A DNA stretch of 32,000 nucleotides, taken from positions 300,001 through 332,000 of the forward strand of contig NZ_CP047931.1 in the NCBI RefSeq assembly GCF_014280175.1, read 5' to 3'. The position numbers and the translations under genes are program-made. The first letter of the stretch is position 1. The number at the start of each line of letters is the position of its first letter. Positions 1-32,000 of this stretch are shown one piece after another. Under the pieces are notes generated by a model. It searched no databases, was not told the origin of the DNA, and worked only from the letters and a program-made list of their open reading frames with translations. Source of the stretch: Synechococcus sp. A15-28 (GTDB lineage Bacteria > Cyanobacteriota > Cyanobacteriia > PCC-6307 > Cyanobiaceae).

Positions 1-351
1 CTCCTCCAGATCCAGCTCCCCTTCTGCGGCGCGACAGATGCGCTCGCCGGTGTAGCGCATGGATTGCACATCGAAGCTGACCCCAACCCGGTGCGTGCGG
101 GCCTGCTGCATCACCGAATGGGGAAACCAGCCCACATTCAGCACGATCTGGGCGTGCTCCATCGGTCCGTAATGACCGCGTTCGCCCGACAGAAGGCGTT
201 TGACGCAGATCTCACCAGCCCGTTGTTCATCCGGCCAGTTGTCACGATCAGCCGCGACGAAACCCTCGCTGTAGTCCTGATGCATGGCCGCATACACGCA
301 GAGCTGAGGGTTGGGTGTGGCAGCGATCAGATCAACCCGGAAGCGATCCAT
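1..351 (-). CDS. thyX: Flavin-dependent thymidylate synthase ThyX, N-terminal 117 codons (3' end outside window)
   Basis: The minus frame is open from the ATG at 351-349 to the window edge. The translation MDRFRVDLIAATPNP...ARTHRVGVSFDVQSMRYTG carries the ThyX RHRxxSxxxxSxRY signature. Listed + ORF 64..378 is its antisense shadow. Confidence 0.85.
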   Translation of the reverse strand, partial: MDRFRVDLIAATPNPQLCVYAAMHQDYSEGFVAADRDNWPDEQRAGEICVKRLLSGERGHYGPMEHAQIVLNVGWFPHSVMQQARTHRVGVSFDVQSMRYTGERICRAAEGELDLEE

Positions 352-428
352 GGCGATGACGACGGGGCGGTGAGGTGATCATGCCGCTGATCGCAGCAGG
401 CTGCCCGCGTGAATCCGTCGCGCCGTGA

Positions 429-983
429 TCAACCGTGGCTGCGGGGCCCCGCCGTCAGAGAGGCCTGCAGAGGCGATTCGTCGTCTCGTTCACTCACACG
501 GCCCAGCCCTTGCAGCGACGGCAGGGGGGACCCTTGGATCAGCGCATTGGCGAGGAGGGAAAGTTCCTCCTCCCGCCTTAGACCGATCGAGCGGCCGACC
601 GCATCACCGTTGGCGTCAAACAGATTGAGTTGGGGGATGCCGTTGACGTCGTAGCGATCCACCAGATCCTGCCAGCGGGGATTGTCAACGTTCACCATCA
701 CCACATCCAGCTGTTGTTGGGTGCTTCGTTCCAGCTTCAGCATGGCGGGGGCCATTTCACGGCAGACCTGACACCAGTCGGCGTAGAACTCCACCATCGT
801 TGGGCGCCCATTGCTGAGGGCAACCTCCGGCTCGAGGGATTGCCTGGCCAGCTGTTCCAGCGGGGAAGCGCTCTGAAGTCCACCCCGCATCGTGCTGAGA
901 ACCACCGCCAGGACGATGGCAGCCACCACGAGCACGATCCGTTCAACAGGTCCCAGCAAGGGTTGTGGAGAACTGCCTGTCAT
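429..983 (-). CDS. txlA: Membrane-anchored thioredoxin-like protein (TxlA/HCF164-like)
   Basis: 184 aa with an N-terminal hydrophobic anchor and a thioredoxin fold carrying a WCQVC active site (MVEFYADWCQVCREMAP). Confidence 0.8.
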   Translation of the reverse strand: MTGSSPQPLLGPVERIVLVVAAIVLAVVLSTMRGGLQSASPLEQLARQSLEPEVALSNGRPTMVEFYADWCQVCREMAPAMLKLERSTQQQLDVVMVNVDNPRWQDLVDRYDVNGIPQLNLFDANGDAVGRSIGLRREEELSLLANALIQGSPLPSLQGLGRVSERDDESPLQASLTAGPRSHG

Positions 984-1047
984 GGGCTTGTCAGGGTGTC
1001 AGTCCACTCTGGCAGTCGTCTTTCTGACCCGTGATTAGCGTGACTTC

Positions 1048-1548
1048 ATGGGTCGGTTTGGGCTGCTGAATCTGCCGCTGCGGGCGCCGATGATCGGTGT
1101 TCTGTTCGGCGTTGCTGTGGTGATGGGCCATCAGTGGTCCATGGCCCAGCAGCAGGTCGTTCAGTCGCGCACCGTCCCTCTGGAATTGCTGTTCGCAGCA
1201 GAAGCGATTCAGGTGCTGGTGGTTCTGGTGATCTGCACGATGCCGGAGTTGCTCATGCAGAGGATTTCCCTGGTGATGGCGTCCAGTCGGGTGATGACGC
1301 TGCTGGTCACGTTGTTGCTGGTGATCGTTCTTGGGATTTACTCGCTGCGGCTGAATTTTCTCTCCGATCTGCTGATCCTGGCGTCTGCGCTGTTGTTGGC
1401 GCGGCTTGACCTGGTTCGTCTCGGGGTTCTGACGGCCCCCCGGGGCTCACTCCTGTTGCTGGGGTTTGTTCTCTACGCCGGTATTGGACTCGGTCACTGC
1501 CTGCCGCATCCCCTGGACGGGGTCGCAAACGGGCCACTCACCGCCTGA
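1048..1548 (+). CDS. Hypothetical multi-pass membrane protein
   Basis: 166 aa, strongly hydrophobic with several predicted TM segments and host-like GC3-rich codon usage. The last ~100 nt overlap the convergent transglycosylase gene, so the 3' end is uncertain. Confidence 0.5.
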   Translation: MGRFGLLNLPLRAPMIGVLFGVAVVMGHQWSMAQQQVVQSRTVPLELLFAAEAIQVLVVLVICTMPELLMQRISLVMASSRVMTLLVTLLLVIVLGIYSLRLNFLSDLLILASALLLARLDLVRLGVLTAPRGSLLLLGFVLYAGIGLGHCLPHPLDGVANGPLTA

Positions 1549-3588
1549 GTAACTCAGGACGTTGTCGAGAACTTTTTTGGTGTAGTAACGCGTTTCGGCG
1601 TATGGAATGCGCTCCACCCAGAGCTCGATGGTCGGATCGCTCTTTGGCGAAGGCCAGGAGCTGACGGCGCCTGGCCCAGCGTTGTAACTGGCAATGCTGA
1701 GGAAGGCATTCCCTTCCCAGAGCTGAAGCAGCGATTTCAGGTACGCCGCTCCCAGCAGGATGTTGGTGGATGGGTTCGTCAGGTCTTGCTCCTGCAACGC
1801 TTCATCTGCGACGGAGGCGGCCGTGGAGGGCATCAGCTGCATCACGCCGACGGCGCCAGCCGTGGACCGCACGCCCGGTGAAAAGCGCGATTCCTGTTTG
1901 GCGATGGCCAGCAGCAAGGTTGGATCCACGCGGTGCCGTGATGATGCGGATTCGATGGCTTCTGGGAAGAAGACAGGGTTCTGACTCCGATGCAGCAACA
2001 GGCGCTGCTGGCAGCTCGTTGGCACCCAGCGCACGCTCAGTCGCTGGAGCTGATCCAGCCCGTTCCAGGGGTCATCCACGCTGAGCCGCAATCGTCCTTC
2101 CACCAGTTGCTCCTCCGCTGACTGCGGAGTCCGGGGATCACGCAGCGACAACCAGGCATCCCAGGCCTGTTGGGCAAGCCCCAATCTCCAGAGGGTGTTC
2201 ACCTCTGGATAGCGACTGTTGAGGGGAGCCCACGTCGTGACGGGCAGGGTTGTCGAGGGTCGGTCCAGACGCAGGGGCTTGGTGTCACCCAGACGCATGT
2301 CTGCCCGCCAGCGGTAGTAGCCCGGGGGGTGGGTGTCGACGAGCTGATGCCAATGGCGTCTGGCGGCCTTGTTGTTTCCTGTGCGTTCTTCGCTCAAGCC
2401 CAGCCAGAACAGCTGACGTGCCTCCAGCGGGGGAGGCAGGGTGCCTGGTGGCAGAGCCGTCAACAGGTCTCGAGCCCGCTCCCAGCGCTCGTTCAGCAGT
2501 GCCGCCCGAGCTTCGTCCCACTGCAGTTGCCAGCTATCGCGGTCGTCAGGCCAGCGTTGGAGCACCTCAAGCGTGCCCATCCCACCGTTGAGTCGAACCC
2601 GGGCTGCAGCGACAGCCGCAGAGCGCTTCGCCACGGATGGAGGGATGGCCTCCACCAACGCCGGGTCTGGGAACAGGGGTTCCATCAGCAGGCGAACCGC
2701 CTCATCAGCGGCGGAGGTTTCCGGATGCTGCTGAATCAGATCCAGCAGCATCTGCTCTCCCTGGGTGTGCTGCTCCGCAGCACCTCGGATCAGGGCACGT
2801 CCCACGGCAAGTCCCGTCTCCGCGTCAGCGGCTCCCCCTTGGAGACAGTCCAGGGCGGATGATCCGGCCCCAAGCATGGCCAGGGCCCAGGCAAGGTTCT
2901 GGCGTTCTGATCGGCTCGGCTCTTCTGCGCTGCAGGCCGCTCGCAGCCGGTCCATCGCGCCCGGCCAGCGCCAACCCCACCGAGCCAGGTGCTGGGCTCC
3001 CTGATGGCTGCGTTCCGGGGTTGGCGCCATGGCCACTGCGGTGGCGAGGGCTGCGGGGTGGGACGGAAACCGTTCCAGCAGTTCCGGATGCAGGTCGGGC
3101 TGGTACTGCCGGGCCCTTGCACTCACCGTTTCATCCCGGAAGCGCTTCAGCAGCTGTTGCCAGAGCCGGTCGGCGGCGGCTTGATCGCCACGGTTCTGCT
3201 GACTCTCAGCGGCCAGGGCCAGTGCCACTGCGGCCAGAGGGTCATTCCCCCAACCTTGACCCGCCAGGGTCTGCCCCTTGGTGCTCATCAATAGAGCCGC
3301 TTCGCGTCGGCGCAGCGGATCGATGGACCATCGATAGGTTCGCCACAACTCCACCACTGGTGTCCTGGGATTCAGCGCCGATCGACGTTCCAGCAGCAGC
3401 TGCTGGCCTGCCACCACGGCCGTCAGGCTCAGTCCGGCCGTGGTGAGCAGCAGAAGAACGAGGCTCCGGGGTCCTGCGGGCACGCTGTCGCCGGAACTGG
3501 TCACATTCTGCGGCCCGTTGAGGGCGGCAGGCCACCTGTCACCTGGGATGCGGAGGGTTCGGGCCGCGGTTTGTAGTCTTCGATTCAC
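1447..3588 (-). CDS. slt: Soluble lytic murein transglycosylase (Slt70-like)
   Basis: 713 aa. The C-terminal SLT domain reads AIAKQESRFSPGVRSTAGAVGVMQLMP...SYNAGPG, and the long N-terminal part is alpha-helical and repeat-like. The listed start is GTG; the true start may be downstream, near VPAGPRSLVLLLL. Confidence 0.85.
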   Translation of the reverse strand: MNRRLQTAARTLRIPGDRWPAALNGPQNVTSSGDSVPAGPRSLVLLLLTTAGLSLTAVVAGQQLLLERRSALNPRTPVVELWRTYRWSIDPLRRREAALLMSTKGQTLAGQGWGNDPLAAVALALAAESQQNRGDQAAADRLWQQLLKRFRDETVSARARQYQPDLHPELLERFPSHPAALATAVAMAPTPERSHQGAQHLARWGWRWPGAMDRLRAACSAEEPSRSERQNLAWALAMLGAGSSALDCLQGGAADAETGLAVGRALIRGAAEQHTQGEQMLLDLIQQHPETSAADEAVRLLMEPLFPDPALVEAIPPSVAKRSAAVAAARVRLNGGMGTLEVLQRWPDDRDSWQLQWDEARAALLNERWERARDLLTALPPGTLPPPLEARQLFWLGLSEERTGNNKAARRHWHQLVDTHPPGYYRWRADMRLGDTKPLRLDRPSTTLPVTTWAPLNSRYPEVNTLWRLGLAQQAWDAWLSLRDPRTPQSAEEQLVEGRLRLSVDDPWNGLDQLQRLSVRWVPTSCQQRLLLHRSQNPVFFPEAIESASSRHRVDPTLLLAIAKQESRFSPGVRSTAGAVGVMQLMPSTAASVADEALQEQDLTNPSTNILLGAAYLKSLLQLWEGNAFLSIASYNAGPGAVSSWPSPKSDPTIELWVERIPYAETRYYTKKVLDNVLSYSGGEWPVCDPVQGMRQAVTESNTGVENKPQQQE

Positions 3589-3590
3589 GA

Positions 3591-4988
3591 ATGAGACCCA
3601 TGGTTCAAAGCGCCGTCCCGTCGATCGGGCCCTCGCTCGGGTCTTCAGCGCCAGGCTTCGGCACCGACGGCATTCGGGGCCGTGCAGGTTCGGAGCTGTC
3701 GCCGGCTCTTTGCTTACAGGTCGGGTACTGGATCGGTCGCGTGCTCAAGGCAGACGGCCCCGTACTGATCGGGATGGATTCCCGCAGCAGCGGCAGCATG
3801 CTGGTGGCGGCGTTGACGGCGGGACTGACGGCGGCGGGGCGGGATGTCTGGGACCTTGGGCTCTGTGCCACACCAGCGGTTCCCCTGTTGACCCGTGAGG
3901 TGGGTGCGGCAGGTGGCCTGATGGTGTCGGCGAGCCATAACCCTCCCGCCGACAACGGCATCAAGGTGTTCGGCGCCGATGGCACGAAGCTGAGCTCTGA
4001 GCGTCAGGCGAGGGTGGAAGCCGGTCTGCGGGGGGACGTCGAGGACGAAGGCCCAAGCCGCTGCGGTCGCTCGGTTCAGCGGCAGGATCTGTTGACGACC
4101 TATCAGGACAAGCTGCTGCGTTCGGTGGGGGGGCGGCGGCTGAACGGCGTCCCGATCGTGCTGGATCTCTGCTGGGGATCGGCCACAGCCTGCGCAGCTG
4201 AGGTGTTTCAGTCCCTCGGCGCTGACCTGACCGTGCTGCATGGCCAGCCGGATGGGGAACGGATCAATGTGGCCTGTGGGTCAACCCAACTGGACCCTCT
4301 TCGCCAGGCGGTGGTGGCCCAGGGGGCTGTCATGGGCTTCGCCTTCGACGGCGACGCGGACCGGATGCTGGCGGTGGATGCCCAGGGTCGGGTGGTGGAT
4401 GGCGATCACGTGCTTTATCTCTGGGGATCGGTACTCCAGGACCAAAAGGCCTTGCCGGGCGATCGTCTGGTCGCCACCGTGATGTCCAACCTCGGATTTG
4501 AAAGGGCCTGGGAGCGTCGCGGCGGTGTGCTGGAGCGCACGCCCGTTGGCGACCAGCATGTCCATGCCGCGATGGTGTCCAGTGGCGCCGCCCTGGGTGG
4601 TGAGCAGTCCGGTCACATCCTCGCTGCCTCCCATGGGCTCTGCGGGGATGGGGTGCTGACGGCGCTGCAACTGGCGACGCTGTGTCATGCCCAGGACATC
4701 GCCTTGAGCGACTGGCTGGATCGCAGTTTCCAGCCTTACCCCCAGAAGCTGGTGAATGTGACGGTTCAGGACCGCGCCCGCCGCAAGGGATGGTCCAGCT
4801 GCATGCCGCTTCAAGAGGGGGTGCTCCAGGCGGAAGCGAGCATGGGGGACGCCGGGCGGGTGTTGGTGCGCGCCAGTGGCACCGAGCCGGTGCTGCGGGT
4901 GATGGTGGAAGCGGAGGAGCAGTCGTTGGTGGACCGCTGGACCCAGCACCTGGCGGCCTTGGCCGATGAGCACCTCAACGCGGCCTGA
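3591..4988 (+). CDS. glmM: Phosphoglucosamine mutase
   Basis: 465 aa with FGTDGIRG near the N-terminus, the SASHNP phosphoserine loop and an FDGDADR metal site. An alternative start lies at the Met three codons downstream. Confidence 0.92.
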   Translation: MRPMVQSAVPSIGPSLGSSAPGFGTDGIRGRAGSELSPALCLQVGYWIGRVLKADGPVLIGMDSRSSGSMLVAALTAGLTAAGRDVWDLGLCATPAVPLLTREVGAAGGLMVSASHNPPADNGIKVFGADGTKLSSERQARVEAGLRGDVEDEGPSRCGRSVQRQDLLTTYQDKLLRSVGGRRLNGVPIVLDLCWGSATACAAEVFQSLGADLTVLHGQPDGERINVACGSTQLDPLRQAVVAQGAVMGFAFDGDADRMLAVDAQGRVVDGDHVLYLWGSVLQDQKALPGDRLVATVMSNLGFERAWERRGGVLERTPVGDQHVHAAMVSSGAALGGEQSGHILAASHGLCGDGVLTALQLATLCHAQDIALSDWLDRSFQPYPQKLVNVTVQDRARRKGWSSCMPLQEGVLQAEASMGDAGRVLVRASGTEPVLRVMVEAEEQSLVDRWTQHLAALADEHLNAA

Positions 4989-5913
4989 GCACCAGCTCTC
5001 GGGCCATGGTGAGTGCGCCCCAGCAGGCATCCGACGCAGAGGGTGCCCAGCGTGCACCGGGGATCTCAGCGACGATTCCCTCCTCAACCGCCCGTTGAAC
5101 ACTGCCCTGGTGCAGCAGCACGCTGCCGAGCCCCGTTACCGCCGGCTGCTGCAGGGCGAGTTCCCGAGCCACCGTGGCGGAGCAGCACACCAGAGCTGCA
5201 GCCGAATGCTGGACGATCATCTGTGCTGCCGGAAGGCCGGCGTCAGCGGCTTCCACCAGCAGCGGCGCCAGGGCGGCCAGGTCTGCGGCAGCGCGAGACG
5301 GGTGCACCACCCAGGCTTTGACATCGGCATGGCTGCGGCAATCCAGTTGCTCCCACATCCGCTGGCGCAGGGGGTGGTCCGGCAGCCTCCCATCCGCCAT
5401 TTGCAGGGTCAGTTGCAAACCCTGATGACCCAGATCAAAGGCTGAACCAGCGCCATCGAGCATCCAGCCCCACCCGCCGCAGCGGTGTTCCCGCCCATGG
5501 CGGTCCCGGCCGATGCAGATCATGCCGGTGCCGCTGATCAGAATGATTCCGTCACCATCGGGAAACGCTCCCCGCAGAGCGGTGCGTTCGTCGCCGGTGG
5601 CCAGGGTTTGGCTCCGGGGGAGAGACAAGGCGTCCGCCAGTAACGCTGTGGCTCTCGGCTGCAGGGGAGTGCCCTGCTCAATGCCGCTGGCACCGATCAC
5701 GGCAGCATCCAGCCTCAGGTCCGCCTGCCCTTCAAGGGCAGTCTTCAGGCTGATGAGCACGGCCTGGCGGAACCGTTCGTCACCGCCGGCGGCATCGAGG
5801 TGAGAAACGCCAGGCCCCAGTCCTTCCCCAAGGGTCTGCCAATGATCCCCCCCCCAGCGGCAGACCCGGCAGCGGGTCTTGGTCTGGCCGGCATCGAATC
5901 CTGCGAGCTGCAT
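4975..5913 (-). CDS. BadF/BadG/BcrA/BcrD-type ATPase (N-acetylglucosamine kinase-like)
   Basis: Homology begins at MQLAGFDAGQTKT (ATG 5913-5911) and includes ISGTG and GGWGWMLDGAGSA motifs. The start overlaps the upstream gene's stop (TGATG). The longer listed ORF 4975..6288 extends into the upstream gene and is rejected. Confidence 0.75.
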   Translation of the reverse strand: MQLAGFDAGQTKTRCRVCRWGGDHWQTLGEGLGPGVSHLDAAGGDERFRQAVLISLKTALEGQADLRLDAAVIGASGIEQGTPLQPRATALLADALSLPRSQTLATGDERTALRGAFPDGDGIILISGTGMICIGRDRHGREHRCGGWGWMLDGAGSAFDLGHQGLQLTLQMADGRLPDHPLRQRMWEQLDCRSHADVKAWVVHPSRAAADLAALAPLLVEAADAGLPAAQMIVQHSAAALVCCSATVARELALQQPAVTGLGSVLLHQGSVQRAVEEGIVAEIPGARWAPSASDACWGALTMARELVLRPR

Positions 5914-7208
5914 CACTTTCGCAGCCAGCTGACGCTGAGGCTGGCAAGAGCAAACCAGCCGATCAGCTGCACCTCCGGTCGGAAGAAGATCGTGTCGGTG
6001 ATGCCCTGGGTGAGCAGTCCGGCAATGGCGGCGAGGCTGCCGATGGCGATCAACCCCTGCGGCCCGTGGATGCGGAGTCCGCGCTGGATGCTGCTCAGCA
6101 GCAGTCCCAGGCAGGCCAGCAGCCCTGGAATACCAGTCTCCACCAGGATTTCTAGCGGCACGGAGTAAGCGCTGAGGGCATTGAACTTCGGCTGCTGATA
6201 AAGTGGGTAGATGCTGTTGAAGGCGGTGTTGCCGGGCCCGATCCCCAGCCAGGGACGGTCTTGAACCATGTCGAGCGCCGCCAGCCACACATTGATGCGG
6301 AAGTTGTTGGAGCTGTCACCGCGACCGGCCAGCAGGCTCATTGCCCGGGTGCGGATCGGTTCCAGCTGAGTGATCGCCAATGCCAGAACGATGCCTCCAA
6401 CCACCAGGGCGCCAAGGGGCAGCAGGCGTCGCCACAGGGGAGGCCAGTGGGCTGTGCCGCGGAGCAGCAGCAGCAGTCCCGCCAGGGCCAAGGCCACCAG
6501 GAGACCCAGCCAGCCGCCGCGGCTGTAGGTGAACAGCGTGGCGGCCCCCGCCAGCAGGGCTGTCGCCGCAGCGACCAGCCGGTAACTCAGCCGCCTCCAG
6601 CGCAACGCGGCAATGCACGCCAACGGCACCAGGGGCAGGAGGTAGCCCGCCAGGAGATTGGGATTCCCCAGCGGCCCGTAAATGCGAATCGTGCCGGCAC
6701 TCACGGAGTTGGGATCGGCCCAGCCGGCGAGCTCTTCGGTGGAGGCATACAGCTGCCGCAGCGCCAGGACACTGCTCAAAAGACCCCCTCCCAACAGGGC
6801 GGCCAGCAGTCGGTCCCACCAGATGATCTGCCGTTCCAGCAGCGTGCGCATCAGGGCGAACACCCCCAGGTAACTGGCCAGCTTCAGCAGGCCCTTGGTG
6901 GCCGCGATCGGCACAGGCGAGAACCCTGTGCTGACCAAAGCGATGGCGAGGTAAAGCAGCACCCAGCGGCTGATGGCTCCGATCCCTTCAGCGGGGGTGA
7001 TCAGTGACCAGAGCAGCCAAAGCAGGCCGGCGGCGGCGATTTCCAGCCCCAGGCCACTGCGGGTCACGAAGGGCAGGCTGGCCAGCAGCAGCGTCAGCAC
7101 CACCCCCGAGAGCCGCTCCAACCGCTGCTGCACGGCCGCCGTCGCCGTCAGGCATCCCCGCCAGCGCAGGAGCAGTGAGCTGGACGGGTGATCAGTGGCA
7201 TCGGCCAT
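5913..7208 (-). CDS. ictB: O-antigen ligase/polymerase-like polytopic membrane protein (cyanobacterial IctB family)
   Basis: 431 aa with about 10 hydrophobic segments. Size and layout are typical of Wzy_C/IctB-like proteins of picocyanobacteria. Confidence 0.65.
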   Translation of the reverse strand: MADATDHPSSSLLLRWRGCLTATAAVQQRLERLSGVVLTLLLASLPFVTRSGLGLEIAAAGLLWLLWSLITPAEGIGAISRWVLLYLAIALVSTGFSPVPIAATKGLLKLASYLGVFALMRTLLERQIIWWDRLLAALLGGGLLSSVLALRQLYASTEELAGWADPNSVSAGTIRIYGPLGNPNLLAGYLLPLVPLACIAALRWRRLSYRLVAAATALLAGAATLFTYSRGGWLGLLVALALAGLLLLLRGTAHWPPLWRRLLPLGALVVGGIVLALAITQLEPIRTRAMSLLAGRGDSSNNFRINVWLAALDMVQDRPWLGIGPGNTAFNSIYPLYQQPKFNALSAYSVPLEILVETGIPGLLACLGLLLSSIQRGLRIHGPQGLIAIGSLAAIAGLLTQGITDTIFFRPEVQLIGWFALASLSVSWLRK

Positions 7209-7210
7209 CG

Positions 7211-7921
7211 CTAGGCGTCAGTGAAGACCGTCTCAGCGGGATTATCGAGCTCCTGCCAGCGGTTTTCCAGTGCCTCCGCATCGGGGAGTGGATGTGCGTT
7301 GCGCTGGTAGAGCACCCGATACACGGGAAGATTTTTATCGAGGACGTACTGCTCCCGTTCCGTGGGGACGGCCAGGGGGTTGTCATCCCGCCAGGGTCTC
7401 GCATCCGATTCAGGACGGTTGAAACAACCGCTCAGTTCCGTGAGGGCCACCATCGGTTCGATCACCGCCAGCACATCGCTCTGCAGAAACAGCTCTCGCC
7501 CGGGCTGAAGGGCCGCCGCGATGGCCAGCAGCAGAGCGGGCTGCAGAACACGCCGCTTGCGATGCCGGCGTTTGAACCACGGGTCGGGAAATTGCACGGA
7601 AACCCGCTGCAACCTGTCGTCCGGCAGCGCGGCAAGCCAACTTTCCAGGCTGATGTTGGCATTGCAGAACAGCACACGCACATTGCCGTTGCCACTGGCG
7701 ACGGCATCGCGGTCGGCGGAGGTCACCAGGGGGCGTCGAATCTCCACGCCCAGATGGTTCCAGGCCGGGTTCAGTTCAGCGAGTCCCAGGATGCAGCGTC
7801 CACGGGCACAACCGATATCGAGATGAATCGGTTGGTCGGGGTGGACGAACAGCTCTGCGGGAGACGGCAGCTGCAGCGGCAGCTGGAAGAAGCGGCTGAG
7901 GGGATTGACGTGCTGGCGCAA
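7211..7921 (-). CDS. trmB: tRNA (guanine-N7)-methyltransferase
   Basis: 236 aa with MRQHVNPL, the DIGCARG SAM motif and [14 protein letters not shown], characteristic of TrmB. Confidence 0.9.
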
Positions 7922-7924
7922 CGC

Positions 7925-9196
7925 TCAATCGGCATTGGAGGGAGGATCCTGCCTCAGCAGCCCCCAGCAGGCGGTGTAGCCGTGAAGATGCGTGGATCCG
8001 GCGACCGGGCCGATTTCACCATTGCAGAAGGCACCGGCCATCGGCAGGTTCGGCATCACCGATCTGGCCAGGGTCACATCGCCATCCGGCTGGCCGAACA
8101 ATCCCTGGCCACGCCCCAGGCAGGCCATCAGCAGACCGAACACGGGAGCGGATTCTGTGCCCTCGATCGATGAGCGCAGCAGGTGGAGCGCTTCATGGCG
8201 GGAGGCGTCAGCTTCCCGCAGCTGGAACTGAACATTCATCCCGGGACGCACCCGGTCGGCAACGGCCACGGCACCGTTGTTGGGATCCACCCCGATCAGA
8301 TTGCGCACCAGGAAGGCGCCACCATCACCTTCAAGACTGTTGGGGGTGAGCTGCAGGTTTCGGCGTTCGATGCCGAGAAAGAGGGAATGACGGACTTGCT
8401 CCCGTTCCACCTCGGTCAGGTCCGCCAGGATCCGCTGCAGGCAGGCCACCGGGGTGTCGCGACGTTCCCCGTCACTCAGTTCAAGCACCACGTTGCGCTG
8501 AACCTGCTCGATTGAAAACACCGGCCCGATCGGACGGCATCCTTGAGCCACCACGCTGTCCAGGCGCCAATCGCCGCCGATGGAGCAGATCACCGCGCCG
8601 GTCACCACGCGGTCATCGAACAGCAGTGAGCCGTGGGGTGCATTGTGCGTGCAGGCAATTCCGCCGATTTTCTCAGCGGCTGGAAAGGCATAGTCCATGC
8701 CGCTGATCAGATCGTTGATGTTGCTGCTGGTGGGATCGATGAGCAGGATCTGGCTGCGGCACTGGTCTGGATTGAGGCCACTCCAGTCCTGCCATCGCTG
8801 AGCAGAACCGTCGAGATCCGGCAGCTTCGCCGTAGAGAGAGCCACGGTTTCGATGTCGGCACCGGGCAGATTCAGCAGGGTCACGCTGAGGGACGGCGCC
8901 TGCTCGATTTCGGCGGCACTGCCATCGGCGCGGGTACCAACAACACCTCCTCCGGCGGCTCCAAGCCAGTGCCTGGACCTCAACTCCCGGCGCAGGAGCG
9001 GCAACAGTCGGGGCAGGTCGCTGGCGTACCCCGTCGAGGCGAACACCAAGGCCAGATCCGCTTCCCCCCGTCGACCCAGCTGGCTGACGACGTCGCGAAC
9101 CGCTTCCTCCATCGAGGGACGAGTGGAGAGGGCCGACCGACAACTGGGCGATGAGGTCGCAGAGCGAATCCAGTCGAGGGGAGAGAAAGGGGCCAT
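7925..9196 (-). CDS. FIST-domain (FIST_N/FIST_C) sensory protein
   Basis: 423 aa. The C-terminal segment ACLGRGQGLFGQPDGDV...AGAFCNGEIGPV is typical of FIST_C. Confidence 0.7.
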   Translation of the reverse strand: MAPFSPLDWIRSATSSPSCRSALSTRPSMEEAVRDVVSQLGRRGEADLALVFASTGYASDLPRLLPLLRRELRSRHWLGAAGGGVVGTRADGSAAEIEQAPSLSVTLLNLPGADIETVALSTAKLPDLDGSAQRWQDWSGLNPDQCRSQILLIDPTSSNINDLISGMDYAFPAAEKIGGIACTHNAPHGSLLFDDRVVTGAVICSIGGDWRLDSVVAQGCRPIGPVFSIEQVQRNVVLELSDGERRDTPVACLQRILADLTEVEREQVRHSLFLGIERRNLQLTPNSLEGDGGAFLVRNLIGVDPNNGAVAVADRVRPGMNVQFQLREADASRHEALHLLRSSIEGTESAPVFGLLMACLGRGQGLFGQPDGDVTLARSVMPNLPMAGAFCNGEIGPVAGSTHLHGYTACWGLLRQDPPSNAD

Positions 9197-9878
9197 GAAT
9201 CGGACCTTATCAATCCCGGCAGCACTGTGCGGGACATCGATAATGGCGCCACTTCAGGTTGCCGTTGTGAACGAGCTTTCCTATCGGGTGCTGGTATGGC
9301 TCACCTATCGGCTGGCGGCCACGGTGGCTCTGGGACTGCCGTTGGTGCTGCTGGTCTGGTCGGCCTGGCGGCGTGAGCCTGTGGTGCAGCGCCTGCTTGG
9401 TCTGTACTGGAAAGTGGCCAGCCTGATGGTGATCAGCCTGCTGTTGCTCACCGACGAGCGTCCCTTGGGCTACCTCACCGCTGTCCTGGCGCCCGTTCTG
9501 ATGGTGGTGAGTGTCTGGTTCTGGGTGGATCTCAACGAGGAACTGGCGGACCAGCCCACCTGGCGTGCGTTGCCGCTGACCGTACGTCTCTGGCGCTGGG
9601 CCCTCAGCGGATTTGGTGTGATCAGCCTGGTGATGACCACCACGGGGCTGCGCTGCATGGAGTCCCAGGCCAGCCCCGATTGTTCCGCCTGGCTTGAGGC
9701 CCCACAGGGCATTCATCAGGTGGTGGAAACCGTGTTTGATTTCGTCTTCGGAGGTCAGTGGAGCGAGGCTGTTGCCGCTTTCGTGGGCTACGTGGCTTTG
9801 GTGGCTTATCTCGCCGGACTGCTCCAGTGGCTGCTGGTGCGTCTGCCCCGCTACGGCCGTGTCGCTGGTGAGTTCTGA
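9195..9878 (+). CDS. Conserved multi-pass membrane protein (function unknown)
   Basis: The hydrophobic protein begins at MNRTLSIP (9195) or MAPLQVAVV (9243). The listed longer ORF from 8853 is antisense to the FIST gene. The stop overlaps the next gene's start (TGATG). Confidence 0.6.
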   Translation: MNRTLSIPAALCGTSIMAPLQVAVVNELSYRVLVWLTYRLAATVALGLPLVLLVWSAWRREPVVQRLLGLYWKVASLMVISLLLLTDERPLGYLTAVLAPVLMVVSVWFWVDLNEELADQPTWRALPLTVRLWRWALSGFGVISLVMTTTGLRCMESQASPDCSAWLEAPQGIHQVVETVFDFVFGGQWSEAVAAFVGYVALVAYLAGLLQWLLVRLPRYGRVAGEF

Positions 9879-10171
9879 TGTCCGATGTTGAACTGGTTCA
9901 GCAGCTTGAGGAGCGCAGCCGCCAGGAGCCCGAACGGGTTGTTCGGCTCATGGGCACGGTTGAAGGAGAGCCATTTGAACTGCTGATTTTTCGCGGCTTC
10001 AGCAGCAGCACCACCCATCCCACTGCCTTCGATCCGGACGCGTCGGTGCTGCCAGCGGGAACGCAGCTCGAGCAGGCGGAAGTGCTCCAGGGTCCGCTCA
10101 ACCCCACTGAGAGTGTGTTGCTGATCGGACCGATGCCACCCGACGACCTGCTGGCTCAGGCCAACTGGTGA
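9878..10171 (+). CDS. Small conserved cyanobacterial protein (function unknown)
   Basis: 97 aa with host-like codon usage, translationally coupled to the upstream gene. The 3' end overlaps the ileS 3' end by 16 nt. Confidence 0.55.
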
Positions 10172-13080
10172 GTCCGGCGTCCCAGAACGCCAACACAGCG
10201 TCCGCAGATGTGGGGATGCTCCGGGTGCTGACCAACATCCCCCTCGTAGTGCCAGCAGCGCTCGCATTTGGTCCCCCGCGCTCGGCTCACCTCGATCGAT
10301 GCCAGCTCGTCGTCGTGACTGGCGAGCACTTCCGCCCAGGGTTCACCGCCCAGCTGCAGCTGGGACACCAGAAGCCAATCCCGCAGGCCATCCACCTCAG
10401 GATCAGCGTTGTCGCTGAGCCAGGACAGGGCAGCTTGCATCTCGGGACTGCGGGCTTCGATCCGTACGGCCGCCTCCAATGAGGCGCCAAGTTCCTGCCG
10501 GCCGCGGCAATCCTCCAGCACCTTGTTCACCGCCGCCCGCAGGTCGCGGAGTTGCTGCACGGGTGCTGTGAGCGTGTCGTTGCGCCACTCGGTCGGAGCG
10601 GAGGGCCATCCGCGCTGGAACACCGAGGTTTCCTGGACTCGGTAAGGAAGGTTCTGCCAGATGTCTTCGGCCATGTGACACAGCACCGGAGCGATGAAGC
10701 CGGCCAACCGTTCGATGATCAAGGCCATCACGGTCTGACAGCTGCGCCGGCGCTTGTCCTGGGGGGCGCTCACATACAAACGGTCTTTGGCGATGTCGAG
10801 GTAGAAGTTGGAAAGGTCGGTGACGCAGAAGTTCTGCAGCAGCTGGAAGAAGCGGAAAAATTCGTAGCCCTCGAAGGCCTCTGTGATCTCATCCATCACC
10901 TCAGCGGTGCGCTGCAGCATCCAGCGGTCGAGCAGCGGCAGGTCCGCCACGGCAATCCCGTCGGTCTCTGGGTTGAAGTCGTGCAGATTGCCGAGCAGAT
11001 AACGGCTGGTGTTGCGCACCTTGCGGTAGACATCGGCCAGTTGCCGCAAGATGCCGGCCCCGATCGGCACATCGGCGGAGTAGTCCACCGAGCTCACCCA
11101 GAGCCGCAGCACATCAGCGCCGTAGGGCGGTTCCTGCTTCTGGTTCTTACCGCCCTCGATGATCACCATCGGATCAACGACATTGCCGAGGGATTTGCTC
11201 ATCTTTCGCCCCTTCTCGTCCAGGGCGAAGCCATGGGTGAGCACCCGCTTGTAGGGAGCGTGGCCATTCACGGCAACAGAGGTGAGCAGGGAACTCTGGA
11301 ACCAGCCGCGGTGCTGGTCGGACCCTTCCAGATACAGGTCAGCGGGATAGCTGAGCGTCTCGCGTTGGCTTGAGACAGCAGCCCAGCTGGAGCCTGAGTC
11401 GAACCAAACATCCATCGTGTCGGTGCCTTTATGCCACTGGTCGGCCTGGTCGGCGTAGGCGGCAGGTAGCAGCTCGGCTTCGTCTTTCTCCCACCAGACG
11501 TCAGCGCCGTGTTCGGCGATGAGCGACTCGATGTGGCTCAGGGTGTCGGCGTTGAGCAGCACCTCGCCGTTGCTGCGGTTGTAGAAGACCGGGATCGGTA
11601 CGCCCCAGGTGCGCTGACGGGAGATGCACCAGTCGCCCCGCTCCTTCACCATCGATTCGATCCGGTTGCGACCCGATGCTGGGGTCCACTGCACGGCGGC
11701 GATCGCATCCAGGGCCTTTTGGCGGAACCCTTCCACGGAGGCGAACCACTGTTCCGTGGCCCGGAAGATGGTGGGTTTCTTGGTGCGCCAGTCGTAGGGG
11801 TAGCGGTGGCCATAGGCCTCCTGCTTGAGCAGGGCCCCAGCCGACTCCAGAGCTTCGATGATCTTGGGGTTGGCGTCCTTGAGCACATTCAGGCCCGCGA
11901 ACGGCCCGGCTTCATCGGTGAGGGTGCCGCCTTCGTCGACAGGGCAGAGCACCGGCAGGCCGTTCTTCTGGCCGGTGTGGAAGTCGTCGACGCCGTGACC
12001 AGGCGCGGTGTGAACGAGGCCTGTGCCCGATTCGGTGGTGATGTACTCCCCGCCGATCACCACCGGGCTGGTGCGGTCCAGCAGGGGATGCCGGTAGATG
12101 AGACCGGCAAGCAGGGCACCTTTCACCGTGGCGCGCTGCTTGAGGGGACATTCCAGGGTTTTGGAGAGCGACTCGATCAGGTCAGCTGCCACCAGCAGCA
12201 GGCGGCCTGCGCCGTCCTCGGCCAGGGCGTAATCGAGCCGTTCATTCACCGAAACCGCCAGGTTCGCAGGGAGGGTCCAGGGCGTTGTGGTCCAGATCGC
12301 GACCTGAAGACCCTCGCCCAGGGCTTTGGGGTCAGAGGGCAGGTCCAGGCCCTCCTGCTTGACTGCATCCCGCAGCGCCGCCGGCAGCTCCACCGCCGGA
12401 AAAGCCACATAGACGCTGGGACTGGTGTGACCGTCGGGATATTCCAGTTCGGCTTCTGCCAGGGCTGTGCGGGAGCTCGGGCTCCAGTGCACCGGTTTCA
12501 GGCCGCGGTAGATGTGCCCCTTGAGCACCATCTCGCCGAAGACGCGAATCTGAGCTGATTCGTATTCCTTCTGCAGGGTCAGATACGGCTGCTCCCAGTC
12601 AGCCCAGATCCCCCAGCGCTGGAAACCTTTCATCTGGCCATCCACCTGCTTGCGGGCATAGGCGGCGGCTTTTTTGCGCAGCTTGATCGGGGTCAGCGCC
12701 TGGCGCTGCTCCGGGTCCATCGACTGCAGCACCTTCAGCTCGATCGGCAGGCCATGGCAGTCCCAGCCCGGCACGTAGCGCACCTGGCGGCCCTGCATCA
12801 CCTGGTACTTGTTGATGACGTCCTTGAGCACCTTGTTCAGGGCGTGACCCATGTGCAGGGCGCCATTGGCGTAAGGAGGCCCGTCGTGCAGCGTGAATGT
12901 GGGGCCACTGTTCTGCAGCCCCAGCTGCCCATCGATTCCGTTGCTGCTCCAGAAGGCCTGCAGCTCCGGCTCCCGCTTCACCGCATTGGCGCGCATGCCG
13001 AAGCCGGTCTGCAGCAGGTTGAGCGTGTCTTTGTAGGAGGGACGGCCCTCAGCGGCGGCGTCGCGCGTCTCCTTGCTCAC
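10156..13080 (-). CDS. ileS: Isoleucyl-tRNA synthetase
   Basis: 974 aa with the class I HIGH-type motif ([14 protein letters not shown]), KMSKS, and C-terminal Zn-binding CERCWHY...CGRC. Confidence 0.97.
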
Positions 13081-13107
13081 GGGGTCCCTGCTCTGGCCAG
13101 GGGATTA

Positions 13108-13605
13108 TCAGTCTTCGCCCTCGCTTTCGCTGGGTTCCGGGCTGGGCTCGATTGAGGGAGTCGGTTCCGTCGGCTCCTTGTCGTCTGATTCGGGGCGCAC
13201 CCATTTCTTCCCGGACACGCCTGATTTCCCAGCGGGCTTCAGTTGCTTGGCCATGCCCCCGAGGCCTTCGGAAAGACCTCCGGCGGCGCTGCCGAGCTGG
13301 CGCAGACCTGTCAACCAGTGGTCCACCGACCGCAGCCGCGCCTGTTCCTCGTCACTGAGGGCTCGCCAGCGGGCCTGCCCCACTTCCGCACTGAGCCGAC
13401 TGATCAGGAGTCCGCCACAGAGGACCGCCAGCATCGGAGCTCCCCGTAACCGGTCGCTGCTGGTCACCAGCACCAGACCCAGCAGCAGAACAACAGCTCC
13501 CCACACCCCGTCTCGCGGCCGGCTCAGTTCCACCGCCAGCAGGGGCAGCAAAAGCAGGGCGAGACCGAACAGCAGGCAAACGTCGCCGCTCAGGGTCGCA
13601 AGCAT
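13108..13605 (-). CDS. ycf66: Ycf66-like membrane protein with an acidic P/E/S-rich tail
   Basis: 165 aa. The two or three N-terminal TM segments with SRPRDG...RL...LCGGLL resemble Ycf66. The C-terminus is low complexity. Confidence 0.5.
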   Translation of the reverse strand: MLATLSGDVCLLFGLALLLLPLLAVELSRPRDGVWGAVVLLLGLVLVTSSDRLRGAPMLAVLCGGLLISRLSAEVGQARWRALSDEEQARLRSVDHWLTGLRQLGSAAGGLSEGLGGMAKQLKPAGKSGVSGKKWVRPESDDKEPTEPTPSIEPSPEPSESEGED

Positions 13606-13660
13606 CGGTGACGCTGAATCATCTGCTCCATTGTGGATCGCTCCGTAAGCTCAGTGCTCA

Positions 13661-13706
13661 GCCCACCTGGCGGAATTGGTAGACGCGCTGGTTTTAGGTA
13701 CCAGTG
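13661..13706 (+). repeat. attL: orphan 5' half of tRNA-Leu(UAG), 46 bp identical to 24053-24098
   Basis: GCCCACCTGGCGGAATTGGTAGACGCGCTGGTTTTAGGTACCAGTG matches the intact tRNA exactly from the acceptor 5' strand through the anticodon stem-loop. Identity ends at 13707/24099. Confidence 0.95.
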
Positions 13707-13752
13707 ACTACCTTAGTAATTGCAACGTGTTTGAGGCTTTATTCGACACGGT

Positions 13753-13806
13753 TTGCCAAAATCTTGCCAAATAAGCTGCTTAAGTCCGGCTTGCCAAAGG
13801 TGAGAT
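13753..13806 (+). repeat. Three direct TTGCCAAA repeats inside attL (candidate arm-type recombinase sites)
   Basis: TTGCCAAA occurs at 13753, 13764 (11-bp spacing) and 13791. The same motif is tandemly repeated at 23903 and 23914 next to attR. Confidence 0.5.
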
Positions 13807-13912
13807 CTGGGAAAACCTAATGTTTTCTCTCTCTCTCGGAAGACCGAGAGGCTTTGAAGGACGAATTTCTGGAGGACTTCTCCATGGGCGTGCCTTTTGG
13901 AGCCCCAGACCT

Positions 13913-13993
13913 TCACTCACCCATCGCTGATTGAAGAATGTTCTTTGCAGCATTCACATCAGCGTTCTCGGTGTGTCCGCATTTCAGGCACTG
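13913..13993 (-). pseudogene. tnpB: tnpB (IS200/IS605-family) 3' fragment: second zinc-ribbon Cys pair to stop
   Basis: The minus frame reads QCLKCGHTENADVNAAKNILQSAMGE-stop, the canonical TnpB C-terminus (CxxCGh..nADvNAAxNI). No upstream TnpB sequence adjoins it. Confidence 0.75.
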
Positions 13994-14001
13994 GAGTTGA
14001 G

Positions 14002-14178
14002 ATGATAGGAAGGTATCATGCACCTGGTTCTTTAGAGGGTTGGATAGTCTTAAAGACTGATGATCCCAAAGCAATATATCAACATGCAGCTGAATGGGGT
14101 GAATTCTTGAATTGGGAGACCACACCTGTATTTACTGATGAGGAAGCTGGTCAAATAGTCGCCAAAATCAACAATTAG
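14002..14178 (+). pseudogene. Truncated small gene, DUF3303-like C-terminal half
   Basis: MIGRYHAPGSLEGWIVLKTDDPKAIYQHAAEWGEFLNWETTPVFTDEEAG resembles only the C-terminal half of DUF3303-type ~90-aa proteins. The N-terminal 35 codons of listed ORF 13897..14178 are antisense to the tnpB fragment. Confidence 0.35.
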
Positions 14179-14231
14179 AGAACGATTGACAGTCGATCTA
14201 CAATAAGGGGAATTAGCTCCTTTTTATTTTT

Positions 14232-15401
14232 ATGGGCACTGATGAAGATGAAAAAGTAATTGTGAATACCAAAGACTTACTTGAACGGGCTCGTGATGGC
14301 CTTAAGATCGCCCTTGTTTATGCGGGTGATAAAAATGAGCCCGACGCTGTAATCGAGCGACAAATCAACAGCCGAGATTGGAAAAGTTATCGAGTAGTCG
14401 CTGAAAATATCGCTGAGACGCTCGAAGCAGAGGGGTTCTCCGATGTGGTTGTATTGCCCGAGGACCGTCACCTCGGAGACGTAATAAGTAGATCCAATAT
14501 CGACTTAGTCTGGCTGAATTCTGGTGGGGTCCAAGGAATTAATCCAATGGCGCATGCTCCTGCGCTGTTAGAAATGTTAGGTGTCCCTTACATTGGCCAT
14601 AACCCACTAGCCGTATCAATTCTCGACAATAAGCACGTGTTTAAGAGTATGTGTATGGCTGCATCCTTGCCAACAGCTCGATCTGTGGTGATCGATCCGA
14701 GCTCTGAAGGCTGGAATTTCATTTACTCAGAACACTTCGAGTCAGTATTTTATGGGTTCCCAGGACCGTTTGTGATAAAGCCGGTAAGTGGCCGGGCTTC
14801 GAAGAACGTGTATTTCGTTGACTCAAAAAGGGAGGTAAAGCATGCGGTGGAGAAGGTTTGGAACGAAACAAACTACCTCTGCCTTGTAGAGGAATATCTC
14901 CCTGGAAGGGAATTCGCGATCTCAATTATGGGGTCGCGTGTGCGTCAAGATGGAGAATTCGTAATCCATGATGGACCCTTCGCGTTCTCCGCCGTCCAGC
15001 GCGTTTTTGAGCCTCATGAAAAGATCTTCGCTTCGATGGATGAGAAGCCGATTACCGACGACCGCATTCGGTTACTTGATCTCTCTCGCGAGTCGGGGTT
15101 AATCCGTGAGATGGAGCATCTGGCTCGCCAAGTCTTTGCATGGTTCACATTAAGTAGCCTGGTCCGACTCGACTTGCGTGAATCAGGTGATGGAGAGCTT
15201 CATCTTTTGGAAGCCAATCCAAAACCTGATTTAAAACGCCCGTCCGAGCACTCAGCCAGTATTACTTGCAGAGGATTAGCTCAGCGGAAAATGTCATACG
15301 CGGATTTGATAGTGTCAATTCTCGCTGAACGCTTGACAGTGTTAGCAAAGACCGGAAAAAAAGATTCCGCAATCCTTAAGAAACTGATGGTCACTTCGTA
15401 A
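14232..15401 (+). CDS. ATP-grasp ligase, D-alanine--D-alanine ligase family-like
   Basis: 389 aa. LLEMLGVPYIGHNPLAVSILDNKHVFK, FVIKPVSGRASKNVYFV, LVEEYLPGREFAISIMG and LRLDLRE...LHLLEANPKPDL follow the Ddl-type ATP-grasp layout. The gene is AT-rich. Confidence 0.75.
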   Translation: MGTDEDEKVIVNTKDLLERARDGLKIALVYAGDKNEPDAVIERQINSRDWKSYRVVAENIAETLEAEGFSDVVVLPEDRHLGDVISRSNIDLVWLNSGGVQGINPMAHAPALLEMLGVPYIGHNPLAVSILDNKHVFKSMCMAASLPTARSVVIDPSSEGWNFIYSEHFESVFYGFPGPFVIKPVSGRASKNVYFVDSKREVKHAVEKVWNETNYLCLVEEYLPGREFAISIMGSRVRQDGEFVIHDGPFAFSAVQRVFEPHEKIFASMDEKPITDDRIRLLDLSRESGLIREMEHLARQVFAWFTLSSLVRLDLRESGDGELHLLEANPKPDLKRPSEHSASITCRGLAQRKMSYADLIVSILAERLTVLAKTGKKDSAILKKLMVTS

Positions 15402-15419
15402 AAATTTTCGAATTGTACA

Positions 15420-15814
15420 GAAAAGTTCTTGGCTTGGCCTGTTTCCTGCTTCTGTGTGACCGCAGACGCTGCACCGTTGGCTGGTGTACTTCGGGTCTAC
15501 CCGCACAATATTCCTGCCGCGTTCTTTGCCCTTCTCTTCAAGCTCCGTATTAGCTGGCCAAGACCTGCATCAGCCATTGAGCGATTGAGCCCACCTTTTG
15601 CTGCGGCTTGATTCAGCAGGAACGTGCCAGATCCATCTTCTGCTGGTTTGGGCTTAGGACGGCGGGTCATGCTCGCTAATTTCAGGTCTTTAATCGCGAG
15701 TGTTCCGTAGGTCCGCAGCAAATAGGTGCTGGTCTTATGCGCAAACAGCTTGCGGGTGCGGCGGATCTTCTCGTGCAAATTCTGGATCTCTTGGGGATTA
15801 TGCGAATAGTGCAT
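15420..15814 (-). pseudogene. tnpB: tnpB central fragment (RuvC-like region to first zinc-ribbon Cys pair), frameshifted
   Basis: LHEKIRRTRKLFAHKTSTYLLRTYGTLAIKDL...LNRSMADAGLGQLIRSLKRRAKNAAG is followed, after a frameshift near 15510, by IVRVDPKYTSQRCSVCGHTEAGNRPSQELF. The roughly 250 N-terminal residues are missing, and the expected catalytic Glu of the EDL motif is Lys. Confidence 0.75.
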
Positions 15815-15895
15815 TTATTAGGCCACTTGCAACTTTTGATGCCTATTTAATTGCCTTCTGAATTAAATTATTGGCTAAGTGTCTAAAGCTCTCGG

Positions 15896-17437
15896 ATGAC
15901 GATCACTTCATATTCCAATACTGACTATCGGTCAGTCGCCGACTACGAGAGCTACGATCTCCTTCAAGATTACTCGGGCTATGACAATGTTATTGAATAT
16001 TATATTCAAGGTGTCGCAGAAAATTACTATCCTGAATACGTCAATAATATCCTTGATTTCTCCTCTGAGGAAAAGAAGTATATTCGCTTTGCGATGGGCG
16101 ATTTCAGTCGATTGACTGGCGCCCAGTTTGTTGAGACAAATGATTTTGATTCAGCAGTTATCAACTTAATTAAGATCGATAGTTATAACGATGGTGATTA
16201 TGTAGGTCTGAACTCACCAGAGGACGGATGGATCGACATCTCTTGGGTGAATTCTGGTGGAGATAAAATGACTGAATATGAAAAGTGGCTGATATGGCAT
16301 GAAGTTGGACATTCAACAGGCATAATGCATCCCAACAATGATGACAGCCACTCGGATCAATACTTTACCAATAAGATCTCAGTGATGTCGGACAATGAGA
16401 CTAATTTCTACCCAACAAGTTTAAGAGATCTTGATATTCAGGCGATGCGTAACGTCTGGGGGCAAACATCCTCTCCCGCCTTTATTCGAAGCGATGATCC
16501 GACTTTGCCAACATTGTCAACCATTGAATCTGAAGGTAATACTGAGCTTCTGAAGGACTCTTCAGGCAATGCCTATGTACGCCAAGATGGCTATGAAAAT
16601 CTGCTCACTCTTAGAGACTATGATGGTGTTCAGTATAAAATTGATGGGACGACAAACCAAGCCGCTGGTGAGCGGGAAATATTAGCAGCTGAACGTATCG
16701 ATGGTATAGATCAAGTTCTGTGGGGCTATTTCGGCGGTGAATCTACGCCAAGCGAATACCGTGTTTACGAAAATGATTTGTGGGGAGAGCCTGATACTGA
16801 CTACTATTGGTATGAAACAGGTGAATCCGATATTTACGAAATTGGTACACCAGGTTTTGATCAAATAGCCACGTCATTTGGTATTGAGGCTCCTTCTGCG
16901 CCAACACCAACACCAACTCCAACTCCAACACCTGAAACTAGTTCGGATATAGATGTTCCTGTCAATAAAAAATGGTCTAAATACTTATGGAAAAAGTCTG
17001 GAAAGGATGGAATTATTGATTACTATGCTGACAAGAAAGGAAAGTTAGATAAAAAACAAAATACAAAAATTGCCAAGAAAACTCTTTCATTTGTTGATGA
17101 CATGCTTGATGAAACCGAGTCAATCTTGGGACTAGAATTCAATAAAGTAAAGAAAAGTAAGCAGGCTGACATTGTCTTCCAAGCCAAGTCAAAAAGCAAA
17201 GACGCGACAACTTATAAGACTAAATATGGCATGGAAGTCTCATTTTCTAAGACTCAAAAGAAGCCTACGCAGTACGACATGCAAGACATTAATTATCTCA
17301 CCGGATACGCTCTTGGCCTCAAGGATTTGAAGGGAAATTCTTACGATGCCGCCGACTCAGTCATGGCAGCTAACTATAGTGATGAATATCTAGGATGGTC
17401 CAATAATGATATAAAAGCTCTTCAGTCCATATGGTGA
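15896..17437 (+). CDS. Metzincin-type zinc metalloprotease fused via a PT-repeat linker to a Lys-rich, catalytically degenerate second metzincin-like domain
   Basis: HEVGHSTGIMH (16298-16330) matches HExxHxxGxxH, with a downstream SVMS Met-turn candidate and DIQAMRNVWG. A (PT)5 linker lies at 16901-16933. The C-terminal domain repeats the layout, but YLTGYALGLKD replaces the zinc site. No N-terminal signal peptide is apparent. Confidence 0.7.
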   Translation: MTITSYSNTDYRSVADYESYDLLQDYSGYDNVIEYYIQGVAENYYPEYVNNILDFSSEEKKYIRFAMGDFSRLTGAQFVETNDFDSAVINLIKIDSYNDGDYVGLNSPEDGWIDISWVNSGGDKMTEYEKWLIWHEVGHSTGIMHPNNDDSHSDQYFTNKISVMSDNETNFYPTSLRDLDIQAMRNVWGQTSSPAFIRSDDPTLPTLSTIESEGNTELLKDSSGNAYVRQDGYENLLTLRDYDGVQYKIDGTTNQAAGEREILAAERIDGIDQVLWGYFGGESTPSEYRVYENDLWGEPDTDYYWYETGESDIYEIGTPGFDQIATSFGIEAPSAPTPTPTPTPTPETSSDIDVPVNKKWSKYLWKKSGKDGIIDYYADKKGKLDKKQNTKIAKKTLSFVDDMLDETESILGLEFNKVKKSKQADIVFQAKSKSKDATTYKTKYGMEVSFSKTQKKPTQYDMQDINYLTGYALGLKDLKGNSYDAADSVMAANYSDEYLGWSNNDIKALQSIW

Positions 17438-17672
17438 TTGCGCTGTATTTGCTGCATATTTATAGACGTTGAACTCATTGATGCTTGCCCAAGGTGAGAG
17501 CCTAAACATGCTTTAAGGCAAGTAATATCTATTCTGAAATCTCCCAGTACGACAGCAGAAAGTCATATCTTGCGAGTATTGATATTTCCAGTTTTGGGTA
17601 AATGTGTTGGCGCCTAAGGGCGAATGCCTGGACGAGCTCCCCCCGGAGTAAGGGGGGGGGGCTAAAGGATCT

Positions 17673-18272
17673 TCAGCACGCCGCCACCTCCTGTTCAGAA
17701 ATGATCCGACGGATCGTTGAGAGCGCCAGTCCCGTCTGCTCTCGAATGGAGCGATAGGAGCACCCCTCGTCCCTTAAGCGCAGAACCAGGCGTTCTTTTG
17801 CCTGATTGGTTTTGGGGCGACCGCCAATAGATCCGCCAGTCGCCTTTCGGTGCTGGATGCTCTCCATCACGCGATCCCTGGTCATCTCGCGTTCCACCTC
17901 ATTCAGTCCAGTCAGCAGACCAATGAGGACGGGTGCCATCTTTCCCATCGCCTTGGTGTTTACCAATCCATCCAGAGTTCGGACGTGAATGCCTTCCTCC
18001 TGCAAGTCGTGAAGACGGTTGATCACCTCACGCTGTGTCCTTCCAAGGCGTGAAAGAGCGGTAATGACGAGTTCGTCTCCTTCCACGACTGCATTGAGTG
18101 CTGCCTGCAGTTGGTGGCGGTCTTTCTCTGCTGTGCGGGTGCTAACGATCTCCTGGAAGACCACAGCGCACCCTGCATCCTTCAACGCCTTGACCTGAAC
18201 CTCCAGACCGGCCGCTTGCTTGGTGTCGCCACCGCCGCTGGTTCTTGCATAACCAATGCTTCGGGAGGTCAC
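17673..18272 (-). CDS. Small serine recombinase (resolvase/invertase family) with C-terminal HTH
   Basis: 199 aa with IGYARTS (catalytic Ser), GDELVITALSRLGR, EREMTRDRV and a C-terminal HTH (GCSYRSIREQTGLALSTIRRI). It is visibly GC-richer than neighbouring island DNA. Confidence 0.85.
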   Translation of the reverse strand: MTSRSIGYARTSGGGDTKQAAGLEVQVKALKDAGCAVVFQEIVSTRTAEKDRHQLQAALNAVVEGDELVITALSRLGRTQREVINRLHDLQEEGIHVRTLDGLVNTKAMGKMAPVLIGLLTGLNEVEREMTRDRVMESIQHRKATGGSIGGRPKTNQAKERLVLRLRDEGCSYRSIREQTGLALSTIRRIISEQEVAAC

Positions 18273-18393
18273 TGTTCCAAAAAGGGTTGTTCCAGAAACA
18301 ATAGCAACAAAACACTGTTAATGGAACACTCATATCCCAGTGGCAGCAGTTTTTTGTGAGTGTTCTTGTTTCCGATCGGTTGTTGGAACACTC
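18271..18393. repeat. Cluster of GGAACA(CTC)/TGTTCC repeats upstream of the serine recombinase (candidate res/crossover sites)
   Basis: TGGAACACTC occurs at 18322-18331 and 18384-18393, with the inverted GAGTGTTC at 18358-18365. TGTTCCA lies at 18273 and TGTTCCAG at 18288. Confidence 0.35.
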
Positions 18394-18640
18394 CTGAACT
18401 AGCGCCAAAGCTGATGAAGCATTCGACCACCGACAGATGGCGGAGGCATTCCGCAAACGCATCAAGGTCTTTCCTGGCGCCTACATCAACCTCAGGTGCA
18501 CCACTCCGCGCCACCTCGAGCCCGATGTGTCCTGAGACGAGCAGATCAGTAACGGCACGAACAGTAACTGTGTCAATTAGCAGATTGTCACCTAGCTTTT
18601 AAAATGCTGTTCACTTCTCAAGAGCGGGCAGACGCGGGTG

Positions 18641-19018
18641 CTAATTGAGCCACTGCGACGGGATCTCTGGCCCAATTGAGTATGGGAAGCCGTGCCTCTT
18701 CGCCCACATCGAGAAGGTGGTGGAGCTGTTCTTGGCGATGGGTCGGTCGTTATAAAACAAGAAGCGCAGATCTAAGTCCTCGTTCTGCTCAGATGCCTTT
18801 TGATATTTGGCTCTATCTTCTGCACTCATCGAGCCACCTTTGCACTCAACATAGAAGTCTTGACCTTCAACTCTGAAGTCTGGCGTGTAGTGATGGTGGC
18901 TGACATAGTGAGTTCTTTTTGGCTCGTAATCGAAACAATGCCCATTCTCGACCAGGTTCTCTGCAACCAGATATTCGAACTTGCTTCTAAAGCCGTTCCA
19001 AGCTTGTAAAGATGACAC
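18641..19018 (-). CDS. Phage T7 endonuclease I (gp3)-like Holliday-junction resolvase
   Basis: 125 aa that aligns along its length with T7 gp3: FRSKFEYLVAENL..., HYTPDF, FYVECKG, DLDLRFLF, and a C-terminal IPSQWL versus IPAEWI. The catalytic E, D, E and K positions are all present. Confidence 0.8.
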   Translation of the reverse strand: MSSLQAWNGFRSKFEYLVAENLVENGHCFDYEPKRTHYVSHHHYTPDFRVEGQDFYVECKGGSMSAEDRAKYQKASEQNEDLDLRFLFYNDRPIAKNSSTTFSMWAKRHGFPYSIGPEIPSQWLN

Positions 19019-19210
19019 TGTAACTGCGCTTGACTAAGTTAAATATAGCGCAAGAATGCAGTCACAGGAACGGATAAAAGGCGAGCAGGAAGTCTATCTA
19101 GACCAGTAATAAGGCAGAAAGAGCTTGTTTGTATGTATTTTTAATTGCACGTAGGCATTTGACTGCATGTAGCTTAGAGCAGAGTTAAAGCAACTCATAC
19201 GAAGGAGAGA

Positions 19211-19528
19211 CCTCAAATATCTCAATCTCAACCTCAACCTTTTTTCGTGTATGGATATTTTCATGCCTGTGGCACTGATTTAACGCTCCAATCAGGTTCT
19301 TTTCCCCCTTTCCTCTCTTTAACTTCTTTTACTTAAAAAGGTTGATCAGGTTAAGACAGATGGGCTGAAGTGCTGTCATGCCAATGGATCAAGAGCATCT
19401 CAACCTAGTGTCTCAACCTCGCCTCAACCTCAACTAAAAAGGCATCAAACGGGTCCAACGGTGGAAGGGAAGCATCTCAACCTTCAGCAATCACGCAGGT
19501 TGAGATGGAGGTTAAGCAGGAGGTTAAG
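19211..19528. repeat. Iteron-like array of CTCAACCT / AGGTTRAG 8-mers (candidate replication origin)
   Basis: Forward CTCAACCT occurs at 19227, 19233, 19399, 19412, 19423 and 19476. Inverted AGGTT(G/A)A(G/T) occurs at 19339, 19348, 19497, 19509 and 19521. An 11-bp inverted repeat pairs 19473-19483 with 19497-19507. The array is non-coding and lies just 3' of the primase-helicase gene. Confidence 0.6.
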
Positions 19529-19536
19529 AGCGGCAT

Positions 19537-21006
19537 TCATTCTGATTGGTGCCAGTAATAACCACGAACGCCATTGATTGTCTTCTGCTGGTCATCTTTG
19601 CGGAAACCCTTTGCTTGCAACAAGGCGGCCATACGCATTTCTTCCCTTCGTCCTAGCTTCTCTTCCCAGCCGTCAAACCCGACGCCCCTCAATGCATCCA
19701 GGGTAGTGAAATATTCATGAGGTTCCTTATCAATAACACCATATTCATTCATACCTAACAACCATTTATCGAGCCATTTATCGAGCTTCGCACTCCACAT
19801 ATCTTCAGGCAAGTAGCCTTTGTTTTGTTGGTTAGATAGCTCTTGATTCTCTAACGAAAGCATGGGCTTTTCACCAGCACGATAGGCGAGAATTGCAGCC
19901 TTCCAGATGCGATCTCTGTCTCGAGCTACAAGTTCAACAGGGATAAATTCTTGTTTCTGGGCCTTCTGCGGAAGCGAGAGTACTTGGAAGCGTCTGTTCC
20001 CGCTTGGATCTCTTAAAAAGTCATCTCCATTGACGCTCGAAACCATAATGCTGCGGCGATTATCACGCTCAATGTTTCGTCCATAGGGTTTCTTGATCAT
20101 GTCCGATGCAGTAGTGATCAGGGCTTTTAATTCGCCCACACCTTTCTTGCTGGTGATGTTTTCAAGCTCTGCAAGTTCAAAGATCCAACAGCTGTGCATA
20201 TTCATGATCATCTCTTTGTTGTCCTTTGGCGTTGAATCGCAGAACCACAACGGGCTGCACAATATTTTCCAGAATGTAGATTTTCGGATGCCCTGATCAC
20301 CTTTGAGAACCACAACAGTGTCAAACTGGCATCCAGGCTCAAACCGCCTTGCAACTGCACCCAGTAATGCCACCTTCATCATCTGATCACTCAGATTCGA
20401 TTCAGTATTTAGGTAATTAGTCGCAATTTTATTTATATCGACAGGCTCTACATCATCTGCTTTCTCCAGATATTGCAAATAATCGAGTACTGGGTCATAG
20501 CGATGCTTCTGAGCAACTCTGAGCAGACCATCACACCATGGCTTTTGTTCGAAGTTCCAGCCTTGCTGCTGCATATCTGCATAAGAGACCAGAGTTTCAT
20601 CTTCTGGAAGTGCAACGCCACCGAACTCATAAACACGCGCCAATTCATTCAGCTTGAGATGGCTGCCTACGTACTTCTCCAGCAGGGTTATGACCGCACC
20701 AGCGTTCAACCGTGGAGCAGGTCTCTGTTCACCGTTTTCATCCAGCTCCTGGGGGAACAAACCGACCGTCTTGATTAACCCAGACAGCCCACCACTTTCT
20801 GGTGCTGCTATTGCCCTGACTGGTTCGCTGTAGCCGTTTTTCTTGGCCTCCTTGATCAGAGTTCCAATTCCGACGCCTTCACCCGGCGCCTTCTCGCTGA
20901 AGCTGTCCCACTTCTGCACAAACTCCGATTCATCGAAGTTGCTCATTGGCCTGCTCCACTCAACCCAGTCATTGAGCAGACCTTCGTCAACGCTGTGCAG
21001 CGCCAT
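19537..21006 (-). CDS. PriCT-2 / VirE-family P-loop NTPase (primase-associated helicase-like) C-terminal part of replication protein
   Basis: 489 aa. WVEWSRPMSNFDESEFVQKWDSF...IGTLIKEAKKNGY is PriCT-2-like, followed by a VirE-like core with the Walker A motif LKGDQGIRKSTFW. PriCT-2 similarity continues upstream of the Met to the TAA at 21055-21057. Confidence 0.8.
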   Translation of the reverse strand: MALHSVDEGLLNDWVEWSRPMSNFDESEFVQKWDSFSEKAPGEGVGIGTLIKEAKKNGYSEPVRAIAAPESGGLSGLIKTVGLFPQELDENGEQRPAPRLNAGAVITLLEKYVGSHLKLNELARVYEFGGVALPEDETLVSYADMQQQGWNFEQKPWCDGLLRVAQKHRYDPVLDYLQYLEKADDVEPVDINKIATNYLNTESNLSDQMMKVALLGAVARRFEPGCQFDTVVVLKGDQGIRKSTFWKILCSPLWFCDSTPKDNKEMIMNMHSCWIFELAELENITSKKGVGELKALITTASDMIKKPYGRNIERDNRRSIMVSSVNGDDFLRDPSGNRRFQVLSLPQKAQKQEFIPVELVARDRDRIWKAAILAYRAGEKPMLSLENQELSNQQNKGYLPEDMWSAKLDKWLDKWLLGMNEYGVIDKEPHEYFTTLDALRGVGFDGWEEKLGRREEMRMAALLQAKGFRKDDQQKTINGVRGYYWHQSE

Positions 21007-21054
21007 CCCAACCTTGAGCCAGTTGTCGTAGTCCTCAAAGTCAGCTGGAGAGAG

Positions 21055-21792
21055 TTACTTCAGAGCAGCAAGCGCCTTTTGTCTGTTGTGTTCTTGTTCT
21101 GCGTCTGAAAGATCTTTCTGAGGCTTAGGGCAGTTCTTAGGCAGATAAGAGTCAGTCTCCAAGAGAGCTTCCAACAACCACTCATGAGCTTCTGCAACGT
21201 CCACCTCTTGTGGTGAGCAGCCCTTTACCCAGCGGTAGCCACCTGTTTCTGGATGCTTTCCAGCAATGACGCTTTGCAGATTTGATCCTTGAGCGGGAAA
21301 GCGGGCCTCAAAAACTATGGATCCGCCTTGCCTCCACTGCCTGTGTCTGAGCTTGTCCCGCCACGCAGATGGAACTGAGAAAGCAATCTGACGCCGGTCT
21401 GGTTTTCCGCTGGTCCAAGCGAGGGAGGAAGGTAAATCAGAGGAGGGTCGCCCGAACAGACGCAGGAATTCCTCTTCTGAACCTGGACCGTCAAAGTCAA
21501 TCGCACCAACCCCTAAAGATCTTTCACCGAGGATCAATCCAACGGCTTTTGGTTGCATCTGTTGAATCTGTTCTGCCGTATATCCCTCGAATCCTTTCCA
21601 CTTCAGTTCACTGTTGGTTTTGTAGTCCCATGGAACTTTGTTGTCATCGACTGGGAGATAGCGCCATTCTTTTGGACAGGCACTTAGATCTTCATACTGG
21701 TTGCTATGACAGGTTTTGTCTGCCTGTTCTGGATATAATGAGGCAGGGGAATCCGCCTGCTGATTAGCTTCAAACATTTTTAATTTAAGCAA
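21055..21792 (-). CDS. Bifunctional primase-polymerase (Prim-Pol) domain protein
   Basis: 245 aa with AVGLILGERSLGVGAIDFDG and FEARFPAQGSNLQSVIAGKHPETGGYRW, which fit the Prim-Pol N-terminal domain pattern. It is in the same frame as the downstream ORF, separated by one stop codon. Confidence 0.75.
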   Translation of the reverse strand: MLKLKMFEANQQADSPASLYPEQADKTCHSNQYEDLSACPKEWRYLPVDDNKVPWDYKTNSELKWKGFEGYTAEQIQQMQPKAVGLILGERSLGVGAIDFDGPGSEEEFLRLFGRPSSDLPSSLAWTSGKPDRRQIAFSVPSAWRDKLRHRQWRQGGSIVFEARFPAQGSNLQSVIAGKHPETGGYRWVKGCSPQEVDVAEAHEWLLEALLETDSYLPKNCPKPQKDLSDAEQEHNRQKALAALK

Positions 21793-21828
21793 GATTACTG
21801 GTGCAGCTGTTGACGCAGCTGTGCTTTT

Positions 21829-22011
21829 TTATTTGTGGAGTTGAAGGGGCAAGTGTTCAATTGCGATCTGACGAACCAGTCCGCTCAACGTTGTTTCGCG
21901 CGATTGAGCTCTGCGGTGTAGCTCATCACGAAATTGTCTTGAACAGCGGATTTTGATGTCAGATTCCTGCAAACAGGAGATGTATCCAGGTGCCATGAAT
22001 AATCGTTTCAT
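21829..22011 (-). CDS. Ribbon-helix-helix (CopG/Arc-like) DNA-binding protein
   Basis: 60 aa. IKIRCSRQFRDELHRRAQSRETTLSGLVRQIAIEHL fits a beta-strand, helix, helix RHH layout. Confidence 0.55.
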   Translation of the reverse strand: MKRLFMAPGYISCLQESDIKIRCSRQFRDELHRRAQSRETTLSGLVRQIAIEHLPLQLHK

Positions 22012-22061
22012 TCATATCTTCAACGTACCGCACAAATTCCCTATCTGTTTGAGTTTCTTGC

Positions 22062-22388
22062 TCATAATGAACCTCCACAATTCAGCTTGTACGACTCAAA
22101 ATCTTTCACGGCCTTTGCCGCGTGATAGTGCCTACGCACTCCCGATTTTGTTGGTTTCTCCCTGATGGATTCTGCTTTAAAGACTCCCATCTTCGCTAGT
22201 CGGCAGATGTGATCAGGGTGTTTCCCAACCAGCTGCCCAAACTCTTTTGGAGATAGCCATTTAGTGGGAGAAGGGTATGTAATCGCCCGCCTAATCTCCT
22301 CAAGCTTTTTGGACTGTTCTTTCATATGGCTTTCTATCGAAGCCAGTGTCAAGTGAAATCCTTGACTGGATGTAGAGGGATTGTGCAT
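22062..22388 (-). CDS. xis: Excisionase-type helix-turn-helix protein (Xis/AlpA-like)
   Basis: 108 aa. KWLSPKEFGQLVGKHPDHICRLAKMGVF...RRHYH resembles excisionase-family HTH_17 domains. It sits between the integrase and the replication genes. Confidence 0.55.
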   Translation of the reverse strand: MHNPSTSSQGFHLTLASIESHMKEQSKKLEEIRRAITYPSPTKWLSPKEFGQLVGKHPDHICRLAKMGVFKAESIREKPTKSGVRRHYHAAKAVKDFESYKLNCGGSL

Positions 22389-22657
22389 CCGTCGATATTT
22401 GTACTGAACCCTTCTTATCGGATGAAATCGTCTTCTGTTTGAGTTTTTCTAGGTTTTTGTGGCTGTGATGTTCTGCTCAGCTTTAGCGGTATAGAGCAAA
22501 AGCTAAAACTATGCCAGTTTTAACCAGTTATAATTGTCAAATTCCGTATGCGGTCTAGCTTCTTTGGTCTGAGGCACTGCATAGTGTGCAGGTGATCATG
22601 AAGATATTGAAGAAACTCTGGAGAAAATATTCGTACCATGTTGTCAGGAATCTCAGA

Positions 22658-23854
22658 TCAGTCGAGGATTATTAGCTTTGCGAGCACATCCTCTTCTTGC
22701 ATCGCTGTGATCTCTTGCAAGTAAGTATTTTCGTGCGTCTGCATTGAATGTCCCATAGCTCTGGCGGCTAGATAAGTGTCGAAACGTTTTAGTGCCGCTT
22801 GTATTCCCCAGTAATGCCTGACTCCAAGCTTGTTGTACTCAGGCCAAATCTTTCTAGCTGCTTTTGCGGCTTCACTGTCCCTCAGAAATGCTCTCCACCT
22901 GTTCTCGAAGCATTTCACTCTTGAACTGCTGCGTTGTGTGTTTTTCAGAGGCTTTAGAGCTTCAGTGTATTCATCAGGAGTTGTCCAGCGAAAGTCTCCA
23001 GGTATGTACACATTCGTGAGTTCATAGCGTTCAACCCACTTCATCGAGAGTGCAATGGCGGTTCTTGTGTTTTGAGGTCCACCTTCTCTCTTATCGATCG
23101 TTAAGCAGTCCGCAAGCTTCCCTCCCAGCTTTGGAACTAGGGATGCGGTTTCATTTACTCGGCAGCCGTATATCGCATGTGCTGCAGTGCACCAGCCCCA
23201 TTCAGTTCCTTGAAGTGCGTCTAGGAATGCTTGAAGCTGTTCCAAGCTTTCTGGAACGGCACGTTTTGGTGCTTTGTATTTTGCTTTGATTTCTAGAATT
23301 GCGGTTGTGTTTAAAGAGTTGGCCTTCGCGATTTGTAGAGCTGCGGATTTCTCTTTTTTTCTCCTGTTACTTCCTGCGGGCGCTCTCTCAACAAGTGCGA
23401 CCAAAAGTTCGCTGGTCAAGCTGGCGTTTTCGTAACCCTTCAACAGTCCTCGAACGGTGTAGCCCTTCCGGGTGAATCCATCGTTTGTATTTGGCTTCAG
23501 ATCGTGGTCGGCTCTCTCGCGCCTCTCCCACTCCGCAATGGCTTCTGAGCCGGTTAAGGGTGTGTTCTGTGCTTTGAGGGCTGTCTGACGTGCTTTAAGG
23601 GATGCTTTTGGGTCGCCTCCTGCCTTGATGACGATCCAGGCCTCTCGCGCCAGTTCCTTGGCTTCTTCGATGCCCGCGGAAGTGGCTTTGATCCCTAGCG
23701 CTATTCGTTGAGACTTTCTCTCTTGCCCAATAGAAGCCCAGGTTCCTCTTAGATAAAGAGTTCCGGTTTGTTCTGGTCGCTGGATCTTCAGTGGTATGCC
23801 GCCCATCGCCAAAAACTCATTGGCTTGCTTGATGGCTGAGTCAATGTTCGTCAT
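22658..23854 (-). CDS. int: Tyrosine recombinase / integrase
   Basis: 398 aa. The C-terminal catalytic region has YGCRVNE (Arg I), GVRHYWG (Arg-His) and MGHSMQTHENTYL (His and the Tyr nucleophile). It is adjacent to attR and the tRNA. Confidence 0.85.
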   Translation of the reverse strand: MTNIDSAIKQANEFLAMGGIPLKIQRPEQTGTLYLRGTWASIGQERKSQRIALGIKATSAGIEEAKELAREAWIVIKAGGDPKASLKARQTALKAQNTPLTGSEAIAEWERRERADHDLKPNTNDGFTRKGYTVRGLLKGYENASLTSELLVALVERAPAGSNRRKKEKSAALQIAKANSLNTTAILEIKAKYKAPKRAVPESLEQLQAFLDALQGTEWGWCTAAHAIYGCRVNETASLVPKLGGKLADCLTIDKREGGPQNTRTAIALSMKWVERYELTNVYIPGDFRWTTPDEYTEALKPLKNTQRSSSRVKCFENRWRAFLRDSEAAKAARKIWPEYNKLGVRHYWGIQAALKRFDTYLAARAMGHSMQTHENTYLQEITAMQEEDVLAKLIILD

Positions 23855-23887
23855 CTAACTGCTCGCAGACCGTTGAAATCCTTAAGA

Positions 23888-23923
23888 ACTTGCCTCGTGG
23901 GACTTGCCAAAAACTTGCCAAAT
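23888..23923 (+). repeat. Tandem ACTTGCCAAA repeats between int start and attR (candidate arm-type sites / int promoter-operator)
   Basis: ACTTGCC(tcg) lies at 23888, with ACTTGCCAAA at 23902 and 23913 (11-bp spacing). The core 8-mer and orientation match the repeats at 13753-13799. Confidence 0.5.
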
Positions 23924-24052
23924 CCGGGGGTGACATAACCCGATTTATCGGATCACTAGAGGACAGTCAACTCCACCGCCTCGCTTCGCTGAAACCCCAA
24001 ACAGGCTGGCCTTTCTAAGGTTTAAGTCGTATTCGACTATCATTCAGTTCAA

Positions 24053-24134
24053 GCCCACCTGGCGGAATTGGTAGACGCGCTGGTTTTAGGTACCAGTGGC
24101 CTTGGTCGTGGGGGTTCAAGTCCCCCGGTGGGCA
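24053..24134 (+). tRNA. tRNA-Leu (anticodon UAG), class II with long variable arm
   Basis: Cloverleaf read by hand. The acceptor pairs GCCCACC with GGTGGGC. The anticodon stem pairs CTGGT with ACCAG around loop TTTAGGT. The variable arm is long and the T arm is GGGGG-TTCAAGT-CCCCC. No CCA is encoded. Confidence 0.93.
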
Positions 24135-24186
24135 TTCCTTTCTCTACCTTGGTTGCGGACTTTTCAGCTTCTGCCCTGATCGCCGG

Positions 24187-25218
24187 ATGACACAGAGCTC
24201 TGCTCTCCATCAGCAGCCTCGTCCGGTCCCTACGGGGTATCGATCAGTGCCGCGTGAATTCGTGGATCCACCCGCTGCCTGGAATCCCACCGTTGCGCTG
24301 TTCCTCGGTGGATATGTCCTGGCGGGCTTCACGATCTGGGGCTGGTTTCTGGGTGGCCTGCCGCTGCCGTTTCTTCTTTGCACGGGCTTTCTGGCCCTGC
24401 ATCTGGAAGGAACCGTGATCCATGACGCCTGCCACAACGCGGCGCATCCCAACCGCTGGATCAATCAGGCGATGGGACACGGTTCAGCCCTGCTGCTGGG
24501 TTTCAGCTTTCCGGTGTTCACCCGTGTGCACCTGGAGCATCACGCCCATGTGAACGATCCCAAGAACGATCCCGATCACATCGTCAGCACGTTCGGGCCC
24601 CTTTGGCTCATCGCGCCGCGCTTTTTCTATCACGAGTGGTTTTTCTTCCAGCGGAGGTTGTGGAAGCGCTGGGAACTCATGCAGTGGGGATTTGAGCGCA
24701 GCGTGTTTGTGGTGATTGTCCTGGCTGCCGCACGCTTTGAGTTTCTCCCCTTCATCTTCAATTGCTGGTTTGCCCCGGCTCTGATGGTGGGTGTGACCCT
24801 CGGGCTCTTCTTTGATTACCTGCCCCATCGCCCCTTCACATCCAGAAACCGCTGGACTAATGCCCGGATCTATCCGGGGCGTCTGATGAACTGGTTGATC
24901 ATGGGCCAGAACTATCACCTGGTTCATCACCTGTGGCCATCGATTCCCTGGTTTGAGTACAAGCCTGCCTACGAAGCCACCAAGCCTCTCCTTGATTCGA
25001 AGGGATCACCTCAGCGTCTGGGAATCTTCGAGACGCGTCGGGATGGATACAACTTCCTCTACGACATTCTTGTGGGCGTCCGCAGCCACAAACGTCGCCG
25101 CGGAAAGATGCGTCGTGCAGCGCGATTCATGCCGATGCGATCTCTTCAACGCCACTGGCTGGGATTTGTTGATCGCATTGCCATCAAAACCGAGCCAAGG
25201 CGACCGATCAATCGCTGA
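24187..25218 (+). CDS. crtR: Beta-carotene hydroxylase (CrtR-type, fatty-acid-desaturase fold)
   Basis: 343 aa with three histidine boxes (HDACHN, HLEHHAH, HLVHHLWPSIPW) and TM segments. Confidence 0.8.
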   Translation: MTQSSALHQQPRPVPTGYRSVPREFVDPPAAWNPTVALFLGGYVLAGFTIWGWFLGGLPLPFLLCTGFLALHLEGTVIHDACHNAAHPNRWINQAMGHGSALLLGFSFPVFTRVHLEHHAHVNDPKNDPDHIVSTFGPLWLIAPRFFYHEWFFFQRRLWKRWELMQWGFERSVFVVIVLAAARFEFLPFIFNCWFAPALMVGVTLGLFFDYLPHRPFTSRNRWTNARIYPGRLMNWLIMGQNYHLVHHLWPSIPWFEYKPAYEATKPLLDSKGSPQRLGIFETRRDGYNFLYDILVGVRSHKRRRGKMRRAARFMPMRSLQRHWLGFVDRIAIKTEPRRPINR

Positions 25219-25222
25219 TTGA

Positions 25223-25516
25223 TCAATCCGCCAGGATTTTCGGCACCCGGAAGAAATCTCCCTCCCGCAACGGCGCCTGGTTGAGAATTTCCTCGCGGAC
25301 TGGCGTTGGGGTGACGCCATCTGCACGGGTCACGTTGGTCACCTCAACGGCACGGGTGGTTTCACGGACTCCCTCGGTGTCGATGCTTTCCAGCTGACCG
25401 ACATATTCGAGGATCGACTCGAGCTGACCGGTGTACGTGGCGATCTTCTCTTCGGGAAGATCAAGCCTTGCCAGCTTGGCCACCTTACGCACGTCATCGC
25501 TGGAGATCCGGCTCAT
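25223..25516 (-). CDS. gatC: Asp-tRNA(Asn)/Glu-tRNA(Gln) amidotransferase subunit C
   Basis: 97 aa. [24 protein letters not shown]...ILEYV is typical GatC. Confidence 0.9.
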
Positions 25517-26301
25517 GCTTCGCTGAGGAAACTGCGGAGATCTTCGCTCAGCGCGGTGGCGGCTGTCTCGAGCAGCGCTGCACCGTGTTCCGCGGTGGCC
25601 AGTGACGGATGCGATCCCATGCGACCGTCCGGGTGACGCCGTCTGAAGTCATCAGGACTGTGGATGGGTCCCGCTGGTGCAGGATCCGGCAGGGGGCGCT
25701 GCTTGGTTTGAAGGCTTGGCTCCACTTTCAGGGTCACGGCGATCTCGCTCGGCGTGGCGTGGTGACCCTCTTTGTTGCCGTAAAGATCCCGGGCTTGCCG
25801 CATCACCGGTCCGGCCATGAACCAATTGGCCAGTCGGCAGCGCAGTTGCGGTGCTGCAGGCAGATCGCGGCTGGCGGCCGTGCCATAGGCCTGGGCGAAA
25901 GCGGCCTTGGTGGTGGCGATGTTGCCGCCATGGCCGTTGATCACGAACACCCGTTCAAAGCCGTGACGGGCAAGGGACAGCACCAGGTCGTGCATCACCG
26001 CCAGCAGGGTGGCCGGTTGCAGGCTCATGGTGCCGGCGAAGCCAAGGTGATGCTCGGCCATGCCGAAGGCCTGAGCAGGGGTCACCAACACCCCGGTGCG
26101 ACGCCCGACCTCCAGGGCCACGGCTTCCGCGGTCAGGGCATCCGTCCCGATGGCTCCTGTGGGACCGTGCTGTTCCGTTGATCCCAAGGGAACGATCACC
26201 CCTTTGCAGTGATCGAGATAGGTCTCGACCTCTGGCCAGCTGCGCAGGGCCAGGCGGATTGCTTCGGTGCTGTCGACGGGGCCGGGGAGGCTTGCAGTCA
26301 T
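25513..26301 (-). CDS. Creatininase-family amidohydrolase
   Basis: 262 aa with [19 protein letters not shown] and HATPSEIA motifs of the creatininase family. The stop overlaps the gatC start by 4 nt. Confidence 0.8.
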
Positions 26302-26303
26302 GC

Positions 26304-26447
26304 TCAGTGGGCGGTGCCGTTGCCGTCGTATTTGTCAGTGTTGTAGTAGCCGCCGCGGGTCCCGAAGAACAGGCAGGCCAGGGGGAACAGAACGATGCTG
26401 CCCAGCAGCACGGTTCCCAGATTGAAGCCGGAGAGGGCCGCGTTCAT
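26304..26447 (-). CDS. Small hydrophobic protein, 47 aa (below the ORF-track length cut-off)
   Basis: The ATG at 26447-26445 opens MNAALSGFNLGTVLLGSIVLFPLACLFFGTRGGYYNTDKYDGNGTAH-stop. It has one TM helix and strongly GC3-biased, host-like codons, and ends 2 nt before the creatininase start. Confidence 0.45.
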   Translation of the reverse strand: MNAALSGFNLGTVLLGSIVLFPLACLFFGTRGGYYNTDKYDGNGTAH

Positions 26448-26501
26448 GCAGTGCTTGATGGTGCACTCAGCTTGGCGGAACTGCAGCCAGCGTGCAGGGC
26501 A

Positions 26502-27221
26502 TCAGGGGGATTCTGTTGACAGTTCCGCTCCCTCCCCGGGCACGTCCAACCAGCTGCGCAGCCAGCCTGTGAGCCAGATGAACGGCAATGTGTCGGCCAA
26601 AGCGGCCAGCAGCTTGAACAGATACCCCCCGGCGATAAAACTGCCGAGCTGCGGCAGCAGAGCTTCGTCCGGATTCACCGGCAGAACGTGGGCGGCGAAA
26701 TGGCTGATCAGCACAACAGCGCTGGTGTCAACGAGCTGACTCACCAGGGTGGAGCCGTTGTTGCGCAACCAGAGCGCCTTGCCGTTGGTTCGGCGTTTCC
26801 AGAAATGAAACATCCGCACGTCCACGAACTGGGCAGTGAGATAGGCCACCATCGAGGCCCCGATCGATCCAAAGCTGAGCTGCTGGATCGTGCGGAAGGT
26901 TGTGTCATCGCTTCCCGGCATGGCTGGCAGGAGTCCGCCCAGCCAGAGGATCAGCAGCACCCAACCGTTGAGCAGAAGCCCCACCCAAACCAGTTGGTTG
27001 GCTTTCTCTTCCCCCCAGAGTTCGCTGATCAGATCCGTGCAGAGAAAGGTGACCGGATAAGGGAGGGCGCCGACGGCCACAACAATCGGCCAGCCACCAA
27101 TGCTCCCCAGCTGCAGAAAGCGCGTCAGTCCGAGGATGTTGAGCATGCCCAGCGTTCCAAGGAACAAGCCGGCAAGCACGAGGAAAACGGCTTCCCGCCT
27201 GGCTTTGACTGGGCTTGTCAC
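26502..27221 (-). CDS. yhhQ: Queuosine-precursor (preQ0/preQ1) transporter, YhhQ/DUF165 family
   Basis: 239 aa polytopic protein. [16 protein letters not shown], the FHFWKR-type segment (MFHFWKRRT) and LVSQLVDT are characteristic of the family. Confidence 0.75.
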
Positions 27222-27278
27222 AGCCTGAGTGCTCTTGATGGTTCAAGGCTGATCGGGTCATGCAAGCCTGTCATCAGG

Positions 27279-27890
27279 ATGAAACCAATTCCTGTTCCGT
27301 TTTTTGAGCGATCGGCCGAGTTGGTGGGTCCTGACTTGGTGGGCTGCCGGTTGGTGAAACGCCAAGCCGATGGCAGCTTGCTCTGGGGCGTGATTGTGGA
27401 AACGGAGGCGTATTCCCAGGACGAGCCTGCCTGTCACGGCTACAGGCGCAGGACACCGCAGAACGAAACCCTGTTCGGTGAGCCCGGCCGGTTTTATGTG
27501 TACGTCAGCTATGGCATCCACCACTGCGTGAATGTGGTCACCGAGCGCGCCGAATGGGCCAATGGGGTTCTGCTCAGGGCTGCCGTTCTTCCCGGCGAAC
27601 CGGAACGGGTGGCGGCAGGCCCCGGCCTTCTGGCGCGGCGCTTCGGGCTCACGCGCAGCGATGACAGTCAGCCGGTGACGGGCGAACATGATGTGTGGCT
27701 GGCGCCACGCCCGGCCTCTCTCGACAGCCCGGAGCTTGTGACGACCACGCGCATCGGCATCTCCCAGGGACAGGACCTCCCCCTGCGCTGGTATCTCCGC
27801 CCCAGCCGCAGCGTGAGTCGCCGATCCAAAGGCGATCGCACGCCGAGCCTCACGACGGCCTGGCTGCCATCGGTGGAGGTAATGGGATGA
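27279..27890 (+). CDS. DNA-3-methyladenine glycosylase (Mpg/AAG family)
   Basis: Begins at [26 protein letters not shown] with ETEAY and [16 protein letters not shown] motifs. The listed ORF from 26688 extends antisense through yhhQ and is rejected. Confidence 0.85.
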
Positions 27891-28936
27891 GTGGTTGGCA
27901 CCATCGCCATATTCTCGATCTGGCTGCTTTCTCCAGGGAGGATTACGCCGCGGTGCTCGACTTGGCGGAGCGATTTCGTTCCTTGCCCGTCACCGGAGCC
28001 CGCAAGCTTCCCGCGTTGCAGGGCCGCCTGGTGGCCACCCTCTTCTTCGAGCCCAGCACCCGCACCCGCAGCAGCTTTGAACTGGCGGCCAAGCGCCTTT
28101 CGGCCGATGTGCAGAGCTTTTCACCTTCATGCAGCTCCTTGAGCAAGGGTGAGAGCGTGCTGGATACCGCGCGCACCTACGTGGCCATGGGCGCTGATGT
28201 GCTGGTGGTCCGGCATCGCTCCACGGGGGTCCCCCAGCAACTGGCGGAGGATCTGGAATCCGCCGGAGAACGCACGGTTGTGCTGAATGGCGGTGATGGG
28301 TTGCACAGCCATCCCAGCCAGGGATTGCTGGATCTTCACACCCTGGCCAGGCACTTCGCGCCTCAGCACCCGATGCCGGAAGCCCTGCAGGGCAAGCGCA
28401 TTGTGATTGTCGGAGACATCCTTCACTCGCGGGTGGCTCGCTCCAATCTCTGGGCCCTCACCGCCTGCGGTGCGGATGTGGTGCTGTGTGGCCCGCCGAG
28501 TCTGGTGCCGGACGCCTTCCGTGAGTTCGTGGCGGAACCACCACCGGGTCAGTCTGTGGATCCAGCACCCCAGCGGGGATCGGTGCGGGTGGAGCGGCGT
28601 CTGGAGCGTGCCTTGCCAGGCGCTGATGCGGTGATGACGCTGCGTCTCCAGAAGGAACGGATGACGCAGCAGCTCCTCACAGGGTTGGAGCGCTATCACC
28701 GCGATTACGGCCTCAGCCACGAACGGCTGACCCTGTGCGGACAGCCGGTGCCGGTGCTGCACCCTGGCCCCGTCAACCGGGGTGTTGAGATGACGGGAGC
28801 TCTCCTGGACGATCCGTCGATCTGTTTGGTGGAAGAGCAGGTGCGGAACGGCGTCCCGATCCGCATGGCGTTGCTCTATCTGATGGCTGCTGCTGAATCG
28901 GCAGCGGAACCGTCACTGGTGTCGATCAGCTCCTGA
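27887..28936 (+). CDS. pyrB: Aspartate carbamoyltransferase catalytic subunit
   Basis: Begins at [12 protein letters not shown] (ATGA overlap with the upstream stop). It carries the [13 protein letters not shown] and HPGPVNRG motifs. Confidence 0.92.
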
Positions 28937-30393
28937 GGCTGGGGATGTCCCGTCATCTGGTGGGAGTAGTAGTCCATAGCGGCCTTGAGAGCGGCATCGG
29001 GTTCGGCGATCGACACCCCTTCGCCGGCTTTCATCGGGAAGTGTGCATCCACAGCATCCAACGCCATGTGCTGGCTCGGCATGCCGGTGAGCAGGATGGC
29101 CGCACGTTGTTGCGTCAGCAGCGCGAAGATCCACTTGATCGATAGCGAGATGCGGTTTTCCCAGTCGGGGATCAGCACCAGGTGGACAAAGGCCCAGAGG
29201 ATCCAGCCAATGCCATCGGCAAAACGCAGGCCGCGCAGATCAGCGACGGCGCTGGCGCGATCGAGCACGGCCATGCTGCCGAAATCGAAGTAGCTGAACG
29301 TCGGTCTTGGCCTGTCAGCGACGATGGCGGCGATGTCTTTGCCGATGAAGGTTCCGGCCTGTTTGGCTGGGGCAGCCATGCCTGGGAGAGGTTTGCCGTT
29401 GGCCGTGTGGCTGTAGCTGCTGAGATCGCCGGCGACCCGGATTTCCGGGTGATCAGCGATCGAGAAGTCGTGCTGAACGACGACGCGACCGCCACGATCC
29501 ACCTCGCAAACTGTGGCCTCGGCCAGCTTCTTGCCGAGGCTCGACGCACGCACCCCGGCGGTCCAGATCACGGTGGCCGCCTGAATGCGGACGTCGCCAT
29601 CCGGTGTGCCGACGATCACCTCGCCCGGCCGCATGGTCTGGACACGACCCTGGGGCAGAAACTCGATGCCGTCAGCCTCCAGGGACTTCAGGGCTGCGGA
29701 CGACAACATCTCCGGCATAGCCCTGAGCACCCGATCACCAGGGTCGACCAGGACAATCCGGGTCTTCTTGGGATCCAGCTGTTTGAAGGCGTTGTTGAGG
29801 GCCCATCGCATCAGCTCGGAGACGGCGCCGGCCATTTCACAGCCGCTGGGGCCTGCTCCCACGATCACCACGGTCTGCAGGAACTGACGCGCTTCGGGGC
29901 CGGGGGTCTGTTCCGCCTGTTCCATCGCCATCAACAGACGCCGACGGATCTCTTCTGCGTGCTCGAGAATCTTCATCGGTGGCGCAAAGGTGCGCCATTC
30001 GTCATGGCCGAAGAACGTGCTGCCGGATCCCGTGGCCAGCACCAGGTGGTCGTAGCTGTAGGCCTTGCCGTTGAAAACGATCTGCTTGCCTTCGGGATAA
30101 ACGTTGGTCACCTCTCCCAGCAGCACCTGAACGTTGCTTTGCTTGCCAACCAGCTCCCGCAGGGGGGTGGCGATGTCTCCGCGGGACACCAGACCCGTGG
30201 AGACCTGATAAAGCAAAGGCTGGAACAGGTTGAAGTTGCGCTTGTCAATCAAGGTGATGCGCACATCCGCCTTGGCCAGAGCCTTGCAGGCATGCACACC
30301 GGCAAACCCCCCACCGACAATCACCACATGGGGTGCATGGCGGAGACGTTCCTCGGGGGGGTCCAGTTCAAGAAAGAAATGCTCGCCTGCCAT
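28876..30393 (-). CDS. Type II NADH dehydrogenase (NDH-2) with C-terminal extension
   Basis: 505 aa with two dinucleotide-binding motifs ([22 protein letters not shown]). The 3' end overlaps the convergent pyrB by 61 nt. Confidence 0.85.
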
Positions 30394-30465
30394 AGCTTCG
30401 AGGAAGGACTTTCCCGAAGGGTATGGATCTGATTCAGGTTTGTCCGTGCTCTGGTTGGCCTCGTG

Positions 30466-30789
30466 TCACAGCAGCTTGAAGGCTTCGAGAAACAGGCCGT
30501 AAAGCAGTCCGATTCGGCTCATGCCCAGCACTTGATGGAGAAGGGCCGATGAACCGCTGTTGCGCATTCGAACGGTGAATTCAGTGCCCACAACAACGAT
30601 GAAGGCTCCGATGGGATCCATCTGGCCCAGAACACCGGCCACAGAGGTGATGGCACTGCCCACGAAAAATCCAAACAGGGCCGCGATGCTGAGCACAGAC
30701 AACCGACGCCAGGGATTACTCGCCCAGGCTTCAATTTGTTGAAGAGCGTTCCCGAAGCTTCGTTGCAGACGCGTCGACTGAAGCTGCAC
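30466..30789 (-). CDS. Ycf20-like (DUF565) small membrane protein
   Basis: 107 aa with two or three TM segments and the NPWRRLSVLSIAALFGFFVG pattern typical of Ycf20-like proteins. Confidence 0.6.
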   Translation of the reverse strand: MQLQSTRLQRSFGNALQQIEAWASNPWRRLSVLSIAALFGFFVGSAITSVAGVLGQMDPIGAFIVVVGTEFTVRMRNSGSSALLHQVLGMSRIGLLYGLFLEAFKLL

Positions 30790-30928
30790 GATTGGCTTTT
30801 AAGGGAAAAGGGGCAGGGAAGAACGTTTGGTGATCCCCATCACCCGACCATAACCCTGCCAGCCATAGTGTGCACCACATCTAGTGGTTGTGCATGTATC
30901 AGGCCCTACAGATAGGGGAGAGTTCACG

Positions 30929-30952
30929 AAAAAGCCCGGGAATGTCCCGGGC
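30929..30952 (-). terminator. Rho-independent terminator downstream of the 31018..31218 ORF
   Basis: On the minus strand, GCCCGGGA-CAT-TCCCGGGC is followed by TTTTT. A second hairpin (AAAGCCC...GGGCTTT) lies at about 30975-30996. Confidence 0.6.
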
Positions 30953-31017
30953 CGGGGGATGGGGATTGGCGCAGCAAAGCCCTTCATCTGGGCTTTGGCA
31001 ACCCGCTTGCCAACAAC

Positions 31018-31218
31018 TCAGCTGGACTCAGCTTTCGCCTTTCTGGACGACTTGCCCTCCAGAAGCTCCAGAAGAGCTTCCATCTGGGCCATCACGCCGC
31101 GAACTTCTCCAGCTTCCGGCAGCAGGCCATCCTCCATGACGCCCTGATGCATCTCCCTGAGCTCCTGGCGGATGTAGCGCAGGTGACTAACGACTTGCTC
31201 GCGCTTCGACTGCGACAT
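31018..31218 (-). CDS. Small hydrophilic hypothetical protein (~66 aa)
   Basis: The ATG at 31218 is more plausible than the listed TTG at 31224. The protein is helical and charged, and a good terminator follows. No recognisable domain. Confidence 0.45.
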   Translation of the reverse strand: MSQSKREQVVSHLRYIRQELREMHQGVMEDGLLPEAGEVRGVMAQMEALLELLEGKSSRKAKAESS

Positions 31219-31417
31219 CGACAACAGGACATTTCACTCTTCCCTTTTACCCCATGGTGTGTCATGCCGTGGCAGGTACGGAGGTCTGACGGCTCCCAGG
31301 CCAGCCGCCAAGCTCAGCACAGAAAACGTCAACAGGGCATCTGGGCGCGCCAGCACAGCCAGCATCACGACAGCCGCGAGGGCGAAGTACCGACCCATAA
31401 GGGCCATCAATCATGTA

Positions 31418-31490
31418 TGGAGAATAGGGGACTCGAACCCCTGACCTCTGCGGTGCGATCGCAGCGCTCTACCAGCTGAGCTAATTCCCC
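31418..31490 (-). tRNA. tRNA-Ala (anticodon CGC)
   Basis: The reverse complement is GGGGAATTAGCTCAGCTGGTAGAGCGCTGCGATCGCACCGCAGAGGTCAGGGGTTCGAGTCCCCTATTCTCCA. It has the G3:U70 Ala identity pair and anticodon loop ATCGCAC. Confidence 0.9.
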
Positions 31491-31543
31491 GCCAGGTCAC
31501 GCTAGCCCTGAGTCACACTTGTTAGGTCAGGCCCGATGCAGCG

Positions 31544-31771
31544 ATGACCACCGCTCCAGGATCCGCCACCCCGATCACTCCCGAACGCCTGGCCCAGTTC
31601 GATGAAGAGTCCATCGCTGTTCTGGCGAGACGGTTGGATGAAGACGACTACCCCACACCGTTTGAAGGACTGTCGGACTGGCACCTGCTCCGTGCCCTGG
31701 CCATCCATCGTCCGGAACTGACGGCCCCCTTCGTGCACCTGGTGGATCAGGAACCGTTCGATGAGGACTAA
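31544..31771 (+). CDS. Small acidic conserved hypothetical protein
   Basis: 75 aa with host-like codon usage, immediately upstream of coaBC and overlapping it. Confidence 0.5.
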   Translation: MTTAPGSATPITPERLAQFDEESIAVLARRLDEDDYPTPFEGLSDWHLLRALAIHRPELTAPFVHLVDQEPFDED

Positions 31772-32000
31772 GGTCTCCACTCCTCTCAAGGGCCGGCGGC
31801 TTCTGGTTGCTGTCAGCGGCAGCATCGCTGCGGTGAAGACGCCGCTTCTGGTCAGTGCCCTGGTGAAGGCAGGGGCTGAAGTCCGCTGCCTGGTCACCCC
31901 CAGTGCAGCGAAGTTGGTGAGCCCGCTTGCCTTGGCGACCCTGAGTCGTCATCGCTGTTATGGGGAGGACGACGAATGGGACTCGTCCTGCAGTCGGCCG
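31761..32000 (+). CDS. coaBC: Phosphopantothenoylcysteine decarboxylase / phosphopantothenate-cysteine ligase, N-terminal fragment (continues beyond window)
   Basis: The frame is open from the ATG at 31761 to the window end. GRRLLVAVSGSIAAVKTPLLVSALVKAGAEVRCLVTPSAAKLV is the flavoprotein-domain N-terminus of CoaBC. Confidence 0.75.
   Translation, partial: MRTKVSTPLKGRRLLVAVSGSIAAVKTPLLVSALVKAGAEVRCLVTPSAAKLVSPLALATLSRHRCYGEDDEWDSSCSRP

Follow-up and report, generated by a model that had tools for sequence, protein, structure and literature searches.

A 10.4-kb element, probably of the tycheposon type, in the tRNA-Leu(UAG) gene of a marine Synechococcus, with an apparently element-borne 5' half of the tRNA

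The DNA analysed here (the window) is a 32,000-nucleotide stretch of Synechococcus sp. A15-28 (contig NZ_CP047931.1, positions 300,001 to 332,000). Between a ycf66-like gene and crtR it holds a 10.4-kb island bounded by a direct repeat of 47 nt, whose copies are 100% identical and lie 10,392 bp apart from start to start (Table 1). The repeat consists of one upstream base and nucleotides 1-46 of tRNA-Leu(UAG), which cover the acceptor 5' strand, the D arm, the whole anticodon stem-loop and two more nucleotides; it is one base longer than the 46 bp given in the initial annotation. As that annotation had proposed, only the right copy is part of a complete tRNA. ARAGORN and Rfam both call a single tRNA-Leu(UAG) there (Rfam tRNA 55 bits), and neither calls a tRNA at the left copy. 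The reported AT-rich interior is evident from the GC profile, with a GC content of 0.40-0.54 within the island versus 0.60-0.68 in the flanks. The orphan 5' half does sit at the host flank on the ycf66 side, and the working tRNA is preceded by element DNA. All structural claims made earlier have held, and the island is a precise insertion. It carries the Islander signature: a complete tDNA, a cognate fragment of nucleotides 1-46 in the same orientation 10.4 kb upstream (13661-13706, +), a tyrosine integrase inside the interval, and a repeat unit that falls within 2-200 kb.

Table 1. Features of the island and its flanks (positions in the window).
Feature	Position	Strand	Evidence
Host ycf66-like gene, left host flank	13108..13605	-	Pfam Ycf66_N E 1.7e-5
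Host TAAGCT, -10-like box spanning -15..-10 before the orphan tRNA half; presumably the native tRNA promoter, stranded	13646..13651	+	sequence; putative function
attL core, orphan 47-bp repeat copy	13660..13706	+	repeat finder; no tRNA called
Integrative element body, 10,345 bp, low GC	13707..24051		absent from L001-L010; GC profile
Three direct TTGCCAAA repeats, candidate arm-type integrase sites (P' arm)	13753..13798	+	repeat count
DUF3303 ORF, probably 5'-truncated (profile positions 32-90 of 92)	13897..14178	+	Pfam E 1.6e-18
Cargo ATP-grasp, D-Ala-D-Ala-ligase-like, 389 aa	14232..15401	+	Pfam Dala_Dala_lig_C E 9e-12; NCBIfam Ddl subfamily E 2e-22
Decayed IS605-family TnpB remnant	15342..15814	-	Pfam OrfB_IS605 E 6.7e-8, Cas12f1-like_TNB E 2.5e-6
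Cargo 513-aa protein, HEVGHSTGIMH (HExxHxxGxxH) zinc-protease motif, PT-rich linker	15896..17437	+	translation
Small serine recombinase (resolvase/invertase type), 199 aa	17673..18272	-	Pfam Resolvase E 1.9e-27; PHROG DNA invertase
T7 endonuclease I-like junction-resolving nuclease	18641..19018	-	Pfam Phage_endo_I E 6e-19; PHROG 945 E 7.5e-32
Replication module: PrimPol 21055-21792 and PriCT_2/VapE helicase 19537-21006	19537..21792	-	Pfam Prim-Pol E 2.8e-11; VapE-like E 1.5e-60
Possible ribbon-helix-helix regulator, 60 aa	21829..22011	-	weak Pfam NikA-like match, E 0.009
Conserved 108-aa protein adjoining int, candidate excisionase or HTH regulator	22062..22388	-	position (putative function)
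Tyrosine integrase, inward-facing, divergent, 398 aa	22658..23854	-	profile search, fold prediction, catalytic residues
Block with two TTGCCAAA and GACATAACCCGATTTATCGGATC (palindrome CCGAT-TT-ATCGG), candidate P-arm sites and/or int operator	23901..23954	+	invariant across four elements
Element-borne TATCAT, -10-like box at -15..-10 of the rebuilt tRNA	24038..24043	+	sequence; putative function
attR core, second 47-bp copy, 5' part of the working tRNA	24052..24098	+	repeat finder
Complete chimeric tRNA-Leu(UAG), element-side 5' part and host 3' part	24053..24134	+	ARAGORN, Rfam
Host crtR (beta-carotene hydroxylase), right flank	24187..25218	+	NCBIfam BCarotHydoxCrtR E 6.6e-155, above cut-off

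The 398-aa protein next to the intact tRNA had been taken for a tyrosine integrase. Since searches of Pfam, PHROGs and NCBIfam gave no hit, with PF00589 unmatched even at E <= 10, its identity had to be established by profile search and structure prediction, and both confirmed the assignment. An exhaustive profile search found 621 relatives; Pfam XisAC_N and XisAC_2nd matches occur among relatives. The hallmarks of tyrosine recombinases are Arg-I, Arg-II, His/Trp-III and a Tyr nucleophile in the C-terminal domain. These are provided by R231, R345, H368 and Y377, which are invariant in an alignment of 60 sequences (A3) together with G229, E234 and G367; conservation is lacking at the first His of the HxxR motif, which, read by eye from the alignment, is L in the window integrase. 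The AlphaFold model (pLDDT 89.7) has the two-domain fold with core-binding and catalytic parts. The top 28 Foldseek matches in the PDB are all tyrosine recombinases (probability 0.99-1.00), with XerA, Tn1549 Int, lambda Int, XerH and Cre as the best folds (E 3e-6 to 1e-3). PF00589 is matched by 14 of the 60 aligned relatives (best E 6.7e-9), and the missing match reflects the limited sensitivity of the Pfam model and no structural defect of the protein.

The integrase gene lies at the tRNA-proximal end and points into the island, with the PrimPol and VapE genes behind it. In the window a TAA stop at about 21052-21054 splits PrimPol-VapE, with the helicase ORF restarting 48 nt later, whereas the same region is a single 746-aa ORF in the independent contig L148, a 2-nt difference making the stop. 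Two small ORFs lie between the integrase and this module. One of them, the possible regulator of 60 aa, has a homologue in the related locus L011. The other encodes the 108-aa protein, for which neither a family match nor, with a single-sequence model (pLDDT 71.6), a fold match was found; its WLxPxEF...G.F...R.K..KSG motif is conserved in the equivalent ORFs of L020, L141 and L146, and its position suggests that it may be an excisionase. The distal genes are of cargo type, namely the ATP-grasp ligase-like, metzincin-motif and DUF3303 genes. Both matches of the ATP-grasp protein fall under the cut-offs for true Ddl, and segment 14185-15421, which spans it, is 99.4% identical to part of contig L150, where the context is 31% GC. 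The 513-aa protein shows weak matches to Pfam Peptidase_M10 and Astacin (E 4e-3 to 5e-3). This protein also has homologues. The remainder of the TnpB TNB domain was located at 13913-14002 (-). No PADLOC defence-system model matched in the island.

An insertion predicts an allele without the island, and the ancestral order ycf66, tRNA-Leu, crtR had been put forward for it. Ten metagenome contigs of the same population (L001-L010) have this empty site; their flanks match those of the window at 99.4-99.7% identity, and in them the same 165-aa ycf66-like gene adjoins the tRNA. In the alignment that had been proposed, positions 13615-13706, which include the left tRNA half from 13661, run directly into 24099 onward with one mismatch, and the 3' 36 nt of the tRNA and everything downstream match as well. 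Island-free relatives thus do have a tRNA-Leu between the two genes. The concern that the left copy might belong to a dispersed repeat proved unfounded too. The same 46-mer occurs in at least 120 genome stretches, and among the matches listed 117 lead into a whole tRNA, two run off the stretch end and one has a single-base difference in the acceptor strand, leaving no clear orphan copy. On this sequence comparison, the 47-bp repeat is not a dispersed element.

Three further loci (L011, L017 and L018), with integrases about 74-97% identical, show the same junction, with the integrase once more lying against the 5' end of tRNA-Leu(UAG). Sequence on the element side is conserved in these loci, whereas the 3' half of the tRNA comes in three native host variants. 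It follows that the 5' half moves with the element, the 3' half being host DNA. These additional right-end junctions support the earlier claim that the element supplies the 5' half; the left junction was observed in this window only. The four elements are 73-97% identical overall (alignment A2). The L017 element is 97.3% identical to that of the window over 2.3 kb, yet sits in a different host tRNA variant, and the island interior from 15363 to 23542 (8.2 kb) is 99.7% identical to L148, which comes from another sample. The element appears to have spread recently. Both the empty allele in the same population and the 97% identical element in a different host tRNA variant suggest that it may still be mobile; neither a circular form nor an attP junction turned up, and IMG/VR gave no match.

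Counted plainly, the anticodon stem spans C28-G44, and the identity block extends 2 nt beyond it on the 3' side; as both copies are identical, they do not reveal the crossover point. In the anticodon-centred 'A' att site of the Williams classes, the crossover falls in the anticodon loop, the stem arms serve as inverted core sites, and the identity block starts or ends just outside the anticodon stem. As the block stops 2 nt past this stem, strand exchange may well fall in the anticodon loop here, which would make the att site a mirrored version of the common anticodon-centred type. Both sides of the core hold candidate arm sites. The whole window has six TTGCCAAA copies against an expected 1.27; five of the six are located at the island ends, all on the + strand, and the right-arm pair is invariant in all four elements (A2). 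These direct repeats are likely integrase arm sites. At its N-terminus the integrase seems to bear an arm-binding domain of the lambda type, since its model shows a three-stranded sheet (strands at 22-24, 31-38 and 46-55) with a helix; the Pfam Arm-DNA-bind_3 match is insignificant (E 0.049).

It had also been proposed that the element supplies the promoter of the rebuilt tRNA, and the TATCAT hexamer on which this was based lies exactly where described, at -15 to -10 from tRNA nucleotide 1. The host TAAGCT box occurs at the same distance from the tRNA in the empty site L001. In all four elements, TAnnnT is kept at -15 as TATCAT or TACTAT; this argument is based on four related element sequences. 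Native upstream regions were compared: of 113 distinct ones, 69 have a TAnnnT that begins at -15 or -14, which makes this the modal -10 box position. Scanning for the sigma-70 consensus gave no full promoter in front of either repeat copy. The proposal is plausible on the strength of the conserved box at the native -10 position, and the rebuilt tRNA is probably transcribed from the element-supplied TATCAT.

Taken together, we consider it most probable (roughly 0.85) that a 10.4-kb tycheposon-type element was inserted into the tRNA-Leu(UAG) gene of this marine Synechococcus by tyrosine-integrase recombination, bringing the 5' half of the gene with it. The attP would consist of the first 46 nucleotides of the tRNA and one upstream base. 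Because such an attP carries the 5' part, its recombination with the chromosomal gene would strand the host 5' half, together with the host promoter, at the far left end, and the working gene at the right end would be rebuilt from the element-borne 5' half and the host 3' half. Strands would be exchanged within the anticodon loop, between stem arms acting as inverted core sites, the N-terminal domain of the integrase would bind the TTGCCAAA direct repeats on both arms, and transcription of the rebuilt tRNA would start from the element TATCAT at -15.

Pelagiphages HTVC019P and HTVC025P offer a precedent for an element that carries a complete tRNA-Leu of its own and merely disrupts the host gene, and sequence identity within the window by itself does not reveal where the 3' half came from. 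However, the 3' 36 nt and the downstream sequence match the empty-site contigs, the 3' half varies with the host in the three related loci while the element side is conserved, and no displaced host 3' fragment lies beyond 24134, which leaves this explanation very little credit. Even less can be given to the idea that the insertion was the work of the small serine recombinase instead of the 398-aa protein. The small enzyme is a genuine recombinase, and a minority of tycheposon-like elements use serine recombinases, but those are large, whereas the 199-aa protein has the size of a resolvase or invertase. Moreover, only tyrosine integrases are known to target tRNA genes (PMC4383910), and it is the integrase, not the resolvase, that is linked to the tRNA junction in all related loci.

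The island might also be a phage satellite, a PICI-like tycheposon that needs a helper cyanophage for packaging. An integrase, a primase-helicase and small regulators form a PICI-like core as well, and a more distant integrase relative (P0007, 27% identity) lies in a prophage-like region with a terminase. Against this, Pfam and PHROGs revealed no terminase, capsid, portal, terS or other packaging gene among the 9-10 ORFs, IMG/VR contains neither the integrase family nor the att core, the phages in INPHARED include none with a relative of the integrase, and the distal half is filled by three cargo-like genes on the + strand. A satellite is accordingly rather improbable. By gene content the island fits a cargo-type tycheposon. 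Somewhat more weight, though still clearly a minority share, goes to the view that the integration was real but that this copy is a fixed, decaying remnant no longer able to replicate or move. The primase-helicase stop, in a region intact in L148, the TnpB fragments and the truncated DUF3303 gene are consistent with such a fate, and this copy may be starting to decay. However, the repeats are identical at 47 of 47 positions, the integrase ORF is undisrupted, with 97-98% identity to copies found elsewhere, the helicase ORF restarts just past the stop, and the insertion looks very recent given how common the empty allele is in this population.

If a tycheposon-type element does carry the 5' half, this choice could have an advantage. 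At least 117 species-level genomes, ranging from Prochlorococcus to Cyanobium, share the 5' 46 nt of tRNA-Leu(UAG) without a difference, whereas more than 30 variants exist for the 3' 36 nt. Carrying the 5' half in attP would therefore provide a long target free of mismatches and restore a correct tRNA in nearly every picocyanobacterium. Possible promoter capture may be added: the stranded, strong host tRNA promoter could drive the + strand cargo genes, with the tRNA served by a -10 box that the element provides. That the geometry is adaptive in these ways is a tentative suggestion, and a doubtful one.

Several known systems share parts of this arrangement. The dusA-specific islands replace the 5' end of their target gene and provide putative -10/-35 elements, and the gene stays expressed (PMC4482086). 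Their integrases likewise target the 5' end of a gene, but the target is protein-coding, the hosts are Proteobacteria and the integrase family is different. As to the lambda-type heterobivalent integrases, the model of the island integrase aligns over 387-392 columns against full-length lambda Int, its N-terminal sheet and helix resemble the arm-binding domain, and candidate arm sites flank the core on both sides. However, identity is only 13%, and in place of Arm-DNA-bind_3, insignificant in the island integrase, relatives carry XisAC_N and XisAC_2nd.

For the HTVC019P-type pelagiphages, integration into tRNA genes, including tRNA-Leu(TAG), was shown experimentally, and a phage-borne 5' part completes the gene (bioRxiv 10.1101/410191). 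As in the island, the target is a tRNA gene of a marine bacterium that is completed by the 5' part carried in. These phages are complete SAR11 podoviruses, however, whereas the island lacks virion genes and has no integrase relative among the INPHARED phages.

In its layout the island resembles the tycheposons, described from Prochlorococcus and related marine bacteria by Hackl et al., with an inward-facing tyrosine recombinase at one end, an adjacent replication module and cargo (bioRxiv 10.1101/2020.12.28.424599); Synechococcus cases at tRNA-Phe are known as well (PMC8995045). The island is likewise picocyanobacterial, integrated site-specifically at a tRNA gene with a full and a partial tRNA at its flanks, and it has an inward-facing divergent tyrosine recombinase proximal to the tRNA, an adjacent primase/helicase and distal cargo. 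Its endonuclease and small serine recombinase match gene labels of the tycheposon figure (bioRxiv 10.1101/2020.12.28.424599). Like the published recombinase clade, its integrase has no matches to common integrase types, and it shares 30% identity (E 1e-30) with P0184, an integrase found downstream of tRNA-Ser(UGA) in a Prochlorococcus-like genome of 34-37% GC; tRNA-Ser(UGA) is among the published tycheposon targets. There are two differences. tRNA-Leu(UAG) is neither among the seven Prochlorococcus targets nor the tRNA-Phe site of Synechococcus, and the island lies upstream of the tRNA with the 5' half duplicated, whereas the checked relatives at tRNA-Ser and one tRNA-Arg sit at the tRNA 3' end.

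This reversed geometry has its counterpart in the Islander collection, in which 159 of 3919 islands have a 5' tDNA fragment (Hudson, Lau & Williams, PMC4383910). The island has the exact signature of this class, with an intact tDNA, an upstream 5' fragment in the same orientation and an integrase inside, and its att site would likewise be anticodon-centred if the crossover is placed correctly. Its integrase would escape a Pfam-based integrase filter because it has no PF00589 match. The rarity implied by the initial annotation does not stand, as these islands and the pelagiphages (10.1101/410191) precede it: the 5'-half geometry is uncommon but already catalogued, and the island is a well-supported further case.

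The 10.4-kb low-GC element is bounded by a direct repeat of 47 nt, 100% identical between 13660-13706 and 24052-24098 (repeat finder; start-to-start distance 10,392 bp). The initial annotation had correctly described identical copies, with a length of 46 bp that falls one base short. Taking the tRNA boundaries from ARAGORN and Rfam, the repeat consists of one upstream base and nucleotides 1-46 of tRNA-Leu(UAG). Plain counting places the anticodon stem at C28-T32/A40-G44 and the loop at T33-T39; the identity block therefore extends 2 nt beyond the 3' strand of the anticodon stem. As had been noticed, only the right copy belongs to a complete tRNA, and no tRNA was called by ARAGORN or Rfam at the left copy. 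The AT-rich interior was also borne out, with a GC content of 0.40-0.54 inside the repeats versus 0.60-0.68 outside. Downstream of the orphan half, at a distance of ~130 nt, is a hairpin (CTCTCGG-AAGA-CCGAGAG, 13833-13851); no T-run follows it, and it was not called a terminator.

Empty sites were reached by looking up the crtR protein of the window in public assemblies. Ten metagenome or MAG contigs (L001-L010) have a 165-aa ycf66-like gene, an intact tRNA-Leu(UAG) and crtR directly adjacent, which is the ancestral order that had been predicted. Their flanks are 99.4-99.7% identical to those of the window, and they are therefore empty alleles from the same population. In L001 (9820-10000), window positions 13615-13706 run straight into 24099 onward with one mismatch, as proposed for an uninterrupted site. 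The synteny is kept in more distant Synechococcus genomes too; the closest among the matches listed is Synechococcus sp. AG-670-A05 (L044, 87.5% identity to the window). The left copy could alternatively belong to a dispersed repeat unrelated to integration. This was ruled out on at least 120 genome stretches that contain the 46-mer, none of which has a clear orphan copy. In 117 the match extends into a complete tRNA, in two it is interrupted where the stretch stops, and one departs by a single base in the acceptor strand. The element is a site-specific insertion that duplicated 47 bp. Two contigs with the picocyanobacterial 46-mer, L047 (CALPNT020000071.1) and L066 (NZVR01000007.1), carry the MAG labels Bifidobacterium breve and Blastopirellula, respectively; the upstream region of L047 hardly differs from its counterpart in a cyanobacterial MAG (L045), and both contigs are probably mis-binned.

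Integrases of the same family were found in four more contigs (L011, L017, L018 and L019/L020). In the first three, the start of the integrase gene faces the 5' end of a tRNA-Leu(UAG) with ~200 nt between, and the junction thus recurs in other hosts. The element side of this junction is conserved in the window, L011, L017 and L018. The 3' half of the tRNA reads GCCTTGG... in the window, ACTTCGGTTGTGCGAG... in L011 and L017, and GCTTCGGTCG... in L018, and all three forms are native host variants found in sequenced genomes. A tRNA borne wholly by the element is excluded, as the 3' half varies with the host while the element side is conserved. These junctions demonstrate a chimeric gene with a host 3' part and a 5' part from the element, the latter as originally suggested. 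Over 2.3 kb, contig L017 matches the window at 97.3% identity despite its different host tRNA variant, and 8.2 kb of the element interior are 99.7% identical in L148, a contig from another sample. These identities point to recent movement of the element between lineages.

From the end of the identity block, immediately beyond the anticodon stem, strand exchange would be expected in the anticodon loop. The predicted attP junction would read ...GTCGTATTCGACTATCATTCAGTTCA + AGCCCACCTGGCGGAATTGGTAGACGCGCTGGTTTTAGGTACCAGTG + ACTACCTTAGTAATTGCAACG... A crossover in the anticodon loop would mirror the anticodon-centred class of att sites defined by Williams (see also the footnote to the table of the Islander survey of tRNA genomic islands). 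The proposal that the element also brings the tRNA promoter gains support. A TAnnnT hexamer starts at -15 upstream of the rebuilt tRNA in four of four elements, as TATCAT or TACTAT; in native genes it starts at -15 or -14 in 69 of 113 distinct upstream regions and is rare elsewhere. TATCAT (24038-24043) may well be the tRNA promoter by this positional criterion, but full sigma-70 promoter and terminator scans found no site at either junction. The host hexamer TAAGCT, at -15 in the empty site, now precedes the orphan half (13646-13651). This presumed host promoter points into the + strand cargo genes with no terminator predicted between, and it may have been captured to serve them.

The sequence TTGCCAAA occurs six times in the window versus 1.27 expected, and five of the copies, each on the + strand, are no more than ~150 nt from an island end. 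These repeats are candidate arm sites. The right-arm pair falls within 23901-23954, a block of 54 nt without a single difference between the four elements, even though L018 is only 73% identical overall; the block is a good candidate for arm-type integrase sites together with an int operator. Between the integrase start and the tRNA, GACATAACCCGATTTATCGGATC (23930-23954), with the palindrome CCGAT-TT-ATCGG, is likewise invariant in the window, L011, L017 and L018, and may be an operator or a site for an accessory protein.

The 398-aa integrase had no match in Pfam (even at E ≤ 10), PHROGs, NCBIfam or the PDB sequences, and only seven homologues were returned by a word-indexed protein search. 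An exhaustive profile search yielded 621 relatives among 1.84 billion representatives. In a 60-sequence alignment, G229, R231, E234, R345, G367, H368 and Y377 are invariant, which gives the Arg/Arg/His/Tyr signature of tyrosine recombinases, and 14 of the 60 relatives match PF00589. The AlphaFold model built on this alignment has a mean pLDDT of 89.7, and its best fold matches in the PDB are XerA, the Tn1549 integrase, full-length lambda integrase (387-392 aligned columns), XerH, Cre and IntI. The signature, the PF00589 relatives and the fold matches identify the protein as a divergent tyrosine integrase. Its recognition beside the intact tRNA was correct, although profile search and a predicted structure were needed where the curated libraries were silent. 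A lambda-like N-terminal arm-binding domain is probably present; several relatives, including P0009 and P0014, have precomputed Pfam matches to XisAC_N and XisAC_2nd. A 98% identical integrase (P0001) was named an 'uncharacterized Ntn-hydrolase superfamily protein' by JGI, a name contradicted by the tyrosine-integrase fold and catalytic residues. The window integrase has a chance-level match to Pfam DUF1028 (E 0.028), which may explain this name. The integrase alignment found nothing in IMG/VR or in a scan of GTDB genomes, and neither did tblastn against INPHARED phages or a 46-mer scan of IMG/VR; blastn matches in INPHARED were the phages' own tRNA-Leu genes only.

Features of the element and of the tRNA gene at its right end
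Feature	Position	Strand	Evidence
DUF3303 fragment	13897-14178	+	
IS605-family TnpB fragments (OrfB_IS605 and TNB zinc-ribbon)	15342-15814 and 13913-14002	-	
ATP-grasp, Ddl-like ligase	14232-15401	+	
513-aa protein, HExxHxxGxxH motif	15896-17437	+	
Small serine recombinase	17673-18272	-	Pfam/PHROGs
T7 endonuclease I-like nuclease	18641-19018	-	Pfam/PHROGs
PrimPol and PriCT/VapE primase-helicase	19537-21792	-	Pfam/PHROGs
60-aa possible ribbon-helix-helix protein	21829-22011	-	
Conserved 108-aa protein	22062-22388	-	equivalent ORF after the integrase in contigs L020, L141 and L146
Integrase, 398 aa	22658-23854	-	profile search, invariant residues, AlphaFold model, fold matches
TTGCCAAA, left arm, three copies	13753, 13764, 13791	+	repeat count
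TTGCCAAA, right arm, two copies	23904, 23915	+	repeat count
Complete tRNA-Leu (anticodon UAG)	24053-24134	+	ARAGORN; Rfam 55 bits

Virion or packaging genes were not found in the element by Pfam or PHROGs, and PADLOC gave no match for defence. The 108-aa protein, which has no family match and whose single-sequence model (pLDDT 71.6) has no fold match, is a candidate excisionase or directionality factor. The window copy is presumably still mobile; a 2-nt change that creates a TAA stop at ~21052-21054 splits its PrimPol-VapE gene into 245 and 489 aa, which counts against full activity. The same gene is a single 746-aa ORF in L148 (4173-6413), where conversely the 513-aa cargo gene is split into 383 and 149 aa (534-2074).

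The ATP-grasp gene is on a sharply bounded segment of 1,238 bp (window 14185-15421) that is 99.4% identical to positions 824-2061 of contig L150, where the flanks have ~31% GC on both sides and are unrelated to the window. With such bounds and flanks, this cargo looks like a recently exchanged cassette. Nor did this gene lead to a second example of the left junction: no record of the exact protein exists, and the 99% homologue is the one in the 31% GC context of L150. The right boundary of the segment (15421) is also the point at which the TnpB remnant is broken. Matches to TNB profile positions 21-40 and 39-60 are 1.4 kb apart, with the DUF3303 fragment and the ATP-grasp cassette between them; a later insertion or rearrangement seems to have divided the TnpB gene.

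The use of the 5' half may be adaptive. At least 117 species-level genomes of Prochlorococcus, Synechococcus and Cyanobium (L021-L140) share the first 46 nt of tRNA-Leu(UAG) with no variation other than C or T at nt 6 (85 C vs 32 T among intact genes); the T allele forms a U6-G wobble pair. This polymorphism was dropped as a crossover marker, as both alleles are native. The 3' 36 nt have more than 30 variants, with compensatory T-stem changes, among genomes sharing the 46-mer; since the sample was picked by that 46-mer, the contrast in conservation is biased and no more than suggestive.

The layout of the element fits that of cargo-carrying tycheposons, the tRNA-integrating elements of ocean cyanobacteria, in which a site-specific tyrosine recombinase faces inward from the tRNA-proximal end and is accompanied by a small replication module and cargo (bioRxiv 10.1101/2020.12.28.424599). 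An endonuclease and a small serine recombinase are also gene labels in a tycheposon figure of the same work. An integrase relative (P0184; 30% identity, E 1e-30) is encoded immediately downstream of tRNA-Ser(UGA), one of the published tycheposon targets; its genome has 34-37% GC. By contrast, tRNA-Leu(UAG) is absent from the seven tycheposon targets of Prochlorococcus and is not the tRNA-Phe site of Synechococcus either; a literature search for a tycheposon with Synechococcus and Leu returned nothing relevant. The element of P0014 (31% identity) shares with that of the window the order integrase, small ORF, VapE, resolvase and cargo, and faces the 5' end of tRNA-Arg(CCU). In L141 (ERZ16272832 k119_3183860), where the integrase is 31% identical and the element faces the 5' end of tRNA-Arg(CCU), the order integrase - small ORF - VapE - resolvase matches that of the window, with HEPN, DUF499 and DUF1156 genes as defence-like cargo; the stretch analysed stops short of the distal end. 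Other relatives are at the 3' end of tRNA-Ser or tRNA-Arg, so both geometries exist within one integrase clade. More distant relatives of ~500 aa with a C-terminal extension are in prophage-like regions (L012 and L013, P0007; L144, P0171). The region in L012 has terminase, primase, Rad52 and a TacA/acetyltransferase pair, and that in L144 has a Prim-Pol primase, RusA and lysozyme. There is no tRNA near the relatives in L012 and L144, and Rfam found no partial tRNA beside a phage-borne relative (L142).

A marine Synechococcus has thus gained a precisely delimited, evidently recent tycheposon-like element, at a target unlisted for this class. Empty and occupied alleles coexist in one natural population, which makes it a clean model in which to follow excision and integration in picocyanobacteria. 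The clade with both 3'-side and 5'-side integrators is invisible to the Pfam integrase model, and island searches built on PF00589, or designed for 3' fragments only, would overlook elements of this sort. The observation is confirmed and the initial interpretation is supported, with modest novelty. The geometry is indeed unlike that of most tRNA integrators and uncommon, but already documented: in the Islander survey, 3760 islands have a 3' tDNA fragment and 159 a 5' one, and a 5' fragment that lies upstream of the tDNA is expressly admitted by the filters (PMC4383910). Since the mechanism is catalogued, the present case is a refinement rather than a surprise. Like those islands, the window element leaves a 5' tRNA fragment upstream of a whole tRNA. 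At dusA islands, the 5' end of a protein-coding gene is replaced and putative promoter elements are brought in (PMC4482086). As with pelagiphages of the HTVC019P type, the host tRNA is completed by a 5' part from the incoming DNA, which was shown experimentally for those phages, including at tRNA-Leu(TAG) (bioRxiv 10.1101/410191).

Follow-up and report, generated by a model that had tools for sequence, protein, structure and literature searches.

A low-GC stretch in the genome of Synechococcus sp. A15-28, a marine cyanobacterium of clade III, had been read as a self-contained integrate-and-replicate core resembling tycheposons. The locus raises the question of what kind of element this is, how it would integrate, replicate and spread, and whether it belongs to a described family or to a new one.

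Boundaries, gene content and copies of the island

The island comprises 10,392 bp and spans positions 13660-24098 of the window (the whole 32-kb stretch of DNA analysed). Its GC content is 47%, against 62-65% in the flanks. The ends are formed by a perfect 47-nt direct repeat (47/47) at 13660-13706 and 24052-24098, which represents the 5' half of tRNA-Leu(TAG), tRNA positions 1-46. The drop in GC and the repeat bear out the 10.4-kb island proposed earlier. The features are given below with coordinates, strand and basis.

13660-13706, plus: attL, displaced copy of the tRNA-Leu(TAG) 5' half beside the native promoter (47-nt repeat match to 24052-24098)
13752-13798, plus: P' arm with three CTTGCCAAA-type repeats as candidate arm-type sites for the integrase (repeat count)
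13897-14178, plus: cargo, DUF3303 protein with the N-terminal 31 profile positions unmatched (PF11746, 1.6e-18)
13913-15814, minus: tnpB of the IS605 family, a relic in three parts at 15814-15497, 15506-15342 and 14125-13913 (domain profile matches)
14232-15401, plus: cargo, ATP-grasp ligase, D-Ala-D-Ala ligase-like (PF07478, 9.2e-12)
15896-17437, plus: cargo, 513-aa protein with an HEVGHSTGIMH motif (HExxHxxGxxH, metzincin-type) and a PT-repeat linker (motif read from the translation)
17673-18272, minus: small serine recombinase, resolvase/invertase type (PF00239, 1.9e-27; phrog_125 DNA invertase, 1.8e-39)
18269-18514, minus: 81-aa ORF with a 4-nt overlap with the serine recombinase start (gene call in the metagenomic copy L002)
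18641-19018, minus: T7-type endonuclease I, a Holliday-junction-resolving nuclease (PF05367, 6.3e-19; phrog_945, 7.5e-32)
19220-19529, no strand: predicted replication origin, 11 copies of T[CT][AT]ACCT, core TCTCAACCT (repeat counts; layout kept in the relative L032)
19537-21792, minus: replicase, one PrimPol-PriCT_2-VapE/VirE gene with an in-frame TAA at 21057-21055 (intact copies L001 and L002)
21829-22011, minus: 60-aa probable ribbon-helix-helix (RHH) regulator (NikA-like RHH, E=0.009, below cut-off)
22062-22388, minus: 108-aa winged-helix protein, probable excisionase (recombination directionality factor) (AF2 and Foldseek)
22658-23854, minus: tyrosine recombinase (int) with an N-terminal arm-binding-like domain (relatives' profile, AF2/Foldseek, catalytic residues)
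23890-23954, plus: P arm, ACTTGCC(AAAA) repeats at 23890-23922, then the conserved palindromic block CATAACCCGATTTATCGGATC at 23934-23954
24038-24043, plus: -10-like hexamer TATCAT carried by the element, with its end 10 nt ahead of tRNA +1 (putative promoter function)
24052-24134, plus: attR core (24052-24098) within a reconstituted intact tRNA-Leu(TAG) (24053-24134) (ARAGORN, Rfam, repeat)

The minus-strand block runs from the tyrosine recombinase through the Xis-like protein, the probable RHH protein, the PrimPol-PriCT2-VirE replicase, the iteron origin and the T7-type endonuclease I to the small serine recombinase. The seven features of the original prediction were all found on this strand, in the predicted order and at the predicted positions; the list had left out the small serine recombinase at 17673-18272, which is part of the same block. 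A gap of 198 bp separates int from the att core. Transcription of int runs inward, and xis, rhh, replicase and origin come next. Profile searches of the element ORFs against Pfam, PHROGs, NCBIfam and PADLOC gave zero matches to capsid, terminase, relaxase, T4SS or defence families, in agreement with the reported lack of capsid, terminase, relaxase and T4SS genes.

In-silico removal of 13660-24051 produced a gapless 608/608 alignment, at 99.3-99.7% identity, to eight independent empty-site contigs. The site is empty in most contigs from the same host population, which indicates recent gain or loss. A 99.76%-identical copy extends from att to att on a BATS metagenome scaffold, and 99.8%-identical copies with an intact replicase are present in several metagenomes. 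Relatives whose int is 72-89% identical are found at this tRNA-Leu across differing host backgrounds, and the flanking host DNA of these diverged same-site relatives is only 74-81% identical. The relative L032 has int-xis-rhh-replicase-ori in common with the A15-28 island and carries different genes downstream. The conserved backbone is int-xis-rhh-replicase-ori, while endonuclease I, serine recombinase and cargo vary between relatives. The attP junction pattern of the excised form gave 0 matches in IMG/VR and JGI metagenome contigs, and relatives of the integrase and replicase were not found in IMG/VR.

A divergent integrase and its tRNA-Leu(TAG) target

Searched alone, the integrase gave no sequence match in Pfam, PHROG, NCBIfam or PDB. 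The profile built from 61 relatives matched the XerC-like protein 4a8e (E=1.9e-13) and also XerA, IntI4, XerH and XerD, and 27 of the 61 relatives matched PF00589. The top Foldseek matches of its AF2 model (pLDDT 89.8) were all tyrosine recombinases, full-length lambda Int included, and the catalytic residues R232, R346-H347, H369 and Y378 are kept. By the relatives' profile, the predicted fold and these residues, it is a very divergent tyrosine recombinase.

Search of 1.84 billion representative proteins revealed 185 relatives of the integrase. The 11 that are borne on genomes all belong to Prochlorococcus, Synechococcus and Cyanobium. In seven of these, a tRNA gene, either tRNA-Ser(tga) or tRNA-Arg(cct), ends at a distance of about 140-370 bp from the integrase; in a further two, tRNA-Ser(tga) lies 2-7 kb past the far end of the integrase. 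An HMM of the A15-28 int clade scored these relatives at 62-105 bits, P4 Int at 5 and P-SSP7 Int at -1.9, and left lambda Int unreported. Across 50,697 phage genomes, tblastn gave no match. The proposed phylogeny against phage integrases came out in favour of a picocyanobacterial clade, with 94% bootstrap in a neighbour-joining (NJ) tree built with three outgroups; identity to the tRNA-Ser-associated recombinases is only 25-30%. Judged by sequence, the integrase groups with picocyanobacterial recombinases adjacent to tRNA-Ser/Arg and not with the integrases of lambda, P4 or P-SSP7.

In L001, tRNA position 6 is the element-type T in the attR copy and C in attL; the tRNA 5' half at attR comes from the element. 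Both the 5' half and the putative -10 promoter element of tRNA-Leu(TAG) are swapped for element-borne DNA. All four element variants, like the native empty site, have a TAnnnT hexamer at -15 to -10, and a promoter scan showed no excess over the shuffled background. The two arms hold all four exact copies of CTTGCCAAA present in the 32-kb window, against about 0.24 copies expected by chance. Four AAGTGCCTAAAA repeats occupy the P-arm position of L028 (int 72% identical), adjoining the same conserved block CATAACCCGATTTATCGGATC.

These features suggest how the element may integrate. The three-domain recombinase would bind arm repeats ACTTGCCAAAA flanking the 47-bp core, with its N-terminal domain as the arm binder. 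Strand exchange would take place in the anticodon loop of tRNA-Leu(TAG), with the stem halves CTGGT/ACCAG acting as inverted core sites around the 7-nt loop. Lying on the 5' side of the tRNA, the element would bring a replacement 5' half and -10 element, and the host would therefore keep a working tRNA-Leu.

The 108-aa Xis-like protein is without any profile match. Its AF2 model (pLDDT 82) contains a winged helix, best matched by BldC, the RdfS excisionase, P2 Cox and the DNA-binding domain of lambda gpNu1, at Foldseek probabilities of 0.84-0.99 with weak E-values (0.04-0.5). It shows 71-72% amino acid identity in relatives with DNA about 70-81% identical. Support at the level of the predicted fold makes it a probable excisionase, which would turn the reaction backwards to excision. 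The 60-aa ORF is kept in L025, L026 and L027 at 43-95% amino acid identity; it plausibly encodes an RHH regulator and probably represses the rightward operon.

Replication module, accessory genes and cargo

The replicase of A15-28 appears as two ORFs, PrimPol at 21055-21792 (PF09250, 2.8e-11) and PriCT_2 with VapE at 19537-21006 (1.5e-60), and these had been taken as separate genes. In L001 and L002 (99.8% identical) the replicase is a single 746-aa protein, and L001 has TGT where A15-28 has TAA. PriCT_2 occupies residues 237-311 of the intact protein, the stop falls inside this domain at about codon 241, and the apparent ATG start at 21006 is the M of a conserved VGMAL. Close full-length relatives are likewise fused (680-790 aa). 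The two ORFs do exist, but as judged from these copies they are one interrupted gene. Likewise, the description of the island as a complete kit does not hold for A15-28: because the replicase is cut by the stop codon, this copy is probably able to integrate and excise and not to amplify.

The 11 T[CT][AT]ACCT copies of the predicted origin, five in one orientation and six in the other, form two clusters around a spacer of 37-41% GC. With up to 1 mismatch, TCTCAACCT occurs 19 times in the 32-kb window, a number reached in 0/100 shuffles; 10 of these 19 copies, and all five exact ones, fall within 19220-19529. Iteron number, orientation and spacing are kept in L032, whose replicase is 83% identical. 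The fused PrimPol-PriCT2-VirE primase-helicase would copy the excised circle from this origin, directly downstream of its own gene.

The nonsense codon within PriCT-2 hints that the A15-28 island may be a stranded, decaying remnant, still bounded by att sites and no longer mobile or replicative. An independent frameshift in the replicase of L035, a second genome-borne relative, and the fragmented tnpB relic in the cargo region fit such decay. However, int, xis and rhh are uninterrupted ORFs, the att repeats still agree at 47/47, and copies with an unbroken replicase occur in several metagenomes. The prevalence of empty sites in the same population also points to recent gain or loss, and the loss of replication would leave excision and integration possible. 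We consider a remnant less likely than not.

The best phage relatives of endonuclease I are those of T7-like cyanophages and pelagiphages (42-46% identity). It is absent from L032 and therefore not a backbone gene; the junction resolvase foreseen from the sequence is present (PF05367) but is not a member of the conserved core. Endonuclease I and the small serine recombinase may be accessory, resolving branched or multimeric products. The 81-aa ORF at 18269-18514 has no family match.

The non-backbone cargo amounts to about 4.5 kb, made up of the ATP-grasp and metzincin-like proteins, the DUF3303 protein and the tnpB relic, with no PADLOC matches. The ATP-grasp protein matches the NCBIfam Ddl subfamilies far under their cut-offs. 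The 513-aa protein has weak Matrixin and Astacin matches and none in PHROG or PADLOC. The pieces of the tnpB relic match OrfB_IS605 positions 74-118 and TNB positions 21-40 and 39-60, which are contiguous in the profile, and are split by about 1.4 kb with the DUF3303 and ATP-grasp genes. In public annotation, the integrase and the 513-aa protein, both looked up, are labelled 'hypothetical protein'; ordinary annotation pipelines therefore miss such elements.

Family assignment and comparison with known systems

The definition and hallmark list of tycheposons were taken from the preprint of Hackl et al. (10.1101/2020.12.28.424599), and the assignment was made with our own integrase tree and HMM and with functional gene classes rather than with their tree or hallmark HMMs. 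The island possesses a site-specific tyrosine recombinase of the tycheposon-specific lineage, as placed by our own HMM and the NJ tree with three outgroups. It is flanked by a full-length tRNA (24053-24134) and a partial tRNA copy (13660-13706), and the hallmark classes xis, reg, pri, hel_VirE, end and SSR are all represented by function. A Prochlorococcus single-cell genome (L017) carries a tyrosine recombinase, an HTH_17/Cox Xis and a 750-aa PrimPol-PriCT2-helicase between 35-nt tRNA-Ser 5' repeats; the PrimPol-PriCT2 half is 33% identical between the two islands. The target tRNA-Leu(TAG) is outside the seven of the Prochlorococcus islands (Pro, Ser, Ala, Thr, Arg, Met and tmRNA; Hackl et al.). 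This list is a property of the Prochlorococcus set and not part of the tycheposon definition (10.1101/2020.12.28.424599). The boundaries, empty sites, integrase clustering and L017 kit uphold the suggested likeness to tycheposons, with a tRNA-targeting recombinase, a replication module and cargo. We consider the island at 13660-24098, with a probability of about 0.8, to be a cargo-type tycheposon, site-specific, with its own replication module and without particle or conjugation genes. On the question of a described family, it belongs to the tycheposons, at a new target tRNA, and is not a new kind of element. Transfer between cells would require a vehicle which the element does not encode, either vesicles or the capsids of a helper phage.

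The second of these vehicles leads to a phage satellite of P4, PICI or VEIME type, excised and replicated on infection by a helper cyanophage and packaged in its capsids. The two readings overlap, and a minority of tycheposons are PICI-like. The core resembles that of P4 in int, arm repeats, ori repeats, a primase-helicase of about 750 aa and a small excisionase/regulator, and endonuclease I is nearest to T7-like cyanophage enzymes. The attP of P-SSP7 is also a tRNA-Leu 5' half, T7-like cyanophages take tRNA-Leu as attB (PMC8776855), and tycheposons are reported to be enriched in viral particles (Hackl et al. preprint). The winged helix of the 108-aa protein is also gpNu1-like and shows a faint TerS PHROG match (E=0.2), the only trace of a packaging determinant, but its AF2 model is without the TerS oligomerisation domain. 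In addition, Pfam and PHROG searches relaxed to E values of 1 brought up no terS, capsid or interference gene, L032 lacks endonuclease I, which is therefore not a backbone gene, and IMG/VR yielded nothing related. The island has 4.5 kb of cargo, whereas PICI-like tycheposons were never seen with cargo (10.1101/2020.12.28.424599). A packaged satellite is thus unlikely. Still less probable is a narrower proposal, in which the backbone is a helper-dependent satellite platform of T7-like cyanophages, with targeting of the tRNA-Leu 5' half in common and with their endonuclease I acquired. If this were true, the cell's tRNA-Leu(TAG) supply would rest on element DNA common to the divergent integrase gene, since the element supplies both the promoter and the 5' half, and element control could be coupled to host translation, or the element stabilised.

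An integrated plasmid or integrative mobilisable element conjugated through a helper T4SS is very improbable: the weak NikA match of the 60-aa protein (relaxosome accessory protein, E=0.009) reflects the RHH fold, no relaxase, coupling protein or T4SS gene was detected in Pfam, PHROGs or NCBIfam, and most Prochlorococcus cells lack conjugation (Hackl et al. preprint). An equally poor case can be made for a defective prophage stripped of its structural genes, which would account for the phage-type endonuclease I and for the distant kinship (34.5% identity) of the replicase with its counterpart in Synechococcus siphovirus S-LBS1, but not for the precise boundaries, the compact size, the lack of structural-gene remnants in Pfam and PHROGs, an integrase unrelated to those in 50,697 phage genomes, and the recurrence of the same compact backbone among relatives.

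Taken as a tycheposon, the island is of interest for its host. The definition of tycheposons rests largely on Prochlorococcus that are uncultured or hard to manipulate, while A15-28 is a cultured Synechococcus with a closed genome. The precise bounds make the target site, arm repeats, origin and promoter replacement legible at base level. The nonsense allele of the replicase in A15-28 and the intact wild copies, 99.8% identical, offer a natural contrast by which excision could be told apart from amplification.

Phage P4 inserts in a tRNA-Leu gene, as the A15-28 island does, and its target is the 3' end of leuX. P4 (NC_001609) is also alike in an int with arm-type repeats, short iterated ori repeats, a small excisionase/regulator, one large primase-helicase (alpha, 777 aa) and a size of about 11 kb. 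It differs by sid, psu, delta and epsilon, the capsid-size and helper-control genes, which are not in the island, and its Int reaches only 5 bits with the A15-28 clade HMM. PICIs and marine VEIME satellites (PMC9618062) share with the island an integrase, a primase/helicase and an excisionase or AlpA-type regulator in 5-15 kb, in oligotrophic marine bacteria. However, they are defined by virion packaging and usually carry terS or capsid-related genes, and such genes were not found in the island. P-SSP7 and S-TIP37 (PMC8776855) resemble it in an attP formed by a tRNA-Leu 5' half and in a related endonuclease I. They use another Leu isoacceptor, with no match of at least 28 nt to the A15-28 tRNA-Leu(TAG), and an unrelated shorter integrase, and are complete lytic phages that possess structural genes.

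Insertions at tRNA-Phe(GAA) upstream of the phycobilisome rod region of Synechococcus are termed tycheposon-like in the passages of Grébert et al. (2022, PMC8995045) concerned with them. According to these passages they also have a tyrosine recombinase, TnpR-like small serine recombinases and a tRNA remnant at the far end. They differ in the tRNA and in the position of the recombinase, which lies at the end away from the full tRNA, whereas that of the A15-28 island adjoins it. The same passages mention no replication module or origin for them.

The closest likeness in organisation is with the tycheposons of Prochlorococcus. Both possess a recombinase of a picocyanobacteria-specific lineage that faces inward beside a full-length tRNA, and both have a partial tRNA copy on the opposite side. 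Both combine YR, xis, reg, pri, hel_VirE, end and SSR, with a small replication module adjoining the integrase, and carry several kb of cargo without capsid or conjugation genes, in a patchy distribution in the host population. The island differs in its cargo (ATP-grasp, metzincin-like and DUF3303 proteins), which has no evident role in nutrient uptake. It differs also in its host, Synechococcus clade III, and in its site, by which the tycheposon family gains a new target, tRNA-Leu(TAG).

Insertion of the island at tRNA-Leu(TAG)

The clade III isolate Synechococcus sp. A15-28 has a closed genome of 2.34 Mb. GC content is ~47% in the island and 62-65% in its flanks in the window, and the transition is sharp. 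The island is enclosed by a 47-nt perfect direct repeat (13660-13706 and 24052-24098) with a repeat-to-repeat distance of 10,392 bp. An intact tRNA-Leu(TAG) gene (24053-24134) begins with the right copy, which forms its first 46 nt. Therefore the island is situated 5' of the tRNA, and the displaced 5' half is represented by the left copy. tRNA was the sole match in the Rfam scan. A second tRNA gene, tRNA-Ala(cgc), is situated at 31418-31490 (minus strand) in a stretch of slightly lower GC (57-58%).

After in-silico deletion of 13660-24051, eight independent contigs aligned without gaps to the joined sequence (608/608, 99.3-99.7% identity); one is from an NCBI MAG and the rest come from ocean metagenomes, TARA among them. 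All eight have the Ycf66-like gene, tRNA-Leu and crtR side by side. A BATS scaffold of 10,460 bp carries the element from att to att at 99.76% identity. The island is an insertion which is variably present. In the BATS scaffold, position 6 of the tRNA is T in attR and C in attL, and L027, an 89%-related element, likewise has T. The reconstituted 5' half of the tRNA is therefore derived from the element, in keeping with strand exchange taking place 3' of position 6. The anticodon-stem halves (CTGGT/ACCAG) form inverted repeats around a 7-nt loop and the identity block stops 2 nt past the stem; we infer from the sequence that crossover takes place within the anticodon loop.

The predicted attP junction (...TATCATTCAGTTCA, the 47-nt core and ACTACCTTAGTAAT...) had no match in either IMG/VR or the JGI metagenomes. 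Two diverged relatives, L025 and L027, show attL identity up to 50 nt and were rejected as attP junctions, because the tRNA-Leu of those hosts is a variant whose variable arm differs. The same attB was not found in known cyanopodoviruses when matches of at least 28 nt were sought. The only sequences to reach this length were tRNA-Leu-like and came from two large Synechococcus phages of 189 and 244 kb (three records).

In every element variant (window, L027, L028 and L032), positions -15 to -10 relative to tRNA-Leu +1 are occupied by a TAnnnT hexamer, reading TATCAT, TACTAT or TACCAT (24038-24043 in the window). At the native empty site the equally spaced hexamer is TAAGCT (13646-13651 in the window). 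This suggests that the TATCAT-type hexamer is an element-borne replacement -10 for the tRNA-Leu promoter. A generic sigma-70 promoter and terminator scan performed no better than on shuffled sequences and gave the -10 reading no statistical support.

Integrase, attachment arms and small regulators

The original prediction listed, in order, an integrase, a Xis-like HTH, an RHH regulator, PrimPol, a PriCT-2/VirE NTPase, an iteron array and a junction resolvase. All seven were found on the minus strand in that order. The main features of the island are as follows.

Features of the island (window positions)
Minus strand: integrase (int), 398 aa; QNI41389.1, public annotation 'hypothetical protein'
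Minus strand: Prim-Pol; PF09250, 2.8e-11
Minus strand: PriCT_2 and VapE/VirE; 1.5e-60
Minus strand: phage endonuclease I; PF05367, 6.3e-19; phrog_945, 7.5e-32
17673-18272, minus strand: small serine recombinase; PF00239, 1.9e-27
15896-17437: 513-aa protein with metzincin HExxHxxGxxH motif; public annotation 'hypothetical protein'
13913-15814, minus strand: tnpB (IS605-family) relic in three pieces

The integrase alone had no match in Pfam, PHROGs, NCBIfam or PDB sequences, and no phage tblastn match among 50,697 genomes. The family was opened solely by an exhaustive profile search, which recovered 185 relatives from a set of 1.84 billion representative proteins; PF00589 was matched by 27 of 61 aligned relatives. 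The family profile matched a XerC-like protein (4a8e, 1.9e-13) along with XerA, IntI4, XerH and XerD, and the catalytic R...R-H...H...Y positions are conserved. The AF2 model (pLDDT 89.8) has exclusively tyrosine recombinases as top structural matches and aligns with full-length lambda Int over 383 columns, including the arm-binding domain.

Scanning with the alignment of the close clade (A1) found nothing in the genome collection and only two short contigs in metagenomes. Genome-borne relatives were found with another alignment of the family (A4) in GTDB contigs, with one genome per species. All 11 are picocyanobacterial, representing 8 Prochlorococcus, 2 Synechococcus/Synechococcaceae and 1 Cyanobium, and tblastn of the window integrase against their loci gave E-values of 5e-24 to 4e-13. 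A tRNA-Ser(tga) or tRNA-Arg(cct) ends ~140-370 bp from the integrase gene in 7 of the 11, while in the loci L017 and L018 tRNA-Ser(tga) lies 2-7 kb past the far end of the gene. An HMM made from the window's close clade alone scored these relatives at 62-105 bits, P4 Int at 5 and P-SSP7 Int at -1.9, and left lambda Int unreported. The relatives formed a clade in the NJ tree (bootstrap 94%). No relatives were found in IMG/VR with either the integrase clade or the replicase.

The ACTTGCCAAAA repeats are candidate arm-type sites for the N-terminal domain of the integrase. The 32-kb window has four exact CTTGCCAAA copies, all within the two arms. L028, with an integrase 72% identical, has four repeats of another unit, AAGTGCCTAAAA, at the corresponding arm position; this covariation of arm repeats between element variants is one notable detail. 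The arm repeats are adjoined by a palindromic block, CATAACCCGATTTATCGGATC (23934-23954), which is kept in the int-tRNA spacers of L027 and L028 and is thus conserved even where the integrases of the element variants share only 72% identity. The block may be an operator or a site for an accessory protein.

The 108-aa Xis-like protein is without any profile match and its PDB sequence-profile search was not significant. Its model (pLDDT 82) is composed of a long helix, a winged helix and another helix. The winged helix resembles BldC, RdfS excisionase, P2 Cox and lambda gpNu1 with high probabilities and weak E-values (0.04-0.5). The 60-aa protein has a single sub-threshold NikA-like (RHH) match and nothing significant in the PDB sequence-profile search, and its ORF is kept in relatives. 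Between int and the xis-like gene, a 270-bp non-coding gap (22389-22657) contains short tandem and inverted repeats, with CCAGTTATAA present twice at 22514-22533. This gap may be a regulatory switch region.

Replicase, origin and exchangeable modules

PrimPol and VirE had been predicted as separate features. Both domains are present, but not as separate genes: the near-identical metagenomic copies L001 and L002 encode a single 746-aa PrimPol-VirE protein, and the close full-length relatives of this replicase, 680-790 aa long, are also fusions. By comparison with these copies, a single gene covers PrimPol and VirE, and what looks like the start codon of VirE is the M of a conserved VGMAL motif. 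The window has an in-frame TAA (21055-21057, minus strand) in place of TGT (Cys) in L001, as a result of two adjacent substitutions (21055-21056). PriCT_2 spans residues 237-311 of the intact replicase (65 bits) and the stop falls at about codon 241, therefore inside this domain. As the stop lies within a gene which is fused in relatives, the window replicase is broken, or at best split, and the kit predicted to be complete is not so in this copy. The replicase of L035 (QCSL01000008.1, GCA_003209165.1) was frameshifted independently. The replicase is broken in both genome-borne copies examined and intact in the metagenomic copies.

The iteron TCTCAACCT, with at most 1 mismatch, occurs in 19 copies in the window, a count reached by 0 of 100 shuffles. 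Ten of the 19, including all five exact ones, are situated in 19220-19529. The T[CT][AT]ACCT layout is common to the window and the diverged relative L032, with five copies facing one way and six the opposite way, and the spacing is near-identical (differences of at most 2 nt).

Diverged relatives with integrases 72-89% identical adjoin tRNA-Leu(TAG) in the same divergent orientation as in the window. Their hosts differ in the variable arm of the tRNA, and identity in the flanks is only 74-81%. Identity of L032 to the window is 73% for int, 72% for xis, 54% for rhh, 77% for PrimPol and 83% for VirE. The DNA homology stops at 19225, just beyond the last iteron, and past this point L032 has different genes, without endonuclease I and serine recombinase. 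L035 carries the rhh-replicase-ori module at 85% nucleotide identity inside a different island (8480-19702), which lacks a tRNA and has Resolvase and SNase/Excalibur genes as well as a different recombinase of 555 aa adjacent to glnA. Its presence there is evidence for movement of the replication module between elements. The two comparisons together indicate that the conserved unit is int-xis-rhh-replicase-ori and that modules are exchanged between elements.

An 81-aa ORF and the small serine recombinase extend the minus-strand block. Cargo on the plus strand makes up the other 4.5 kb (13707-17437), comprising DUF3303, an ATP-grasp ligase and the 513-aa HExxHxxGxxH protein, interleaved with the fragmented tnpB relic. 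Two TNB-domain pieces of tnpB (profile positions 21-40 and 39-60, Pfam) are ~1.4 kb apart in DNA and are separated by the DUF3303 gene, whose N-terminus is unmatched, and the ATP-grasp gene; the TnpB N-terminal part is wholly missing. Exact look-up of the ATP-grasp protein returned no record. The 513-aa protein has a (PT)n linker from a CCAACA repeat (16901-16932), and its C-terminal half is rich in lysine. It lacks an obvious signal peptide and a significant family match, and its PDB sequence-profile search was not significant. A 246-aa ORF of L032 is 34% identical to it over 68 residues around the motif.

Comparison with known systems

No capsid, terminase, portal, relaxase, T4SS or defence-family match was found among the element ORFs in Pfam, PHROGs, NCBIfam and PADLOC. 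A phage-satellite lifestyle is an unsupported possibility. The layout of the core is P4-like, endonuclease I is of the T7-like cyanophage type and the P-SSP7 attP is also the 5' half of a tRNA-Leu (PMC8776855). However, the element is without a packaging gene and endonuclease I is not kept in relatives. The attP region of P-SSP7 (~5860-5900 of the locus) has a TAA-type anticodon loop and a 21-nt D-arm identity to the window tRNA-Leu(TAG). The two att sites share the same tRNA sublocation, but differ in isoacceptor and have unrelated integrases.

The observation is confirmed and its reading as an element like the tycheposons of Prochlorococcus is supported, as the integrase clade is picocyanobacterial and L017 has the same kit. 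In L017, from a Prochlorococcus single-cell genome, the element lies between 35-nt repeats of a tRNA-Ser 5' end and possesses a tyrosine recombinase (YR), a HTH_17/Cox Xis and a 750-aa PrimPol-PriCT2-helicase. We found neither this island nor any tRNA-Leu element described in the literature. Tycheposon-like insertions in Synechococcus have hitherto been reported at tRNA-Phe (Grébert et al. 2022, PMC8995045). The interrupted replicase, the conserved iteron layout and the replaced tRNA 5' half, along with a probably replaced promoter, are notable. The tycheposon kind is known, while the host clade and the tRNA target, tRNA-Leu(TAG), are new.
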